A DNA stretch of 64,000 nucleotides, taken from contig CAWGHO010000002.1 in NCBI GenBank assembly GCA_963822445.1, positions 64,001 to 128,000 of the forward strand. The letters are read 5' to 3'. The notes beneath the pieces were generated by a model. The model was not told the origin of the DNA. It saw only the letters and a program-made list of their open reading frames with translations, and searched no databases. Shown here piece after piece: positions 1 to 64,000 of this stretch. A program made the translations under genes and the position numbers. The first letter of the stretch is position 1; each line of letters starts with the position of its first letter. The stretch is from an uncultured Acidobacteriota bacterium (GTDB lineage Bacteria > Acidobacteriota > Thermoanaerobaculia > Gp7-AA8).

Positions 1-1
1 G

Positions 2-577
2 ACCGTCAAGGGCGTTCAGGAGAAAACCGTTGGAATCCATCCTGGATCTGCGGTGAAGGCGTTCGCCACGGCTCTGCTGGAGAGCGAAGGGGTCGACATC
101 AAGAAGACACCCATCATCGAGCTCGAGCCGGCCACCATGGCGGCGGCGCTGGTCGCCGGACGCATCGATGCGCTCTACTGCATGGATCCGGTGGCGACGA
201 AGCTCGTCACGGCCAAACAGGCTGACGTGCTCGTGCATAACCCCATCGGCAAGATAGCGGGGTCGCCGGTGCCAATCTCGGGGACGTTGATCGCCTCGAG
301 TTTCGCAAAGAGTCGCGCCAATGACGCGCGTTCCTTCGAAGCGGCCATCGAGAAAGCGATCGACTATATCCGGGATCAGGTTAATCATGCCGAGATGGCC
401 CGGATCGTCGCCAAGTACACGGATGCCACGGCCGAAGACATCCAAAGGGAGCGCGTACCGCAATATTGGAAACGATCGGAAATCGATCGCGCACGGGTGC
501 GAGCCCTTTCGGATCGCTTCCGTGCGCTCGGGATCATCCCTGAGGGTGTATCGGCCGATAGGATGATCATGGAATGA
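2..577 (+). CDS. NitT/TauT (SsuA/NMT1-like) ABC transporter substrate-binding protein, 5' truncated by the window edge
   Basis: Frame is open from base 2 ([16 protein letters not shown]...). Contains '[10 protein letters not shown]...DP' type-2 periplasmic binding motif. Stop overlaps the next ATG (ATGA). Confidence 0.8.
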
Positions 578-1359
578 CTGTGGCGGAAGGAGGCGACGCT
601 CGCCTCGTCATTTCCGGTTTGTCCAAGCGCTACAGCAACCGCGGAGTCGTCTCTCCCGTCATCGACGACGTCAGCCTCTCCGTCGCGGACGGCGAGGTAG
701 TGAGCATCTTCGGACCGAACGGCTGCGGCAAGTCCACCCTGCTGCACGTCGTGGCCGGCATCACTCCGCACGAAGAGGGCCGGATCTCCATCGCCGGCCA
801 TGGCGACGGCCGCTCGATCGGCATGGTCTTCCAGAATTACGCCGCGTCGCTGATGCCGTGGCGCACCTGCGCGGAAAACATCACCCTGCCGCTAGAAGCC
901 ACGCCGGCGCTGCCGCGAACGGAGCGGTTGCAGCGCCGCCGGGAGCTTCTCGACGATCTCGATCTGGACGTGCCGCTCGAGCTCTATCCCTATCAGATGA
1001 GTGGCGGGCAGAAGCAGTTGTCATGCATCGCTCGGGCACTGATCTTCCGGCCGGTGCTCCTGCTGCTCGACGAGCCATTCGTATCGCTCGACTACCAAAC
1101 CAGGACGTTCCTGCACGCGACCCTGATGAAGATCTGGGGCCGCACGCGCGTGACCACCGTGGTGGTTTCGCACGATATCGACGAGGCGATCTACCTCGCC
1201 CATCGCGTGGTGCTGCTCACCAGTCGCCCCTGCCGTGTGGCGCGTACGTTCGACGTCCCGTTTCCGCATCCGCGGCCGGCTTCGGTCATAAACGATCCGG
1301 CATTCATCAAGCTGCGCCGCGAACTCGCGGCCGCGTTCAGTGAGGTCGCCGCGGCATGA
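574..1359 (+). CDS. NitT/TauT family ABC transporter ATP-binding protein
   Basis: Walker [10 protein letters not shown], signature MSGGQKQ, Walker [17 protein letters not shown] switch, C-terminal PHPRP. Confidence 0.93.
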
Positions 1360-2099
1360 CCTTCTACCGGGTGATCGGCGTGGTGGTGCTGTTCGTAATC
1401 TGGGCCGCGGTCGCTGCTTCGGACTGGGTCTCGCCGATTCTCGTGCCGTCGCCGCTGACTGTGGCCCAGGACGGGTTGGCCCTCGTTTCGGCCGCGCCGA
1501 TCTGGCAAGACCTCGGCCGCACCGCCTATCGCACGCTGCTCTCGTTCGGTATCGCGACACTCGTTGGTGTCCCGCTGGGCATCGCCATGGGTAGCATGCG
1601 CGCGGTATATCTCACCTTAGAATTCTTGGTCGACTTCTTCCGCTCCATTCCGCCACTGGCGCTGTTCCCTCTGTTTCTGCTTTCGTTTGGAATCGGGGAG
1701 GGATCGAAGATCGCGGTGCCCATATACGGCGCAACTCTAGTGGTCATCGTAGCCAGTGCGTACGGCGTCGTGACGGTTTCGCCGCTACGGCGCACGGTGG
1801 GCAAGCTGTTCGGCCTCGACCGGATGCAGGTGCTGACCAAGATCGTCCTGCCTGAGGCCCTGCCACATGTGATTGCCGGGCTGCGGACGGCGCTCTCGCT
1901 GTCGCTCGTGCTCACAGTTGTTGTTGAAATGTTGATCGGGTCGGGCAGCGGTATCGGCAAACGGATCTATGATTACCAACTCCTCTTCGAGACACCTAAT
2001 ATGTATGTCGCTATCGTCCTAACAGGTATCCTCGGATTTGGTCTTAACAAGATCATGGTCCTGATCGAGCAACGCGTGCTCCATTGGACCAGCTCGTGA
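1356..2099 (+). CDS. NitT/TauT family ABC transporter permease
   Basis: Multiple TM helices. Motifs [29 protein letters not shown]. Confidence 0.92.
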
Positions 2100-3247
2100 T
2101 CCGATTCTCCGTCGGCTACAACTTCGACCCGTTTCTGGCGGCGGAGCTGGCTCGGCTCAACGCGGAGAACGCCGGGACGTCGCGAATCGACGAGGTCTTT
2201 GCCGCCCTCAGTTATGGACCAGCCCCTTCGGCCCGTCCGCAATCGCGCATTCCGCGTCTCTCGTTCGCCGAATTAGCCGCGCACGTGCGGACCGTCGCGG
2301 CGGCGGGCATCTCCTTCAATTACCTGCTGAATACCGATTGGCTTCCGCCGACGCCCGCCGCGCGCGAAGACCTGCGGCTGTTTGTCGGGGAAGTCGTCGA
2401 TGCCGGAGTACGCCGGTTCACGGTAGGAACGCCGCAACTGGCGGCGCTGCTGCGCGAGAATTACGGCGACGTCCACCTGACCCTGTCAATCACATACGGT
2501 ACAGACACGCTCGAGCATCTTCGGAGCGCCGCCGGCTCGGGCATCGACGCGGTCTACCTCGATGGTGTCACCGTCAATCGTGACTTCCCGCTGCTCCGCA
2601 CGCTGGTCGCCGCGTCGCTGTATGAGCCGCGGCTCTACGCGAACCTGAGCTGCATCTCCGGCTGTCCAGTCGTGCGGCAGCACTACAAGCTCTTCGCTCG
2701 GCAGCACGACCGCGGCACGGCGCAGCGCAACGACGCCTTCTTCGCCGGCTGCAGCGCGGTCAAGCTCGGCAATCCGGTGGAGTGGCTGCAGATGCCATGG
2801 ATCCGTCCCGAGGATGTGACGGCGTATGCGGCGGAGGGAGTAACCCACTTTAAGCTCGCGGACAGGCTCGCGCCGACGCCGATCCTGGTGCAGATCGCGG
2901 AGGCCTATCTTTCCCGCCGGTCACCCTCCGATCTCTTCACCATCATCGAGCGCGACGGTGCGAAGTTCTCGCTCGTGGCCGACATTCCGGCTGGCACTAG
3001 GCCGATACGCGTCAGTGCGGATCGCATCCCCGGCGACTTTATCGAGCACTTCCGCTCCGGCGCATGCCGCAGCCGCGATCGGGAGTGCTTGTACTGCGTC
3101 GACGTCGCTCACGACGCGGTGCGGATCGCCCACGGCCTCTCGGGTCTAGTTGTGCCTGAGGCGGTGCGGAGGCATGCGCCGGCGCCGTTGCTGGCGCGCA
3201 TGGTCGGCGAGCAGGAAGCATACTCCGGGTCCACAAGCCGGAGGTAA
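2084..3247 (+). CDS. Peptidase U32 family protein (probable Fe-S-dependent hydroxylase-type enzyme)
   Basis: FNYLLN, NLSCISGCP..H...C, WIRPED..Y...G..FKLADR motifs and a C-terminal CRSRDRECLYC cluster. Confidence 0.8.
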   Translation: MDQLVIRFSVGYNFDPFLAAELARLNAENAGTSRIDEVFAALSYGPAPSARPQSRIPRLSFAELAAHVRTVAAAGISFNYLLNTDWLPPTPAAREDLRLFVGEVVDAGVRRFTVGTPQLAALLRENYGDVHLTLSITYGTDTLEHLRSAAGSGIDAVYLDGVTVNRDFPLLRTLVAASLYEPRLYANLSCISGCPVVRQHYKLFARQHDRGTAQRNDAFFAGCSAVKLGNPVEWLQMPWIRPEDVTAYAAEGVTHFKLADRLAPTPILVQIAEAYLSRRSPSDLFTIIERDGAKFSLVADIPAGTRPIRVSADRIPGDFIEHFRSGACRSRDRECLYCVDVAHDAVRIAHGLSGLVVPEAVRRHAPAPLLARMVGEQEAYSGSTSRR

Positions 3248-3279
3248 CTGCTCGTGCTCGCGCACCTTGCCGACGTTCC

Positions 3280-3955
3280 ATGATGTTCGCGGCCCGTCGG
3301 CCCGACGACCCTGTCCTCTGCACACTTTCGCGCCTTCCGGCCGATGCGATGGCTGAGAACTTGAGATGTGAGGCGAGTGGCACGAAGCGACTCCGCAGCC
3401 TTCTGGAACTCGATTGCGGCGATACTCCAGAACCACTCTTCGCTTTCCAGCCCGGACCTGACGGAGCGCGATCTGCTTGACTGTGCAACGAGCACGCACC
3501 GGCGTCAACCCACACTCAACCTAAGGCTGCAAACCGAGGAAGAGATCGTCGAGATCGTGACGACCGCCAATGAAGGCTGCCTGTCCATTCCGATCCTTGA
3601 GCACCCCAAGGTCGCCATCGTCTCGGCATTTCTGTGAAAATCACAGAGTTTCGGGGTTCGCATCGCGGCGCGAGACGCGCTACGACGGCAGCATCGCCTC
3701 CGTCAGAAGGCCGAGCTGCGGGCTCGCCTCGCCGCAAGCACTGGCAGCGAGGCATGGGTGTACGCCGAGGCACTGACCACGTATGGCGATCCTCATCTTC
3801 TCGCCAGAGAGGATGAGCTTTGTATCTGGCCGGTCTTGGCAGCGGCTCCTCGCACGCTGCGGAAGCTATCCCACAAGTGGCTTGAACGCCGTGCGAAGGC
3901 GATCGAGCGCGAGGCGGAGAGCGAAGATTTCCTTCGCGGACGTAGTGATCAGTAA
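3280..3955 (+). pseudogene. Decayed 3' remnant of a larger, unidentified protein gene
   Basis: ORFs 3368-3637 and 3758-3955 are in the same frame, separated only by TGA 3635-3637, and the intervening sequence is open (KSQSFGVRIAARDALRRQH...). The upstream piece 3280-3480 is in another frame. Confidence 0.45.
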
Positions 3956-4176
3956 TCAGTCTTGCCTATCGCTGCTCGCGCGACGTTAAATTCGATGATC
4001 TGAAGGAACGGTGGTTCGGGACCGATCGGGACCTCATGAAGTGGTCGGCGCTGCTGCGCGGGAAGAGATTTTGAGCGCCGGTGCGAGCAACGACATTCAT
4101 TACCTGACAGAAAGTGCGCGACAGGTACACAGGAAATAAGGCAGCCTGGCAAGTATTGATTACAAATGGTTTACAT

Positions 4177-4252
4177 TGGAGCGGGCGACGGGATTCGAAC
4201 CCGCGACCAAGAGCTTGGGAAGCTCCTACTCTACCAACTGAGCTACGCCCGC
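4177..4252 (-). tRNA. tRNA-Gly(CCC)
   Basis: Reverse complement GCGGGCGTAGCTCAGTTGGTAGAGTAGGAGCTTCCCAAGCTCTTGGTCGCGGGTTCGAATCCCGTCGCCCGCTCCA; 76 nt, encoded CCA. Confidence 0.96.
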
Positions 4253-5058
4253 TCAGGCGAGAGGGCGGATTGTAGCGCGATCCACTCGAACATCAACGGG
4301 CTGGACACCCATTCGATCCGCGGCGCTCGTTTGGCCGTTTCCAGCTCGTCATTCAGGCGGTCGATCTCATCGTCCGGGGCGAGGGCGTAATCGCGCAGAG
4401 TCGGCAGGAGCGAGAGCAGGGCGATGCGCGGGATCTCGTAGCCGGTGGCCGGCGGGTAGTGCACGTGGTAGGCGCGGTGACTGTGCACCTCCAGGCCCGC
4501 GTTCTCCAGGTACGTGCCGCCGCGGCGACCGAAGTCCGTCGTCGCGCCGCGGGCTCGCGCGGCGGCAGTCACCAGTTCCCACACGCGGGTCATTGCCGGG
4601 ACGAAGGGCTCGGAGGTTGGGGCGTGGGACGCGAGGTCCGAGGGCTCGTGGGCGATGAAGACGCCGCCGGGACGGAGCATCGCTGCGGCCCGGCGAACGG
4701 TGGCAAGAGGATCGGGTTGATGAAGCAGGAACAGGCGGCAGTAGACGAGATCCGCGTTCGTGACCGGTGGAGCGATCGTGTTCACATCCCCGTGCACCAG
4801 GCGAACAGAAGGGACGAGTGCACGCGCTCGCTCGAGGGCAGCGGCACTCGCGTCGACGCCGATCACCGTGCCCGACGGTCCGACCACCGAAGACAGCGCG
4901 GAGAGCGCCCCGAGCGGACCACATCCGACATCCACCACCGTCGAGCCTGCTGACACACCCGCGCGCCGGCAGGCGTCGACCACGTAGTCGGATTCTGCGC
5001 TGGCCAGCGCGATCAGTCGCCGGTGTTCCTCGTCGCTCGCAGCCAGGGAGTACGCCAA
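4243..5058 (-). CDS. Class I SAM-dependent methyltransferase
   Basis: VVDVGCGP, IGVDAS, ADLVYCRLFLLH, LRPGG motifs. TTG start inferred (MAYSLAAS), 8 nt downstream of a TAAACT -10 box. Confidence 0.85.
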   Translation of the reverse strand: MAYSLAASDEEHRRLIALASAESDYVVDACRRAGVSAGSTVVDVGCGPLGALSALSSVVGPSGTVIGVDASAAALERARALVPSVRLVHGDVNTIAPPVTNADLVYCRLFLLHQPDPLATVRRAAAMLRPGGVFIAHEPSDLASHAPTSEPFVPAMTRVWELVTAAARARGATTDFGRRGGTYLENAGLEVHSHRAYHVHYPPATGYEIPRIALLSLLPTLRDYALAPDDEIDRLNDELETAKRAPRIEWVSSPLMFEWIALQSALSPERA

Positions 5059-5155
5059 TCGCCGGCAGTTTACGAAGATCGGCTCTCCGTGTGCATGACA
5101 GACCAGCAGAAATACGGCAGAGAGAGAAAAGAGGTTTGCGGATGGCAAGGCCCGA

Positions 5156-5530
5156 ATGACCGGTTCGACACCCCCTCGTGTCCTCGTTGCGGACGACGAG
5201 AGCTCCATACGTTTGCTGGTCAGCCGCGTTCTGAAACGCGCCGGCTTCGACCCCGTGGAAGCAACCGACGGCCAGGATGCGATCGAGCATCTCGATGCCG
5301 GCGACTACGACGTGCTCGTCCTCGACCTGATGATGCCCCGCGTCGACGGTTTCGGCGTCGTCGAGCATCTCATCGAGACCAAGCCGCGGATGATGGAGAA
5401 GACCGTTGTCATGACCGCGTTTCCGAAAGCGGCGGCCAAGGAACGCCTGCATCACCTCTGCTGCATCCTCTCCAAGCCCTTCGAAGTCGCGGAGCTGATC
5501 AGCCTCGTCCGCGAGTGTGCCGCGCGATGA
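5156..5530 (+). CDS. Stand-alone response regulator (receiver domain)
   Basis: VLVADDE, LVLDLMMP..DG, MTA, SKPF. Confidence 0.92.
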   Translation: MTGSTPPRVLVADDESSIRLLVSRVLKRAGFDPVEATDGQDAIEHLDAGDYDVLVLDLMMPRVDGFGVVEHLIETKPRMMEKTVVMTAFPKAAAKERLHHLCCILSKPFEVAELISLVRECAAR

Positions 5531-6594
5531 CCATCACCATTCCCACGGAACCGATCGGCAGCATCCCACGGCCGCTCGAGCTGATCGAAGCAATCTCGAA
5601 GGGCGATGCCGACGATCCGGCGCTCGACGCGCTTTACGACGCGGCCATTCGCGACACGATCGCGCGATTCGAGGCCACCGGCTCGCCGGTGATCACCGAC
5701 GGCGAGCAGCGCAAGTACCACAACTTCTGGACCTACTCCGTCCACGGCCTCGCCAACACGGCGCCGGACGGTTTCAAGATCCCCTTCTCCGCCGGACACA
5801 CGCGCCGCATGCCGCGCCTCGTTTCCGGGCCGTTCCGCTACCGCAGACTCGCCGACAGCTATCTCGACGTCGCCCACCGTTACGCGCGGCTGCCGGTGAA
5901 GCAGGCCGTCATCTCCCCTTCCGCGCTGAGCCTCATGTATCCCGCGGACGGCATCGACGGCTATTCGCGCGATCAGTTCATCGACGATCTCCTCGAGCAG
6001 CACCAGACCGAGATCCGCCGCTGCCTGGCCAAAGGCGCGCACAAGGTGCAGATCGATTTCACCGAGGGGCGGCTGGCGGTGAAGATCGACCCGTCGGGTG
6101 ATCTGTTGACGAGCTTCATCGATCTCAACAACCTCGCCCTTTCGCGCTTCTCCGCCGAAGAGCGCGCGAAGATCGGCGTGCACACCTGCCCCGGCGGCGA
6201 TCGCGACTCCACGCACAGCGCCGAGGTCGACTACGCCGACCTCCTTCCCAGCCTCTTCCAGCTCAAGGTCGGAAACTTCTATATCGCCCTCGCCGGCGAA
6301 AAAGACCGCACGCACGTACTGAAGATGATCCGCAAATACCTGAAGCCGGATCACCGCGTGTTCGTCGGCGTCGTCGCACCGATCGATCCGCACATCGAGA
6401 CGCCGGAAGAAGTGCGCGACCGCGTGCTCGAAGCCGCGGAGTACATCCCCGTCGAGCAGTTGGGAACGACCGACGACTGCGGCTTCTCTCCGTTCAGCGA
6501 CGACACCTCGACGACGCGCGAAACGGCCTTCGCCAAGATCCGCGCCCGCGTCGAAGGAACGAAGCTGGCCTCCGCACGACTCGGAGGCAACTGA
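5527..6594 (+). CDS. Cobalamin-independent methionine synthase II family (MetE C-terminal-domain-only) protein
   Basis: TEPIGSIPRP, ITDGEQRK, GVHTCPG, ETPEEV..R, TDDCGF. ATGA overlap with the receiver gene. Confidence 0.88.
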   Translation: MTITIPTEPIGSIPRPLELIEAISKGDADDPALDALYDAAIRDTIARFEATGSPVITDGEQRKYHNFWTYSVHGLANTAPDGFKIPFSAGHTRRMPRLVSGPFRYRRLADSYLDVAHRYARLPVKQAVISPSALSLMYPADGIDGYSRDQFIDDLLEQHQTEIRRCLAKGAHKVQIDFTEGRLAVKIDPSGDLLTSFIDLNNLALSRFSAEERAKIGVHTCPGGDRDSTHSAEVDYADLLPSLFQLKVGNFYIALAGEKDRTHVLKMIRKYLKPDHRVFVGVVAPIDPHIETPEEVRDRVLEAAEYIPVEQLGTTDDCGFSPFSDDTSTTRETAFAKIRARVEGTKLASARLGGN

Positions 6595-6596
6595 TC

Positions 6597-8276
6597 GTGG
6601 GTCGCCCACCGGACGACGAAGACGACCTGCTTCGCTCCGTCGCCATCCAGAACGCACAGAGCATCCTCCTGGCGCGACAGCGCGCCGAGCACGACCTCGT
6701 CGCGGCGAAGGAGGCGCTCGAAGCGCGGACCGCGGAGCTCGAGCGCGCCAACGAGTTGATTCGCACCATCGCCGAGAACGCCGCGTCCTGCCTGCTCATG
6801 GTCGACGAGCACGGCATCGCCACCTACATGAATCCGGCCGCGATCGACGAGACCGGCTACACGCTGCAGGAGTTCGCGAAGGCGCCCTTTCACGACGTTC
6901 TTCACGCGCCCGCCGACCGCGGCGGCCATGAGCCCGAGTCGTGTCCGATCCGAATGGCCCGCGAGCGCATGCGCCCGCTCAAGAAACATCGCGACGTCTT
7001 CGTGCGCAAGAACGGCACGACCTTCCCCGTCTCCTGCTCCCTGTCACCGCTGCAGCGCGAAGGTCGCGCCGCCGGTGCGGTGCTGGAGTTCCGCGACGTG
7101 AGCGACGAGCTGGCGGCGCAGAAGGCAATGGAGGATGCGAGCCGCCGCAAGGATCAGTTCCTGGCCACGCTTTCCCACGAGCTCCGCACGCCGATGACCG
7201 CCGTCCTCGGATGGGCGCGCATGCTCAAGCTCGGACTGTCCGAAGCGGACGCGCGTCAGGCTGTCGAGGCGATCGAGAAGAGTGCCGAGATTCAGGCGCA
7301 GCTGATCGACGACGTGCTGGACGTCTCACGCGTCGCCGCGGGCAAGATGACCTTTCATCCGGAGCCGATCGACGTCGCTCCGGCGATCCATGCAGCGATG
7401 AGCACTGTCCACCCGGCAGCGGCGGCGAAGGAAATCGAGATTCTCACGAGCATCCCCCCGCATCTCCCGCGCATCCTCGGCGACGAGGGACGTGTGCAGC
7501 AGATCGTCTGGAACCTGCTCTCGAATGCGGTGAAGTTCACGCCGCGCGGCGGCGCGATCACCCTGCGCGTCGTTCACGCCCGCTCCGTGCTGCGGCTGAT
7601 CGTGCAGGACAACGGCAAGGGCATCGAGGCCGGGTATCTGCCGCACGTCTTCGAGCCGTTCAGCCAGGAAGACAGCTCGATGACCCGCTCGCACGAAGGA
7701 ATCGGCCTCGGACTCTCGATCGTCCGCTCGCTGGTCGAGCTGCACGGCGGACGGATTCGCGCGGCCAGCGACGGCGCGGGACATGGCGCGAAATTCACCG
7801 TGGAGCTGCCGGTGCTCGAGTCATCGCTCGCCGTGAAGGGCAGCTCGACGAAAACCACGACCTCGGTCGTTCCACCATCCGGCGGCGCGGAGTTGCCGAA
7901 GCTCAACGGCGTGCGGGTGCTGGTGATCGACGATCAGTCGTTCGCTCGCGATCTGCTCACGGCGATCTTCCGGCGTGCTGATGCCGAGGTACATGCCGCG
8001 AATTCGGTGCGGGAGGCGCTGGAAGAGTTCCACGCGATGGCACCCGACGTCGTGGTCTGCGACCTGGCCATGCCCGATGAAGATGGCTTCGCGTTCGTGA
8101 GGGCCATCCGCGCGTTGCCGGCCGCGCAGAAGATCCCGGTCATCGCCGTGACGGCGTTCGGCCGGCCGGAAGACCGCCGCCGCGCGCTTGCGTCCGGCTT
8201 CGATGAGTATCTGAAGAAGCCGGTGGAGCCGTTCGAGCTGACCGCGACGGTGTTGCGGTTGTCGAAGATCAAGTAG
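6597..8276 (+). CDS. PAS-domain hybrid sensor histidine kinase/response regulator
   Basis: PAS domain, H-box FLATLSHELRTP, N-box NLLSNAVKFT, G-boxes DNGKG and GIGLGL, C-terminal REC (CDLAMPDEDG). Confidence 0.93.
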   Translation: MGRPPDDEDDLLRSVAIQNAQSILLARQRAEHDLVAAKEALEARTAELERANELIRTIAENAASCLLMVDEHGIATYMNPAAIDETGYTLQEFAKAPFHDVLHAPADRGGHEPESCPIRMARERMRPLKKHRDVFVRKNGTTFPVSCSLSPLQREGRAAGAVLEFRDVSDELAAQKAMEDASRRKDQFLATLSHELRTPMTAVLGWARMLKLGLSEADARQAVEAIEKSAEIQAQLIDDVLDVSRVAAGKMTFHPEPIDVAPAIHAAMSTVHPAAAAKEIEILTSIPPHLPRILGDEGRVQQIVWNLLSNAVKFTPRGGAITLRVVHARSVLRLIVQDNGKGIEAGYLPHVFEPFSQEDSSMTRSHEGIGLGLSIVRSLVELHGGRIRAASDGAGHGAKFTVELPVLESSLAVKGSSTKTTTSVVPPSGGAELPKLNGVRVLVIDDQSFARDLLTAIFRRADAEVHAANSVREALEEFHAMAPDVVVCDLAMPDEDGFAFVRAIRALPAAQKIPVIAVTAFGRPEDRRRALASGFDEYLKKPVEPFELTATVLRLSKIK

Positions 8277-8288
8277 GTGTGGTGCACC

Positions 8289-9875
8289 TTAACTTCGTCG
8301 CAACTCCCACGCATGAAACAGTTGCGCGAGCACGAGCATCCCCAGCGCACTCAGCGCATACGCCGCAATCACCGCCGTCGTCGCCGTCCCGAACCAGCCC
8401 GCGAAATCGAGCGCGGGGGAAGTCCCCTTGTCCTGCGTGGCCACGTACCAGAACGTGAGGAAGGCCACGATGAAGGTCTTCGGATTCGAGCTGACGATGC
8501 CGAGCGCTGTCGCCGCGGCACACGTGAACACGAGCCCGACCAGCAGCGCACCAGCCGATGACGGACGAAGAGCGATCGCGCGGGCGAGCGGCAAGCCCAC
8601 GATCGCCAACGCCACGAAGAGCGTGCTGATGAACTTCCACAGCACGAACCGCGTGCGCAGCGACGGCGCGGCGAAGATCAGGGCCATCGTCCCCGCGCGT
8701 TTCTCGCGGCAGGCGATGTCGGCGACGGCGATCGCGCAGACCGCCAATGCGATCGGCAGCACGGCGGTGAACATCGATTGCGAAGCGGCGCTGGACGTCG
8801 CGATCGCGAACACGATCATGGCCACGATCAGGAGCGGAAACGCGGCGATGGTGGTCACCGCGTCGATCGTTGCCGAGCGAATCAACGACGGCTTTCCGCT
8901 GACCGGAATGAGCAACCGCGCCAGGCCGGTGAAGATCCGCGCGAACGGCTTGGCCATCGCGTTGAAACGGCCGATCCAGCTCGTGCGGGCGAGCGTGCCT
9001 GCCGCGCGAAGCCGCGCCGGATCGAAGCGGTGGAAGAAGAGACGCGCGAACACGAGCAGCGACATCGGCCACAGCGTCGCGACGACCCGCTGAATCACCG
9101 ATCGCGCATCGGCCTGTAATCCCGGGAAGACAAACGCCGCCTTCGCCGCGTCGAACGTCGACGACCCGATCGAGAATGAGTCGGTGTTGTAGTAAGTCTT
9201 CATCTGCTCCAGCAGAAAGCCGAGCCCCGAAACGTCAACGTAGGGCGCGACTCCCTTGCCGAAGCGGTTCTCGATCGCCGCGACGCTGCCCATCACTCCG
9301 GCCCATACGAAGAAATAGAGAACGTCGCCGAATTTGGTCCGCAGGATGGGCGTGCATTCGAAGAGGATCGCGATCGCCGAAACGAACACGATCGACGGCG
9401 GCACGAGCAGCAGGTATTGTCTGATGAACACCAGCGGCTCGAGCGGCGCCTCGCCGCGCACTAGCACCATGGCCATGGCCGTGGCCATGAATCCGGCCAT
9501 GAATACGCTGAGGAACACCACGTTCCCCGCGAACTTGCCAACGATGTACTCGCTGCCGCGCATGGTCGTCGAGGCGACGACGTATCCGCATCGCGAGAGC
9601 ACGTCGCGCTTGAGCGCATTCGAGACGACGTAGAACCCGGCCAGGCCGACGAAGATCGTTCCGAGCATTGCCGTGGCCATCCCGATCGCGGCGGAGTTGT
9701 ACAGCGCGCGCTGTCCGTCGATCTGAATGAGCGTGCGGCCCGTCGCCGGATCCGGAATCCAGAGATACGGCAGCGCGGACAACAGGAGAAACACGACCGC
9801 CGTCGATGGACGCCGCAACCGGATCAGGAAGTCCGCTCGAACGACCGCGATCAGACGATGGACGCGCTCGTTCAC
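8289..9875 (-). CDS. ABC-2-type transporter permease-like membrane protein
   Basis: Two multi-TM halves; YIVGKF motif; coupled to the upstream ABC ATPase. Confidence 0.72.
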   Translation of the reverse strand: MNERVHRLIAVVRADFLIRLRRPSTAVVFLLLSALPYLWIPDPATGRTLIQIDGQRALYNSAAIGMATAMLGTIFVGLAGFYVVSNALKRDVLSRCGYVVASTTMRGSEYIVGKFAGNVVFLSVFMAGFMATAMAMVLVRGEAPLEPLVFIRQYLLLVPPSIVFVSAIAILFECTPILRTKFGDVLYFFVWAGVMGSVAAIENRFGKGVAPYVDVSGLGFLLEQMKTYYNTDSFSIGSSTFDAAKAAFVFPGLQADARSVIQRVVATLWPMSLLVFARLFFHRFDPARLRAAGTLARTSWIGRFNAMAKPFARIFTGLARLLIPVSGKPSLIRSATIDAVTTIAAFPLLIVAMIVFAIATSSAASQSMFTAVLPIALAVCAIAVADIACREKRAGTMALIFAAPSLRTRFVLWKFISTLFVALAIVGLPLARAIALRPSSAGALLVGLVFTCAAATALGIVSSNPKTFIVAFLTFWYVATQDKGTSPALDFAGWFGTATTAVIAAYALSALGMLVLAQLFHAWELRRS

Positions 9876-10606
9876 GCGACGGCCTCGATCTTCGCGCGCG
9901 GCGAATTCTTGATGGTGAACAGGTACGCGTCTTCGAGCGTCGGCTGGCCAGCCTCGCGCATCAAAGCCTCGGGCGTCGCCAGCGCGACGAGCGAGCCTTC
10001 TTTCATGATGGCGATCTCGGTCGCGATCGACTCGACGTCCGAGACGATGTGCGTGGAGAGAATGACCAGCCGGCCCATGCCGAGATCGGAGAGCACGTTG
10101 CGGAAGCGGACGCGCTCTTCGGGATCGAGGCCGGCCGTGGGCTCGTCGACGATGACCAGATCGGGGTCGTTGACGAGAGCCTGGGCGATGCCGAGGCGCT
10201 GCTTCATGCCGCCGGAGAACCCGCCGACCGCGCGATTCGCGGCGTGATGGAGGTTCACCATCTCCAGCATTTCCTGGATCTTCGATTTGCTGCGCACGCC
10301 TTTGAGCGCGGCGAAGTAGCTGAGGAACTCGTGCGCGGTGAGGTTGTCGTAGACGCCGAAGTCCTGCGGCAGGTAGCCGAGGCGGTGGCGAAGCTCGTCG
10401 GGGTTGGCGATGACGTCGGTGTCGCGGAAGAAAATCCGGCCTGCGGTGGGCTTGGTGACCGTGGCGATCATCTGCATGAGCGTGGTTTTGCCGGCGCCGT
10501 TCGGGCCGAGGAGACCGAGGACGCCGCCTTTGACGGTCAGGGAGAGATCGCGAACGCCGTAAATACCGGAGCGGAACCGCTTGGAGACGGATTCGATGCG
10601 CAACAT
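9872..10606 (-). CDS. ABC transporter ATP-binding protein (exporter type)
   Basis: GPNGAGKTT, FSGGMKQR, IVDEPTAGLDP, STHIV. Confidence 0.93.
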   Translation of the reverse strand: MLRIESVSKRFRSGIYGVRDLSLTVKGGVLGLLGPNGAGKTTLMQMIATVTKPTAGRIFFRDTDVIANPDELRHRLGYLPQDFGVYDNLTAHEFLSYFAALKGVRSKSKIQEMLEMVNLHHAANRAVGGFSGGMKQRLGIAQALVNDPDLVIVDEPTAGLDPEERVRFRNVLSDLGMGRLVILSTHIVSDVESIATEIAIMKEGSLVALATPEALMREAGQPTLEDAYLFTIKNSPRAKIEAVA

Positions 10607-10638
10607 GGGCGAGGTATACGGGGTGGCTGAAACGAAGT

Positions 10639-10727
10639 TCTGGAGTGCGGTAGCACAGCTACCGCTCTGGCTTGCGGCGGCATGGCCGCCGCGATTGAGA
10701 GCGGCAGCTTTGCTGCCGCAGTCCAGA
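10639..10727. repeat. REP-like composite palindrome (TGGAGTGCGG family)
   Basis: TCTGGAGTGCGG...CCGCAGTCCAGA outer arms enclosing three short hairpins; related copy at 42511-42610. Confidence 0.7.
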
Positions 10728-10735
10728 GCTTCGCT

Positions 10736-10933
10736 TCAATGCGTCGATTTCAAGCGCTTCACCAACCGCTCGTGCTCGGCCTCGATCGCCCGAAGCTTCA
10801 TCGCCAGCCGCCGCCTTTCGGTCTCGATCAGCGCGCCGCCGAGCTCGGAGAGTTGCGTGCGCAGCGAGCTCACCGAGTCGCCGATGACGGACAGTTGCAG
10901 CAGAAGCGTGTCGCGGGAAGATTGGAAGGGCAT
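10736..10933 (-). CDS. Small hypothetical coiled-coil protein
   Basis: 65-aa helical heptad ORF (MPFQSSRDTLLLQLS...LKSTH), divergent from crp; start uncertain. Confidence 0.55.
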   Translation of the reverse strand: MPFQSSRDTLLLQLSVIGDSVSSLRTQLSELGGALIETERRRLAMKLRAIEAEHERLVKRLKSTH

Positions 10934-11017
10934 CTGCCGCGAATTCTGCGGGAATTGCGGCATTCGATCTTTTCGCTAGCGTAAAGAAAAGGCTCGAAAA
11001 TCGCACATTCTTCGGCC

Positions 11018-11707
11018 GTGTTCGAGAACCAGCTCCTGAAGCGATTTTCGGCCGCGACGCAGGACCGGATGCGTCCGCATCTGCGCGAGATCAAGCCCGC
11101 CCTCGGCGCCGTTCTGCTCGAGCAGGACACCCACTGCCACTACGGCTACTTTCCGCTTCACGGCGGCGTGGTCTCCATGACCCGCCAGGTCGAGGACGGC
11201 ACGATGATCGAGGTCGGCGTGATCGGCTTCGAGGGATTCGCCGGAATCTCAACCCTCCTCGATCCGCGCCGGCAGCTCGATCGCGGCCTGGTGCAGGGCG
11301 ACGGCGGGTTCGTCGAGATTCCCATCGCCTTCCTGCGCGATGAGATCGGCCGCGACGCCGAGCTGCGGGAGCTGATGTTCCGCTACACGGCCGCGTTTCT
11401 GATGCAGGTCGCGCAGACCGCGCTCTGCAATCGCCTGCACAACGTCCAGCAGCGCTTCGCCCGGTGGATCCTGATGATGCACGACCGCCTCGGCGGCGAC
11501 GACCTGCGCATCACCCAGGAGTTCCTCGCGCACATGCTCGGCGTACGGACCGCCGGCGTGAACGAAGCGATTCGCGATGCGGAAGCGGCCGGGCTGATCG
11601 AGCACGGACGCCAGCGGGTGACGGTGCTCGACCGGAAGGGTCTCGAGGCGAAAGCCTGCGAGTGCTACGCGGCGGTGAAGGAAGAGTTCGACCGCGTCAC
11701 TTCTTGA
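11018..11707 (+). CDS. Crp/Fnr family transcriptional regulator
   Basis: EVGVIGFEG, CNRLH..QRFARW, ITQEFLAHMLGVR HTH, C-terminal ACECY. Confidence 0.92.
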   Translation: MFENQLLKRFSAATQDRMRPHLREIKPALGAVLLEQDTHCHYGYFPLHGGVVSMTRQVEDGTMIEVGVIGFEGFAGISTLLDPRRQLDRGLVQGDGGFVEIPIAFLRDEIGRDAELRELMFRYTAAFLMQVAQTALCNRLHNVQQRFARWILMMHDRLGGDDLRITQEFLAHMLGVRTAGVNEAIRDAEAAGLIEHGRQRVTVLDRKGLEAKACECYAAVKEEFDRVTS

Positions 11708-12689
11708 TCGGCAGCCGCACCATTCCCGTGCCGTCGACCACCGAGGACGGCCGCGCGACATGCGCATGGGCGGCGTTGTTGTTGCCGCGGGTGCGCTTGG
11801 CGATCGGAAGGCGGGTGTAGACCTGCGTCGAAAGGATCGACGCGTGGCCGAGAATCTCCTGAATCTCCCTGATGTCGGTGCCGGAGCTGACCAGCAGAGC
11901 CGCCATGGTGTGCCGCAGCGAATGCGGCGTCACGTGCCGTTTGATCTCGGCCAGGCGGACGTGCTTCTTGAAGATGTTCTCGATCGAATAGATGGTGAGG
12001 CGGGTTCCCGAGCGTCCGACGAAAAGCGCCGGCGTGGAGAGCGTCCGCTCACTGCGAAGGTCGAGGTACTGGCGGACGGACTCGAGAACCACGTCCGAGC
12101 CGAGCATGACCAGGCGTCCGCGGGTGGCGCGGCCGGTGATCTGAATCTGGCCCTTGTCGAGGTCGACGTCGCCGATGTTCAGCGCGACGAGCTCGCCGAT
12201 GCGGATGCCCGTCGAGAAGAGAAGCTCGAGGATCACGTTGTCGCGAACCGCGCAGAAGTAACGGTTGCGGCTGCCAGCGGAATGATCGCGGACCGCGGAG
12301 AGCTCGGCGACCTGTTCCTTCGGCGCGGCGAGAAGCGCGCGAACTTCGCGAGTGGAGAGCACGGTCGGAACGCGGTTCTCGACCGGCTTCTTGATCTTCA
12401 ACCGGCGGGCGGGCGACTCGCTGACGATGCCCTGCTCCTCGAGGAACCGGAAGAAGACCTTGATCGCCGCGACCTTGCGGCGGATCGATGTATCGCGGTA
12501 CGGGCCCCCGTCCAGTTTCTGCAGGTAGCCTTCGAGGTGTTCGGGCGTGACCTCGATGGCAAGCGTATCGCTCATGTGGATGTGGAACTGAGCGAGGTCC
12601 GACTGGTAGGCGCGAAGTGTCCGATCTGACAAATTTCGAACGCTTTGGCCGTGCTCGAGGAATTGGGCTATCGCCTGCTGCACGTTCAT
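11697..12689 (-). CDS. XerC/XerD-like tyrosine recombinase with an atypical GKG->GRA loop
   Basis: N-terminal LSDRTLRAY..DL..F, TGIRIGEL, TPHSLRH, LGHASILSTQVYT. ATG 12689 lies downstream of a sigma70-like promoter. Confidence 0.88.
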   Translation of the reverse strand: MNVQQAIAQFLEHGQSVRNLSDRTLRAYQSDLAQFHIHMSDTLAIEVTPEHLEGYLQKLDGGPYRDTSIRRKVAAIKVFFRFLEEQGIVSESPARRLKIKKPVENRVPTVLSTREVRALLAAPKEQVAELSAVRDHSAGSRNRYFCAVRDNVILELLFSTGIRIGELVALNIGDVDLDKGQIQITGRATRGRLVMLGSDVVLESVRQYLDLRSERTLSTPALFVGRSGTRLTIYSIENIFKKHVRLAEIKRHVTPHSLRHTMAALLVSSGTDIREIQEILGHASILSTQVYTRLPIAKRTRGNNNAAHAHVARPSSVVDGTGMVRLPIKK

Positions 12690-12736
12690 AGTCACGTCAC
12701 TTATTGAGTTGAATTTGCTGGGTGGGGCCGAGTCGA

Positions 12737-12764
12737 AGTTTAGCGGGCGCCCGAAGGATGTCAA
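12737..12764 (-). promoter_or_regulatory. Sigma70-type promoter of the Xer-like gene
   Basis: TTGACA-16 nt-TAAACT on the minus strand. Confidence 0.6.
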
Positions 12765-12828
12765 GAAATTATTTGGTGGATGGAATATGCTGTAAAAGCA
12801 TTGCAGTCCACCAGTTAGCCACGACCCG

Positions 12829-13206
12829 ATGCGCGGACTTCGCCTTTTTGTGCGTCCCATCGACTCCGCGGATCACGCGGCGATCGGTAGATTTTTCGAG
12901 CTTCAGCAGCTCGCGACGCCCTCCCCCCCGGCCTTCGGCCTGGTCGGAAAGCTCCTCGGCGACATCGTCGCGGTGGCCGCCATCGACCTCACCCCGGACG
13001 CCATCCGCATCGACGACATCATCGTGGCGCGCGATCTGCGAAAGAAGCGGATCGGGCGCGTGATGATGCGCGAGATCGAGCAGCTCGCGGCGAAGATGGA
13101 TCGAAGCCGCGTGGTGGTCGAGGACGCCCGCGACGCACACGAATTTTTCCGCCACGTTGGATTCCGGATCGAGGGGGAGCGATGGGTAAGGGACGTTTCG
13201 CAGTAA
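12829..13206 (+). CDS. GNAT family N-acetyltransferase
   Basis: Motif A IVARDLRKKRIGRVMM; AHEFFRHVGF. Confidence 0.8.
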   Translation: MRGLRLFVRPIDSADHAAIGRFFELQQLATPSPPAFGLVGKLLGDIVAVAAIDLTPDAIRIDDIIVARDLRKKRIGRVMMREIEQLAAKMDRSRVVVEDARDAHEFFRHVGFRIEGERWVRDVSQ

Positions 13207-15239
13207 TCGGTCTGGCGGTGATGCTCGCGGCATGCGCGAAACCTCCAGCCACCACGCCGCCACCCTCCCCTGCTCCGGCGGCGGTGATCGTCGAAACGCC
13301 ACGCGCGCCTCAAACTCCTCGCGACATCGCCCGTGACGCCCTCGCGCTCTTCGACGCGAAAAAGTACGACGACGCCGTTCCCGCGCTGAGCGAAGCCGCG
13401 GTTGCGTATCCGGAAGTTGCGCCGTTCCTGCGGTTGCGCGTGGCCGAAGCGGAAGTGGAACGCGGAAACGTGCAGAACGCCGCGACGATCCTCACGGAGA
13501 TCGCCGCGCTCGGCGATACGTCGGCGGCGACGGTCGCGCGGTTGCGACTCCCCGGGGTGCTCGCGCGAACCGGTGATGCGACTGCGACGGACGCCGCATG
13601 GCAGCAGGCCATGCAGGTCGCGATCGATGAGCTGACCGAATCGGATTTCACGTCCATGGCCACCGCGCTCGCGAACGCCGGCCGCGCCGATCTTGCGACG
13701 CGCACGCGGATGCGCCTTGTCAACGACTACACCTCCGGCCGGTTCACCGAGGAAACGTACGACCACTTGCGGGCGGAGATCGAGAAACTGCCGGCCGCGG
13801 AGCAGCTCGCCATCGGCGCGAAGCTCGCGCGAGCGAACCGGTACGACCAGGCCCTGGAGATCCTCAATCGCGTCGGCGCGGGCCCAGAAGCGCGGGCGAC
13901 GCGGATTCGCGCGCTGTTCAACTCGCGGAACTACACGCAACTGCTCGCGGAAACGCCGGTCGGAACGCTGACCGATCCCGCGCTGATCCTTCTTCGCGCC
14001 CGCGCGGCGTGGCGCGACGACCTGCCCGAGGAGATGCTCGCCGGAGTCGCGCGGATCGAGACGGAATTTCCGTCCAGCCCGCAGCTGGCCGAGGCGAAGG
14101 TGATGCGGTCGAAGTACTACGTGACCGACGTCGTCGATTACCCGAAAGCCATCGCCGACCTCACCAGCGCCATCGAAGCGGGCGCCGTCGGAAGCGACGG
14201 CGAGAACATCTGGAACCTCGGCTACACCTACACCCTGTGGGGCAAGTACGAAGACGCGCTCACGGTGTACGACCGCTACATCCGCTCGTATCCGGACGGC
14301 GACTGGAAAACGAACTCGCTGTTCTGGTCGGCGAAGATCCTCGACAACTTGGGCCGCCCCGCGGAACGGGATGCGAAGGCGGCGCAGATCGTCGCCGAGT
14401 ATCCGCACAGTTACTACGCGTATCGCGTGAAGGAGCTGTGGCCGTCCGTTGCCGGGACGCCGCTGGCCGCGTCGAATGTGTTTCCCGACGTCGGAGCGGA
14501 GCTCGCGAAGATTACCGATCCACGATTCTCGACCGTGCGCGCGCTGCTCGACGTCGGCCTCAATCGCGCCGCCGCGCGGGAAATGAAGCTTCTGGCCACG
14601 AAGTACGCGGACAACCTCGGCGTGCAGTACATGCTGGCCGACGTCTACGTGCAGGGCGGCGAGCCGTTCAAGGCCAACGGCGTACTGCAGCGCCAGTTCC
14701 GGCCGTTCATCCGCCACGGCGGGACGAACGTGCCGCCGCGGTTCTGGCAGATCCTCTATCCGCTCGCGTACTGGGAGACGATCCAGAGCGAGGCCCAGCG
14801 CCGGTCGCTCGACCCGTATCTCGTTGCTTCGGTAATCCGGCAGGAGAGCGGCTTCGAGCCTTCGACCGTTTCGAACGCGGGCGCGGTCGGGCTGATGCAG
14901 ATCATGCCCGCCGAGGCGTCGCGGATCGCCGAGGTGGGTGGGCTGGAGATGGTGACGCGGCAGGACCTGTTCGATCCGCGGAAGAACATCGCCGTCGGCG
15001 CCGCGGAGTTCCGCCAGAAACTCGATGCCTGGAACGGTAATCGCGTGCTGGCCATCGCCTCGTACAACGCCGGGGAGGAGCCCGTGAAGGGATGGATTGC
15101 CCGGACGCCGCTCGACGACATCGACCTGTTCATCGAGTCGATTCCCTTCGCGGAGACAAGGCTTTACGTGAAGACGGTGACGCGGAACCGGTCGGAGTAT
15201 CAGCGGATTTACGAGGGGGCCGCGACGCCCGCCCCGTGA
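13182..15239 (+). CDS. slt: Soluble lytic transglycosylase (Slt70-like) lipoprotein with TPR repeats
   Basis: Lipobox LAAC; SLT motifs IRQESGF, AVGLMQIMP, ASYNAG, ETRLYV. Confidence 0.88.
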   Translation: MGKGRFAVIGLAVMLAACAKPPATTPPPSPAPAAVIVETPRAPQTPRDIARDALALFDAKKYDDAVPALSEAAVAYPEVAPFLRLRVAEAEVERGNVQNAATILTEIAALGDTSAATVARLRLPGVLARTGDATATDAAWQQAMQVAIDELTESDFTSMATALANAGRADLATRTRMRLVNDYTSGRFTEETYDHLRAEIEKLPAAEQLAIGAKLARANRYDQALEILNRVGAGPEARATRIRALFNSRNYTQLLAETPVGTLTDPALILLRARAAWRDDLPEEMLAGVARIETEFPSSPQLAEAKVMRSKYYVTDVVDYPKAIADLTSAIEAGAVGSDGENIWNLGYTYTLWGKYEDALTVYDRYIRSYPDGDWKTNSLFWSAKILDNLGRPAERDAKAAQIVAEYPHSYYAYRVKELWPSVAGTPLAASNVFPDVGAELAKITDPRFSTVRALLDVGLNRAAAREMKLLATKYADNLGVQYMLADVYVQGGEPFKANGVLQRQFRPFIRHGGTNVPPRFWQILYPLAYWETIQSEAQRRSLDPYLVASVIRQESGFEPSTVSNAGAVGLMQIMPAEASRIAEVGGLEMVTRQDLFDPRKNIAVGAAEFRQKLDAWNGNRVLAIASYNAGEEPVKGWIARTPLDDIDLFIESIPFAETRLYVKTVTRNRSEYQRIYEGAATPAP

Positions 15240-15308
15240 TCGCGCTCACAGTTATTGAGCGACCTGGCACGCCGTTTGGGTGGGCCTGACGTTCATGAAG
15301 GTGTAGTC

Positions 15309-16704
15309 ATGAACGCAACAAAGTTCGCCGTTCTGGTGTTGGTCACCTCCCTTCTCGCTACTTCTGCAGCCGCAACCACCCAACTGGTTCTCGACCGCGA
15401 CGCTCGGCAGAGTCCCGACATTCAGTACAGCGGCGTCGTCGACCTGGCCATCAATCCCGGATTCGACAACGCCAAAGTCTCCGTCGTCGTGGATGGCCAG
15501 AAAATCGTCGACGGCCTTCTGTCGCCGTATCACGTGATCGTCGACTTCGGGCCAACGGCGGTGCAGCACAAGATCACCGTCACGGCCACGGCGCCGAACG
15601 GCAAGCGGACGCAGTGGAGCGAGACCGTGAACCGCGGCTACCTTCCGCTGTCGCTCAAGGTGAAGTCCGTCGATGCCGAAGCCCGCCTCTTCGAAGCGGA
15701 GACGACGTCGCCGAAAGACGATCCGATCGAAGTCGTGCAGCTCTGGGAGAACGGCCAGGTCATCGCCACCGTGAATGAAGCGCCGTATCGCTTCACCGTT
15801 CCGGAATCAGTCGCCGCGTCCGGATTCGTGCAGATCACCGCGAAGACGAAGTCCGGCGACGAGGCGGCGGACTTCTGGTCGGCCGCGGGAAACGTGCACA
15901 GCGAAGAGCTGCAGGTGCGAACCGTGCCGATCTTCGTATCGGTCGTCGATCGCAACGGCAACACCCGCACGGACGTTGATCGCTCCCAGTTCCGGATCAT
16001 GGACGAAGCAGCGGAAGGAAGGATCATCGAGTTCGGCAAGGCGTTCGATCAGCCGATCTCCATCGCCCTCGTCCTCGACGCCTCGGCCAGCATGATGTAT
16101 TCGATGAAGCACGCCACGAGGGCCGCGGCGGACTTCGTCGCCAGCGCGCTGAAGGACGGCGATCGCTGCAGCGTCACCGCGGTGCAGGACGTGCCCCGCC
16201 GCAAACAACCGCTGACCGCCGACCGCGCCGCGGTGGCGAAAGCGCTCAACGGCATTCAGCCCGATGGCCGCACCGCGTTGTATGACGCCGTGGCCAGCGC
16301 GATTCGCGAGTTGCGCGAGGAGAAGAGCCGCCGCGCGATCGTGATCCTCACCGACGGAAGCGACACCGCTTCGACCTGGTCGTATCGACGAGGTCCAGAA
16401 GCTGGCCCGCGAGGCCGCGATCCCGCTGTACTTCATCGCCTACGAAGGCGGCGAGGAGGAGCTGCACCGCAAGCTCGATCGCCTTCGCTACCTCGCCGCC
16501 GAGACAGGCGGCTTCGTCGCCACCGCCACGCAGCAGAACCTCCTCGCGAAGTACACGGACATCGAGAAGGACCTCCGCGCGCAGTTCGCGATCACCTACC
16601 AGGTATCCGATTTCGCGAAGACGAACCAGTACCGGCGGGTGCGGGTGATGATCGATTCGCCGAAGCTGAGCGCGCGGACGATCAAGGGCTACTTCACGCC
16701 GTAG
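15309..16704 (+). CDS. Secreted VWA-domain protein (acidobacterial VWFA-related), one +1 frameshift near 16386
   Basis: Signal peptide, MIDAS LDASASM, TALYDA, ILTDGSD. After the extra base the frame continues DEVQKLAREAAIPLY...ETGG...RTIKGYFTP*. Confidence 0.82.
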
Positions 16705-16724
16705 CGGCGATAAGACTCCGCCTC

Positions 16725-20132
<3,408 letters not shown>

Positions 20133-20133
20133 C

Positions 20134-21096
20134 TCAGAATCCGCCGTCGATCTCGTCGAGATCCTCCGGGGTCAGGATGCCGCTGCCGATCGACACCCAG
20201 CCGTCGCCGGTGATGTTGTCCTGGCTCGTGCCGTAAGCAACCCACGGTGCCGTGCCGTCATCGACAGTGATCTCGATGACCAGGTTTCCATAATTCCCCG
20301 CAGGGATGGCTTGGTGGATCATTCCACCCGCAGGAACGGTGATCGTCAACGAGTTCTGCGCGGTCTCGCCGAGGAAGTCGACCTCGAAGGTATGGTCGAC
20401 GTCGTCGATGTTGACGATCCCGTAGTTCGACCGGTACGCCGTGTCGTGCCGCAGGCCCATGATCGAGGCCGTTTCGAAAATGTAGAAGCTGAACGGATCG
20501 ACCGGCTCGAACGGCTGCGACACGGTGCCGGTGGCGCCGGGCTGGTTCGTCCAGATTCGCGAAAAACCATCCAGCGATGCGCCGTTGAAGTCCGGCTCGC
20601 CGTCGTGATCGACCGGAACGATCAGAATCGATCCGAGCTGCCCTTCGATGTGCAGGATCGTTCCGACGAAGTCGGTGATCGTGTAGTAGGTCTCGGGATC
20701 GAGGTCCATCTGGATCGTAGGCGGATCATCCGTATCAGCGCCATTCCGCAGCCAGATTACGAGCACATGCGCATGGTCGACGGCGTTGTTGCTGATGAGC
20801 GTGACGTCGGACCGGAAGAACTCTCCGTTCGCGCCGCGCGCGTTACCGGCCACGGGAAACAGCAGCAGGCGTGAGCTGCGCATGTCGCCGATGGTGTTGG
20901 CGCCCGGACGGAAACGGTCGCGAATCGATTCGCCAGTCGCCGCCTCGTACTTCGCCATGATGCGCGCGAAGCGCCCCGGCTCACTGGGCAGTTGCCGAAC
21001 CTGATCTACGGACGTCTTGTATTTCCGCGCTTTGGGCGCGGCGAGAACGGGCAACGTCACGAGGAGTGCGAGAGAGAGCGTTAAAAGACGTTTCAT
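20134..21096 (-). CDS. Secreted hypothetical protein (paralog A)
   Basis: Signal peptide; FPVAGNARGANGEFFRSDVT, RSNYGIVN, DNITGDGWVSI. Confidence 0.8.
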   Translation of the reverse strand: MKRLLTLSLALLVTLPVLAAPKARKYKTSVDQVRQLPSEPGRFARIMAKYEAATGESIRDRFRPGANTIGDMRSSRLLLFPVAGNARGANGEFFRSDVTLISNNAVDHAHVLVIWLRNGADTDDPPTIQMDLDPETYYTITDFVGTILHIEGQLGSILIVPVDHDGEPDFNGASLDGFSRIWTNQPGATGTVSQPFEPVDPFSFYIFETASIMGLRHDTAYRSNYGIVNIDDVDHTFEVDFLGETAQNSLTITVPAGGMIHQAIPAGNYGNLVIEITVDDGTAPWVAYGTSQDNITGDGWVSIGSGILTPEDLDEIDGGF

Positions 21097-21136
21097 AGTC
21101 GCGGATTGTCACTCGCTTCCCGGTCCTGCCGCAATG

Positions 21137-22114
21137 TCAGTGCGGCAAACTCGCAGTGTCGAGGTCGTCGTCATCCCAGGCCTGCGCCGCGATCGAGACC
21201 CAGCCGTCATTACTGATGTTGTTGTTGCTGGTCGCGTAAGCGGTCCAGGCGTGGGTGTCGCCGGGCACGTCCGTATCCACCGAGACCAGCAGGCTGAAGT
21301 TTCCGTGCTCGCCCGCCGGTAGCGATCGCTGAATCATGCTCCCGGCTGGAATCTCGACGACGTCGACCTCCGCTACCAGAGCGTCCTCCGTGTACACCCA
21401 GACCCGGAACACCAGATCGTCCTCCTCGGACAGGTTGACGATGCCGTAGTTCGTCCGATGGCCGGCGTCCTGACGGAGGCCGAGGATGATCGCCTCGTAC
21501 TCCCCCTGCAGATGATTCAGGTCGACCGCGGGGAACGGGAACGAAACGATGCCGGCGGCGTTCGGTTGCGGGGACCAGATTCTCGAGTAGATGTCGATCG
21601 CCGCGTTCGGATCGAAGTCATCGTTGGCGAATGGCAGAAACACCAGACTACCCAGGCCCGACAGGCCAAGACCTTCGCCGACGAAGTCTTCAAAGGTGAA
21701 TGGAGGCGTGGAGCCGGGAATGGTCACGAACGCGACTTCGAAAGCGTCCGGATCGGCGCCGTTGGGGAACCAGACCGCGGCTACGTCCTGATCGGCGTCG
21801 TTGTAATTCACGAACGTGATGTCGGAGCGGTAGAACGTCCCGTTCGCGCCGCGCACACTGCCCGCGGACGGGATGACCAATTGACGGGCGGAGCGGTTGA
21901 CGATGACCGCCGAAGCGCTGACACCGCCGCGCTCATTCGCTTCCCGCGCCTGGCGAAGCAAGCGCTTCACCCATGCCGCAGAGCGGTCCACTTTCTTCAC
22001 TTCGACCTTCGCGCCATCGCGCCGGAAACGGGTTGGTGCCGCGCGATGGTTCGCCGCTACGACAGGAATCGACAACAACGAAAACAGCACGAGAGCAGAT
22101 GCGATTTTCCTCAT
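21137..22114 (-). CDS. Secreted hypothetical protein (paralog B)
   Basis: Start MRKIASALVLF after a GGAGGA SD; IPSAGSVRGANGTFYRSDIT, RTNYGIVN, NNISNDGWVSI. Confidence 0.8.
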   Translation of the reverse strand: MRKIASALVLFSLLSIPVVAANHRAAPTRFRRDGAKVEVKKVDRSAAWVKRLLRQAREANERGGVSASAVIVNRSARQLVIPSAGSVRGANGTFYRSDITFVNYNDADQDVAAVWFPNGADPDAFEVAFVTIPGSTPPFTFEDFVGEGLGLSGLGSLVFLPFANDDFDPNAAIDIYSRIWSPQPNAAGIVSFPFPAVDLNHLQGEYEAIILGLRQDAGHRTNYGIVNLSEEDDLVFRVWVYTEDALVAEVDVVEIPAGSMIQRSLPAGEHGNFSLLVSVDTDVPGDTHAWTAYATSNNNISNDGWVSIAAQAWDDDDLDTASLPH

Positions 22115-22159
22115 CCTTCTTCCTCCGGTCGTTTTTGCTACACTCCGCGAGCCCCGCCC

Positions 22160-23059
22160 ATGGTCTCCCGCCGCGTTGCAACCCTGTTGATCGTCACGCT
22201 GCCTGTGCTCTTCGCGTGCAAGCGCGAAGCCGCCACGCCGCCCGACGTCGTGGTGCGCGTAAACGAGCGGATGCTCACCCTGGCGGACTTCAAACGGTAC
22301 CTGCTGCGCAACGCCGGAACCGACCTCGCCCAGCTCACACCCGAGGTGGCCAGCGCGATGCTCGACCAGTTCGTCGATGAGATCGTGGTATCCGAGTACG
22401 CCGCGTCGCGCGGAGTGGAAGTTCCTTCCGAAAAAATCACGGAAGCGGTGCGGACCGAGGCCGGCGTGACCGTCGTGGAAAAACGCGATGAGATGCGGCG
22501 GGAGAAGCTTCTCGCGAACCTCGCCGCCCAGGTCCCCGAGCCCAGCGACACGACCGTGCAGGCGTACTACGAGCAGCACCAGAACGACTTCCGCAGCGGC
22601 GAAGAGGTTCGCGTGCGGCAGATCCTGGTCAACGACGAGGCCCTGGCCAACGACATCGTGAAAAAGCTCAAGGCCGGGGCGGATTTCGCGGAGCTGTCCG
22701 CCCTCCATTCCAGAGCCGCGAACGCGAAGCGGGGCGGCGAGATCGGCTTCGTGAGCCGGGAAGACCTCCCCAAGATGTTCGCCGACGAGATCCTGAGCCT
22801 CGGTGCCGGCGAGATCAGCGACGTCATCCGTACCGACTCCACCTTTCATATCTTCCGCGTCGAGGAGCGCCGCCCCGCCGGCACCCTCGGCCCCGAAGCG
22901 GCCGCCCCGCTCATCCACGGCCGCCTCAAGGAGGACGCCATCCGGGAGCAGCTCGCCCAGATCGTCGCCCGCAGCCGCCAGGACATGAAAATCGCCGTTC
23001 TGACCCGCCGGCTGCCGTTCCGGTACAGCGGCGGCCTCAGGAAAGAGGAAGCTGAATAA
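22160..23059 (+). CDS. Parvulin-type peptidyl-prolyl isomerase lipoprotein
   Basis: Lipobox LFAC; RVRQILV, DFAELS..HS, GGEIGF, ISDVIRTDSTFHI. Confidence 0.85.
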   Translation: MVSRRVATLLIVTLPVLFACKREAATPPDVVVRVNERMLTLADFKRYLLRNAGTDLAQLTPEVASAMLDQFVDEIVVSEYAASRGVEVPSEKITEAVRTEAGVTVVEKRDEMRREKLLANLAAQVPEPSDTTVQAYYEQHQNDFRSGEEVRVRQILVNDEALANDIVKKLKAGADFAELSALHSRAANAKRGGEIGFVSREDLPKMFADEILSLGAGEISDVIRTDSTFHIFRVEERRPAGTLGPEAAAPLIHGRLKEDAIREQLAQIVARSRQDMKIAVLTRRLPFRYSGGLRKEEAE

Positions 23060-23111
23060 ATCCGTCGCCGGAACCTGTTCTGCCGGCTGCACGTCTCAGG
23101 AATCGCAAATC

Positions 23112-24089
23112 ATGAAAAAGACACTTCTTACAGCCGTTCTGCTGCTGGCCGCGGCCTCCGCGTCCGCCGCTCAGCTCCTCGAGGGAATCGTCGTCCGCGT
23201 GGGCGACCGCATCGTGACCCGCAGCCAGTACGAGCGCCGTCTCCGGGACTCCTTCCGCGAGATCGACGCGACCGTCCCCGCCGAGCAGCGCGCCGCTGAA
23301 AAGACCAAGGCGCGGCAGAACCTCGTCAACGAGATGGTCAGCGAGCTGCTCCTCCGCGACCGCGCCGACCGCCTCGGCATCACCGTGAGCGACGCGGAAA
23401 TCCAGCAGTCGATCGTCCGGATGAAGCAGCAGTACAACATCACGACCGACGCACAGTTCGAGGAGTCGCTCCGAACGTCGGGGATGACCCGGCCTGAAAT
23501 GGAAGCGCGCCTGCGCGAGTCGATCCTCACCAGCAAGCTGTTCGCGCGTGAGCTTCGCAGCCGCGCCGATCTCAGCGACGCCGAGCTCCGCGAGCGCTAC
23601 AACCGCGAGAAGGAAAGGTTCCGCCTTCCCGAGCGCGCCGCGCTGCGCGAGATCGTCGTGCTCAAGCCCGAAGATCCGTCGAAGATCGAGGACGCGCGCA
23701 CGCGCGCCAATGAGCTCGCGCTGGCCGCGCGCAAGCCCGGAACGAACTTCGGCAACCTGGCTTCGACGATGTCGGAATCGGGCACCAAGGAGAAGCAGGG
23801 CGACATGGGCGAAGTGGCCAAGGGCGATCTCGTTCCCGAGATCGACAAAGCCGTCTTCAACGCCGCCGCCGGCACGATCCTCGGCCCGATCGAGAGCCGC
23901 TCCGCCTGGCACATCATCAAAGTCGAGCAGCGCCTGCCGTCGGAAGTTCCGGCGTTCGAGTCCGTGAAGGCCCAGCTCCGTGCGAGCGTCGATGACGAGA
24001 CCTTCCAGCGCGACTACAAGGCGTACATCGACACGTTGAGGAAGGATGCTTTCATCCAGATCAACGAACAGATGATTCCGAGCATCTAG
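23112..24089 (+). CDS. SurA-like periplasmic chaperone/peptidyl-prolyl isomerase
   Basis: Signal peptide, IVVRVGDRIVT SurA-N domain, parvulin domain (GDMGEV, GPIESRSAWHII). Confidence 0.85.
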   Translation: MKKTLLTAVLLLAAASASAAQLLEGIVVRVGDRIVTRSQYERRLRDSFREIDATVPAEQRAAEKTKARQNLVNEMVSELLLRDRADRLGITVSDAEIQQSIVRMKQQYNITTDAQFEESLRTSGMTRPEMEARLRESILTSKLFARELRSRADLSDAELRERYNREKERFRLPERAALREIVVLKPEDPSKIEDARTRANELALAARKPGTNFGNLASTMSESGTKEKQGDMGEVAKGDLVPEIDKAVFNAAAGTILGPIESRSAWHIIKVEQRLPSEVPAFESVKAQLRASVDDETFQRDYKAYIDTLRKDAFIQINEQMIPSI

Positions 24090-24203
24090 CTCTACGTCTC
24101 GTATCCGCTTTTTCCAAAAACCCACCCCTCGGAGTCTGCCGGATCCCCCGATCCGGTAGATTTCCTCGGCGCGCTTGACACCCTCGTCATACGCTCTTTC
24201 GCG

Positions 24204-24920
24204 ATGAGCAGCATCGCCGAAGCAGTCCGCGCCATCCACGAAACGAAGCCCCGTCGCATCGTCGTTTTCACCGGCGCCGGTGTGTCTGCCGACAGCGGAA
24301 TCCCGACGTTCCGCGGCTCCGGCGGGCTATGGCGGAACTTCCGCGCGGAAGACCTGGCAACGCCGGAAGCATTCGAGCGCGATCCGGCGCTCGTGTGGGA
24401 GTGGTACGAGTGGCGGCGCGGCCTCATTCGCGCCGCCGAGCCGAACGCCGCGCACAAGGCCATTGCCCGGGTGCCGCACGCGGTAGTGGTCACGCAGAAC
24501 GTCGACGGTCTCCATGCTCGCGGCGGCGCGGACGACGTCATCGAGCTTCACGGCAACATCTTCCGGGTGCGCTGCACGCGGGAAGGGACGAAGCAGATGC
24601 GCGAAGAGCCGTTTCCCGAACTGCCACCGCATTGCGACTGCGGAGCGCTCCTGCGTCCGGACGTGGTCTGGTTCGGCGAGATGTTGCCGGATGACGCGGT
24701 CGCGCGCGCCGTGAGCGTGATCCGCGCCGCGGACCTGTTGCTCGTCATCGGAACGTCCGGCGTCGTTTATCCGGCCGCGGGCTTCGTCTCCCTGCATCGC
24801 GGCCTTTCCATCGAGATCAACCCCGAGGCGAGCGGTGTCAGCTCGGCGTGCACGCATGCGATTGCAGCGCGGGCCGCGGAAGCGACGCCGCAGATCATTG
24901 AGGCGGTATTGGAGGCTTGA
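24204..24920 (+). CDS. cobB: NAD-dependent protein deacylase (sirtuin)
   Basis: TGAGVSADSGIPTFRG, TQNVDGLH, ELHGN, LRPDVVWFGE, IGTSGVVYPAA. Confidence 0.93.
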   Translation: MSSIAEAVRAIHETKPRRIVVFTGAGVSADSGIPTFRGSGGLWRNFRAEDLATPEAFERDPALVWEWYEWRRGLIRAAEPNAAHKAIARVPHAVVVTQNVDGLHARGGADDVIELHGNIFRVRCTREGTKQMREEPFPELPPHCDCGALLRPDVVWFGEMLPDDAVARAVSVIRAADLLLVIGTSGVVYPAAGFVSLHRGLSIEINPEASGVSSACTHAIAARAAEATPQIIEAVLEA

Positions 24921-24923
24921 ACG

Positions 24924-25595
24924 ATGACTCAGATCATTTGCGACCTTCCCCGCGACGACCGGCCGCGCGAGAGGATGTTGATGCACGGCATCGAGACGCT
25001 CTCCAACGCGGAGCTGGTCGCGCTGTTCATCGGTTCCGGAAGACGCGGCAGAAACGCGGTCGACCTCGCCCGCGATCTGTTGAGTGAGGGCATGCCCCGC
25101 CTCGGCCAACGCGAGCTTGCGTATCTCTGCGAAGTGCCCGGAATCGGTGTGGCGAAGGCCGCGAGGATCGTGGCCGCATTCGAGTTCGCGCGCCGCATCG
25201 CCGAGGGCATCCCTGAAGAGCCGCCCGACTTCGACACGCACGTCTTCGGGAAGACTCTGGTCACGCGCTACGGCCGGCACATGCAGGAGCGTCTCGGCGC
25301 GCTGCTCCTCGACTCACGCCATCGCATTCTCAAGGAGAAGGAGATCTTCGTCGGAACGATCAACAACGCCCTGGTCTCGACCAGCGACATCATCCGCTTC
25401 GCCCTGCTCGAGCAGGGCACAGGGATCGTGATCTTTCACAATCACCCGTCCGGGAATCCCGCGCCTTCGACGGAGGACGAGACCTTCACGCAGAAGCTGC
25501 GGTTCTCACTGAGCACGTGCGACATCGAGCTCGTCGATCACCTGATCATCGGCGCGCACGGGTACTTCTCGATGAAGGAGAAGGGGTTGCTGTAG
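24924..25595 (+). CDS. radC: RadC family JAB-domain protein
   Basis: DRPRER, LSNAEL, HhH PGIGVAKA, HNHPSGNPAPS..D, LVDHLII. Confidence 0.92.
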   Translation: MTQIICDLPRDDRPRERMLMHGIETLSNAELVALFIGSGRRGRNAVDLARDLLSEGMPRLGQRELAYLCEVPGIGVAKAARIVAAFEFARRIAEGIPEEPPDFDTHVFGKTLVTRYGRHMQERLGALLLDSRHRILKEKEIFVGTINNALVSTSDIIRFALLEQGTGIVIFHNHPSGNPAPSTEDETFTQKLRFSLSTCDIELVDHLIIGAHGYFSMKEKGLL

Positions 25596-25691
25596 GGCGG
25601 GCGTCTCGCCCGCAATCCGCCGGGCATCGTGCCCGGCGGTAGAGCGCGGCGCGGGGCGCGCCGCGCGAAGCGGGCGGGACGCCCGCCGTAC
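25592..25691. repeat. REP doublet (GTAG/GTAC-GGCGGGCGTCCCGCCCGC family)
   Basis: GTAGGGCGGGCGTCTCGCCCGC ... GCGGGCGGGACGCCCGCCGTAC in inverted orientation between convergent genes; related copy at 49177-49277. Confidence 0.72.
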
Positions 25692-25693
25692 GT

Positions 25694-26662
25694 TTATGAC
25701 GCGACCAGCGCCGGCTTCCGCGCCGCTGCCTCACGCTCCGCGTACACCGGCGTGAGCCAGCCGTAGCGGTCGGGGATCTCGCCGTTGATGTAGGCAAAGA
25801 ACTCCTTCTGAATCCGCTCGGTGATCGGGCCGCGGCGGCCATTTCCGATGTTGATCTTGTCGATCGAGCGGATCGGCGTGACCTCCGCCGCCGTGCCGGT
25901 GAAGAACACCTCGTCGGCGATGTAGAGGAACTCGCGCGGGATCAGCGTCTCCACGACCTCGTAACCGAAGTCTCGGGCGATGGTGATGATGCTCTGCCGA
26001 GTGATGCCGCCGAGGATCGACGCGCCGAAATGCGGGGTGAAGATCTTTCCGTCGCGGATGACGAAGATGTTCTCGCCGGATCCTTCACTCACGTGCCCCT
26101 GCACGTCGAGCGCGATTCCCTCGGCATATCCGTCGATGGCCGCTTCCTGGCGGATGAGGATCGAGTTCATGTAGTTGCCGGTGGCCTTGGCCAGCGACGG
26201 GAAGGTATTGGGGGCCATGCGGTTCCAGGACGAGACGCGCACGTCGACGCCCTGCTCGATCGCTTCCGGACCGAGGTACTTGCCCCACTTCCAGGCGGCG
26301 ACGACGACGTCGACCGGGCACGCGCCGGGGAAGACACCCAGCGAGTGATATCCGCGGTAAACGACCGGCCGCAGATAGCAGTCCTCGAACTCGTTGGCCT
26401 GCACGATGTCGATGCACGCGCGATTCAGCTCCTCCGGCGTGTACGGAATCTCCATCCGATAAATCTTGCAGCTGTCGAAGAGGCGGCGGGTGTGCTCGTT
26501 CAGCCGGAAGATGGCCGGGCCGCGTTTCGTGTTGTAGCAGCGGACGCCCTCGAAGAGCCCCGAGCCGTAGTGGATGGCATGCGTGAAAACGTGAATCTTG
26601 GCGTCGGCAAAATCGACCAGAGATCCATTGATCCAGACTTTCTTGACTTCCTCGAATGGCAC
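25694..26662 (-). CDS. ilvE: Branched-chain amino acid aminotransferase
   Basis: HYGSGLFEGVR, YLRP, AKATGNY (PLP lysine), EGSGENIF, LGGITR, FFTGTAAEVTPI. Confidence 0.95.
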   Translation of the reverse strand: MPFEEVKKVWINGSLVDFADAKIHVFTHAIHYGSGLFEGVRCYNTKRGPAIFRLNEHTRRLFDSCKIYRMEIPYTPEELNRACIDIVQANEFEDCYLRPVVYRGYHSLGVFPGACPVDVVVAAWKWGKYLGPEAIEQGVDVRVSSWNRMAPNTFPSLAKATGNYMNSILIRQEAAIDGYAEGIALDVQGHVSEGSGENIFVIRDGKIFTPHFGASILGGITRQSIITIARDFGYEVVETLIPREFLYIADEVFFTGTAAEVTPIRSIDKINIGNGRRGPITERIQKEFFAYINGEIPDRYGWLTPVYAEREAAARKPALVAS

Positions 26663-26727
26663 TGGGGACCTCCGTGGTCGGTGCGTCGACAGACTCGGAC
26701 TGAGTCAGAGGGTTGGACTTCGGCCGG

Positions 26728-26757
26728 AGTATAGGTGTCGCTCTTTTGGGGTGTCAA
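26728..26757 (-). promoter_or_regulatory. Sigma70-type promoter of ilvE
   Basis: TTGACA-18 nt-TATACT on the minus strand. Confidence 0.7.
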
Positions 26758-26795
26758 ATGCGAGATCTCTGCCGATAGACTGCGTAACCGAAACG

Positions 26796-27578
26796 ATGAA
26801 TCTCAAGGGGAAAACCGTCGTCGTCACCGGTGCATCGAGCGGAATCGGCCGCGCCGTGGCCCTGGAGATGGCCCGCCGCGGAGCGAACGTCGTACTCGGC
26901 GCACGCCGTCTGGAGCGCCTGGAAAAGACGGCCGTCGAGTGCCGCGCCCTCGGCGTCGAAGCAAAGGCCATCGCCGCCGACGTGACCCGCCGCGAAGATT
27001 GCCGGCTGCTCATCGCCGAGGCGGGCGACGTCGACGTGCTCGTCAACAACGCCGGGTTCGCGATCTTCGATTCGGTCGCCGAGGCGAAACCGGAAGAGCT
27101 CCGCTCGATGATGGACACCAACTACTTCGGCTCGGTGAACTGCATTCAGGCCGTGCTGCCGCAAATGCTCGCGCGCGGCGCAGGCACGATCGTCAACGTC
27201 GCCTCGATCGCCGGGATCATGGGCTACTCGCGCATGGGCGGTTACTGCGCGACGAAGTTCGCCATCATCGGTATGACCGAGGCGCTGCGTGATGAAGTCC
27301 TCGGCCGCGGCCTGCGCGTTGCACTGGTCTGCCCGGGAACTACTGACACTGAATTCTTCGACAAAGCGGAACGCGGAAAGATGCCGGGCGCGTCGCGGCT
27401 GATGCCGGCCGTGAAACCGGAGCGCGTGGCTCGCGCGATCTGCGATGCTGCCGAGGACGGCCGTTATCGCCGCATCCTGCCGCTGCTGGGCGCCACGTAC
27501 ATGCGCATGAAAGAGATCTTTCCGCGATTCGCACATCTGCTCATGCGCCGCGTGTCCGCGATGATGGAGCCTCGATGA
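26796..27578 (+). CDS. SDR family NAD(P)-dependent oxidoreductase
   Basis: TGASSGIG, NNAG, YCATK. Confidence 0.92.
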   Translation: MNLKGKTVVVTGASSGIGRAVALEMARRGANVVLGARRLERLEKTAVECRALGVEAKAIAADVTRREDCRLLIAEAGDVDVLVNNAGFAIFDSVAEAKPEELRSMMDTNYFGSVNCIQAVLPQMLARGAGTIVNVASIAGIMGYSRMGGYCATKFAIIGMTEALRDEVLGRGLRVALVCPGTTDTEFFDKAERGKMPGASRLMPAVKPERVARAICDAAEDGRYRRILPLLGATYMRMKEIFPRFAHLLMRRVSAMMEPR

Positions 27579-28243
27579 CCGGCCGCTTCAAGCGGATGCC
27601 CGCGACGGCGCTGCTCATCATTGCCATCCTCATCGGATTCGTGATCGAGATCCAGAAAGGCGCCCTCCGCGACCCTCGCGTCCTCACCTACCTCGGCGCG
27701 ATCTGGGCTCCGCTCATCCTCGGCGAAGGACAGTGGTGGCGACTGCTCAGCGCGATGTTCCTCCACGGCGATGCGCTGCACCTGCTCATGAATCTGATCG
27801 CGCTCTTTCAGCTCGGAAGTCTGTACGAGCTCATGTTCGGAACGAAGCGGTTCACGATCATCTACTTCGTCACCGGCCTGGTGGCGTCGCTCACGAGCAT
27901 GTTCATCACCGGCGGACCGTCGGTCGGCGCGAGCGGAGCGGTTTTCGGGATCATGGGCGCGTTCATCTTTTCGATCCGCCGCTCGCCGCGATGGCGGCAC
28001 GAGCGCGCCGCGCGCGGCATCGTCTCCCAGCTGATCTTCTGGGTCGTGGCCAACATCGCCATCGCCCTGAAAGTGCCTCAGATCGATCTCGCGGCACACA
28101 TGGGTGGGCTGGTCGCGGGACTCATTCTCGGCGCGGTGTGGCCGCATCGGGTCCCACCGCCGCCGCCCAATCAGCTGGTCGTCGACGTCATGCCTTACGA
28201 AGAACCAGCCGGAGATCCGCGGGACCAAAGAATCGATCGTTGA
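27575..28243 (+). CDS. Rhomboid family intramembrane serine protease
   Basis: WWRLLSAMFLH..HLLMN, GASGAVFG, AHMGG. Confidence 0.93.
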   Translation: MTGRFKRMPATALLIIAILIGFVIEIQKGALRDPRVLTYLGAIWAPLILGEGQWWRLLSAMFLHGDALHLLMNLIALFQLGSLYELMFGTKRFTIIYFVTGLVASLTSMFITGGPSVGASGAVFGIMGAFIFSIRRSPRWRHERAARGIVSQLIFWVVANIAIALKVPQIDLAAHMGGLVAGLILGAVWPHRVPPPPPNQLVVDVMPYEEPAGDPRDQRIDR

Positions 28244-29273
28244 TCGTGTGGATCACGCGCTGCAGTTCCGGTGCGTCGCTTTCCAGCATCGGAATGCTCA
28301 TCCCCTCGGGCAATTCGTGCACGGCGCGCACTTCCGCGATCTCGAATCCGTGCTCGCGCGCGAGCACCGTCAACGCCGCGACATGTCGCGGCGCGAGGTG
28401 CGTCGGATCGCGCCAGAAGTCGGATGCTGAGACGGCGATCGACTCCGCGTTCGGCGTTTCGATCATCAACAGGCCGCCAGCTCGCAGCACGCGCTTCGCT
28501 TCCCGAAACAGCGCGAACAGCGCGTCGACGGGAAGGTGCTCGACCACGTGCATCGCCAGAATGGATCCGAGCGATCCCGGTTGAACCGCCGCGAAACACT
28601 CCGGAACCGCTGCCAGCGCGACATCGAACCCGCGCGTTTTCAGATCGGCGACGGAACGCTCGTTCGTATCGACGCCGCGCGCGGCGATCGACGCCTCCTG
28701 ACACGCGGCAAGGAACTCACCGCGTCCGCAGCCGACATCGAGCACCGGCTGCTGATCGGCCGCGCGCCGCACGTAATGCGCGACATCGGCCCGAACCTCG
28801 GCCTCACTGCCGCGCAACGCGTCCTCGAGGCGCCGGTACAGCGTGTCGGAGGTAACGACCGGATTGACGACGTCGCGAAACCGCACGGCCACGGTCTCGA
28901 TCTTCTGATCGAGCGCCGCGATCAACGCATCATTCCGTTTCGCCGCGGTCAGCACGAGGTTGTTCAGCCGCGTCGATTCCGCGGCCAGCGCGTCGCCGGC
29001 GGTTTTCTGCACCCCTTCGAGATCGCTGCGCAGATCGCGGCGGATGGCTTCCGCATCCCGACGGATGTCGTTGAGGAGCTCCAGCAGAACGACGTTGAAG
29101 TTTTTCTGCCGCTCCGCATCCGGCTCCGTCGCGCGCCGAAAGAGACGGCGCAGGAAACCGAAAAGCCACTCGTGCTTCGGCGAGCGCGGACGGTAGCGGC
29201 GGTCGGTCTCCCAGACATCGCGCCAGTCATCCGCGCCGGCGGGAGGAACCTCGACGTAGCGGTCGTCAGCCAT
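28188..29273 (-). CDS. Coiled-coil + class I SAM methyltransferase (glycan chain-end methyltransferase-like)
   Basis: N-terminal coiled coil; EDALRGS, LDVGCGRGEFL, HVVEHL, IETPN, FWRDPTH. Confidence 0.82.
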   Translation of the reverse strand: MADDRYVEVPPAGADDWRDVWETDRRYRPRSPKHEWLFGFLRRLFRRATEPDAERQKNFNVVLLELLNDIRRDAEAIRRDLRSDLEGVQKTAGDALAAESTRLNNLVLTAAKRNDALIAALDQKIETVAVRFRDVVNPVVTSDTLYRRLEDALRGSEAEVRADVAHYVRRAADQQPVLDVGCGRGEFLAACQEASIAARGVDTNERSVADLKTRGFDVALAAVPECFAAVQPGSLGSILAMHVVEHLPVDALFALFREAKRVLRAGGLLMIETPNAESIAVSASDFWRDPTHLAPRHVAALTVLAREHGFEIAEVRAVHELPEGMSIPMLESDAPELQRVIHTINDRFFGPADLRLVLRKA

Positions 29274-29276
29274 CTT

Positions 29277-29345
29277 GGTAGGCGGTAGGCGGTAGGCGGT
29301 AGGCGGTGAGTGCGGGAACCCCCGCCTACTGCCTACCGCCTACCG
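29277..29345. repeat. Inverted heptamer tandem repeat (GGTAGGC)4 ... (GCCTACY)3
   Basis: Four direct copies at 29277-29304 and three inverted copies at about 29324-29344, filling the rplI-methyltransferase gap. Confidence 0.9.
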
Positions 29346-29352
29346 ATTCTAG

Positions 29353-29847
29353 TTACTGCTGCGATTCCGCGGGTGCCTCGGCCGGCTCTTCGAGCTTCTC
29401 CACGCCGAGAGGCACGACCTCGACCTGGATGTGCGCCGACACTTCGCGGTGCAGGCGCACCTCGACGTCGTGCAGGCCGATGTTCTTGATCGGCGAGCCG
29501 AGCTCGATGCGGCGCTTGTCGACGGTGATGCCTTTCGCCTCGAGCGCGTCCGCGATCTCGTTCGCGGTGACCGAGCCGAACAGATGTCCATGCTCGCCGA
29601 CGCGCTTCTCGATCTTGATCTTCACGCCCTTGACCGTGTCCGCCTGCTTCTGGGCCGCGTTCTTTTCTTCCTGGGCGAGCAGCGCCCACTTGCGCTTGTC
29701 GTGCTCGACCTGCTTCAGGTTGCCGGCCGTCGCCTCGCGGGCGAGGTTCTTCGGCAGGAGGAAGTTCCGCGCGTAACCGTCTTTGACGGTCACTACGTCG
29801 CCGCGAGTGCCGAGGCCACGGATCTCCTCAATCAGAATGACTTTCAT
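29353..29847 (-). CDS. rplI: 50S ribosomal protein L9
   Basis: MKVIL...LGTRGDVVTVKDGYARNFLLP, LFGSVT. Confidence 0.97.
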   Translation of the reverse strand: MKVILIEEIRGLGTRGDVVTVKDGYARNFLLPKNLAREATAGNLKQVEHDKRKWALLAQEEKNAAQKQADTVKGVKIKIEKRVGEHGHLFGSVTANEIADALEAKGITVDKRRIELGSPIKNIGLHDVEVRLHREVSAHIQVEVVPLGVEKLEEPAEAPAESQQ

Positions 29848-30865
29848 TGGAGTCGTCCTTTCGCTTCTTGAAATGTCTGAAATCGAAAAACGGATCGAAC
29901 AGTCCCGCCACGCCCAGCAGCAGCGGCCCCACGCCGGTGATCGTGAGAAACACCAGCAGCAGCCAGCCGAGCATCGTTCCGGCCACGCCCGCGCCCATGG
30001 CCACGAGCACGAACCGGAAGATCGCCAGTCCCTGCAGGATGTACAGGAACGCAACGAGGGCAAGCACGTTCGCCGCGAACTTCTGCACCATCCCCGTGGC
30101 CAGAGGCGTCAGTCCACCAATGACGAACGCGAACAGCAGCCAGTCGGGAAGTGCAAAGTTGCGGAAGAGATAGGCGCCCAGCGCCTCGGTGTCAGCACGC
30201 TTCGCCGCCAGCTCGCGCCAGGCCTTCAGCCGGCCGAGCATCAGCAGGCTGAGGATGAACACGAGCGACATGTTGATGAGGATGACCGCCGGCAGCACGA
30301 ACGTGCTGAAGCCGATCCATCGCTCGGCGAGCTGAATCATGTCCGTGGGCATGCCGCGTGAGCGGTAGATCTGCACGAATTCGCGTGAGGTCTGCTCCGC
30401 CTGCGCCACCTGCGCCGCGAACGGCGAGTAGTCGATGAGCGAGCGCGAGCCGACTTCCGTGAGCGCGAGTCCGATGGTGCTGAGCAGGAGCAGGAAGATC
30501 AGCACGCGGCCGAACTTCTCCCCACGCTCGACCATCGGCAGCGCGGCCATAGCCGGCAATGCGATCGCCATGACGACGGCGGCCAGGTACGTCCAGGCCA
30601 TCTTCGTCGCGTCGGGCGCAGCGGCCGGAATGGCCATCACGTACAGCGCGTCGAGGGCCACGGCGATGGTCAGCGCCAGCCAGGCGGCGCGGCGTCCATT
30701 GCGGATCGCGCAATGGAACAACGCCGCCGGCACGAACACCAGCATCGGCGTGACGAACATCAACGCCGTCAGCAGCGAATAGCCGATCACGCTGCGCACG
30801 ACGCGGCCAAACGGCCGGCCGGACAGCGCCATCGGTTCGCTCTGACTGAGGGACGATTCGATCAC
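29828..30865 (-). CDS. DUF2232 (YybS-like) membrane protein
   Basis: Multi-TM protein between rpsR and rplI; LQGLAI and GLFDPFFDFR C-terminal motifs. Confidence 0.85.
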   Translation of the reverse strand: MIESSLSQSEPMALSGRPFGRVVRSVIGYSLLTALMFVTPMLVFVPAALFHCAIRNGRRAAWLALTIAVALDALYVMAIPAAAPDATKMAWTYLAAVVMAIALPAMAALPMVERGEKFGRVLIFLLLLSTIGLALTEVGSRSLIDYSPFAAQVAQAEQTSREFVQIYRSRGMPTDMIQLAERWIGFSTFVLPAVILINMSLVFILSLLMLGRLKAWRELAAKRADTEALGAYLFRNFALPDWLLFAFVIGGLTPLATGMVQKFAANVLALVAFLYILQGLAIFRFVLVAMGAGVAGTMLGWLLLVFLTITGVGPLLLGVAGLFDPFFDFRHFKKRKDDSNESHSD

Positions 30866-30872
30866 TGGAAAA

Positions 30873-31184
30873 CTAGTCCGCGGTGAACGGCAGCAGCGCC
30901 GCGATGCGCGCGCGCTTGATCGCGTTCTGCAGCTTGCGCTGGTGCAGCGCGCAAGTGCCGGAGATGCGGCGCGGAAGGATCTTCCCGCGCTCGGGGATGA
31001 ACTGCTGCAGGGTCTTCACGTCCTTGAAGTCGATGTACTCGATCTTCTCCACGCAGAACTTGCAGACCCGCTTGCGGCGATAGAAGAACTTCTTCTTGCC
31101 GCCCTGCTGGCCGCCCGGTCCGCCGCGGCGATCGTCGCCGCCGCCCGGTCCACCCGGTCCACGTCGTTGCATTGTCGTAGGCAT
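30873..31184 (-). CDS. rpsR: 30S ribosomal protein S18 (Zn-ribbon type, Gly-rich N-terminal extension)
   Basis: [31 protein letters not shown]. Confidence 0.97.
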
Positions 31185-31197
31185 TGGTCTCTCCTCC

Positions 31198-31632
31198 TTA
31201 AGCCTGCGGCGCGGCGTCGTCCGCGACGGTCATGTCGGCCGGCTCGGCAACTGCGGAAGCAGGGGCGACGGTCGTCATCGACGGAGCCGAGGGGCGCACG
31301 CGCTCTTTCTTCGGATTGCGCTTGGCGAGCTTGTCGGCGCGCTTGTGCTCGAGATCCGTCCGCACGATCACGTGACGCAGGACGCGGTCGACGTTCTTCA
31401 TGCGGCGATCGAGCTCCGAAAGAGAGCTGTCGCTCTCGAGCACGAACAGGTGGTAGATGCCTTCGTTGAACTTCTGGATGGGATATGCGAGACGGCGCCG
31501 ACCCCACGCTTCTTCGTTCGTGAACGTGGCACCGTTCTTCTCGGCGACGCTCTTGAAATCAGCGACGAGCGTCGTCGCTTCTTCCTCCGTTACTTGCGGA
31601 GAAAGGATGAACAGGACTTCATAAGTCCTCAT
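31198..31632 (-). CDS. rpsF: 30S ribosomal protein S6
   Basis: [27 protein letters not shown]; AAGGAGG SD. Confidence 0.97.
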
Positions 31633-31636
31633 CGAA

Positions 31637-31685
31637 ACCTCCTTCTGGCCTAGCGGAGCCCCGACACACTCGGAGCCCAAGGAGC
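31637..31685 (-). promoter_or_regulatory. S6:S18 autoregulatory leader RNA
   Basis: Minus strand reads CTCCTT-G-[GGCTCCGA gtgtg TCGGGGCT]-CCG-CTAGGCCAG-AAGGAGG: an anti-SD/SD stem enclosing a hairpin and CC motif, as in described rpsF leaders. Confidence 0.7.
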
Positions 31686-31814
31686 TGGCAGATTGTTAAA
31701 GAATGTCCGGAAACCCCTCCGCCGGGAGTGGCTGAGGGCCGGCAAGTGTACGGAAAGGGCTGGGAGGGGGCAATTTATTTCGCAGGAGGCCGCCCGGCCC
31801 GGTGAGAATACGGC

Positions 31815-32855
31815 ATGGCCGACGTCACCTTCGACAACGTTGCGAAGCAGTACGGCGATGTATCCGTCATCCGGGACCTCAACCTGCACATCGATGACGG
31901 CGAGCTGATGGTGCTGGTCGGGCCGTCCGGCTGCGGAAAATCGACCGCGCTGCGGATGATCGCCGGGCTCGAAGAGGTGACCGCCGGAACGATCTCCATC
32001 GGCGGCAAGGCCGTGAACAACCTCGCTCCCAAAGACCGCGACATCGCCATGGTCTTCCAGAGCTACGCGCTCTACCCGCACATGACCGTGCGCGAGAACC
32101 TGGAGTTCGGCCTGAAGATGCGCGACGTCGCCCGCGATGAGATCAACCGCCGCGTCGGCGCTGCCGCGGAGATCCTCGGCATCAGCCACCTCCTCGATCG
32201 CAAGCCGAAGGATCTCTCCGGCGGCCAGCGCCAGCGCGTTGCCGTGGGCCGCGCCATCGTCCGCCAGCCCGCGGTGTTCCTCTTCGACGAGCCTCTCTCC
32301 AATCTCGACGCGAAACTCCGCGTGCAGACCCGCGGCGAGATCACCCGCCTCCAGCAAACCCTCGGCACGACCTCCGTCTACGTGACCCACGATCAGATCG
32401 AAGCCATGACCATGGGCCACCGCATCACCGTGATGCGCGACGGGAAAATCCAGCAGGTCGGAACGCCGCGCGAGGTCTACGAAAGGCCGGCGAACGCGTT
32501 CGTCGCGCAGTTCATCGGCACACCGCCGATGAATCTGATCCGCACGACCGTCGAGAACGGCACCGCCTTTTCGATTCCGGTACCGCTCGAGAACGGCAGG
32601 AAGATCATTCTCGGCATCCGCCCCGAGCACCTCACGCACGGCGGGTCAATCAGCGCGACTGTCGACGTGGTCGAGCCGATCGGCCACGAATCGATCGTGT
32701 ACGGCACCGCGAACGGAGAGAAGCTCGTGGCGATTTTCGATCCGCACGAGACGCCAAAGGTGGGAGAGACGATCGCGCTGGGCGTGGACCCCACTCGCGT
32801 TCACCTGTTCGACGCGGAAACCGAGCGGTTCATCCCTTCACGCTTCCCTGCATGA
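31815..32855 (+). CDS. Sugar ABC transporter ATP-binding protein (MalK/MsiK/UgpC type)
   Basis: GPSGCGKST, VFQSYALYPHM, LSGGQRQR, DEPLSNLDAKLR, TOBE GIRPEH. Confidence 0.95.
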   Translation: MADVTFDNVAKQYGDVSVIRDLNLHIDDGELMVLVGPSGCGKSTALRMIAGLEEVTAGTISIGGKAVNNLAPKDRDIAMVFQSYALYPHMTVRENLEFGLKMRDVARDEINRRVGAAAEILGISHLLDRKPKDLSGGQRQRVAVGRAIVRQPAVFLFDEPLSNLDAKLRVQTRGEITRLQQTLGTTSVYVTHDQIEAMTMGHRITVMRDGKIQQVGTPREVYERPANAFVAQFIGTPPMNLIRTTVENGTAFSIPVPLENGRKIILGIRPEHLTHGGSISATVDVVEPIGHESIVYGTANGEKLVAIFDPHETPKVGETIALGVDPTRVHLFDAETERFIPSRFPA

Positions 32856-33651
32856 TCCCGGCGATGTAGTAGCGCTGCAGGAACATGAACAGCGCCAGCA
32901 CCGGCAGCACCGTCACCACCGAGCCGGCCATCATCAACTCCACGTCCTGCACGTGCTCACCGGACAGATTCGCGAGCGCGACCGGCAGCGTGTAATGGGC
33001 CTGATCGGAAAGGATGATCAGCGGCCACATGAAGTCGTTCCACGTCGACATGAACATGAACGTGGCCAGGGTCGCCAGAATCGGCCGCGCCAGCGGCAGC
33101 ACGACACTCCAGTAAATCCGCCACTCGCTCGCGCCGTCGATGCGCGCGGCTTCGAGCAGGTCCTGCGGCACCGACATCATGAACTGCCGGATCATGAAGA
33201 TGCCGAACACGGTCACCATCGACGGGATGATCGCCCCCCAGTAGCTGTTGACCAGGCCGAGGCCTTTCATCAGCAGGAAGAGCGGGAGCATGCCCACTTG
33301 CGGCGGGATCACCAACGCGATGAGAAGCACGCCGAAGAGCCGCTCCCGCCCGCCGAACCGCAACTTCGCGAACGCATATCCGGCCATCGAGCCGAAGAGC
33401 ACCGAGAAGACCGTGACGGCTGTCGCCACGATCGCGCTGCTCAGAAACGCGCGGCCGAGGTTGAGCCGCAGAAACAGCTCGCGATATTGATCGAGCGTCG
33501 GCTCGTGGGGCACGAGGTGCGGCGGAAAGGTGGTCGCTTCGCCCGGCGACATCAGTGATGCGGAGACCATCCAGAACAGAGGGAAGAGCGTGATGATCCC
33601 GCCGGCGATGAGCACGCCGTGCAGCAGGATGCTGTCCATTCGCCGGTTCAT
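32830..33651 (-). CDS. Carbohydrate ABC transporter permease
   Basis: AGYAFAK, EAARIDGA, WNDFMWPL; start MNRRMDS overlaps the upstream stop. Confidence 0.92.
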   Translation of the reverse strand: MNRRMDSILLHGVLIAGGIITLFPLFWMVSASLMSPGEATTFPPHLVPHEPTLDQYRELFLRLNLGRAFLSSAIVATAVTVFSVLFGSMAGYAFAKLRFGGRERLFGVLLIALVIPPQVGMLPLFLLMKGLGLVNSYWGAIIPSMVTVFGIFMIRQFMMSVPQDLLEAARIDGASEWRIYWSVVLPLARPILATLATFMFMSTWNDFMWPLIILSDQAHYTLPVALANLSGEHVQDVELMMAGSVVTVLPVLALFMFLQRYYIAGIMQGSVKG

Positions 33652-34520
33652 CGATCCTTCTGCATCTTGATCTGCAGCAGCGTTGCGGCGCCGATCACCA
33701 GGAACAGCACGAACGCGACCGCCGCCGCGTAACCCATTTCCCAGAACTTGAAGCCCTGCTGGTACATGAGCATGACCATGGTCACGGTCTTGTTCAGCGG
33801 ACCGCCCTGGGTCATCACGTACGGCTCGGCGAAGATCTGCAGTTGTCCGATCGCCACGACGACGCCGACGAAAAGGAACGTCGGCGCGAGCATCGGCAAC
33901 GTCACGTGCCGGAACTGTTTCCACGCACCGGCGCCATCGAGCCGCGCCGCCTCATACAGCTCTTCCGGAATCTGCTGCAGCCCGGCGATGAAGATGATCA
34001 TCGTGTAGCCGAAGCCCTTCCACACGGCCAGCAGGATGATCGCGAGCATGGCCAGCTTCGGATTGCCCAGCCAGTCCGGCTGCGGCAATCCGATCGTGTC
34101 GAGGAAGCGGTTCAGCATCCCGAAGCGCGGGTGGTAGAGGTATTTGAAGACGATCGACACCGCGACGAGCGTGGTGACGACAGGCGCGAAGTACATCGTC
34201 CGGAACAGCGACTTGAATCGCGTGAGCCGCGCGTTGACGAGGAGCGCCGCCGCGAGCGACACGGCGACGGTCAGCGGACCGCCGACCAGCGCGAAATACA
34301 TCGTGTTCGCGAACGCCGTCCAGAAAATGCTGCTGCTGAGGAGCTCCTGATAGTTGCGGATCCCGACGATGCGCACGTTTTGCGGGTCGCCGAGGGTGTA
34401 GAGATCGAAGTCGGTGAGGCTGAGGGCGAAACCGGCGATGACCGGTGCGAAGAAGAAGACCGTGAGCAGCACGATCGCCGGTGCGAGGAAGAGCAGGGCG
34501 GCGCGGGCTTCAGATTTCAT
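33648..34520 (-). CDS. Carbohydrate ABC transporter permease
   Basis: FLAP, YFAPVV, EAARLDGA, MGYAAA. Confidence 0.93.
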   Translation of the reverse strand: MKSEARAALLFLAPAIVLLTVFFFAPVIAGFALSLTDFDLYTLGDPQNVRIVGIRNYQELLSSSIFWTAFANTMYFALVGGPLTVAVSLAAALLVNARLTRFKSLFRTMYFAPVVTTLVAVSIVFKYLYHPRFGMLNRFLDTIGLPQPDWLGNPKLAMLAIILLAVWKGFGYTMIIFIAGLQQIPEELYEAARLDGAGAWKQFRHVTLPMLAPTFLFVGVVVAIGQLQIFAEPYVMTQGGPLNKTVTMVMLMYQQGFKFWEMGYAAAVAFVLFLVIGAATLLQIKMQKDR

Positions 34521-35830
34521 TTTCGCGTCAAAATCCAGCGCCGTTTTTCCAGCAGCTCGTCGGCGCGCTCATCGAGCGCCTTCACCGCGGCATCAACGCT
34601 CGTCGTGCCTCGCGCGGCCGCCTCGCCACGGTCGTAAATCGCGGTCGCGATCTGCTCCCACTCCGGCACTTGCGGCAGCGGCCGGACTGACTCGAGTTGC
34701 TCGCGGAATGCTGGAAAACGTGGCTCAGCGGCGAGCGCCGGGGATTTCCAGGCCGACCGGCGCGCGGGCAAATCGCCGGTGAGTTCGAAGAAACGAACCT
34801 GCTGGGCCGGCTGTGAGAGAAACTCGATGAACTTGCGCGCCGCCGGTTTGTTCTGCGACGCCCGGAAAATCACCAGACTCGAACCGCCGGCCATGGAAAT
34901 GCCCGGGCCCTTCGCATCGCGACCGGGGATCGGCGCGGTCGCCCATTTGTCCTGCATGTCCTCGGGCAGCCGCCGCCGGAACTCGCCCACGTTCCACGGA
35001 CCGCTGATGTACATGGCGAAATCGCCCTGCGCGAATTGCTGATAGAGATTCGCGATCTGCTGATTGCTCGACGCCGGCGCGTGCCCGTGCTTGAACATGT
35101 CCACGTAAAACGTGAACGCTTCGGCGAACTCACGCTGACGAAATGCCCCGCGCGTCCCCTCGGCATTCAACAGGCCCGATCCGTTCGAGAGCGCGAGCAC
35201 GACCGGAGGCTCGTATTCATTGGTCGGAATGAGGATTCCGAAGCGGCTCCTTTTCTGCGAGACGATTTTCTGCATCGCGTCGCTCCACTCCGCCCAGGTG
35301 CGCGGCCCGTTCGGATAGCCGACGCTGGCGAGAATGTCGCTGCGATAAAAGAGGACGCGCGTGTCGACGTACCACGGCACGCCGTAAAGCGATCCGGCGA
35401 CGACATTCGTCGCCCAGATGCCGGGAAAGTAGTCGCGTTGATCGACGACGTTTGATTGCGCGGCAAACGGCGTCAGATCATCCAGCGCGCGCACCGCCAC
35501 GAACTCGGCGATCCAGGTGTTGCCGATCTGCGCGACGTCCGGCGTCGAGTCGCCAACGTGCGCGGTCAGCAGCTTTTCATGCGCCGCGCTCCAGGGGATC
35601 TGCTGGACTTTGACCTTGATGCCGGGATTGAGCCGCTCGAATTCGGGGATCATCTCCGCGACGACTTCCCCCTCGCGGCCCAGGCCCCAGAACTCGAGCG
35701 TTTCCCGCGAGCTTTGCCCGCGGCACGAGAGCAGTAGGACGAATGCAGAATGCAGAATGCAGAATGCAGAAATGAGGATCCGCGATCTGTATCGCGGACT
35801 TTTCTGCATTCTGCATTCTGCATTCTGCAT
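34517..35830 (-). CDS. Sugar ABC transporter substrate-binding lipoprotein
   Basis: Lipobox LLSC; VQQIPW..AHEKLLTA, YGVPWYVDTR..FYR, GPWN, GGSSL. The N-terminus is encoded by a heptamer palindrome. Confidence 0.9.
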   Translation of the reverse strand: MQNAECRMQKSPRYRSRILISAFCILHSAFVLLLSCRGQSSRETLEFWGLGREGEVVAEMIPEFERLNPGIKVKVQQIPWSAAHEKLLTAHVGDSTPDVAQIGNTWIAEFVAVRALDDLTPFAAQSNVVDQRDYFPGIWATNVVAGSLYGVPWYVDTRVLFYRSDILASVGYPNGPRTWAEWSDAMQKIVSQKRSRFGILIPTNEYEPPVVLALSNGSGLLNAEGTRGAFRQREFAEAFTFYVDMFKHGHAPASSNQQIANLYQQFAQGDFAMYISGPWNVGEFRRRLPEDMQDKWATAPIPGRDAKGPGISMAGGSSLVIFRASQNKPAARKFIEFLSQPAQQVRFFELTGDLPARRSAWKSPALAAEPRFPAFREQLESVRPLPQVPEWEQIATAIYDRGEAAARGTTSVDAAVKALDERADELLEKRRWILTRK

Positions 35831-35832
35831 TC
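35741..35832. repeat. Inverted heptamer tandem repeat (GAATGCA)4 ... (TGCATTC)4 with a central hairpin
   Basis: Near-perfect ~92-bp palindrome with centre TCCGCGAT-ctgt-ATCGCGGA. Confidence 0.93.
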
Positions 35833-37216
35833 ACTCCCCCAACCACGCGCCGGTGAAGCCGGCCCGCTTCAATCCGCGAATCACATGCGGATTCTTCTTC
35901 ATCGTCTCCCACACCAGACCACTGCGATGGTTCTCGATCATGGCAATGATCGGTCCCTGATCGATGCCGAGGTAGTCGACGTCGAACCAGCCAAGATTGG
36001 GATCGATGCGGCCGTGCAGGAGCTTGGGTGCGGAGCGCAGCGTCGGGTTGAACGCGTCGACGAAGCCGTACTTCGAGTACAGATTGTCACCGTACCGCGT
36101 GCTCATCGCACGCAACGCCTTCATCGACTGCTCGGGCGTGAACACGATCGACGCGATCGCCGCGGTCGGCGCGATTGTCCCGTCATCGCGGATCTCGCCG
36201 TTCGTCGCGCCTCGCGCGGCGTACGATTGAAACGTCCGCTCTCTCCCGTCGATCGTGAGCGTCGCGTCGACCGGTCCGTCGCACGCGGTCAGCCCCCAGA
36301 TCTCATCGCCGTAATCACGCCACCCTCCGGGATTGTCGATGGCGTAGGCGTGTTGCGCCAGCGACGCCCGTCGCGAATTCTCGAAGTAATCGATTCCCCG
36401 CTCTCGCATGTACGCGTCCTTGATTCCGCGGAAATCGATCCAGACGTGCGAATACTGGTGACCGAAGAGCGGCGCGAACAGCAAATGCTCCTGTCCGTAA
36501 AACTCACCCCATTTGTAGGTCTGCGTGTACGCGTCCCAGGCGCTCGCGTCGACGGGATGGGTCGGCGATCCGAGGGCGAGGACGATCACGATCATGGCCT
36601 CGTTGTAGCCGCGCCAGTCCCAGTCGATGAATCCTTTCTCCGGAGTCCAGCCCATGCTGATCAACGGCGTACGCGTCTGTGCCCACGGCCAGTCGACGCG
36701 CGCATACATCACATCAACGGCTGACCGGATTGCCCGTTCCGTTTCATTATCGCGATCGAAATACGACTGCGCGAATAACGCGCCGGCGATGAGGAGCGCC
36801 GTGTCCACTGTCGACAATTCGACAGTCTTGAAACGGTCACCCGTCTTCATGTCCAGGAAGTGGTAGTAAAAACCTTTGTAGCCTGCAACGCCGCTCGCCT
36901 CAGGTCCTTCCTTCATGGCCAGCATCGACTGCAGCGTTGCCAGCGTGCGCTCCGCCGCCTGTTCGCGCGTCACATACCCGCGATGCGCGCCGATTCCGTA
37001 AGCCGTCAATCCGAATCCGACCGCGGCAATGCTCGAAAACGACGGCGTCGGCGCGCGGTCGGGAATCAGTTTCGTGTTCGGGTCGGCCAGTTCCCAGAAG
37101 AAGAGAAAGGTGCGCCGCTGGACATCATCCAGCAGCGCACCTTCAGACGTTCGCGGCGTATTCGTCGCGCACGCAACCGAGAACAGGAGGACGAGCGCGA
37201 CGATACGCCGGATCAT
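35831..37216 (-). CDS. 'Glucoamylase family' (GH144-like endo-beta-1,2-glucanase) lipoprotein
   Basis: SIAAVGFGL, GFYYHF, ELSTVDTA, WRGYNEA, FAPLFGHQYSH, WGLTACDGP, GIDQGP. Confidence 0.82.
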   Translation of the reverse strand: MIRRIVALVLLFSVACATNTPRTSEGALLDDVQRRTFLFFWELADPNTKLIPDRAPTPSFSSIAAVGFGLTAYGIGAHRGYVTREQAAERTLATLQSMLAMKEGPEASGVAGYKGFYYHFLDMKTGDRFKTVELSTVDTALLIAGALFAQSYFDRDNETERAIRSAVDVMYARVDWPWAQTRTPLISMGWTPEKGFIDWDWRGYNEAMIVIVLALGSPTHPVDASAWDAYTQTYKWGEFYGQEHLLFAPLFGHQYSHVWIDFRGIKDAYMRERGIDYFENSRRASLAQHAYAIDNPGGWRDYGDEIWGLTACDGPVDATLTIDGRERTFQSYAARGATNGEIRDDGTIAPTAAIASIVFTPEQSMKALRAMSTRYGDNLYSKYGFVDAFNPTLRSAPKLLHGRIDPNLGWFDVDYLGIDQGPIIAMIENHRSGLVWETMKKNPHVIRGLKRAGFTGAWLGE

Positions 37217-37226
37217 TTGTAAACCT

Positions 37227-40070
37227 TTAGAAGCTCACTCGCAGGCCGATCTGCTCACGCCGTCCGAGCGAGACGGCACAGTTGCCGACGCCTAGGTTCG
37301 GATTGCCCTCGGGCGGGAGGAAGTTCGTCAGGCATCCCTCGTTCGTCTCGTTGAAGGCATTGAACACTTCCGCGACCACGCCGATCGTCGTTCCGGCAAA
37401 CGCCCGGAAATCCTTCGACAGACGGAAGTCGGCCGTGCGATATCCACCATCCGGATAGACGGCATCGTTGATCACGCCGGTCTCGAGCCTTCCCGGCAAC
37501 CCGAACCCTTTCGAGAAATCGAACACCGGCGTTGCTTCACCGCTGCTGATGATGATGTTCGTGCTCAGGCGGACGTCCCACGGGAGGCCGACGATGGCCG
37601 TGACGTTGAACCGATTCGGTTCCGCCCCCGCGCGCGGATGTCTGCCATAGAGATTGGCGGCCGGAAGATCGAGGCTGAACAGATCGTTTCCGGTCTGTTC
37701 CGCCGTCGCGTTCGTGTAGGTGAACCGTGCGCCCCAGCGATTCGAGCCCGTGTACGGGCGGTCGAGGGTGAGACTGAAGCCGTCGTACCAGAATTCCTTG
37801 CCGACCGGATCGTTGATGATCACGTTGCCGAATCCCGGCGCAAACGCGCCGCAGCATGTGCCCGACGCCGCGACGTACGTGATGCCGCGCTTGCCGCGAA
37901 CGGCGTTGTAGCCGATCGATCCCAGCCACTGGCCGAAGGTCTGGCGATAGCCGATGTTGTACTGCGTCGAATAAGGCGGCTTCGTTTCGTTGCTGAGCAG
38001 GAAAATCTCCGGCCTGGCCCCGCCGGCAGCGATCAGAGCCTGCAGCCCTTCCTTGGTGAAGTACTTCGGGTCCCACTGGATCGCGCCGCCGGACCCGTCG
38101 GGCGAGAAGCGGAAGCGATAGACGGGGAATTGCAGGCGGAAACGCTCGTCCAGCGTGGAGTTGAGGAACAGCCGATCGTAGTACTTGCCCCAGCCGCCGA
38201 AGACGACGGACCTGCTGTCGCCGCGGAGGTCGTAGGTGAATCCGAGGCGCGGCTGCCACATGCTCTTGTAGGGCTCGCGCTCGTTCCCTGTGGAGAAGTA
38301 TTCATCGGGGATGCTGATCGTGCGGCCGTCGAACGGGAACGATTTCCCTTTCAGCGCCGCGACGATGTTCGACGGCGTGACGTACTCGTCGTCCAGCATC
38401 TTCGACTCGTAATCCCAGCGCAGGCCGAGGTCGAGCGTGAGCTTGTTGTTGACGTTCCACTTGTCCTGCGCGTAGATGCCGTATTCGGTGTTGTCGAGCG
38501 ACAGCCGCGGATTGCCGATTCCGAAGTCCGCTTCGAACGGGATGTTGCTGTAGACGCCGTTGGCGTCCGGCAGGAACTTGAACTCCGGATTGCCGTTGAG
38601 GCTCTTGTTCACCTTGTACTTCATGAAATCGATGTTGCCGCCTACCTGGAAGGTGTGCGTTCCGTACATCGTCATCGGCGCGAAGTGGAAGTTGTCGCGC
38701 AGCTCCAACCGGCGCTGGTCGAACTCCTGGGTAGTGCTGCCGCCGCCGATGCGGATCACCGTGGCGAATCCGGGCGCGAAGTAACGGCGTCCGACGAGGT
38801 CCGGATTGCGCGGCGACGGGTTCCATCCGAATCGCTGCAGGCTCACCGTCGCCTCATTGAGCGCGGAACCCAGGATCCACTGATGCCGCGCCGTGGTGCC
38901 GTAGACGTAGTTCTTGAAGTCGGTGGCCGACTCGAAGCTGTCCTGGCCGCCGAAGTTGCGCGTCTCACTCTCGTCGCGATAGCTCGAGCTGAGCTCCGCG
39001 ATCTGCCCCGACGCGATCTGCCAGCTCACCTTGCCGAACAACAGGTGCGAACGGAACGGAGCGGGGAACGAACCTGTGTACTGAGAAAACTGGCTCCCCA
39101 ACTGGCTGTTGGTGATGACTACCGCGTTTTCCGCGTCCTCGTCGTCTCCCTCGTAGGTGACGAAGAAATGCAGCCGGTCCCTGATGATCGGTCCGCCGAG
39201 GCTGATCCCGGGCTGCAGGCGTTGGTACTCCGTGTTCGCCGTCAGCGTGTTGAACCCGAAGTTCTTCTCCGTCTCCTCGACCCAGGCTTTGGGCTGGTAA
39301 TAGAGGAACGCCTGCCCGTTGAACTCGTTGCCGCCCGATTTCGTCACCGCGGTGATGATGGCGCTCGAGGCCTGGCCGTATTGCGCGCTGTAGTTCTGGG
39401 TGATGACGCGGAACTCCTGCACCGCGCTCTGCGGGAACGGATTGCCGCGGCTCGAGTCCTGGCCGCTCGTTCCACCCTGAAGAATGTCGTTCTTCGTGCT
39501 CACGCCGTCGATGTAGATGTTGGTCTGCTCCGCGTCCTGGGCATCGCCGGCGAACGTCTTCCGGAGCGGGTCTTTGGAGAGGCGGACGCCCGGCGCCAGC
39601 GCGGCGAAATTGAGGAAGTTGCGGTCGTCCTGCGGGAGGTTTTCGATCTGGTGCGTAGTGACGTTCGTGGCGACCTCGCTCGTCTCCGTCTCGACCGCCT
39701 GCGTGCCGACGACGGTGATGCTCTCGCGCAGAACGCTGGTCTCGGAGAGCTGCGGGATCATCTCCAGCGACTGACCGACCAGCACGGTGACTGTCTGGCT
39801 GATCGGATCGAATCCGGGCGCGGCCACGACGATGTTGTATTCGCCCGGGTTGAGGCCGGCAAGGGTGAAGGAACCGTCTGGTCCCGCCGTCACGGTGCGC
39901 ACGAAGCCGGTGGCCGTGCCGACGGCGCTGATCTCTGCGCCGGCGACGGGGTTACCTGCGGCATCTTTGACCGTGCCGCGAATCGTTGCGGTAGTGGACT
40001 GGGCCTGCGCGGTCACCGCCATACCCAATACCAGCAGAGTAAACAGCAACAGCTCGAACGTGCGTCTCAT
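37227..40070 (-). CDS. TonB-dependent receptor (Oar-like, N-terminal carboxypeptidase-regulatory-like domain)
   Basis: Signal peptide, IRGTVKD..G.PV.GA, plug AVQEFRVIT...AQYG, GGPIIRDRLHFF, PRLGFTYD, terminal Phe. Confidence 0.92.
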   Translation of the reverse strand: MRRTFELLLFTLLVLGMAVTAQAQSTTATIRGTVKDAAGNPVAGAEISAVGTATGFVRTVTAGPDGSFTLAGLNPGEYNIVVAAPGFDPISQTVTVLVGQSLEMIPQLSETSVLRESITVVGTQAVETETSEVATNVTTHQIENLPQDDRNFLNFAALAPGVRLSKDPLRKTFAGDAQDAEQTNIYIDGVSTKNDILQGGTSGQDSSRGNPFPQSAVQEFRVITQNYSAQYGQASSAIITAVTKSGGNEFNGQAFLYYQPKAWVEETEKNFGFNTLTANTEYQRLQPGISLGGPIIRDRLHFFVTYEGDDEDAENAVVITNSQLGSQFSQYTGSFPAPFRSHLLFGKVSWQIASGQIAELSSSYRDESETRNFGGQDSFESATDFKNYVYGTTARHQWILGSALNEATVSLQRFGWNPSPRNPDLVGRRYFAPGFATVIRIGGGSTTQEFDQRRLELRDNFHFAPMTMYGTHTFQVGGNIDFMKYKVNKSLNGNPEFKFLPDANGVYSNIPFEADFGIGNPRLSLDNTEYGIYAQDKWNVNNKLTLDLGLRWDYESKMLDDEYVTPSNIVAALKGKSFPFDGRTISIPDEYFSTGNEREPYKSMWQPRLGFTYDLRGDSRSVVFGGWGKYYDRLFLNSTLDERFRLQFPVYRFRFSPDGSGGAIQWDPKYFTKEGLQALIAAGGARPEIFLLSNETKPPYSTQYNIGYRQTFGQWLGSIGYNAVRGKRGITYVAASGTCCGAFAPGFGNVIINDPVGKEFWYDGFSLTLDRPYTGSNRWGARFTYTNATAEQTGNDLFSLDLPAANLYGRHPRAGAEPNRFNVTAIVGLPWDVRLSTNIIISSGEATPVFDFSKGFGLPGRLETGVINDAVYPDGGYRTADFRLSKDFRAFAGTTIGVVAEVFNAFNETNEGCLTNFLPPEGNPNLGVGNCAVSLGRREQIGLRVSF

Positions 40071-41131
40071 GGCGTTTCTCCTTTTCTCCGGGCTTTTCGT
40101 TTTTTGTCGGGTGATCCGCACGACTTCCGCACCACCAGCGTGGTGCCGATGCGCTCGCGTCGCGGTTCGCGGGCGCCGTGATGGGCGATGACGTCGAGCA
40201 GTACGGCGAATGCACGGCGTCCGAGCTCGGCGATGTCGACGCCGATGGTGGTCAGTTGGGGCGAGACGTAGCGGGCGATGGGGATGTCATCGAATCCGAC
40301 GACGGTCACTTGGCCCGGCACGGTCACGCCCTCCTCTGCCAGCGCCGCAAGTGCGCCGATGGCCATGGAGTCGTTCGCGGCGAAGATCGCGGTGGGCCGC
40401 GGATTCATCGCCGCAATCTCCTGGGCCGCGGCGTGCCCCGAGGCCTCGGTGAAGTCGCCGCGGAGCTCCACGGGTTTCGCGGACGTGCCGCGCATCGACT
40501 GGCGGTAGCCACGCAGCCGTTCGCGCGCGTCGGCGTTCTGCGCGGGGCCGGTGATGAAGGCGATGTTGGTGTGTCCGAGGGATGCGAGGTGGCGCATCAT
40601 CGCGCGGGCGCCGCCGAAGTTGTCGATGGTGATGGCGTCGTGGTGCTCGTCGCGCGAATTGATCAGCACGATGGGCAGTCGCTCATGCAGTCCATCGACG
40701 GCCACGTCCGGAGCCATGACCACGAGGCCGTCGACACGGCCGCGCATCGCCTCCACCACATCCATCATCTCGTCAGCCTCGGCGTGCGATCCGGAAACGA
40801 GGATGTGGTAGCCCTCGCGACGCGCGGCCACGTCGATGCCGCGGATCACTTCCGAGAAGAACTCGCCGTGGACTTCCGGCAGGACGATGCCGATGGTCTG
40901 GCTGCGGCGGATGCTCAACGCGCGCGCCGCAACGTTCGGTACGTAACGGAGAGTGCGCGCTGCTTCGAGGACGTGCGCGGACGTCGTCTCCTTCACCAGT
41001 TCCTTGCCGTTGAGCACGCGCGAAACGGTGGCCACGGACACTCCGGCGCGGGCAGCGACATCGCGAATCGTCGCCGCTGCCGCCACCTGGCGGCCCTTAG
41101 CGCGACGCAATTCGGACCTGCTTGCACTCAT
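40067..41131 (-). CDS. LacI family transcriptional regulator
   Basis: TIRDVAARAGVSVATVSRVLN HTH, YVPNVAAR hinge, FAANDSMA, VGFDD. The start may be the downstream GTG. Confidence 0.93.
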   Translation of the reverse strand: MSASRSELRRAKGRQVAAAATIRDVAARAGVSVATVSRVLNGKELVKETTSAHVLEAARTLRYVPNVAARALSIRRSQTIGIVLPEVHGEFFSEVIRGIDVAARREGYHILVSGSHAEADEMMDVVEAMRGRVDGLVVMAPDVAVDGLHERLPIVLINSRDEHHDAITIDNFGGARAMMRHLASLGHTNIAFITGPAQNADARERLRGYRQSMRGTSAKPVELRGDFTEASGHAAAQEIAAMNPRPTAIFAANDSMAIGALAALAEEGVTVPGQVTVVGFDDIPIARYVSPQLTTIGVDIAELGRRAFAVLLDVIAHHGAREPRRERIGTTLVVRKSCGSPDKKRKARRKGETP

Positions 41132-41132
41132 G

Positions 41133-41148
41133 ATGTAAACGGTTACAT
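41133..41148. promoter_or_regulatory. LacI-family operator
   Basis: ATGTAAACGGTTACAT near-perfect palindrome with central CG, in the divergent lacI/GH1 gap. Confidence 0.8.
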
Positions 41149-41170
41149 TTTGGGGTACGCTACTCTCCTC

Positions 41171-42514
41171 ATGGCGAAGATGTCAACGCGGTTCCCTCCT
41201 GAGTTCGTCTGGGGTGCCGCCACCTCCGCGTATCAGATCGAAGGTTCCCCCCTCGCCGACGGGGCGGGACCGAGCATCTGGCAGCGCTTCAGCCACACAC
41301 CCGGCAGGACCGCGAACGGGGAAACCGGCGACGTGGCCTGCGATCACTACAACCGCTACCGCGACGACGTCGCCCTGATGCGCGACCTCGGCCTGAACGC
41401 TTATCGCTTCAGCATTGCGTGGAGCCGCGTGTTGCCCGAGGGGACGGGCCGCGTCAACGAGAAGGGTCTCGATTTCTATCGCCGCCTCGTCGATGAGCTT
41501 CGCAATGCGGGCATCCGTCCGATGGCCACGCTCTATCACTGGGACCTGCCGGCGGCGCTGGATGATCGCGGCGGCTGGCTGAATCGCGACGTTGCGGACT
41601 GGTTCGCCGAGTACGCGACGGTGATGTATCGCGCGCTCGACGATCGCGTGGATTGGTGGGCGACCATCAACGAGCCGTGGGTTGTCATGGACGGCGGTTA
41701 CCTGCATGGACTGCTCGCGCCGGGACACAGCAATCTGTTCGAAGCGCCGATCGTGACGCACAACCTCCTGCGCGCGCATGGCCGCGCCGTGCAGGCCTAT
41801 CGCGCGGAAGGAAAGCATGCGGTCGGGCTCGTCGTGAATCTCGAGCCGAAGTATTCGGCGTCGGAGAGCGAGGAGGATCTCGCCGCGACGGCGCGCGCCG
41901 ACGCGTACATGAATCGCCACTATCTCGATCCGGTGTTTCGCGGCGCGTATCCGGAGGAGTTTCCGGACATGTGGGGCGAGGCCTGGCCGTCGTTTCCCGC
42001 GGAGGATTTCAAGGACATCACCGCGCCGGTCGACTTCATCGGCATCAATTACTACCTGCGCGGCGTGATGAAGGACGATCCGAAGACCATCGTCGAGCGC
42101 GCGACGCGGGTGCGTCAGCCGAATGCGATCTACACGACCACCGACTGGGAGGTCTATCCCGCGGCGCTGACGAAGGTCCTGCTCTGGTTTCGCGAGCGGT
42201 ACGGCGACATGCCGGTGTACATCACGGAAAACGGCTCGGCGTTTTACGACGCGCCGACAGCGATTTCGGATCCGGTCGAGGATCCGCTTCGCGTTCACTA
42301 CCTGCAGGAACACCTCCGCGCCATGGGTGAAGCTCTCGACGCCGGCGCGAACGTGCGCGGCTACTTCGCCTGGTCGCTCCTCGACAACCTCGAATGGAGC
42401 CTCGGCTACACGAAACGCTTCGGCATCGTTCACGTCGACTTTGCCACGCAGAAGCGGACGCTGAAGCGGAGTGCGCTGGTGTACCGGGATGTGATTCGAA
42501 GCGGAGCGTTGTAG
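41171..42514 (+). CDS. GH1 beta-glucosidase
   Basis: FVWGAATSAYQIEG, YRFSIAW, TLYHWDLP, TINEP, ITENG, WSLLDNLEW. Alternative start at 41180. Confidence 0.95.
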   Translation: MAKMSTRFPPEFVWGAATSAYQIEGSPLADGAGPSIWQRFSHTPGRTANGETGDVACDHYNRYRDDVALMRDLGLNAYRFSIAWSRVLPEGTGRVNEKGLDFYRRLVDELRNAGIRPMATLYHWDLPAALDDRGGWLNRDVADWFAEYATVMYRALDDRVDWWATINEPWVVMDGGYLHGLLAPGHSNLFEAPIVTHNLLRAHGRAVQAYRAEGKHAVGLVVNLEPKYSASESEEDLAATARADAYMNRHYLDPVFRGAYPEEFPDMWGEAWPSFPAEDFKDITAPVDFIGINYYLRGVMKDDPKTIVERATRVRQPNAIYTTTDWEVYPAALTKVLLWFRERYGDMPVYITENGSAFYDAPTAISDPVEDPLRVHYLQEHLRAMGEALDAGANVRGYFAWSLLDNLEWSLGYTKRFGIVHVDFATQKRTLKRSALVYRDVIRSGAL

Positions 42515-42610
42515 ATGGAGTGCGGCGGCTCTGCCGCCGCTTTGACACCGCGCGGAGCGCGGCTCCGCCGCATCTGAAAAGCGGCGGCAGAGCCGCCGCA
42601 CTCCATCTAC
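42511..42610. repeat. REP-like composite palindrome (TGGAGTGCGG family)
   Basis: Perfect arms GTAGATGGAGTGCGGCGGCTCTGCCGCCGCTTT / AAAGCGGCGGCAGAGCCGCCGCACTCCATCTAC. Confidence 0.85.
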
Positions 42611-45192
42611 ATCGGCAACCAGTACGACAACTTCACCAGAACCACATCGTGCGACGGAGCCGTCGGGATCGCGCGCAGGTCGCGATTCAGGCTGAAGTCG
42701 CCGACGCGCTCCACGTCGGAACGGTTCTCGTTCCACACCACGTACAACGCCGAGCCGGGGCGGAACTCCCAGCGCACGACGGCGCTTCCGCGGACGCTGC
42801 GGAAATTGAAATCGCGGCTCGGCGCGGCGCCGGTGTACGGCTCGTAATCGCGAGTGCGCGCGGCCACGAGCGTGTGCGGATCGTGATAGTCGCCCGAGGC
42901 GATGAAGGGTTGGAGATAGAGCTGGAAGGAAAGCTGCGGCGTCAGCGTCCAGTCGGCGCGCGTCCCCAACTCGAACGAGCGTTGTTCCAACTCCGCGAAG
43001 AGATAGCGGATGCCGAATGTTTGCGTCGCGCCGTCGTCCTTGAATTTGTCGAGGAACTGCGTCTGCGTGTGCGACTGCGAGTAATAAGGATTCAGGCTGA
43101 GCTGGACGTTCGGCCTCGGTCTCGCGTTCAGCGACAGCCCGAAACCGCGCGTGTACGAACCGTCGTCGCTCCGGGACTGGTACGTGTTCACGTTGCCGTA
43201 GAACGTCTTGCGGTCATCGCTGCCGATGTGGCCGTCGAAACTCCACGAGCCTGGACTGCGCACCACCGGCCCGCCGCGGGTCAGGCGATCGTCGTAGCTC
43301 GACGGCGTGATGAAGACCGCCGAGCGGAACTCCCAGAAATTCTGCAGAGTGCCGAAACCGTCCGCGAAGAAGCCGCGCTCGATCGTGTCGCCGTCGAAAT
43401 TGCGGTTTTGCCAGCCACCGAACCAGAGATGCTTCTCGCGAAACTTCTTCGTCGGGTTCTGATTCACGTACTGCATCACGAAGTGCGAGGAAATGATGTC
43501 CGTGCGCTGCATGAAACCAGCGTCGTTGGTCTCGTATCCCGGCGAATACGCCTGCACCTGCACGATCGGACGCCAGATCCCGGTGGCCTTCGAGATCATG
43601 GCCTTGCCGCCCCAGCCCGTCAGCGACGTGCGGGTCTCGTCGAGCTCCACATGTCGCGCGTCCGGCCGCTGGTAATAGCGCGATGAGGATTGCTGCGTCA
43701 GCGAGATCGCTTCCTCGCTGCCGCTGACACTCGAGCCGAACAGCGAGCCTTCGAGGATCCAGGACTTGTCGCGGAAGCTCGTGTATGCATCCACACCACC
43801 GGTCAGCGCGGAATCGCGGAGCGACGTCATTTCATCCGGCAGGCGCCGATTCACCGACGTCAACAGGAAGCCGACGCGGGACCGGTCGCCGATCTCCTTC
43901 GTCAGGCGCGAGACGAAGTAATTCGTCATCGGCTCGACCTGCTCGCGTCCGAGCTCGATCTTGTCCTCGATGCCGTCTCCGTCCGCATCGACGCGCCGCC
44001 CGAATCGCGAGCGTTCCGCATCCGTCAACGCATCCAGCACGCCCAGCGACCAGCCGCCGGGCAGGCGACCGGTGATCTTTGCCGCGCCGAGGATCGTCGT
44101 TTCCGCGGGGGAGATGAAAAAGTCCGCGTCCGGCGTCACCTGCGGCGAGCGGCCGATGCGCCGCGTGTAGAAAAGGCTCGGCGCGAACATGAAATTGAAG
44201 TGACTCGGCGCCGGCGTGTCGCCGAAACGGAAGATGTTCACCCCTTCTGTGAAGAACGGCCGCTTCTCCGGATAAAAGGTCTCGAACTCGCTGAGGTTCA
44301 CGACCGCGGGATCGACTTCGACCTGTCCGAAATCGGGATTGATCGTGCCGGTCAGAGTGAGGCTCGACGTCAGCGCGTACTTCACGTCGAGCCCGGCGTC
44401 GACGCGATGATCCTGTCCGGGCAGCAGCGGATTGACGTCCTCGTCGAAACGCGTGCGCACGTCGCCGCGAGTCACCGCGTAAGGCACGAGCTCCAGCGAA
44501 CGGCCGCGGCGGATTCCCTCGATGCCGATAATGTCCGCGAAATGGGAGACGAAGCCGGTCTCCCCCTTCTTCGTATTGACGATGCGCGACCACTCGTTGA
44601 TGCGCGTGGTCCGCCGGGTGATGTTGAGACCCCAGGTGTGCACCGGCTTGTCGTGAAAGCGGAGCTGCGAATACGGGATGCGCACTTCGCCGATCCAGCC
44701 GTCAGGAACGATCTTGACCGCCGAGTCCCACACGCCGTCCCAGCTGCCGTCCTCGCCGATGTCGTTGTAGAGGACCGTGTCGACCTGCACGTTCGCCGGC
44801 GAGATCGTGAACGCGTTTCCGGAAAGGCGATCGAGCTGCGGATCGATGTTGATCGAGAGGAAGTCTGACTGCGTGAACGAATCGCGGCGCGCGAGGATGG
44901 CCGTGGGCGGCTGAGGGTCTTCCATCCTCGCGCCGAAATAGATCGCCTCGTCGTCGTACACGATGCGGATGCTCGTGCGCAGGGTCGCCGGCGCACCGTC
45001 GACGGGATCGTGCTGCGTGAAATCGGTGAACTCCGGCGCGTTCTGCCACGCCGCATCGGAGAGATCGCCGTCGAGCACCGGCGGCGCGGTCACGCGGACG
45101 GCGCGCAGTTGCGGACGATCGGGCCAGTTCGCGGCATGCGCGGCTCCGGCGGCGAGAAGAGCGAGGGCGGCGGCGAGCGCGCGTCTGTTCAT
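42607..45192 (-). CDS. CBM9-like + DUF5916 outer-membrane protein
   Basis: Signal peptide, LDGDLSD..W, YDDEAIYF, INPDFGQVEVD, FYPEKRPFF, FYTRRIG, terminal KLSYW. Confidence 0.85.
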   Translation of the reverse strand: MNRRALAAALALLAAGAAHAANWPDRPQLRAVRVTAPPVLDGDLSDAAWQNAPEFTDFTQHDPVDGAPATLRTSIRIVYDDEAIYFGARMEDPQPPTAILARRDSFTQSDFLSINIDPQLDRLSGNAFTISPANVQVDTVLYNDIGEDGSWDGVWDSAVKIVPDGWIGEVRIPYSQLRFHDKPVHTWGLNITRRTTRINEWSRIVNTKKGETGFVSHFADIIGIEGIRRGRSLELVPYAVTRGDVRTRFDEDVNPLLPGQDHRVDAGLDVKYALTSSLTLTGTINPDFGQVEVDPAVVNLSEFETFYPEKRPFFTEGVNIFRFGDTPAPSHFNFMFAPSLFYTRRIGRSPQVTPDADFFISPAETTILGAAKITGRLPGGWSLGVLDALTDAERSRFGRRVDADGDGIEDKIELGREQVEPMTNYFVSRLTKEIGDRSRVGFLLTSVNRRLPDEMTSLRDSALTGGVDAYTSFRDKSWILEGSLFGSSVSGSEEAISLTQQSSSRYYQRPDARHVELDETRTSLTGWGGKAMISKATGIWRPIVQVQAYSPGYETNDAGFMQRTDIISSHFVMQYVNQNPTKKFREKHLWFGGWQNRNFDGDTIERGFFADGFGTLQNFWEFRSAVFITPSSYDDRLTRGGPVVRSPGSWSFDGHIGSDDRKTFYGNVNTYQSRSDDGSYTRGFGLSLNARPRPNVQLSLNPYYSQSHTQTQFLDKFKDDGATQTFGIRYLFAELEQRSFELGTRADWTLTPQLSFQLYLQPFIASGDYHDPHTLVAARTRDYEPYTGAAPSRDFNFRSVRGSAVVRWEFRPGSALYVVWNENRSDVERVGDFSLNRDLRAIPTAPSHDVVLVKLSYWLPM

Positions 45193-45283
45193 CGAACGGG
45201 GATGCTACCGGATCGGCACCTCCCCCGAAATGAACAGTTTCGTTGCATCTGGCGTGTAAAATCCGCGCTCCAAAGTCCAATCA

Positions 45284-46732
45284 ATGGCGCGCTTCCGCGA
45301 CCTGCCGATCCGCAGGAAATTGATGACCGGCTTCATGTTGACGAGCCTGGTCGCGCTGATCATCACCGTCGGCGTGTTCGTCCTGTATGACCGGGCCACA
45401 TTCCAGGAGGAAGTGCTCGAGGACACGAGCGTCCTCGCGGGCATCATCGGCGAGAACGCGGTCCCGTCGCTGCTCTTCAACGATGACGAAGGGGCAAAGG
45501 CGACACTGGCCGCGCTGCGGGCCAAGCCGGACGTCCTTGCCGCTCACCTCTTCGACAACGACGGGCGTCTCTTCGCCTCCTACTCCGGCTTGACGGCGAG
45601 CCAGCCGCCGGCGCGAGTCCCCGCCGATGGACGCCGCATCGAGCCGCGCATGATCACCGTCACCAAGCCGGTCCTCTTCAACGGCAACCGCGTCGGCACA
45701 GTCCATCTGCAATCCGGCCTCGGCGCGCTTCAGGAGCGGCGCCGCAACTACCTCCTCTTGTCGGGACTCGTCCTCGCTGCCGCGGCCGCGGTCGCGCTCA
45801 TCCTCTCTTGGCTCTTCGGACGCGCGATCTCCCGCCCCATCCTTCATCTGCTCGCGGCGGAGAAGCGCGTTTCCCGCGAGAAGAATTACGACGTGCACGT
45901 CGAGCGGCAGGCCAACGACGAAGTGGGAATGCTCATCGACGGCTTCAACGACATGCTCCGCGAGATCCGCACGCGCGACGCCGAGATCGAGGAGCGCCAC
46001 ACGCAGGAGATGGCCCTGGCCCGCTCGATCCAGACCTCGGTGCTCCCGCGCACCTTCGACTTCCCCGGCTTCGACATCTCGGCGGTGATGATGCCGGCCG
46101 AGGAGGTTGGCGGGGATTTTTACGAGTTCCGTGCGGTCGAGGGAGGCGCGTGGATCGGCATCGGCGACGTCACCGGTCACGGCGTCACCTCGGGCCTGAT
46201 CATGATGATGGCCCAGTCGATGTTCACCATGCTCTGCGAGAACTCGAACGGCCACGTCTCGCCGGCGAAGTTCATCTCGCTGATGAATCGGGCCATGTTT
46301 TACAACCTGCGCTCGCGTCTCGATCAGGACAAGTTCATGACCATGGTCGTGGCGAAGATCGATCGCGACGGAAAGATGATTTACGCCGGAGCGCATACCG
46401 ACGTCCTGGTGTATCGCGCGGCCACGAAGACCATCGAGCGCCTGCCGACCGACGGAATCTGGTTGGGAATCTCGGAAGACATCGAGGCCGCTACGACAAA
46501 TCGAACGCTGAATCTCGGGCGAGGCGACATCGCCCTGTTCCACACGGACGGCGTGACCGAAGCGCGCAACAGTGCCGGCGAGTGCTTCGACATGAACCGT
46601 CTCGCCCAACAACTCACCGAGCTGCAGGCGCGTCCCGCCGCGGAGCTCGTGACCCGCATCGCCCAGACCGCATGGTCGTGGGCAGGCACGCCGACGGACG
46701 ACGTCAGTCTGCTGGCAGTGAAGAGGAGCTGA
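45284..46732 (+). CDS. CHASE8-HAMP-PP2C (SpoIIE/RsbU/SiaA-like) membrane phosphatase
   Basis: Two TMs around a YfiN-like periplasmic domain (ENAVPSLLFND..A..L..L...G.LFASY), HAMP DEVG.L...FN.M, PP2C VGGDFY/GDVTGHG/TDGVTEA/DDVS. Confidence 0.9.
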   Translation: MARFRDLPIRRKLMTGFMLTSLVALIITVGVFVLYDRATFQEEVLEDTSVLAGIIGENAVPSLLFNDDEGAKATLAALRAKPDVLAAHLFDNDGRLFASYSGLTASQPPARVPADGRRIEPRMITVTKPVLFNGNRVGTVHLQSGLGALQERRRNYLLLSGLVLAAAAAVALILSWLFGRAISRPILHLLAAEKRVSREKNYDVHVERQANDEVGMLIDGFNDMLREIRTRDAEIEERHTQEMALARSIQTSVLPRTFDFPGFDISAVMMPAEEVGGDFYEFRAVEGGAWIGIGDVTGHGVTSGLIMMMAQSMFTMLCENSNGHVSPAKFISLMNRAMFYNLRSRLDQDKFMTMVVAKIDRDGKMIYAGAHTDVLVYRAATKTIERLPTDGIWLGISEDIEAATTNRTLNLGRGDIALFHTDGVTEARNSAGECFDMNRLAQQLTELQARPAAELVTRIAQTAWSWAGTPTDDVSLLAVKRS

Positions 46733-47217
46733 TGACGATGCAGACGCAGATCTCCAATGACTACGTCGAACTGAGATTCGGACCGCGATGGACGTACATC
46801 AGTTGCGTCCGTAAATTCGTGGCGAGCTTCTTCATGATCGGACTGGCCGACAAAGAGCGCGCCGAGCAGATCTCCATGGCCGCCTCGGAGCTCCTCGAAA
46901 ACGCAGTGAAGTACGCATCCGACGAGGATTCGTATCTGAAGATCTCCATCGCCAAGCAATCGAGCGAGGTCGATGTCTGCGTGCGCAACCGCGCCGAGCC
47001 GCATCACATCAATACGCTTCGCCGCGAGTTCGCGTTGATTCACGCCGGCGAATCGGAACAGGTTTATCTCAAGAAGATGGAAGAAGCCGCGCAGACCGAA
47101 GGGCAGAGCCGCCTCGGATTGATCCGCATCCTCTTCGAGGCCGGCGCGCGACTCAGGCTCGACGTCAACGACGGCGAGGTCTCCATTCACGCGATCTTCC
47201 CGCTGGAGCAAGCATGA
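46732..47217 (+). CDS. HATPase-fold switch kinase (anti-sigma/SiaB/slr1658-like)
   Basis: ASELLENAVKY N-box, SRLGLIRI G-box, no DHp His; TGATG coupling to the phosphatase. Confidence 0.78.
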   Translation: MTMQTQISNDYVELRFGPRWTYISCVRKFVASFFMIGLADKERAEQISMAASELLENAVKYASDEDSYLKISIAKQSSEVDVCVRNRAEPHHINTLRREFALIHAGESEQVYLKKMEEAAQTEGQSRLGLIRILFEAGARLRLDVNDGEVSIHAIFPLEQA

Positions 47218-47600
47218 GAGAGCCGATCAGTCCGCTCAAGGCCGAAGGGCTGTACATCATTCCGGAGATCGGCCAGGACCAGGTCATGCGCGTGGTCATG
47301 TCCGGCGCCGTGGAAATGCGCGATCCCGGCGACGCGCTCAATCCGTACTGGAACGCGATCGACGAACAGGTTCGTGAGCGTTCGATCAAGCGCGTCGAGC
47401 TCGACGTGCGCGACCTCAACTTCATGAACAGCTCGGGCATCCTCACGCTCGTCCGCTGGATCACGAAACTGAAGAACGCGCCGGCGTATCAGCTCGTGCT
47501 GGAGTACGACCGGAATGTGACCTGGCAGCGGACGAGTATCCCGACGCTCGCGAAACTCGCGCCCGCAGCCGTCGTCACATCGGAGATCAATGGGAACTGA
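47214..47600 (+). CDS. STAS-like anti-anti-sigma protein (SiaC/slr1659-like)
   Basis: LDVRDLNFMNSSGI phospho-acceptor motif; TWQRTSIPTL. Confidence 0.78.
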   Translation: MREPISPLKAEGLYIIPEIGQDQVMRVVMSGAVEMRDPGDALNPYWNAIDEQVRERSIKRVELDVRDLNFMNSSGILTLVRWITKLKNAPAYQLVLEYDRNVTWQRTSIPTLAKLAPAAVVTSEINGN

Positions 47601-49170
47601 TCTCACCTTCGTGGCCGGATCGTCGGCGCCTGAACTGCCGTGCAAATCGTGCGGCAGCGGCTGCAGGCCGATCGACCGCTACTGCAGTCAGTGCGGCGTG
47701 TTCAATCCGACGGGCAGTCTCGACGCGGACAACGCGTCGAACGAGATGCTGAACGCGCCGACGATCATCACTCACGACGTGCCCATTCCCGAGCGTTCCG
47801 CAACGTTCGTGTCCTCCGAGGAGGGAACGATGGTCGCGCCGCGCACGCGCCACGTGCCGCCGCCCGAAGGCGCGCGCGGACGGAATCGCAAGCGCAGCGA
47901 GGCCGAGGCGGCGAAGGCGCTCGAGGCGATGCTCGTGCCGGGCGGCGTGTTCGCGCGGCGCTACCGCATCCAACGTCTGCTGGGTGCCGGGGCGATGGGA
48001 CACGTCGCGTCGGCCATCGACGACTCGATCGATGAAGTCGTCGCCCTCAAGATTCTGTCCGTCCCCGTGCACGAGGATCCGGAGGCGTTCGAGCGCTTCA
48101 AGATGGAGCTGAAGCTCGCCCGCCGCATCCGCCATCGCAACGTCGTGCAGAGCTTCGACCTCGGATTCGCGGACGGTTATCCATACATCTCGATGGAGTA
48201 CATCGACGCGGACAACCTGTCGAAACATCTGCAACGGAAGCACAAGTTCGAGGAGAAGCAGGCCCTGGCGATCTTCCGGCAGGTGCTGCGCGGACTTCGC
48301 GCCGCGCACACACTGGGGATCATCCATCGCGACATCAAGCCGGAGAACATCCTCCTGAACAAGGACGAGGTCGCGTTCATCACCGATTTCGGCATCGCCA
48401 CCACTGCCGATCGCGTGCGCCGTCGCGAGATCGCGGGAACACCGGATTACATGGCGCCGGAACAGCTCCGCGGCGAGGATGTGCTGCCCGCTTCGGATCT
48501 GTACGCATGCGGCGTGATGCTGTACCGGATGGTCGCGGGAGCGCTGCCGTTCCGGGCGAGCACGCTCGCCGGCGTCATCGGCGCTCGCCTGCACGACGAT
48601 CCGCATCCGCTGACCGACAGCGGCGTTTCGATCGAGATGCAGGAGCTCATCGAATCGCTGTTGCGCCGCGATGTGAAGGACCGTCCGCAATCGGTCGATG
48701 AAGTACTCGATCGCGTCGATCTCATCGTGCGCCAGCAGCAAGCGAAATCGACAGGCTCGAAGCGGATGACGGTGCTCGTCGCCGACGCGAACGACGAGAC
48801 CCGCTCCTTCCTGACGAATGTGCTCGAGTCAGACGGCTATCGAGTGCTGCCGACGACCAATGCCCGCGATGCGGTGAACGCTGCGTTCGAACAGCAGCCG
48901 GCTGTGATTTTTCTCGACGCCGGAATTCGCGGCGGATTCGAATCGGCGAACGACGCCGCGTCGTCGCCCGAAACCGCCGACGGCCTGGGCTTCCTGCGCA
49001 TCGTCCGCGGCGACGAACAACTGCGGCGCGTGCCGGTGGTGGTGATGAGCGAGCACGCGCCCGCAGAATTGCAGGAGTCGTTCACGCGGGCGGGGGCGGT
49101 GGAGTTCCTGCTGAAGCCGTTCGCGGCGAGTGACGTGGCGGGGACGATGCTCCGCGCCGTTGCGAGCTAG
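47590..49170 (+). CDS. Hanks-type Ser/Thr kinase with N-terminal zinc ribbon and C-terminal receiver domain
   Basis: CKSC..CSQC; LGAGAMG, VALK, HRDIKPEN, DFG, YMAPE; REC VIFLD...DG...LLKPF; no TM segment. Confidence 0.9.
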   Translation: MGTDLTFVAGSSAPELPCKSCGSGCRPIDRYCSQCGVFNPTGSLDADNASNEMLNAPTIITHDVPIPERSATFVSSEEGTMVAPRTRHVPPPEGARGRNRKRSEAEAAKALEAMLVPGGVFARRYRIQRLLGAGAMGHVASAIDDSIDEVVALKILSVPVHEDPEAFERFKMELKLARRIRHRNVVQSFDLGFADGYPYISMEYIDADNLSKHLQRKHKFEEKQALAIFRQVLRGLRAAHTLGIIHRDIKPENILLNKDEVAFITDFGIATTADRVRRREIAGTPDYMAPEQLRGEDVLPASDLYACGVMLYRMVAGALPFRASTLAGVIGARLHDDPHPLTDSGVSIEMQELIESLLRRDVKDRPQSVDEVLDRVDLIVRQQQAKSTGSKRMTVLVADANDETRSFLTNVLESDGYRVLPTTNARDAVNAAFEQQPAVIFLDAGIRGGFESANDAASSPETADGLGFLRIVRGDEQLRRVPVVVMSEHAPAELQESFTRAGAVEFLLKPFAASDVAGTMLRAVAS

Positions 49171-49176
49171 GGCCTC

Positions 49177-49277
49177 GGGGAGCGGGCGTCCCGCCCGCGC
49201 CGCGTGGCCGTCATCGGCCGCGCGTGTGAGCGCCGGGCGACACGCCCGGCGCGAAGCGAGCGGGACGCTCGCCGTAC
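49177..49277. repeat. REP doublet (GCGGGCGTCCCGCCCGC family)
   Basis: GCGGGCGTCCCGCCCGC ... GCGAGCGGGACGCTCGCCGTAC between convergent operons; same family as 25592-25691. Confidence 0.7.
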
Positions 49278-49279
49278 GG

Positions 49280-52200
49280 TCAGTCGAACAGCTTTTCGGG
49301 AAGGACCACCCGCGGCAACTCCAGCGCGACGCGATACGACACCCTCGCGGGCGGCTTCTCATCGAACGTGATCCCCAGCGCCGACGGCGGAAGCGCGACG
49401 ATCTCGATCCGTTCCGGCGCAGGTCTCGGCGCCACGCGCTCATCGAGCGCCGCGAGTCCGCCGAGGTGCACCGGCGCCAATAAGCGCGTGTTGTCGAGAC
49501 CTTCAAGTGCAGCGATCAACGCGGTCCGGTCGCGCTCGGGCATCGGCGCGAAGGCGATGACAGGGAGCGGGACGGCATTGGTCGTGTGAATCACGCGCAG
49601 CTTTCCAGCGTGCTGCTGCAACAGCGGATTCGCTTCCGACACCAGCGCGGCCTCGGTCGTTCGGTAGAGCGCATTCACGACCGACGTCGCGTCGTCGGCG
49701 GTTCGCACGACCTTCGCGTCGCTTCCGCTGATGTCGCGCAAGCCTTCGGCGACGCTGATCGTGCGGCCGCGCAGATCCGCAAGCGACTGCACGTTGCTTC
49801 CCGCCGCAACGACGACCACCCGCCGATACGTCCGGCGATTCTCACGTGTGAACTGGAAACGCGGCCGGAGGTTGCTGGAACTGATGAAGTCGGAACTGGC
49901 GATCACCAGTCCGACGCGATTCGCGTTCGCGGCGATGAACGCGCGCGCATCATCTGCGCGCCTGAAGAACTCCGGACGCACGGCCACGCCTGCGGTCGTC
50001 GAAATCTGCGCGGCCAGCGCGGTGATCGTCTCGGCGAGCTTCTTCTCGTTTTCCGCCGGCGCATCGGGCATGAAGACCACCGCCGTCGGCCGCGGCTCGC
50101 TCGTCACCGGTTCCGCCTCGGGCTCCGGCGCAGGAGCACGCTCCGCCGCGAGCGCTTTGCGGATCTGATCCTCGTAACGACGCACGGCACTGTCTGCGAG
50201 TCCTGCCAGGCCCGCGGCGTCCGCCTTCGAAAACGATTCGCGCGCGTCCTCGAGTGAACCGGTCAACACGTCGAAGCTGCCGTTCAGGTAATGCGCAGCC
50301 GCACGCGCTCGCGAAGAAAGCGGAAGATCCATCGCCCGCTCGACGAGCTGCCGTCCGCGACGCACGGCCGACGAAGACACTTCGTCATTCGCGCGCGCGA
50401 GCCGCTCCACTTCCTCCGCGGCCTGCCCCAGCAACGCCACACCCAGGACCTGTTTCGCGCGATTGCAGATGTCCTCGGAACCACCGAACGACGCTTCGAG
50501 ACGTCCCGCGTTCATCACCGCTCCACCGCGTGGCTCGCACCGGCTAGCGCGATCGAGCAGCTCGGCGGCGCGATCGTATTTGCGCTCGGCCAGCGCGAGC
50601 TCGCCCGCGACAACGGCGACGTCGATCCACTCCGGATGCGCGGCTACGGCCGCGTTCACGTGCGCAAGCGCGTCCTTGTTGCGCCCGAGCTGCCACAACG
50701 CCAGACCGAGGTTGCCTCGCGTGAGCGGGTTCTGCGGAACCTGGCCGAGGATTCGCGCGGCGATGGCATGGCGTCCGGCGAGACCTTCGAGAACGCCCGC
50801 CAGCGCACCGGCCGGCTGATCGCGCTCCGCCTCGCCGGTCTTTCCTTCCGACGCGAGGAGCAGCGCGCGCACGGTTCTCAGACTGTTGAGCGTCTGCGCA
50901 TCCGCGGGCGGGTTCGTCGCAAGCAGTGCGTCGAGATGCAGGCGAGCTTCGGCGATCTCCCCCTGACGCATCAGCAGCATGACCAGGTTCGCGCGCAACG
51001 GCCAGAGCTCGCGACGAGCGGAATCGCGATTGAGAATTTCTTCGGAGAGCGCGCGCTCCTGCGCGATATCGCCATTCGCATGCGCGAGCAGGAACCGTTC
51101 GAAGACGAGCTGACGATCGGCGGGCGCAACCCGCGCCGCGATCTCGGCGATGCGCGCCGCATCGGCGGCGCGCCGATCCTGTCGATGGATGCGCAGCAAC
51201 TGCAGCAGCGAAGCGGTATCCGTCTCGCTGTAACGCACGGCTTCTTCGAACGCGAGCGCGGCCGCGGCGCGATCGCCACGCTGCAACTCGGCCCGTCCGA
51301 GAATCGGAAGCGCGATCGCGCGCACATCGGGGTCGTACCGCGGCACCCCTTCACGAAGCAGCCGCACCGCGCCCGCGGCATCGCCGCGCTTCAGGACGAT
51401 GTCGCCGAGGTGCACGTACGCGAGCGGCAACGCGGGATCGATTGCCAGTGCCCTTCGATACGCCTGCTCGGCCTCGCTTCCGCGATTGGCGTTGTAGTGA
51501 ATGAAGCCGAGGTTGTAGTGCAGCGATGCGTTCTTTGGATCGAGCCGCAGTGCCTTTTCATACGCCGCGGCGGCCATTGGCCATTGCTTCTGATTGATGT
51601 AGATCGCGCCGAGGTTCGCGTAGGCGCGGGCGTGGATCGGATCGACCTTTTCCTTCTTCGCGAACGACTGCTCGACAGGCGCCAGCGCGACTTCGTATGC
51701 CTTCAGGGCCTCGTCGAAGCGTCCCAGGTCGAACAGCACCGCGCCGAGGTTGTAGTAGGCGCGGAGGTTTTTTGCGTCCGCGTCGATGGCGTTCTGAAAC
51801 GCGGCGATCGCTTCGTCCTTGCGGCCAACGGCGTACAGGAGATTGCCGGCGCTGAAGTGATACCGCGATTCCTCAGGCTCGAGCTCGATCGCCTTCGCGA
51901 GCGCGACGAGCGCGTCGTCAGTGCGATTCAGCCCGCGAAGGATCGTGCCGCGCAGCGAGTGCAGCGCCGCGTCATCCGCCTTTTTCTCGATGGCCCGATC
52001 GACATACCCCAGCGCCTCGGCGGGCTTGCCGATCTGCTGCGCGACCGCGGCGGCGTTCGAGAGCAACGTGCGATCGGCGGGCACGTGCTCGACGCCCTTC
52101 ACGAAGACCGCGTAGGCCTCTTCGGATTTGCCACGCTCATGCAAGAGCGCGCCGAGGTTCACGTACGCGGAGGCGAGGTTCGGCGCGACTTCGAGGACGC

Positions 52201-52360
52201 GGCGGTACTTCTGAATCGCGTCATCGGCGCGGCCGGCCTCGCGTGCGCGGTCGGCTTCCTCCAGAAGACTGCGCGCGATCTCGGGCATCTCCTGCCCGCT
52301 CGATGATGCGGTCAGGAAGATGAGGATGATGAGAGCGAGAACGTGGAGGGTCGAGCGCAC
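49280..52360 (-). CDS. Secreted TPR-repeat protein with C-terminal PhnD/SsuA-type periplasmic binding domain
   Basis: Signal peptide, many TPRs (AYVNLG, AYYNLG, LHYNLG), Pro-rich linker, YRRVVVV...SLADLRGRTI PBP2 motif. Confidence 0.85.
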   Translation of the reverse strand: MRSTLHVLALIILIFLTASSSGQEMPEIARSLLEEADRAREAGRADDAIQKYRRVLEVAPNLASAYVNLGALLHERGKSEEAYAVFVKGVEHVPADRTLLSNAAAVAQQIGKPAEALGYVDRAIEKKADDAALHSLRGTILRGLNRTDDALVALAKAIELEPEESRYHFSAGNLLYAVGRKDEAIAAFQNAIDADAKNLRAYYNLGAVLFDLGRFDEALKAYEVALAPVEQSFAKKEKVDPIHARAYANLGAIYINQKQWPMAAAAYEKALRLDPKNASLHYNLGFIHYNANRGSEAEQAYRRALAIDPALPLAYVHLGDIVLKRGDAAGAVRLLREGVPRYDPDVRAIALPILGRAELQRGDRAAAALAFEEAVRYSETDTASLLQLLRIHRQDRRAADAARIAEIAARVAPADRQLVFERFLLAHANGDIAQERALSEEILNRDSARRELWPLRANLVMLLMRQGEIAEARLHLDALLATNPPADAQTLNSLRTVRALLLASEGKTGEAERDQPAGALAGVLEGLAGRHAIAARILGQVPQNPLTRGNLGLALWQLGRNKDALAHVNAAVAAHPEWIDVAVVAGELALAERKYDRAAELLDRASRCEPRGGAVMNAGRLEASFGGSEDICNRAKQVLGVALLGQAAEEVERLARANDEVSSSAVRRGRQLVERAMDLPLSSRARAAAHYLNGSFDVLTGSLEDARESFSKADAAGLAGLADSAVRRYEDQIRKALAAERAPAPEPEAEPVTSEPRPTAVVFMPDAPAENEKKLAETITALAAQISTTAGVAVRPEFFRRADDARAFIAANANRVGLVIASSDFISSSNLRPRFQFTRENRRTYRRVVVVAAGSNVQSLADLRGRTISVAEGLRDISGSDAKVVRTADDATSVVNALYRTTEAALVSEANPLLQQHAGKLRVIHTTNAVPLPVIAFAPMPERDRTALIAALEGLDNTRLLAPVHLGGLAALDERVAPRPAPERIEIVALPPSALGITFDEKPPARVSYRVALELPRVVLPEKLFD

Positions 52361-52366
52361 CGAGGC

Positions 52367-54406
52367 TCAGAAGTCTACTTCGAGCTGCGCGAAGAATTCA
52401 CGTCCCGGACGGGTCATATCAACGCCGATCAGCGTTTCCTTCGGCTGCTCGTCGAGAAGGTTGTTTCCGAAGAAGCTCAGGCGCACGGGACGGTCCTTCG
52501 CGCCGAGGGAGAACGGAAGCTCGTAACTGACGCGCGCGTTCACGAACGTGTAGCCGTCGAGCGGCCCGTACTCGAGACCGTTGAGGCCGTAGTAGAAGTG
52601 CGGCCCGAAATACGAATCGCGCCACGACAGCTCGACAGCGCCGCGCACCCCCGCGACCGGTCCGCCGTACGCGCCGATGTTGATCTTGTTCTGCGGCGCG
52701 TACACGAATTCGGTCTGCGTCTCGTCGCCGTCCTGCGTCTGATACGCGTAGTTGGCGAAGCCGGTAATGCTGCGCGCGAAGTTGGCCCGCAACTCCACTT
52801 CCCCACCCCGAATCGTCGCCTCGGCAGGCGCATTCATGAACTGCAGGCCGGACGGTACCGGGGGCGGATTCTCCACAATGCCGATGACCATGAAGTTCTT
52901 CACGCGCGAGTTGTACAGGTCGACTTTCGCCGAGACCGTGGGTGAGATCTGATATTCGCCGCCCGCTTCGAACGTGCGGATCTCCTCCGGCTGCAGGCCG
53001 GGATTGGGGATGAAGCTGGCCAGCGGAATCGGGCCGAAGGGCGTCGTCAGCGTGAGGAATCCCGTTTCCTGAAAGAGCTCGCTGAACGTCGGGAAGCGGA
53101 ACGCGGTGCTGTAGCCGCCGCGCACCACCAGCTTGTCATTGGGCGTGTAAACGAGTGCGGCGCGCGGCGACGTCTTCGAATCGAAGATGTCGGTCTTCGC
53201 GTCATAACGAAGTCCGACCACGGCGCGCAAACGCTCGCTGCCGACGTTGAACTGATCCTGAACGTAGTAGGCCAGCTTGTCGTAGCCGGTGACGAGATCG
53301 CCGCCCTGGGAGAGCTCGTGCGAGTGATCGGCGCGATCGAGCCGGCGCGCTTCGAGTCCGACCAGCAGGTCGTGGCCCGGAATCATGTTCAGGCCCGCGC
53401 GGAAATCGCCGATGGCCTGATAGCCGTGATCGGCTTCGTGCTCGAACTCCGGTTTCTCCGGCGCGGCATGACATCCGGCGCAGTGCATGCCCTTTCGGTG
53501 AACCCACGATAAGTCGGCAGAGAAAGTGATCGGCGCCTGCTCGCGAGCGCGTTGGTACTTGAGCGTCACCATCTCCAGAGTCTGGGTGAGCTCGTGCGCG
53601 GAGGTGAAGCTCGAGCCGGGAGGCAGGCCGGGAATCGGGAACGCCTCGCTGAAGCCGCCCAGCTCGTCGTCATGACGGTAGACGGAGAGCTGGAAATCCT
53701 TGAACGTGCCTTTGGCGAAGATCTCCGTCGCCTTGTACTTCGATTCGTTTTCCAGCCAGAACTCGGCCGGAAACGCGCTGCGGGTCAGCTGCACTGACCC
53801 GAGGATCGAGCCCCAGTCGAGACGGAGGCCGTATTGCGCGGAGACCGTTGCCGTATCGCGGCTGCCGCCGAACAGCTCGACGTTGCCGCCGGCGAGATCG
53901 TCACCCGACAAAGTGACGATGTTGATCACGCCCCAGTAGGCGTTCTCGCCGTACAGCGAGGATCCGGGACCGCGAACGATCTCGATCCGCTTGATGTTCT
54001 GGATGGGAAAGAAGTCGTAGGAGGGACTGAGCGGCAGGCCGCCGGTGTCGCCGGAGTTCATCGGCGTGCCGTCGATGAGCAGGAGGATGCGATTGGAAAA
54101 CGGGTTCTGGCCGAAGCCGCGAACGTCGACGGTGGGGCCCATCGGATTCCAGCGCACGTTCACGCCGCCGACGAGCCGCAGCAGGTCGGGAACGGTCCGC
54201 GCGCCCGATTCGCTGATCTGCTTCGCGGTGATCACCGTGACCGCGCTGGGTGCCTTCGAGATGGAGATCTCGGTCTTCGTCGCCGCCTGAACCTTCAGCT
54301 GCTCTTCGCCGAAGAGGGTGACTTCACCGATCTGACCGGATGGCGCAACCTGCGCGGATGTGGAAAACGTGAACGCGGCCAACAGAATCGCGGCGGTAAT
54401 GCGCAT
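52367..54406 (-). CDS. TonB-dependent receptor with a CxxCH motif in the barrel region
   Basis: APSAVTVIT, RILLLIDG, IKRIEIVRGPGSSLYG, GVINIVT plug; SPRAAL, AFRFP, LQPEE; terminal Phe; MHCAGCH. Confidence 0.92.
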   Translation of the reverse strand: MRITAAILLAAFTFSTSAQVAPSGQIGEVTLFGEEQLKVQAATKTEISISKAPSAVTVITAKQISESGARTVPDLLRLVGGVNVRWNPMGPTVDVRGFGQNPFSNRILLLIDGTPMNSGDTGGLPLSPSYDFFPIQNIKRIEIVRGPGSSLYGENAYWGVINIVTLSGDDLAGGNVELFGGSRDTATVSAQYGLRLDWGSILGSVQLTRSAFPAEFWLENESKYKATEIFAKGTFKDFQLSVYRHDDELGGFSEAFPIPGLPPGSSFTSAHELTQTLEMVTLKYQRAREQAPITFSADLSWVHRKGMHCAGCHAAPEKPEFEHEADHGYQAIGDFRAGLNMIPGHDLLVGLEARRLDRADHSHELSQGGDLVTGYDKLAYYVQDQFNVGSERLRAVVGLRYDAKTDIFDSKTSPRAALVYTPNDKLVVRGGYSTAFRFPTFSELFQETGFLTLTTPFGPIPLASFIPNPGLQPEEIRTFEAGGEYQISPTVSAKVDLYNSRVKNFMVIGIVENPPPVPSGLQFMNAPAEATIRGGEVELRANFARSITGFANYAYQTQDGDETQTEFVYAPQNKINIGAYGGPVAGVRGAVELSWRDSYFGPHFYYGLNGLEYGPLDGYTFVNARVSYELPFSLGAKDRPVRLSFFGNNLLDEQPKETLIGVDMTRPGREFFAQLEVDF

Positions 54407-54415
54407 GCGCTGAGT

Positions 54416-55918
54416 TTACCAATCCGTCGGCTTGTAATCCTTGAGGAACTGCCCCCACATGTGCCGCCCGGTGTTGATGCCGTCGATGATGGGATCGACG
54501 ATGCGCGCGGCGCCGTCGACGATGTCGAGGGGCGGGTGGAAGCGGTGCTCGATGATCTTGCGCGCGGCGATGGCGGCCGGATCTTCATCGGTCACCCAGC
54601 CGGTATCGACGCTGTTCATGTGGATGCCGTCGGCGGCGTAGTCGGCGGCCGAGGTGCGGGTCATCATGTTCAGCGCGGCCTTGGCCATGTTCGTGTGCGG
54701 ATGACGCGTGGTTTTGCTGGTCCGGTAGAACTGCCCTTCCACCGCCGAGACGTTGACGATGTGCTTGTCGCGATTCTGCGTGCGCAACATGAGCGGCTTG
54801 AGTCGGGCGTTGATGATGAACGGCGCGACGGCGTTGACCAGCTGCACTTCCAGCAGTTCGACCGAGGACACTTCGTGGAGGAGCAGGCGCCAGGAGTTGC
54901 GGCCACGGAGATCGACCTGCTGCAGATCCTGATCGAGCCGCCCCTGCGGGAACAGCTCACTGTCCCGCACATGATCCTCGGGTAAGAGCGCGAGCTGCGA
55001 CATTTCCGCGGAAATCGCCGGCGCGCCTCCCTCGCCGAGCATGTGATAGCCGCGCAGTCCGGTGAAGCTTCCGACCAGCTTGCGCTCGTGCTCGGCCATC
55101 GTCTGCAGGGCGGTGGTCTCCCCTTCCATCATGTGCTCGTAGAACGCGGGCGGGCGGCGGACGGTCTGGCAGGCGTTGTTGATGATGAAGTCGAGACGGT
55201 CTTTCGTCGCGAGCATCTGCGCGCAGAAGGCCTCGACGCTCGGCGTGTGACGGAGGTCGAGGCCGTAAATCTCGAGCCGGTGCGACCACTCCGCAAAGTC
55301 CGGCTCAGCGGCGTAGCGCGCCGCCGAGTCTCGCGGAAAGCGCGTGGTGACGATGAGATGAGCGCCCGCGCGCAGGAGCTTGAGTCCGGCCTGATATCCG
55401 ATCTTCACCCGCCCGCCGGTCAGCAGCGCGACGCGTCCCGTGAGATCGGCGAGCTCGGTGCGCTTCATGAAGTTGAAGGCCGCGCACTCGGGACACATCT
55501 GGTCGTAGAAATGATGGACGGTCTGGTACTGCTCCTTGCAGACGTAGCAGTGGCGAGATTCGGCCGTCATCGGCGGCGCTTCCGCCACCGGTTCGCGAGC
55601 AGCCGCATTCAGAAAGTAGTTCGGCGTGTTGAAGACCGGCTTGCGCCGCAGCTCGCGAATGCCTGTCGACGTGAGCACGCTCTCGTCCTGCTGGGCGATG
55701 GCAGCCTTCCGCAGTCGCCGCGTGGCTTTCACCAGGCGCCGTCTCGAGCGAGGATCGGGATCGGAGACGACGCGCGTCGCGCGAAGCAACCGCTCGCGGT
55801 CTTCCGGCGTCAGCTCGGCCAGCAGGCCGCGATCGGCATCGATGGCCTCGAGGAATTCGGTAGCGGCGATTGCTCGCTCGCGGTTGGATGTCTCATTGTC
55901 GATTGCGCTCTTCGTCAT
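54416..55918 (-). CDS. SDR family oxidoreductase with N-terminal Zn-finger region
   Basis: CYVC...CPEC; LLTGGRVKIG, INNACQT, HTNMAKA, VDTGWVTDE. Confidence 0.88.
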   Translation of the reverse strand: MTKSAIDNETSNRERAIAATEFLEAIDADRGLLAELTPEDRERLLRATRVVSDPDPRSRRRLVKATRRLRKAAIAQQDESVLTSTGIRELRRKPVFNTPNYFLNAAAREPVAEAPPMTAESRHCYVCKEQYQTVHHFYDQMCPECAAFNFMKRTELADLTGRVALLTGGRVKIGYQAGLKLLRAGAHLIVTTRFPRDSAARYAAEPDFAEWSHRLEIYGLDLRHTPSVEAFCAQMLATKDRLDFIINNACQTVRRPPAFYEHMMEGETTALQTMAEHERKLVGSFTGLRGYHMLGEGGAPAISAEMSQLALLPEDHVRDSELFPQGRLDQDLQQVDLRGRNSWRLLLHEVSSVELLEVQLVNAVAPFIINARLKPLMLRTQNRDKHIVNVSAVEGQFYRTSKTTRHPHTNMAKAALNMMTRTSAADYAADGIHMNSVDTGWVTDEDPAAIAARKIIEHRFHPPLDIVDGAARIVDPIIDGINTGRHMWGQFLKDYKPTDW

Positions 55919-56024
55919 GGTTCCACGCGGTAACACCAGGAACAGTCATGGTAGTCCTTGTCGGCAGGTGAAGGTCAGCAGGCGATCACGTCGGAGGGAC
56001 CTCGTTGAACGGATCTTTTCGGAG

Positions 56025-56053
56025 TTGACTCAGTACAAGCGGCTATGCATAAT
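56025..56053 (+). promoter_or_regulatory. Sigma70-type promoter of the Cys-rich protein gene
   Basis: TTGACT-17 nt-CATAAT. Confidence 0.6.
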
Positions 56054-56119
56054 CCGCGAACTTTTTCCCCCACAACCCTACTTACCTCCCGCAAAAATTT
56101 TCAAGAGGAGAAGATCTGG

Positions 56120-56989
56120 ATGCAGTCTCGTGTGAGATGTGTGCTCGCAGTGGCTTCACTATTTATTGCGTTGAGTACCCTGGCGAATACCGACGTAGCC
56201 GACAGAGCCCGTGAAAAACGCACGGCCTCACTTGCCGGCAAGGGTTCGCTCGCAGTATCCGAAGCTCTCGGAGACCTCGGAATTCGCGGCATGTCATTGT
56301 CGGCAGCCGAGAACCGCCCCGTCATTACTCTTCAGGACCACGACGGATTGATCGTCGGCAACGTCACCATCGTGCGCACGTCAGGCGCGGACATCGACGT
56401 CACGTTCGAATCCGACTATGCCGACAGGTTCTCGCTTCGCTGGCACCCGTCCAGCGGCGCGTTGTACCTCGACACGGCGGGCGAAACGTTCCGGATCGAC
56501 GCCGACTTCGAGCAGAAGACGTCGCGTTACTCTGACGGTGCAAAGGCGGCTTTCGACAGCCGTGCGACGGAAATCGCATTAATTGCGGAGTCGATTGCGG
56601 AATTGAAACGACATGGCATTTTCGAGGAAGTAACGCGTGAGGTTGCTCAGACCGCGCGCAAGATCGGCAGTAACAACACTTGTTACAACTGCGAGCAGCC
56701 CGAGGATCCGGACGTCGATTGGTGGACCGGCGGCGGCTCGACGAGTGGTAGTGGCGGCGGGGGGTACTACAAGCCGGCGTGCAACGGACCTACTGTCGTT
56801 GGATTTGCGTATGCCGAGGTGACCAAATCCGTCATTTGCGAACTGGCCACGCGAGATGCGAACCTCAAATGCTGGAATCACTACTGCACGGGCTGCTGCC
56901 GTTTTCTGTCGTGCGACGCCTATTGTCAGTATGGAGACTATATGTGCGTGATGGGATCGATCTACGGCCAATCCTGTTCCTACAGATGA
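56120..56989 (+). CDS. Secreted hypothetical protein with a Cys-rich C-terminal domain
   Basis: GAGGAG SD, signal peptide, CYNC, Gly/Ser linker, 10 Cys in the last ~67 aa; has its own promoter and terminator. Confidence 0.75.
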   Translation: MQSRVRCVLAVASLFIALSTLANTDVADRAREKRTASLAGKGSLAVSEALGDLGIRGMSLSAAENRPVITLQDHDGLIVGNVTIVRTSGADIDVTFESDYADRFSLRWHPSSGALYLDTAGETFRIDADFEQKTSRYSDGAKAAFDSRATEIALIAESIAELKRHGIFEEVTREVAQTARKIGSNNTCYNCEQPEDPDVDWWTGGGSTSGSGGGGYYKPACNGPTVVGFAYAEVTKSVICELATRDANLKCWNHYCTGCCRFLSCDAYCQYGDYMCVMGSIYGQSCSYR

Positions 56990-57024
56990 TGCTTCCGGGG
57001 AGAAAGCAGCAAACTCGTTAATGT

Positions 57025-57059
57025 AGCGTGGTGCAGCGCGGGGCTGCACCACGCTTTTT
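57025..57059 (+). terminator. Rho-independent terminator
   Basis: AGCGTGGTGCAGC-gcgg-GCTGCACCACGCT-TTTT. Confidence 0.85.
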
Positions 57060-57122
57060 CGTTGAGGTCGGTGGTTCCGGCCGCTACATGATTCGGTCCG
57101 AAACGTGAAGGCACCGATAGAC

Positions 57123-57863
57123 ATGACCGGGAAGACCAGCCTCGCCGCCACCGGCATCATGTTCATAGCCGCGCTTGCCAGCGCCGCCGACCCATTCGCT
57201 CCGGCGCGGGCGCGCATGATCGACGAGATCGCCGAGGACGTGCGGATGACTCGGCGGGAGATCGGGCGTACCACGCTCGATGTCCGGGTCATCAACGCCA
57301 TCCGCGCCGTCCCGCGACATCTCTTCGTTCCGGCGAACCTGCGCGACGTGGCCTACGAGAACCGGCCGCTTCCGATCGGGCACGGCCAGACCATTTCCCA
57401 GCCGTACATCGTGGCGATCATGACCGAGCTGCTGGGCGTCGACCGCAATGACGTCGTGCTCGAGGTCGGAACCGGGTCGGGCTATCAGGCGGCCGTGCTC
57501 TCGCCGCTCGTGAAACAGGTGTACACCGTCGAGATCGTGGCGCCGCTCGCGAAGCAGGCCACGGAACGGCTCGAGTCACTCGGCTATCGCAACGTCACCG
57601 TCCGTCACGCCGACGGATACAACGGCTGGAAGGAAGCCGCGCCGTTCGACGCGATCATCGTCACCGCGGCCGCGACGCACATTCCGCCGCCGCTCATTCA
57701 GCAACTGAAGCCGGGCGGGCGGATGGTCATCCCCGTCGGCGGCCCGTTTTCCACGCAGTCGTTGATGGTCGTCGACAAGACTGCCGGCGGAAAGGTGCGC
57801 ACCCGGCAGGTGTTGCCGGTGATGTTCGTACCGCTGACCAGGCCGGAGGCGAGTGCGCGATAG
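57123..57863 (+). CDS. pcm: Protein-L-isoaspartate(D-aspartate) O-methyltransferase
   Basis: VPRHLF, LPIGHGQTISQP, LEVGTGSGYQAA, APFDAIIVTAA, QLKPGGRMVIPVG, FVPL. Confidence 0.94.
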   Translation: MTGKTSLAATGIMFIAALASAADPFAPARARMIDEIAEDVRMTRREIGRTTLDVRVINAIRAVPRHLFVPANLRDVAYENRPLPIGHGQTISQPYIVAIMTELLGVDRNDVVLEVGTGSGYQAAVLSPLVKQVYTVEIVAPLAKQATERLESLGYRNVTVRHADGYNGWKEAAPFDAIIVTAAATHIPPPLIQQLKPGGRMVIPVGGPFSTQSLMVVDKTAGGKVRTRQVLPVMFVPLTRPEASAR

Positions 57864-60255
57864 CACACCGCGGACGCTGGCCCTCGCCGTCGCGCTGATC
57901 TCCGGCGCCGCACTCGCGTACGAGATCCTGCTGATCCGCCTCTTCTCCATCATCGAGTGGCATCACCTCGCCTTCCTCATCATCAGCCTGGCCCTCCTCG
58001 GCTACGGAGCCAGCGGCACGATGCTCGCCCTCGCGCGGCAACCGCTCCTGCGGCATTTCGAGCGTGTCGCGGCGACGGCGTCGACGGCGTTTGGCGCGAC
58101 CTCCGTCGGCGCATTCGTGATCGCCCAACGGATCGAGTTGAACTCGCTGGAGATTTTCTGGAGCACACAGCAGTTCGGCCGGCTTTTCCTCCTGTATCTC
58201 CTGTTCGCCGTACCGTTCTTCTGCGCGGCCACGGCAATCGGTCTGACGCTGACGAAGCACGGCGGCGACTCGCCGCGTCTCTATCGCGCCGATCTGATCG
58301 GCGGCGGATTGAGCGCGGCCGCGGCGACCGCGCTGTTGTTCGTCGTCCATCCGATCACCGCGCTGCAGATCGTCGCGGTTGCCGGCTTCATCGCGGCGTC
58401 GCTGTTCGCAATGCGTTGGAAGACGATCGCCATTGGTGTCGCGGGAGTCGTCGCGATCCTCGCCGCGCGACCGCTGCTGCTGCCGTTGCGCATGTCCCAG
58501 TTCAAGGAGCTGCGTCAGGCGATGCGGATCCCCGAGGCTCGGGTTGTTGATGAGCGATCGAGCCCGCATGGCCTGCTCACGTCCGTCGTCAGTCCTGCAG
58601 TTCCGTTCCGGCACGCGCCGGGTCTCAGCCTGGCCTTCACCGGCGAGATCACGGAGCAGATCGCCGTCTTCACCGACGGCGGCGGCCTGACGCCGGTCGT
58701 GCGTTACGACGGGAATCCGGCGTCGGTCGCATACCTCGACTTTCTTCCGACCGCGATCGTGTACCACGCCGGAATGCCGAAGCGGCGCGTGGCCGTGATC
58801 GGTGCGGGCGGCGGATCGGAGGTGCTTTCCGCGCTCGTGCATGGGGCGGAGGAGGTGATCGCGGTCGAGCTCAACCCGCAGATGATCGAGGTTGCGCGGA
58901 AGTTCGGTGCGCCTTACGACGATCCGCGCGTGCGCGTGGTGAAAGCCGAAGCGCGCCGATTCATTCGCGAATCGGATGCGAAGTACGACGCGATTCAGAT
59001 CGCTCTCGTCGGCTCGCACGGCGCGTCCGCCGCCGGCGTGCAGGCGCTGGGCGAGAACTTTCTCTACACGACCGAGGCGATGCGGGAGTTGATCGCGCAT
59101 TTGCGTCCGGATGGGTATCTGGCCATCACCCGCTGGATGCAGGCGCCGCCGCGCGAGGTCGTGAAGCTGGTGGCGACGGCGATCGTCGCGCAGGACTTTC
59201 CACACATGCGCACGGCGCTGATCCGAGGATGGAACACCGCCACGGTGGTTGTGAAAAACGGCGACTTCACGCACGAAGAGCTCGCCGCACTGCGGCGTTT
59301 CTGCGACGAACGCTTTTTCGATCTCGACTACGCGCCGGAAGTCCGCCGCGAAGAAACGAACCAGTTCAACGTGCTCGATGAGCCGTATCTGTTCGACGTG
59401 GTCGGGTCGATTCTGCCGCGCGGCCCGGGTCGCGAGGATTTCTTCGAGCGCTACAAGTTCAACGTCCGGCCGGCGACGGACGAGCGGCCCTACTTTTCCC
59501 ACTCCTTCCGTTGGCGCGCGCTTCCCGAGTTTCTGCGGATGCGCGCGCGCGGAGGCCTGCCGATGCTCGAATGGGGTTACCTCGTGCTCATCGCCGGTCT
59601 CGCGCAGGCCCTGGTCGCCTCCATCGCGCTCATCCTTCTGCCGCTGCTCTTCGTCCGCCGCCGCCTGTCGCCTGCGCGCGAGCCGGCGTGGCGGCTGATC
59701 GTCTACTTCGGCGCGATCGGCCTCGCCTTTCTCTTCATCGAGATCGCCTTCATGCAGCGTCTCACGCTCTTCCTCGGCCAGCCGCTCTACGCGATCGCCG
59801 TCGTCCTCTCATCGTTTCTCGTCTTCGGCGGACTCGGAAGCGGCGCCTCGGCAAGAATCGACGCGAGACGCGCGCGTCTCGTGCCGCTGTTCGTCGCGGC
59901 CATCGCCGTGATCGCGCTCATCGTCGTCCGCCTGCTCACCGGCCTCACCCTCGGCCTTCCCGATCCGGCCAGAATCGCCATCAGCGTCGCCCTGGTGGCA
60001 CCGCTCGCCTTCGCGATGGGGATGCCCTTCCCGCTCGGCCTACGCAGACTCGCCGCCGTCGATGAAGCCGCGATTCCGTGGGCCTGGGGCATCAACGGCA
60101 CGGCCTCCGTCCTCAGCTCAATGCTGGCGACGCTCGTCGCGGTGCACTTCGGGTTTTCGGTGCTCGTGGCGATCGCGGCGGGGTTGTACGCGGTGGCGGC
60201 GACCGGCCTTCGCGGAAACGAAAACGCCGGCCTAGAGGCCGGCGTAAGTTCTTGA
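57853..60255 (+). CDS. Membrane-embedded spermidine-synthase-like SAM-dependent transferase
   Basis: N- and C-terminal TM bundles (AYEILLIR, LY.ADL.G, GMPFP.G, WAWGING); central VIGAGGG..VELNP; PATDERPYF. Confidence 0.82.
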   Translation: MRDSTPRTLALAVALISGAALAYEILLIRLFSIIEWHHLAFLIISLALLGYGASGTMLALARQPLLRHFERVAATASTAFGATSVGAFVIAQRIELNSLEIFWSTQQFGRLFLLYLLFAVPFFCAATAIGLTLTKHGGDSPRLYRADLIGGGLSAAAATALLFVVHPITALQIVAVAGFIAASLFAMRWKTIAIGVAGVVAILAARPLLLPLRMSQFKELRQAMRIPEARVVDERSSPHGLLTSVVSPAVPFRHAPGLSLAFTGEITEQIAVFTDGGGLTPVVRYDGNPASVAYLDFLPTAIVYHAGMPKRRVAVIGAGGGSEVLSALVHGAEEVIAVELNPQMIEVARKFGAPYDDPRVRVVKAEARRFIRESDAKYDAIQIALVGSHGASAAGVQALGENFLYTTEAMRELIAHLRPDGYLAITRWMQAPPREVVKLVATAIVAQDFPHMRTALIRGWNTATVVVKNGDFTHEELAALRRFCDERFFDLDYAPEVRREETNQFNVLDEPYLFDVVGSILPRGPGREDFFERYKFNVRPATDERPYFSHSFRWRALPEFLRMRARGGLPMLEWGYLVLIAGLAQALVASIALILLPLLFVRRRLSPAREPAWRLIVYFGAIGLAFLFIEIAFMQRLTLFLGQPLYAIAVVLSSFLVFGGLGSGASARIDARRARLVPLFVAAIAVIALIVVRLLTGLTLGLPDPARIAISVALVAPLAFAMGMPFPLGLRRLAAVDEAAIPWAWGINGTASVLSSMLATLVAVHFGFSVLVAIAAGLYAVAATGLRGNENAGLEAGVSS
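60216..60245 (-). terminator. Probable terminator downstream of tRNA-Thr
   Basis: ACGCCGGCC-tcta-GGCCGGCGT-TTTCGTTT on the minus strand. Confidence 0.65.
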
Positions 60256-60260
60256 AAACG

Positions 60261-60336
60261 TGGAGCCGATGACCGGACTCGAACCGGTGACCTGCTGATT
60301 ACGAATCAGCTGCTCTACCAACTGAGCTACATCGGC
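60261..60336 (-). tRNA. tRNA-Thr(CGT)
   Basis: Reverse complement GCCGATGTAGCTCAGTTGGTAGAGCAGCTGATTCGTAATCAGCAGGTCACCGGTTCGAGTCCGGTCATCGGCTCCA. Confidence 0.96.
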
Positions 60337-60433
60337 GCGTTTGAGCGGGCAGGGTAACAGCGAGGGGGCGGATTCTATTCGCCCTTTCCGCGGCTGTCGA
60401 GAGCGAGGCGGATGGTAGGATTTCGGCCGGCCT

Positions 60434-60509
60434 GCGCCCTTAGCTCAATGGATAGAGCAGCGGTCTTCGGAACCGCTGGTTGGGGGTTCGAGTCCCTCAG
60501 GGCGCGCCA
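60434..60509 (+). tRNA. tRNA-Arg(TCG)
   Basis: GCGCCCTTAGCTCAATGGATAGAGCAGCGGTCTTCGGAACCGCTGGTTGGGGGTTCGAGTCCCTCAGGGCGCGCCA; anticodon loop CTTCGGA. Confidence 0.94.
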
Positions 60510-60518
60510 AATCACACC

Positions 60519-62024
60519 TTGCCGAAATCCGAACGAATCCTTCTCTGGTCGCTGGCCGCGCTCTCCCTCGGGCTGCGGGCGGTCGCCTTCTTCAACTACC
60601 GCTTCGACGCGGACGAGCAGCAGCACCTGCATGTGACCTGGGGCTGGACCGCCGGGCTCGTCCAGTACCGCGACTACTTCGACAACCACGCACCCCTCTT
60701 CCACCTGACCACCGCGCCGCTCCTGGCCCTCCTCGGCGAGCGGCGGGACATCCTCCACTGGATGCGCGTCCCCATGCTCGTCGTCTTCGCGATCGTGCTC
60801 TGGGCGACGTATGTGATCGCGCGCCGGCTGTACGACGAGCGGGTGGCGACATGGTCGGTGGTTCTGCTCAGCCTCTTCCCGCCGTTCTTTCTGAAGTCGC
60901 TCGAGTACCGGACCGACAACCTCTGGACGATGTTCTGGATGATTGCCCTGGTCCTGCTGATCCGCGAGCGCAGCATGTTCCTCGCCGGCCTGCTTCTCGG
61001 CTGCGCGATGGCCACCTCGCTCAAAACGACTTTGCTCGTGTTCAGCATCGTCGTCGCGGCGATCCTCGCCAAGCGCGGAGGGAACTGGCTCAAGGCGGCG
61101 ATCGGATTCGCGATCGTGCCCGTCGCACTGCTGATCTTCTTCGCGGTCGTCGGGGCGTGGGACCAGCTGGTCTACTGCACGCTGACTTTCAACGGCAATG
61201 TCGCGTTGACTCGCAACAACCTCTGGATTCAGCGCGCGATTTTTCCATTCACCGCCGCGGCGCTGCTGTGGGCCGCGTTGCGCTTTCGCAGGACCGAGCA
61301 TCCCTGGCGCTACTTTTTCGCCGTGGCGATGGGCGTCTTCACGGTCACGCTCGCAGGTTTCTGGGTGCTGATCTCGCCGCGCGACCTTCTGCCGCTGATG
61401 CCTCTCGCGGCGATCTTCGCTGCGGCCGCGCTGACGCGTGCGCGACGGCCGCTTCATGCGATCGGTGCGACGGCGGCGGTCTTCCTCATCGCGCTCTGGT
61501 ACTACGGCGATCGCTTCGCGAACAAGACCGCCTGGCACACCACGATGATGGATCAGGTCCTCCGCCTCTCCCGTCCCGGCGAGCCGCTGATCGATCACAA
61601 GGGCGAGACCATCTTCCGGCCGCGGCCGTTCTACTTCATCTTCGAGAACATCACCCGCGCGCAAATGGCCCGGGGCATCATCAAGGACACGCTGCCCGAG
61701 GATGTCGTTCGCACGCGCACGTACGTCGCGCAGGCCGACGGCGCGATGTGGCCGCCGCGAGCCCGCGCCTTCCTCTCCGAAAACTTCGTCAACCTCGGGC
61801 GCCTCCGCGCGGCCGGCCAATGGCTGCGCGAGGACGGCACGTACACCATCGCCATCCCCGGCGAATACGTGATCGTCAGCGAGCGCGGTGCGATCGGTCC
61901 ATCACGCGTGCTGCAGGCGGGCAGTTATCGCCACGCCGGGTCGCGCGAGCGGCTGGCAGTGGTGTGGGCGCCCGCGATCGAGCGCGGCCACTCTCCGTTT
62001 CATCTGCGCGATACCGATTTCTGA
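60519..62024 (+). CDS. GT-C (ArnT/PMT-like) membrane glycosyltransferase
   Basis: DADEQQH, YRDYFDNHAPL, EYRTD motifs; multi-TM; TTG start inferred. Confidence 0.78.
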   Translation: MPKSERILLWSLAALSLGLRAVAFFNYRFDADEQQHLHVTWGWTAGLVQYRDYFDNHAPLFHLTTAPLLALLGERRDILHWMRVPMLVVFAIVLWATYVIARRLYDERVATWSVVLLSLFPPFFLKSLEYRTDNLWTMFWMIALVLLIRERSMFLAGLLLGCAMATSLKTTLLVFSIVVAAILAKRGGNWLKAAIGFAIVPVALLIFFAVVGAWDQLVYCTLTFNGNVALTRNNLWIQRAIFPFTAAALLWAALRFRRTEHPWRYFFAVAMGVFTVTLAGFWVLISPRDLLPLMPLAAIFAAAALTRARRPLHAIGATAAVFLIALWYYGDRFANKTAWHTTMMDQVLRLSRPGEPLIDHKGETIFRPRPFYFIFENITRAQMARGIIKDTLPEDVVRTRTYVAQADGAMWPPRARAFLSENFVNLGRLRAAGQWLREDGTYTIAIPGEYVIVSERGAIGPSRVLQAGSYRHAGSRERLAVVWAPAIERGHSPFHLRDTDF

Positions 62025-62025
62025 G

Positions 62026-64000
62026 CTACTGCACTCCCGAGCGAAGGTCGTTGATGTGCGACGCGCGCACGACCGACAACCCGGGAACGCTGTACGAAAC
62101 CGGCGGCAGTCCGATTGCCGATCGGGCGGCGGCAAGCGCTTCACGCAGCTGAGCGATGTGCACCGCTTTGATCCTCGCTCCGGAAAGCGACGTGTCGACA
62201 AAGTTCTGCGACGGCAAAACCGCCGCGGTGCGCATGGCGTTGACCGCGGTGCGCAGCTGCAGGATGTGCGTTGCCTTGACCGGGGTGACGCCGGCCAGGA
62301 TCGTCGGGTCGGTGAACATAACCGTCGTGGCCGGATCGAGATTGCTGTACGAGAGCACTCCCGACGCACCGATCGCGCGCACGCGATAGAGGTACGTGCG
62401 GTTCGACGCGAGTCCGGTGTCGGTGTGCGACAGCGAGGAAGTAGCCGTGACCAGACCGAGGCTGCCGCCGTTCGATGAGCGGTAGATCTCGTAACTCGAC
62501 GCGCCGCTCACGGCGGCCCACGTCAACGACGCGGCGCTCGTGCTCGTAGCGGTCGCCGTCAGCGAGAACATCGGCACACCCGCGGCGTTCTGGGTGATGT
62601 TGATGGCGCGGCCGGCGATCCGGATCGTCCCGCTGCGCGCGGTGCCGGTGACGTTTTCGCCGATGACGTAGTAGACGGCCGTTGCCGTGACCGACGAGAT
62701 CTGGATGAAGGCCGACCCGCTTTCGACGACTGCTTCGAATTCGCACGCGGACGTCACGTTGATCGTCCCGGTGCCCGACGCCGAGGTGTGACTCTTCCAC
62801 AGCGGCGAAAACTGGTAGAGGCATTCCGTGGCGGACTGCCGCACCGTCACGTTGATTCCCGCGACGACGAGCGTGCCGACGCGCTCCGCGCCGGTGTTAT
62901 TTGCCTGAACCGTGTACCGCGTGACGCCCTCACCCTGTCCGCCCGTGCCGCTGGTGAGCACGATCCAGGAGCTCGCCGTCGATGAGCTCCAGAAGCACGC
63001 GCTGTTCGTCGTCACCGCCACCTCCCCTTCCCCACCCGATGCCGGCAACGCGACGCTCGTCGGCTGCGCCGAATACGTGCAGCCGCCCGATTGCTGGACG
63101 TTGCGGTAGACGCCGTTGAGATAGACACCGGCGTTCCGGCTGGGACCTTCATTCGGCGCGACGGACACCGTGACCGTGGCATTGCCGCTGCCGAAGCCCG
63201 ACACCGGCGAGGTGATCGTCAGCCAGCTCTCTTCCGTCTCGACGGTCCACGCGCAGACGTCCGTGGTGGTGATGTTGAAGGTGACCGTGCCTCCGGCGGC
63301 ACCGATCGAAGCCGACTCCGGCGAGTACGAATACGCACATCCGCTCTGCTGCTCGATGTTGAACGTTTTGTCCGCGATGGTGAGCTCCGCGTCGCGCGTC
63401 GGGCTCCCGGCGTTCGACGCGTGCTGATACGTGATGATCGCGTTGCCCGTGCCCGACGTTGGACTGGCCGTGAGCCACGCTGCGTTGCTCGACACCGACC
63501 AGCCGCAATGGCTGGCCGTGGTCAGCGAGATCGTTCCGCTTCCGGCGGACGAACCAACCATGACCCAGTCCGGACTGATCGTGATCTGGCAGTCGACATT
63601 CGCCCGCGATCCCGCGAACTCGCGAAGGATGTTGCGCGTGATCTGCCGAGCACCGTGGCTGACGGGCGCATTGGGGTGATTGTGGCCGTTCCAGCTGTCC
63701 AGTCCCCACGCCCATTGAATCGATCCCGTCGCGAACACCCACGCCGCTCCGGCGTCGTAGATGGTCATATCCGAATGCATCGTGCCGCCCGCGGTCGGAA
63801 ACGGCGAGTGGCCGAGACGCACGGTTCCCGGCGGCGTGAACTGGTTCATCGCGTCGACTTCGTAGCCGAGGAGGCCCGGCAGCGACGAACCGGTGGTAAG
63901 TCCGGTCTCCGCGAACACCCACGGCTGGCTGGTGACGTCGTCGATGACGATCGCTTCGTCGACCGGGTAGTAGATGTACTGCACGCCGATCAGCGCGGCC
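62026..64000 (-). CDS. Surface protein: N,N-dimethylformamidase-beta-like domain (partial) + BACON repeats + FN3 + C-terminal repeated-helix domain; 5' end outside the window
   Basis: LLGYEVD, VFATGSIQWAWGLD, QITRNIL; repeats of C.W.....WL.....G.G.......N....R.......Q; LTWAAVSGASSYEIYRS...YLYRVRA. Confidence 0.82.
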   Translation of the reverse strand, partial: AALIGVQYIYYPVDEAIVIDDVTSQPWVFAETGLTTGSSLPGLLGYEVDAMNQFTPPGTVRLGHSPFPTAGGTMHSDMTIYDAGAAWVFATGSIQWAWGLDSWNGHNHPNAPVSHGARQITRNILREFAGSRANVDCQITISPDWVMVGSSAGSGTISLTTASHCGWSVSSNAAWLTASPTSGTGNAIITYQHASNAGSPTRDAELTIADKTFNIEQQSGCAYSYSPESASIGAAGGTVTFNITTTDVCAWTVETEESWLTITSPVSGFGSGNATVTVSVAPNEGPSRNAGVYLNGVYRNVQQSGGCTYSAQPTSVALPASGGEGEVAVTTNSACFWSSSTASSWIVLTSGTGGQGEGVTRYTVQANNTGAERVGTLVVAGINVTVRQSATECLYQFSPLWKSHTSASGTGTINVTSACEFEAVVESGSAFIQISSVTATAVYYVIGENVTGTARSGTIRIAGRAINITQNAAGVPMFSLTATATSTSAASLTWAAVSGASSYEIYRSSNGGSLGLVTATSSLSHTDTGLASNRTYLYRVRAIGASGVLSYSNLDPATTVMFTDPTILAGVTPVKATHILQLRTAVNAMRTAAVLPSQNFVDTSLSGARIKAVHIAQLREALAAARSAIGLPPVSYSVPGLSVVRASHINDLRSGVQ

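Follow-up and report, generated by a model that had tools for sequence, protein, structure and literature searches.

Two converging operons in an uncultured soil-type bacterium may constitute an envelope signalling module that is specific to its lineage (Thermoanaerobaculia/Acidobacteriota) and built from known parts, with a relay running from a TonB-dependent receptor to a Ser/Thr kinase. We hold this reading tentatively, at slightly less than an even chance; the sequences point to known parts in a new combination, for which a relay is a plausible model. All six genes and their domains that a first-pass annotation had described in the 64-kb stretch of DNA analysed here (the window), together with the stop/start overlaps, both motifs (MHCAGCH and FMNSSG) and the REP-like palindrome between the operons, were found again in the open reading frames (ORFs), translations and Pfam matches. 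The features are as follows.

45284-46732, plus strand: CHASE8-HAMP-PP2C membrane sensor phosphatase (Pfam, NCBIfam NF053592)
45404-45709, 45812-45970 and 46142-46726, plus strand: its periplasmic CHASE8, HAMP and PP2C/SpoIIE domains (Pfam)
46732-47217, plus strand: small GHKL protein (HATPase_c_2/DUF6272, slr1658-like), 161 aa (Pfam)
47214-47600, plus strand: STAS protein (slr1659-like), 128 aa (Pfam and NCBIfam, both below cut-off)
47421-47438, plus strand: FMNSSG motif, STAS residues 70-75 with Ser73/Ser74 (motif search)
47590-49170, plus strand: Zn-ribbon-Hanks-type Ser/Thr kinase-REC protein (Pkinase 6.5e-55, Response_reg 1.4e-11)
47641-47697, 47962-48702 and 48772-49134, plus strand: its Zn-ribbon, kinase and receiver domains (Pfam, motifs)
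49171-49279, no strand: REP-like G+C-rich palindromic spacer of 109 nt between the converging operons (inverted repeats)
49280-52360, minus strand: secreted TPR + Phosphonate-bd (PhnD-like) protein, 1026 aa (Pfam)
52295-52360, about 50921-52279 and 49442-50059, minus strand: its signal peptide, TPR region and Phosphonate-bd domain; it also has a conserved C-terminal tail
52367-54406, minus strand: TonB-dependent receptor, 679 aa (Pfam Plug and TonB barrel)
53927-54262 and 54302-54331, minus strand: its plug and an invariant N-terminal stretch at the place expected for a TonB box; the barrel is of the 22-strand type
53468-53482, minus strand: CAGCH (CxxCH), receptor residues 309-313 (motif search, alignments)
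54416-55936, minus strand: SDR-family oxidoreductase with an N-terminal Cys-rich extension (Pfam adh_short)

Stop and start codons of the plus-strand genes overlap by 1, 4 and 11 nt according to the ORF calls. Wherever related loci reach far enough, the order PP2C-GHKL-STAS-kinase-REC is kept (GHKL in 16/16, STAS in 14/14 and the kinase in 14/14), and the four-gene operon is present in all 14 Thermoanaerobaculia loci with enough sequence. Gene order and overlaps establish the plus operon as a single, strictly conserved unit with predicted translational coupling, which, as first described, includes neither a sigma factor nor a diguanylate cyclase gene. On the minus strand, 6 nt separate the receptor gene from the TPR gene, and a seventh gene, encoding the SDR oxidoreductase, ends 9 nt upstream of the receptor gene. 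It is possibly co-transcribed with the receptor gene and probably not part of the module; a divergent fatty-acid hydroxylase gene stands in its place upstream of the receptor at a sister locus, L018. The spacer between the operons is likely to be a bidirectional transcript end. Its hairpin, GCGGGCGNNNCGCCCGC, occurs three times in the window (0.43 expected; 0 of 100 shuffles reach 3), and because the remaining two copies lie in a second convergent spacer (25585-25700) whose ends resemble the first, the label ‘REP’ is fair.

The sensor phosphatase combines SpoIIE (2.5e-36), CHASE8 (1.1e-16) and HAMP (3.9e-07) matches with two predicted transmembrane segments, one at residues ~13-35 and the other between CHASE8 and HAMP. 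This CHASE8 and SpoIIE architecture recurs in 116 of 120 homologues among the matches listed. Residues 8-229 score 210.2 bits against NF053592, the model for ‘YfiR-like-associated’ sensors (cut-off 194), and the L018 sensor scores 217.5 bits. That receptors, YfiR and CHASE8 sensors commonly form operons had been proposed in the first-pass annotation, and the pattern proves real: 46 of the 51 distant CHASE8 loci have a YfiR-like ORF that lies directly upstream and ends no more than 600 nt away (DUF4154 in 34 of the 36 upstream ORFs scanned), a TonB-dependent receptor match lies within 5 kb in at least 32 of the 51, and NCBIfam holds models for all three parts. Outputs of these 51 sensors include 42 kinase domains, one GGDEF-EAL and no PP2C. 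The absence of YfiR near the window sensor was likewise borne out, as a YfiR HMM matched nothing in the 64-kb window or in loci L001-L018, although the sensor passes the NF053592 cut-off. In a 66-row, midpoint-rooted tree, a single clade (SH-aLRT 100) unites the 14 PP2C sensors with that of L018, and its drawn position is among YfiR-linked sensors. Profile scores, neighbourhoods and tree together indicate that the CHASE8-HAMP part descended from sensors that stand behind a TonB-dependent receptor and a YfiR-like protein in other phyla.

In place of YfiR, the window encodes the TPR-binding protein, which matches many TPR families and carries a Phosphonate-bd domain (1.1e-10). We found 124 homologues with the same fusion; at L018 the two parts are encoded separately, the binding protein carrying a signal peptide of its own. 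The predicted model of the binding domain (mean pLDDT 88) has as its best Foldseek matches PtxB, ArrX, a sterol transporter, PhnD and AioX. The domain is not YfiR-like (hhalign probability 0.2%), the fold being PhnD/PtxB/AioX-like. The earlier suggestion that the protein replaces YfiR could therefore hold only for a non-homologous substitute, since the domain folds like PtxB, ArrX and AioX.

The receptor gives Foldseek matches to PirA, Cir, FepA, ChuA and BtuB (mean pLDDT of the model, 72.9), and its translation and Pfam matches reveal no N-terminal signalling extension between signal peptide and plug. By NCBIfam scores it resembles YfiR-cassette receptors no more closely than generic receptors (115 bits against NF053590, cut-off 645; 157 bits against TonB-hemin). 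Its only two cysteines, C309 and C312, belong to the MHCAGCH stretch (residues 307-313), which the model places in a loop between strands 293-307 and 324-339; by strand parity this would be extracellular loop 4, with pLDDT below 50 at residues 310-315. All 120 close homologues (120/120) carry CxxCH, and of the 88 library representatives whose sequence spans the site, 45 have the motif aligned, at identities as low as 27%; it occurs in none of 37 receptor-size ORFs upstream of distant CHASE8 sensors. Invariance of the motif thus extends over a broad receptor subfamily, and the feature appears to be undescribed: our literature search found no paper on a plug-containing TonB-type receptor with CxxCH in a barrel loop.

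Judged by its sequence pattern, the motif is probably a covalent heme c site on a surface loop. The loop-region residues that are invariant in 33 diverse members are C309, C312 and H313 alone (33/33; G306 in 30/33), exactly the minimal attachment motif for heme c, whereas the pair of residues between the cysteines varies. That the cysteines instead serve redox chemistry or bind a metal is an unlikely alternative on our estimate, although NCBIfam families of receptors that take their names from Cys/Sec motifs (FCYXU, CU, PCPU, PUIUD) give weak matches in the plug region, and FCYXU receptors are given as a CxxU type in a review table (PMC13188914). An extracellular loop, if parity assigns it correctly, would also be an unusual place for a heme that is attached in the periplasm, and nearby histidines that are invariant in close homologues (H308, H327, H345 and H361) could bind metal. 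These extra histidines are, however, lost in distant members, and in one representative (P0404) only one Cys stands beside the retained His.

Linkage of the two operons beyond the window, on which the first-pass model depended, holds in some relatives and fails in others. The receptor/TPR-binding-protein pair is near the sensor in three of seven informative PP2C-type cases. The TPR-binding protein lies 6 kb from the sensor at L002 and 3.6 kb from it at L015, where it adjoins a GATase_5 gene and the receptor is absent; at both loci, low-GC3 ORFs, including an antitoxin-like gene, intervene between it and the sensor operon. At L009, L011 and L012 (CHASE8-PP2C) and at L017 (another N-terminus), the ~7.6 kb that follow and the upstream sequence examined contained neither receptor nor TPR-binding protein. 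At L018 the sensor ends in a hybrid histidine kinase (HisKA-HATPase-REC-REC) instead of PP2C and still converges on orthologues of the binding protein, the TPR protein and the CxxCH receptor (60% identity to the window receptor, flanking genes different), with a REC-Ser/Thr kinase preceding the sensor; it is the only locus showing the module with a different output. As judged by identical ‘longest contig’ values, sensor and TPR-binding-protein matches paired 12 times (10 on contigs of at least 17.9 kb) and receptor and TPR-binding-protein matches 17 times. With three of the seven PP2C-type cases and L018 linked and the others not, the linkage is real but eroded: gene neighbourhoods place the sensor often, not always, near the CxxCH-receptor/TPR-binding-protein operon in this YfiR-less lineage.

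Since these loci belong to related genomes, some of their common gene order may reflect inheritance and not selection. It is conceivable, if somewhat unlikely, that these are two unrelated systems left side by side, with the CHASE8-PP2C protein sensing alone and the other operon serving uptake or surface redox chemistry (of a metal chelate, heme or an oxyanion) with an inner-membrane partner elsewhere. The four unpaired cases and the receptorless L015 would then be expected, and the operons are indeed separate, convergent transcription units. PhnD-family proteins are mostly transporter components, PtxB and PhnD are among the top structural matches of the binding domain, and the best curated matches of the receptor are heme/hemoglobin and siderophore receptor subfamilies. 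Against such independence, neither in the window nor at L015 or L018 does the binding protein have ABC permease or ATPase genes beside it; the L018 neighbourhood is kept despite its other output and flanks; shared contigs of 18-22 kb turn up repeatedly; and CHASE8 family members elsewhere are nearly always preceded by genes for a periplasmic partner and a receptor.

Downstream of the sensor, the PP2C (GGDFY, GDVTGHG, TDGVTE and DDVSL), kinase (VVALK, HRDIKPEN and DFG, with IFLDAG in the receiver) and STAS motifs are intact. The STAS protein falls below the cut-offs of Pfam STAS (4.1e-04, 20.5 bits; cut-off 22.6) and the NCBIfam slr1659 superfamily (56 bits; cut-off 100), and its FMNSSG, the conserved phospho-serine motif, aligns opposite the SSG stretch of SpoIIAA and is invariant in 15 of 15 sequences. 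The GHKL protein scores 29.2 bits against HATPase_c_2 (1e-06; cut-off 27.4) over profile positions 6-77 of 127 only, 27.3 bits against DUF6272 and 68 bits against the slr1658 superfamily (cut-off 100). A HATPase-like gene is therefore present, as the first-pass annotation had it, but its product is divergent and competence as a kinase is not evident from the sequence: the alignment has no recognisable DxGxG (G1) box, with V-C-V-x-N at the expected place, so that it may not be a kinase. We presume that it is the partner in the switch; it may also be the kinase that phosphorylates the STAS protein.

The switch could also be wired otherwise, with the kinase-REC protein phosphorylating the STAS protein, as an input that opposes PP2C, and the GHKL protein a non-catalytic partner whose released form, or a target of it, is the real output. 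We regard this as quite unlikely. It would suit the half-length profile match and altered G1 position, the complete catalytic motifs of the Hanks kinase and the rank of the GHKL protein as the operon's most conserved (83-87% identity across L001-L016), as expected for a contact hub. The GHKL protein nevertheless keeps an invariant N box (ELLENAVKYAS) and a G2-like SRLGL stretch, and RsbW is its best solved-structure match, though a weak one (E 0.41). At L017, moreover, STAS and GHKL are retained next to a kinase from which HRD/DFG and the receiver Asp have been lost, which means that the switch can occur where no Hanks kinase is active; L018 has a REC-kinase with no STAS or GHKL gene nearby.

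Under the relay that we favour, a ligand or redox signal from outside the cell would be taken up by the receptor or react with it, probably by way of covalent heme c, and the AioX/ArrX-like binding domain would report this to CHASE8 in the periplasm, with the TPR region as scaffold. HAMP would then set PP2C activity, leading to dephosphorylation of the STAS protein and a change of partner with the GHKL protein. This switch, rather than a sigma factor, would control the kinase-REC protein, which would phosphorylate targets; its sequence would allow that protein to be either the output of the switch or an input to it.

Among the closest known systems is the cassette of a TOL_0244 receptor, TOL_0243 YfiR-like protein and ‘HK_near_YfiR_like’ sensor (NF053590, NF053591 and NF053592), on which we found no paper. 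The window shares a CHASE8-HAMP part that passes the NF053592 cut-off and a TonB-dependent receptor encoded close to a secreted periplasmic protein. It differs in having the non-homologous TPR + PhnD-like protein instead of a YfiR-like one, a receptor that falls far under the NF053590 cut-off and contains CxxCH (0/37 there), receptor genes that converge on the sensor operon where the cassette has them upstream in the same orientation, and a PP2C instead of a histidine kinase output. YfiBNR (TpbB) of Pseudomonas and E. coli also has a CHASE8-type domain and HAMP (the window sensor scores 67.5 bits against DgcN/YfiN over residues 10-241), and its periplasmic protein is described as controlling the sensor and being acted on by an outer-membrane protein (PMC4655355). 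The window lacks the GGDEF output, YfiR and a YfiB-type lipoprotein, its outer-membrane component being the TonB-dependent receptor.

The plus operon resembles the RsbU-RsbV-RsbW and SpoIIE-SpoIIAA-SpoIIAB switches in its PP2C, its STAS protein with a SpoIIAA-aligned SSG serine and its small GHKL protein with RsbW as best match. Unlike them, it has no sigma factor gene, a GHKL protein of the DUF6272/slr1658 type without a clear G1 box, a transmembrane CHASE8 sensor as phosphatase and a Hanks kinase-REC as fixed fourth gene. SiaABCD of Pseudomonas aeruginosa (PMC7647112) similarly joins a membrane HAMP-PP2C, a kinase, a phospho-protein partner and a non-sigma output; the window proteins score only 88 bits against SiaA (cut-off 700) and 16 against the SiaB family (cut-off 85), the partner is a STAS protein and there is no diguanylate cyclase. 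A precedent for the proposed co-sensor comes from the three-component arsenic sensors AioXSR and ArrXSR, which pair a PhnD-family (PF12974) periplasmic co-sensor with a membrane sensor that has a Cache-like domain. A review table sets AioX (PF12974) beside AioS, annotated ‘sCache-like’ (PMC8050422), and CHASE8 is placed in the Cache-like clan (PMC8846402). The window binding domain is instead fused to ~740 TPR-rich residues and paired with a TonB-dependent receptor, and its candidate partner, by inferred interaction, is a phosphatase. Finally, the fused cytochrome-porin Cyc2 (PMC13664910) and the CXXCH-containing MtrB/PioB-type barrel of the GSU2204 family (NF041027; PMC13188914) are, like the window receptor, outer-membrane β-barrels with a c-type heme motif, whereas the window receptor is a plug-containing TonB-type barrel of 22 strands with the motif in a loop of the barrel and not in a cytochrome domain at the N terminus.

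The four plus-strand genes follow one another with overlapping stop and start codons, and they converge on two minus-strand genes across a 109-nt spacer made of G+C-rich palindromes. Every item in the first-pass annotation's description of both operons was confirmed, including open reading frames, domains, overlaps, motifs and the palindromic spacer. The genes of the region, with the evidence for each assignment in brackets, are:

45284-46732, plus strand: CHASE8–HAMP–SpoIIE/PP2C sensor, 482 aa, with two predicted membrane helices flanking CHASE8 (domain searches)
46732-47217, plus strand: GHKL protein (HATPase_c_2/DUF6272), 161 aa (domain searches)
47214-47600, plus strand: STAS protein, 128 aa (domain searches)
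47590-49170, plus strand: CxxC...CxxC ribbon, Hanks kinase and receiver (REC) domain in one protein, 526 aa (domain searches, motifs)
49280-52360, minus strand: secreted protein with many TPR units and a C-terminal Phosphonate-bd domain, 1026 aa (Pfam)
52367-54406, minus strand: TonB-dependent receptor, 679 aa, 6 nt ahead of the gene for the TPR-binding protein (Pfam)
54416-55936, minus strand: SDR oxidoreductase, followed after 9 nt by the receptor gene (Pfam)

The G+C content of the window is 0.61-0.67, and the nearest relatives of the genes in the region come from metagenome-assembled genomes of Thermoanaerobaculia (Acidobacteriota). A REP-like element is common to two convergent spacers with similar 3' ends, 25585-25700 and 49171-49279; both carry the hairpin GCGGGCGNNNCGCCCGC and a second hairpin, CCGGGC...GCCCGG. 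Promoter and terminator scans gave no signal above shuffles. The genes that flank the operons are unrelated to them (PCMT, methyltransferase and glycosyltransferase genes on the right), and the remainder of the window is ordinary chromosome. Immediately left of the plus operon is a sugar-utilisation cluster (31806-45192) with an ABC sugar transporter, a glucoamylase-like protein, a CarboxypepD_reg-type outer-membrane barrel, a LacI regulator, a GH1 glycosidase and a CBM9/DUF5916 protein. The SDR protein has an N-terminal extension of about 160 residues with a CxxC...CxxC pair, and has no conserved counterpart at the same position in L018, the locus of a sister sensor. Elsewhere in the window, Mfd-like domains (CarD_TRCF_RID; helicase C and TRCF) occupy two separate open frames (17964-20132, plus strand), which could reflect a frameshift, a split gene or an artefact of frame filtering. 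A phage-type integrase gene (11697-12872, minus strand) adjoins a Crp-like regulator within 10985-12872, and the pair could mark a small integrated element.

The plus operon is conserved as a unit. A homologue scan with one genome per species yielded 80 loci, and L001-L016 encode full-length orthologues of the sensor phosphatase that are 63-70% identical to that of the window. Where the contigs are long enough, the same gene order follows downstream (GHKL protein in 16/16 loci, STAS protein in 14/14 and kinase–REC in 14/14), and the GHKL protein is the most conserved component, at 83-87% identity. The PP2C domain of the sensor matches SpoIIE at 2.5e-36 (Pfam) with its metal-binding motifs intact, and the Hanks motifs VVALK, HRD and DFG of the kinase are likewise intact. 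The STAS protein scores 20.5 in Pfam, below the cut-off of 22.6; its FMNSSG motif is invariant in 15/15 sequences, and the SSG stretch aligns with that of SpoIIAA. The GHKL protein keeps the N box and a G2-like stretch, but its G1 box is unrecognisable and the Pfam match ends at position 77 of 127, so we withhold assignment as a kinase. Its matches in the ESM Atlas are small HATPase_c_2/DUF6272 clusters, most commonly from Myxococcota. The top-scoring NCBIfam families for the GHKL and STAS proteins are the slr1658 and slr1659 superfamilies, at scores below the cut-offs (68 versus 100 and 56 versus 100, respectively).

Neither the operon nor its immediate surroundings contain a sigma factor gene, in the window and in L001-L017 alike. 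The receiver aspartate is retained in the inspected kinase–REC sequences except that of L017, which implies further histidine-kinase input to the kinase–REC. L017 (9383-13129) carries a divergent version of the operon: the N terminus of its phosphatase is not CHASE8, the GHKL and STAS genes are kept, and its kinase reads HRE and DLG where HRD and DFG would stand, with a receiver that lacks the aspartate.

The sensor itself has a traceable ancestry. Its N terminus (residues 8-229) passes NF053592, the NCBIfam model for a ‘sensor histidine kinase, YfiR-like protein-associated’, with 210.2 bits against a cut-off of 194. Among the fetched loci, 51 match the N-terminal part of the sensor alone; we refer to these as distant loci. 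A YfiR-like HMM match ends at most 600 nt upstream on the same strand in 46 of the 51, and 32 have a recognisable TonB-dependent receptor no more than 5 kb upstream. By Pfam, 34/36 of the YfiR-like upstream open reading frames scanned are DUF4154 and 2/36 are PilZ. NCBIfam models exist for all three parts of this cassette (NF053590, NF053591 and NF053592), although we found no paper on receptor–YfiR-like cassettes. Thus, the pattern of TonB-dependent receptor, yfiR and CHASE8 genes that the first-pass annotation had described is real and common. The outputs of the distant sensors are histidine-kinase domains in 42 cases, GGDEF–EAL in one and PP2C in none; the remaining eight, mostly truncated, have PAS only or no output domain.

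By contrast, neither the window nor any of L001-L018 has a match to an HMM built from YfiR-like proteins of 33 loci. When 66 CHASE8–HAMP sequences were placed in a tree (midpoint root, ‘quick’ search), the 14 PP2C sensors grouped together (SH-aLRT 97), and adding the L018 sensor gives a clade with a support of 100, drawn among the YfiR-linked sensors. The nearest neighbours of this clade (L032, L063 and L024) have a weak upstream YfiR match (E ~1e-4 to 1e-8) or none, and divergence of the periplasmic partner may already have set in there.

What stands opposite the sensor in the window is the TPR-binding protein. Its C-terminal domain matches Phosphonate-bd (PF12974) with 47.8 bits against a cut-off of 27, and the model of this domain (mean pLDDT 88) has a type II binding-protein fold. 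The best structural matches are PtxB (Foldseek E 7e-16, TM 0.63-0.71), ArrX, a sterol transporter, PhnD, AioX, XAC2383 and the VFT2 domain of BvgS. We considered whether the domain might be a YfiR homologue and rejected this: Pfam at E values up to 10 returns Phosphonate-bd only, hhalign gives a probability of 0.2% for YfiR against the binding-protein profile, and no YfiR is among the listed Foldseek matches. In signalling systems, the binding proteins AioX and ArrX have the role of first component (PMC5908839), and in a review table AioX (PF12974) is listed with AioS as its sensor (PMC8050422). The neighbourhoods examined show no ABC transporter genes near the TPR-binding protein. Given that observation and the AioX/ArrX precedent, a role of the binding protein as a co-sensor would be reasonable. 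The predicted complex of the binding domain with the periplasmic domain of CHASE8 (residues 36-155) has a median score of 0.21, against a mark of 0.32, and speaks neither for nor against a contact. We found no paper on PhnD-like proteins together with receptors and sensors.

The first-pass annotation joined the two operons into one system; their linkage is seen in some loci and lacking in others. In L018, a sensor 54% identical to that of the window in its CHASE8–HAMP part has a HisKA–HATPase–REC–REC output. Convergent to this sensor are genes for a PhnD-like protein, a TPR protein and a receptor, the last with 60% identity to its counterpart in the window and with GMHCAGCH kept, and a HisKA-like–REC–Ser/Thr kinase gene abuts the start of the sensor gene. 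The flanking genes are unlike those of the window. The TPR and PhnD-like parts in L018 (10133-13419) are separate overlapping genes, with a binding protein that has its own signal peptide; thus, either the protein in the window is a fusion of two units or that of L018 is split.

Among the PP2C-type loci, the gene for the TPR-binding protein lies beyond the kinase–REC gene by 6 kb in L002 and by 3.6 kb in L015. The gap in L015 (14225-17275) holds open reading frames of low GC3, including a SocA/Panacea antitoxin-like gene and an InlB B-repeat protein, and looks like an insertion into the convergent spacer. Upstream of the TPR-binding-protein gene, L015 has a GATase_5 gene rather than a receptor. 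In L009, L011, L012 and L017, by contrast, receptor and TPR-binding protein are absent within about 7.6 kb downstream and in the available upstream sequence. Across the 80 loci and the window, an HMM of the PhnD-like domain matches only in the window, L002, L015 and L018. The linkage is therefore present in 3/7 informative PP2C-type cases, the window included, and in L018.

We judged metagenomic co-occurrence indirectly, by identical contig sizes among the best 120 homologues listed for each family. Among these listed matches, contigs of the same size recur 12 times between the sensor and the TPR-binding protein (including 17,908, 18,151 and 21,898 bp), 17 times between the receptor and the TPR-binding protein and 7 times between the sensor and the receptor; by a rough estimate, shared sizes under 10 kb (7862 and 9751 bp) may be due to coincidence. 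The linkage in 3/7 PP2C-type cases and in L018 is far above chance for unrelated genes but looser than a strictly required partner would show, and common ancestry accounts for part of it.

The receptor is a canonical plug-and-barrel transporter with a conserved N-terminal stretch at the expected position of the TonB box. Its only two cysteines form CAGCH (residues 309-313; 53468-53482, minus strand). The CxxCH motif is present in 120/120 close homologues. The site is covered by 88 of the best 150 matches among 45,482 library representatives; an aligned CxxCH occurs in 45 of these, at identities as low as 27%, and the 43 that lack it are all at most 37% identical. Across 33 diverse members, C309, C312 and H313 alone are invariant in the region, and the two middle residues vary. 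The CxxCH-bearing receptors make up a broad subfamily (P0368-P0422), in which one representative, P0404, has the second cysteine only and keeps the histidine. Receptor-size open reading frames upstream of the distant CHASE8 sensors have no CxxCH (0/37). By strand parity, the motif would be placed in extracellular loop 4, in a part of the model with low local confidence.

An invariant Cys-x-x-Cys-His is the signature of covalent heme c attachment. From its sequence, the receptor motif is probably a site of this kind; the alternative, that the same residues serve as a thiol or metal site, is the less probable of the two. We saw no Ccm or Ccs maturation genes within the 64-kb window, and found no description of CxxCH TonB-dependent receptors in the literature, which was incompletely covered.

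An iron theme is weakly hinted at by three observations. The best curated matches of the window receptor are heme receptors. Directly after the kinase–REC gene and on the same strand, two loci encode a Fur-family regulator and an FTR1 iron permease (L011, 4129-5398; L012, 4158-5430). Additionally, Synechocystis with a disrupted slr1658 recovered less well from iron limitation, according to a passage in PMC7555055 that cites Zer et al. 2018.

The first-pass annotation had proposed a relay from the receptor through the TPR-binding protein, in the place of YfiR, to the CHASE8 phosphatase, a partner switch and the kinase–REC as output. This model is supported in part, for its architecture and for the evolutionary replacement of YfiR; the individual steps differ in strength. 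By analogy with Rsb/SpoIIA, the PP2C domain would probably act on the phosphorylated STAS protein, which would then switch partner with the GHKL protein. The kinase–REC likely belongs to the same pathway as the sensor and the switch, because it is the fixed fourth gene and because a REC–kinase is also found beside the L018 sensor. It could equally well be the output of that pathway or the kinase of the STAS protein. For the first step, we consider it possible, if somewhat doubtful, that the receptor and the binding protein hand a periplasmic signal to CHASE8.

All parts come from known families and their combination is new. In it, a sensor from the YfiR-associated CHASE8 family has PP2C as its output, the switch lacks a sigma factor and is joined to a Hanks kinase–REC, a PhnD-like protein fused to TPRs is found in the place of YfiR, and the receptor belongs to a subfamily defined by CxxCH. 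A joint reading can be framed in which CxxCH receptors are a widespread, undescribed class whose members carry covalent heme c in a loop at the cell surface. Those of Thermoanaerobaculia would sense redox state, metal or iron and signal through a TPR-tethered PhnD-like protein to the CHASE8 phosphatase, a sigma-independent switch and a Ser/Thr kinase, forming a complete pathway from the outside to the cytoplasm in the place of the YfiR relay. Taken whole, this reading is unlikely.

If the wiring is true, the widespread receptor–YfiR–CHASE8 cassette can exchange the relay in the periplasm as well as the output in the cytoplasm. It would also follow that the end point of a partner switch can be a Hanks kinase rather than a sigma factor, and that TonB-dependent receptors can signal outside the classical sigma/anti-sigma route. 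A receptor subfamily with an invariant heme c motif would be a new type of outer-membrane cytochrome, relevant to the metal and redox biology of Acidobacteriota, which are abundant and uncultured.

Known systems compare with this arrangement as follows. The PP2C phosphatase with its metal-binding motifs is like that of Rsb/SpoIIA-type switches, whereas their sigma factor target is absent here. SiaABCD differs as well: scores are 88 against a cut-off of 700 for SiaA and 16 against 85 for SiaB, and there is no cyclase. FecA-type transducers have an N-terminal signalling extension, whereas the plug of the window receptor starts at residue 49, preceded by a signal peptide and a short conserved stretch only; sigma and anti-sigma genes are also absent. 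YfiBNR differs in that GGDEF, DUF4154 and OmpA-like genes are absent from 35.8-64 kb of the window. The YfiR-associated cassette shares the N terminus of its sensor, above the NF053592 cut-off, with the window, but the window has no YfiR-like (DUF4154/NF053591) gene beside the sensor, and its output is SpoIIE/PP2C rather than a histidine kinase. The window receptor scores 115 bits on NF053590 (TOL_0244 family) against a cut-off of 645, which most cassette receptors also miss (1/7 tested passes, with 672 bits; the others score 89-618). Its NCBIfam and tblastn scores against cassette receptors are not above those of generic receptors.

Follow-up and report, generated by a model that had tools for sequence, protein, structure and literature searches.

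A clade of TonB-dependent receptors with an invariant CxxCH motif and a coupled plug methionine

We uncovered a clade of TonB-dependent receptors (TBDRs), of single origin and not previously described, in which an invariant CxxCH motif of the barrel is coupled without exception to an invariant methionine of the plug. The clade is prototyped here by a receptor of 679 aa (P0001; 52367..54406, minus strand) encoded in the window, that is, the whole 64-kb stretch of DNA that was analyzed. The total conservation of the motif, together with the coupled plug methionine (M89), makes a functional cofactor or metal site at this pair of elements well supported. As the best explanation of this clade, though one that we put forward tentatively, we propose that a heme c is held at the CxxCH with H313 and M89 as its iron ligands, and that the receptor acts as the outer-membrane input of a signaling module. 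The openly searchable literature returned no description of a CxxCH within a TBDR.

The receptor and its CxxCH-bearing loop

By fold, the protein is a TBDR with an apparent signal peptide, a plug, a 22-strand barrel and a C-terminal Phe. Pfam recovers the Plug domain (PF07715; residues 49-160, 81.9 bits) and the TonB_dep_Rec_b-barrel domain (PF00593; residues 325-650, 158.7 bits), both above cutoff, and 22 strands were counted in an AF2 model (mean pLDDT 83.7, pTM 0.86). Foldseek searches with this model retrieve solved TBDRs with E-values down to 2.6e-35, the top matches being PirA, Cir, BtuB, ChuA and ShuA (TMq ~0.7), with PhuR also among the fold matches. None of the NCBIfam models reaches its cutoff on the receptor, and a protein atlas look-up places it in generic TBDR clusters only. 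At the N-terminus, a Sec-type signal peptide was read from the sequence by eye (residues 1-19; 54350..54406, minus strand). It is followed by a segment that could be the TonB box (residues 27-34; 54305..54328, minus strand), wherein the close family shows no variation at G27, V29, T30, L31, F32, G33 and E34; no tonB or exbBD genes were found within the 64-kb window.

The CxxCH occurs as CAGCH (residues 309-313; 53468..53482, minus strand), with the codons of C309 and H313 at 53482-53480 and 53470-53468, respectively. This is where the initial annotation had placed it, and the peptide quoted there corresponds to residues 303-327 (53426..53500, minus strand), which in the secondary structure of the AF2 model cover the top of beta7, the loop that we number L4 and the start of beta8, and which include R304, G306, M307, H308 and H327 as further residues of note from the conservation. 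The same annotation rightly recognized the two cysteines as the only ones in the protein: both C309 and C312 lie in the barrel and the plug has none. Its placement of the motif at the end of a predicted beta-strand also agrees with the AF2 model, in which strand 293-307 stops two residues ahead of C309, residues 310-313 form a helical turn and loop L4 as a whole (residues 308-323) comprises two short helices. [quoted passage not shown] Further, residues 117-128 of the plug match in alignment the ShuA apex bearing the His of 'dtGh'. From the strand count, the ShuA alignment and a known landmark, we infer that the CxxCH lies in an extracellular loop, L4, oriented toward the pocket above the plug where ligands are usually bound. 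M89 (codon 54140..54142, minus strand), a candidate sixth heme ligand or metal ligand situated in the plug hairpin that links strands 82-86 and 91-95, would lie close to H313.

A single-origin clade defined by four residues

Given the composition of the 51 called proteins of the window, a CxxCH is expected by chance 0.0011 times per 679 aa, and the receptor alone among these 51 bears one. The motif is kept in 121 of 121 close sequences (the query and 120 matches at 58-95% identity), in all 32 full-length divergent clade members (the query and 31 representatives, with 25-67% identity to the query) and in 21/21 clade genomic loci, which span several phyla. The initial annotation had named a lack of CxxCH conservation as a finding that would refute its claim; the conservation proved total, and together with the low expectation it rules out a chance origin. 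We then compared positions across 113 full-length TBDRs, namely the 32 clade members and 81 relatives: the CxxCH is present in 32/32 versus 0/81, and position 89 is Met in every clade member versus none of the other TBDRs, being invariant in both the close-family and the divergent clade alignments. C309, C312, H313 and M89 are the only perfect separators of the clade (100% inside, 0% outside). When the signature columns were removed, the clade still emerged as a single branch with an SH-like support of 100, and on this signature-free tree the distribution of the CxxCH requires one change, a value as low being obtained in none of 500 shuffles. The sole longer match (P0272), examined as a possible relative with a fused cytochrome or metal-binding domain, is a merged gene call rather than a fusion, as it consists of a kinase after which a new signal peptide opens a complete TBDR.

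Beyond the four separators, most positions specific to the clade hold an aromatic, Pro or basic residue, and the majority map to the plug apices: R85, W86, P88, F103, Y116, K121 (K in the clade majority and T in the window protein), F124, P125, P128 and F133, to which R304, F252, F450 and Y569 are added. These positions would fit a pocket that accommodates a cofactor of large, flat shape bearing propionates. The nearby histidines that the initial annotation had stressed (H327, H361 and their neighbors) fared less evenly: they are conserved in the nearer half of the clade and not elsewhere in it, with H361 nearly invariant but in the close family only. The two options that it had offered, a cytochrome-c-like protein of the outer membrane serving as receptor or sensor and a novel metal site, are partly supported: a functional site is well supported and the gene context fits a sensor, and the occupant may be either covalent heme c or a metal such as Cu.

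Gene neighborhoods and a predicted signaling module

The receptor gene is followed, 6 nt past its stop, by a gene for an exported TPR protein of 1026 aa (49280..52360, minus strand), in which Pfam recovers TPR families and, toward the C-terminus, a PhnD-like binding domain (PF12974; residues 768-973). The same order of a TBDR and then syntenic TPR and PhnD-like genes is seen in the loci L007, L008, L010, L011, L012, L014, L015 and L018. Further along, the plus strand codes for a Ser/Thr protein kinase fused to a receiver domain (47590..49170; Pfam), an arrangement that recurs in L007, and a membrane sensor phosphatase of the CHASE8-HAMP-PP2C (SpoIIE) architecture (45284..46732; Pfam); CHASE8 sensors are found in 8/21 clade loci. 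On the other side, 9 nt before the TBDR start, lies a gene for an SDR of 506 aa (54416..55936, minus strand; Pfam adh_short) with an N-terminal extension bearing CxxC...CxxC, which we considered as a module member and set aside: it is probably outside the conserved module because it has no tblastn match in any of 79 loci.

These neighborhoods resemble envelope signaling of the YfiBNR type, wherein an outer-membrane lipoprotein, YfiB, works with a periplasmic YfiR and an inner-membrane CHASE8 sensor. In both, CHASE8/HAMP sensors are part of the system, here adjoining a TBDR, and in L016 the gene order is TBDR, YfiR-like (DUF4154) and CHASE8 kinase. Unlike in YfiBNR, a TBDR stands in the place of the outer-membrane lipoprotein, the protein in the periplasm is in most cases a PhnD-like, ABC_sub_bind or TPR protein, and the outputs in the TBDR loci are kinase, PP2C or cyclase domains. 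The gene context agrees with a sensor role for the receptor, and a role in signaling is our preferred interpretation. The signaling neighborhood was rejected as a clade-specific trait: periplasmic-binding-like neighbors occur in 12/21 clade loci versus 28/58 loci of related TBDRs lacking the CxxCH. Being common to these, the neighborhood speaks for sensing or relaying by the wider group and not for heme.

Within the 64-kb window we found neither Ccm/Ccs nor cytochrome genes. Across the 21 clade loci, 3 of the 302 called ORFs other than the TBDRs carry a CxxCH, and one of these is a cytochrome c (PF00034) encoded at the operon head in L018, the one clade locus of the 21 with such a gene nearby. 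Copper or metal homeostasis genes were seen neither among the annotated neighbors in the window nor among the Pfam-scanned neighbors of 19/21 clade loci, and no heme-utilization genes were seen near the receptor gene.

Candidate occupants of the site and comparison with known systems

In the reading that we favor, if with confidence somewhat short of even odds, the pocket for ligands would have been remodeled to house a fixed cofactor, with the CxxCH above barrel strand 7 and M89 on a plug apex as its site. The cofactor would most likely be one heme c on C309 and C312, attached by the periplasmic cytochrome c maturation machinery ahead of barrel assembly, and with H313 as the proximal and M89 as the distal ligand the heme would bridge the barrel and the plug. 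The receptor would thus form the outer-membrane input of a trans-envelope signaling module: a heme that changes its redox state or its ligands may alter the plug, and this alteration might in turn be relayed to partners in the periplasm that resemble binding proteins (in the window, the TPR/PhnD-like protein) and to the inner-membrane CHASE8/HAMP sensors. The ligand set of class I c-type cytochromes is Cys-Cys-His and a distal Met; C309, C312, H313 and M89 reproduce it, and this was counted in favor of heme c. As c-type cytochromes require, the motif sits in an exported-type polypeptide with a visible signal peptide, which together with the C-terminal Phe implies passage through the periplasm in unfolded form, where heme attachment occurs. 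Also entered on the side of heme c were the helical turn at 310-313, the alignment of plug residues 117-128 to the ShuA apex, the cytochrome c gene of L018 and the existence in NCBIfam of other CxxCH-bearing outer-membrane barrels (NF041027). On the opposite side were entered the want of Ccm/Ccs or cytochrome genes in the window, the occurrence of a cytochrome c near just one of 21 loci, the fact that Cys2-His-Met is a copper ligand set too, and the resemblance of H303, H308, H327 and H361 of the near family to metal-capture loops. We also know of no precedent for a heme-bearing loop being handed to the outer face by BAM. A more specific conception, which we regard as somewhat unlikely in this form, is that the TBDR is itself a cytochrome, in which the L4 heme c, with the plug Met as its ligand, would latch the plug to the barrel in a manner sensitive to redox or gases. 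The plug would be released once the Fe-Met bond is broken or altered, and in this way the cell surface could report extracellular redox or a small ligand to the periplasmic binding-protein-like partners and CHASE8 sensors, and the same event could gate TonB-driven transport.

The ligand set that recalls cytochromes is exactly the Cys/His/Met set used for copper, and a metal ion, most likely copper, might instead be bound by C309, C312, H313 and M89 for import or sensing, which is the main rival reading. The additional conserved His of L4 and L5 in the near family, being like those of metal-capture loops, would also suit such a site, which we nonetheless judge an unlikely occupancy overall. By established chemistry an outward-facing free CxxC dithiol should oxidize to a disulfide, whereas thioether-linked heme is stable outside the cell; one ion on Cys(i+3) and His(i+4) would in our judgment be sterically unusual; the co-varying aromatic and Pro positions exceed the needs of a four-ligand ion; and no copper or metal homeostasis genes turned up in the neighborhoods scanned for them. 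A parallel is OprC, in which a Cys/Met/His metal site bridges the plug and the barrel wall of a TBDR, OprC/NosA having a plug CxxxM and a barrel-wall HxM (PMC8610252). The predicted site would be of the same type and likewise bridge plug and barrel, but through different residues, the plug contributing the Met and the barrel the CxxCH: OprC has a single Cys, its two motifs are absent here, the plug lacks Cys and no copper genes were seen nearby. OprC is also absent among the PDB sequence matches of the receptor at E<=1e-10. Disulfides are common in the surface loops of TBDRs, and C309-C312 might be one that shapes L4 while H313 and M89 bind a transported heme or metal chelate non-covalently. 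This would sit well with the best-scoring NCBIfam subfamilies, the TonB-hemin and the hemoglobin/transferrin receptors (TIGR01785 and TIGR01786), with the FRAP- and NPNL-like boxes (FRFP, residues 436-439; NPGL, residues 468-471) and with the presence of the solved heme receptors ChuA, ShuA and PhuR among the fold matches. However, the scores of 157.3 and 137.7 bits fall far under the respective cutoffs of 316.85 and 323.75. Heme and hemoglobin TBDRs ligate heme by a His on the plug apex and another between the FRAP and NPNL boxes; here, the 'dtGh' of ShuA aligns to 'dtGG' and there is no His in residues 440-467, and hence we rejected a canonical heme-uptake receptor. Since a disulfide would not require the exact C-x-x-C-H spacing that persists at 25-67% identity to the query, and heme-utilization genes were not seen nearby, this alternative appears to us distinctly improbable. 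With ShuA/ChuA, HasR and PhuR (TIGR01785) the receptor does share the plug and 22-strand barrel, the best NCBIfam subfamily and the box-like motifs, and a heme, if present, would lie as in those proteins between the plug apex and an extracellular loop. It differs in that the ligands would be an L4 His and a plug Met, accompanied by a covalent-attachment motif, and in a gene context of signaling rather than heme use.

Heme c could also be real but serve an electron conduit or a Cyc2-like redox enzyme of the surface, for instance one that oxidizes Fe(II) or reduces Fe(III) chelates, rather than a sensor. Several clade hosts, for example Magnetococcus and Thermoanaerobaculia, belong to lineages active in metal cycling. 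Yet the barrel is filled by a plug, which would leave one heme at the outer end far from the periplasm, the window encodes no partner cytochromes, the 21 loci together hold one small cytochrome c gene, and the neighbors are sensors and binding proteins, all of which make this the least probable of the readings by our reckoning. Its precedent is Cyc2, in which a single heme c performs redox chemistry in an outer-membrane barrel, with the CxxCH at the N-terminus after a diagnostic motif (PMC13664910). CxxCH-bearing outer-membrane barrels of another fold have been named under NF041027 of NCBIfam (PMC13188914), a family that is not among the best 25 of the 30 NCBIfam families matched by the receptor. 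Thus, Cyc2 cytochrome-porins and the GSU2204-family MtrB/PioB-type barrels of NF041027 share with the receptor a heme-c motif within an outer-membrane barrel polypeptide, but they have porin or MtrB-type folds, lack a plug and are independent of TonB; the mid-barrel CxxCH in L4 (from residue 309) of a plugged TBDR also lies outside the definition of Cyc2. A short redox- or metal-type Cys/Sec motif already defines one TBDR family, the selenoproteins of the FCYXU type (NF049945, CxxU), which differs in that its match to the receptor is confined to the plug (residues 7-166; 48.9 bits, the cutoff being 825).

TBDRs are known to bind their ligands reversibly, and to our knowledge none has a fixed prosthetic group. 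If the present interpretation is true, this scaffold would be put to a new use in a clade of several phyla, its plug tied to its barrel by a built-in heme c or else by a new Cys2-His-Met metal site, and would offer a concrete candidate for redox or metal sensing at the bacterial cell surface. Such a site would also add an input chemistry to a widespread but little-studied module in which a TBDR is combined with a periplasmic binding protein and a CHASE8 sensor. The four-residue signature, a plug-hairpin Met with a CxxCH after strand 7, offers a simple rule for annotating the clade.

A CxxCH motif in a TonB-dependent receptor and its clade

The gene for the TonB-dependent receptor (TBDR) occupies 52367..54406 on the minus strand and codes, from an ATG start, for a 679-aa protein with, by reading of its sequence, a Sec signal peptide and with Phe as its last residue. 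The Plug (49-160) and TonB_dep_Rec_b-barrel (325-650) domains are both above their Pfam cutoffs; every NCBIfam match is below its own, the top one being the TonB-hemin subfamily (157 bits vs a cutoff of 317). The initial annotation had noted a heme-c-type CxxCH motif in this protein, formed by its only two cysteines, and the ORF and its coordinates bear this out: the CAGCH sequence comprises residues 309-313 (53482-53468, minus strand) of the stretch singled out there (residues 303-327; 53500-53426, minus strand), and C309 and C312 are the sole Cys residues. The composition of the 51 called proteins of the window predicts 0.0011 CxxCH motifs per protein of this length, and the receptor is their only carrier among these 51.

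Conservation of the motif among homologs, proposed in that annotation as a check, was indeed found. A word-index search listed 120 relatives with 58-95% identity to the query; exactly one C..CH, at the same location, is seen in 121/121 sequences with the query included, embedded among close relatives in the near-fixed block GMHCAGCHA, with two Cys per protein in 97, three in 19 and four in 5. An alignment of 120 of these sequences (A1; the database relative P0040 was excluded) has R304, G306, C309, A310, C312, H313, H327 and H345 among its invariant positions. An exhaustive search of 50%-identity representatives recovered 456 proteins at E<=1e-30, with CxxCH in 48 of the 150 listed, fragments counted. 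The query was aligned at full length with 112 representatives no shorter than 590 aa: CxxCH is present at the site in 32 of these 113 TBDRs and not in the other 81, one of which (P0241) has a C..CH at another place.

Ranking each query position by its separation of these 32 clade members from the 81 others yielded exactly four residues with 100% occurrence in the clade and 0% outside it, namely C309, C312, H313 and a methionine of the plug, M89. The next-best separators are P128 (0.97 in the clade vs 0.01 in the others), G123, G99, F133 and S118, followed in order by R304 (0.84 vs 0.04), F103, P213, R85, Q275 and P88, and the last listed are Y569, F252, T658, K121, P115 and D131; at position 121 Lys is the clade majority and the window protein has Thr. 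Most clade-specific positions beyond the four are plug residues, in the stretches 85-89, 99-103 and 115-133. A clade alignment of 35 sequences, which share 25-67% identity with the query and have a mean column identity of 29%, contains 20 invariant positions, and the clade-specific ones are the same four. At the other 16 the residue is Gly, Asn, Glu, Arg, Asp or Pro, and we take most of these positions, as an overall judgement and not one by one, to be general TBDR framework; one of them, N117, is Asn also in 37/81 non-clade TBDRs.

In a FastTree phylogeny of the 113 rows, with columns 89 and 309-313 left out, a single branch (SH-like support 100) sets all 32 CxxCH sequences apart from the rest; FastTree is a quick method, and other parts of this tree have several flagged long branches. 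The motif requires one change of state, which 0/500 label shuffles equalled. A genome scan collected 79 TBDR loci, including 21 of the clade (L001-L021; 40-65% identity), labelled Thermoanaerobaculia and other Acidobacteriota, Verrucomicrobia, Schekmanbacteria, a KSB1 bin, Myxococcaceae, Magnetococcus, Alteromonadaceae and one other gammaproteobacterium. CxxCH is found in 19/19 clade loci with an alignment spanning the site, and also in L018, where the gene is broken right after the motif, and L021, which is cut by a contig end, giving 21/21; it is found in none of the non-clade loci whose alignment spans the site. The Myxococcaceae bin (L017) has tandem clade TBDR genes (4523-6655 and 6764-8878, plus strand), both with CxxCH. 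The CxxCH TBDRs are a single-origin, multi-phylum clade, and the original observation is strengthened accordingly: the motif marks this clade, and its presence is tied to a Met in the plug.

Fold and placement of the motif

An AF2 model from A1 (mean pLDDT 83.7, pTM 0.86) retrieves only TBDRs from the PDB with Foldseek: PirA, Cir, BtuB, ChuA/ShuA and PfeA/FepA, with identities of 16-20% and TMq ~0.7. Counted on its DSSP string, with the hairpins 449-466 and 506-525 treated as parts of long loops, the barrel has 22 strands, connected on one side by short turns of 2-6 residues and on the opposite side by loops of 3-36 residues. Strand 7 corresponds to residues 293-307, loop L4 (308-323) contains the CxxCH and two short helices, and L5 (358-373) contains a DHSH motif. 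This numbering is supported by its agreement with landmarks in ShuA: FRFP (436-439) and NPGL (468-471) align with the FRAP and NPNL boxes, which presumably flank the extracellular loop L7, and residues 358-365 align with the loop bearing a His run in the crystallised chain, which we take to be a tag engineered into a surface loop. From the strand count and these landmarks we infer, rather than observe, that L4 is extracellular.

In the same model, M89 is in a plug hairpin with strands 82-86 and 91-95 on either side, presumably the counterpart of apex A of FhuA, a receptor in which the top of strand 7 contributes ferrichrome contacts. Residues 117-128 align with the ShuA plug apex, where ShuA has 'dtGh', whose His we take to be a heme ligand, opposite 'dtGG' in the query.

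Candidate cofactors of the CxxCH/Met site

The combination of Cys-x-x-Cys-His and a conserved Met is what typifies class I cytochromes c, a point in favor of heme c. We regard a covalently bound heme c with His/Met ligation as the likeliest interpretation, held tentatively and at slightly under an even chance; heme c broadly, with an electron-conduit variant included, is evenly poised between being right and wrong. The TBDR polypeptide crosses the periplasm unfolded, a further point for heme c, and thioether-bound heme, unlike a free dithiol, is chemically stable at the outer face. That so many aromatic, Pro and basic positions co-vary suggests a pocket for a large cofactor. Two loci add weak hints in the same direction: in L018 the operon is headed by a cytochrome c gene (PF00034, 34 bits), and a gene for ferrochelatase adjoins L019. 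Counting against heme c, cytochrome c maturation genes and cytochromes are absent from the 64-kb window, and no BAM-assembled barrel is known to us in which a surface loop bears heme. Its main rival, a copper-type, OprC-like metal site, appears less likely. OprC is a precedent for a Cys/Met/His site spanning plug and barrel wall in a TBDR (PMC8610252), but the OprC motifs are not present in the query, and no metal-homeostasis genes were seen among the annotated neighbors in the window and in 19 of the 21 clade loci. It is more improbable still that the two cysteines form a structural disulfide shaping the ligand site, with H313 and M89 binding a ligand non-covalently.

No description of a CxxCH inside a TBDR was found in open-access papers and preprints. 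Related precedents include the Cyc2 cytochrome-porins (PMC13664910), the NCBIfam GSU2204-family CXXCH-containing MtrB/PioB-type barrel and a CxxU selenoprotein TBDR type (both PMC13188914).

Gene neighborhoods and a proposed signalling module

In the window, the stop of an SDR-family gene lies 9 nt upstream of the TBDR start, and 6 nt separate the TBDR stop from a GTG-started downstream gene whose 1026-aa exported product combines TPR repeats with a PhnD-like domain (PF12974) at the C-terminus. Farther along, the opposite strand codes for a Ser/Thr kinase that carries a receiver domain and for a CHASE8-HAMP-PP2C sensor. The SDR protein (54416-55936, minus strand) has a ~160-aa N-terminal extension with a zinc-ribbon-like CxxC...CxxC pair and has no counterpart in any of the 79 loci. 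Nor does a 314-aa ORF (56045-56989, plus strand; GC3 0.67, below that of its neighbors), which has a signal-peptide-like start, a very Cys-rich C-terminal third and no Pfam or NCBIfam match. Elsewhere in the window, mfd (transcription-repair coupling factor) is apparently split into plus-strand ORFs overlapping in different frames (16909-18894 and 18837-20129), one with the UvrB-interaction domain and the other with Helicase_C and TRCF, an arrangement that a frameshift or an error in the sequence could explain. A glycan-utilisation cluster (34520-45192) combines a sugar ABC binding protein, a putative glucoamylase, a LacI regulator, a CarboxypepD_reg-type outer-membrane barrel (964 aa), a DUF5916/CBM9 protein and a GH1 enzyme with a long N-terminal extension, and a tyrosine recombinase gene of the phage integrase family (11700-12860, minus strand) adjoins one for a Crp-like regulator.

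Among the clade loci, L008, L010, L011, L012 and L014 show the order CHASE8-HAMP hybrid kinase, TBDR, TPR protein, PhnD-like protein and receiver gene, the last being a REC-REC-cyclase in all of these except L014, which matched the receiver domain alone; L018 has the same kinase, TBDR, TPR and PhnD-like order with broken gene calls. L007 mirrors the window arrangement. L016 has the order REC-PP2C, TBDR, YfiR-like DUF4154 and CHASE8 kinase, L019 and L020 couple the TBDR to PhnD-like and ABC_sub_bind genes (with a hybrid kinase in L020), and L013 couples it to ABC_sub_bind. L001-L005 and L009 are without these module genes; a divergent chemoreceptor (MCP) gene lies upstream of the TBDR in L004 and, judging by gene layout, may do so in L005. 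L006, L017 and L021 stop at or soon after the TBDR gene, so that the downstream side falls outside these loci. The search for longer relatives of the query returned a single candidate fusion, the 1202-aa metagenome protein P0272, in which a CHASE8-HAMP kinase is followed by a clade TBDR; it was set aside as a merged gene call because the TBDR's own signal peptide sits mid-protein.

Among the related TBDRs without CxxCH (L022-L079), many of them labelled Methylobacter or Methylococcaceae, a PhnD-like and ABC_sub_bind pair adjoins the receptor in, e.g., L023, L028, L030, L032-L035, L042, L046 and L048, and YfiR-like and CHASE8 genes adjoin non-clade TBDRs in L027, L037, L050 and L070. Counted by tblastn with 12 queries against the 79 loci, a periplasmic-binding-like neighbor occurs in 12/21 clade vs 28/58 other TBDR loci and a CHASE8 neighbor in 8/21 vs 6/58. 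Hence, the TBDR/binding-protein/sensor module is a property of a wider group of related TBDRs, within which the CxxCH/Met site is a clade-specific change. The module looks widespread, and no description of it was found in open-access papers and preprints. From the synteny common to the clade and its relatives, we infer that the clade TBDR serves a signalling module as its input at the outer membrane.
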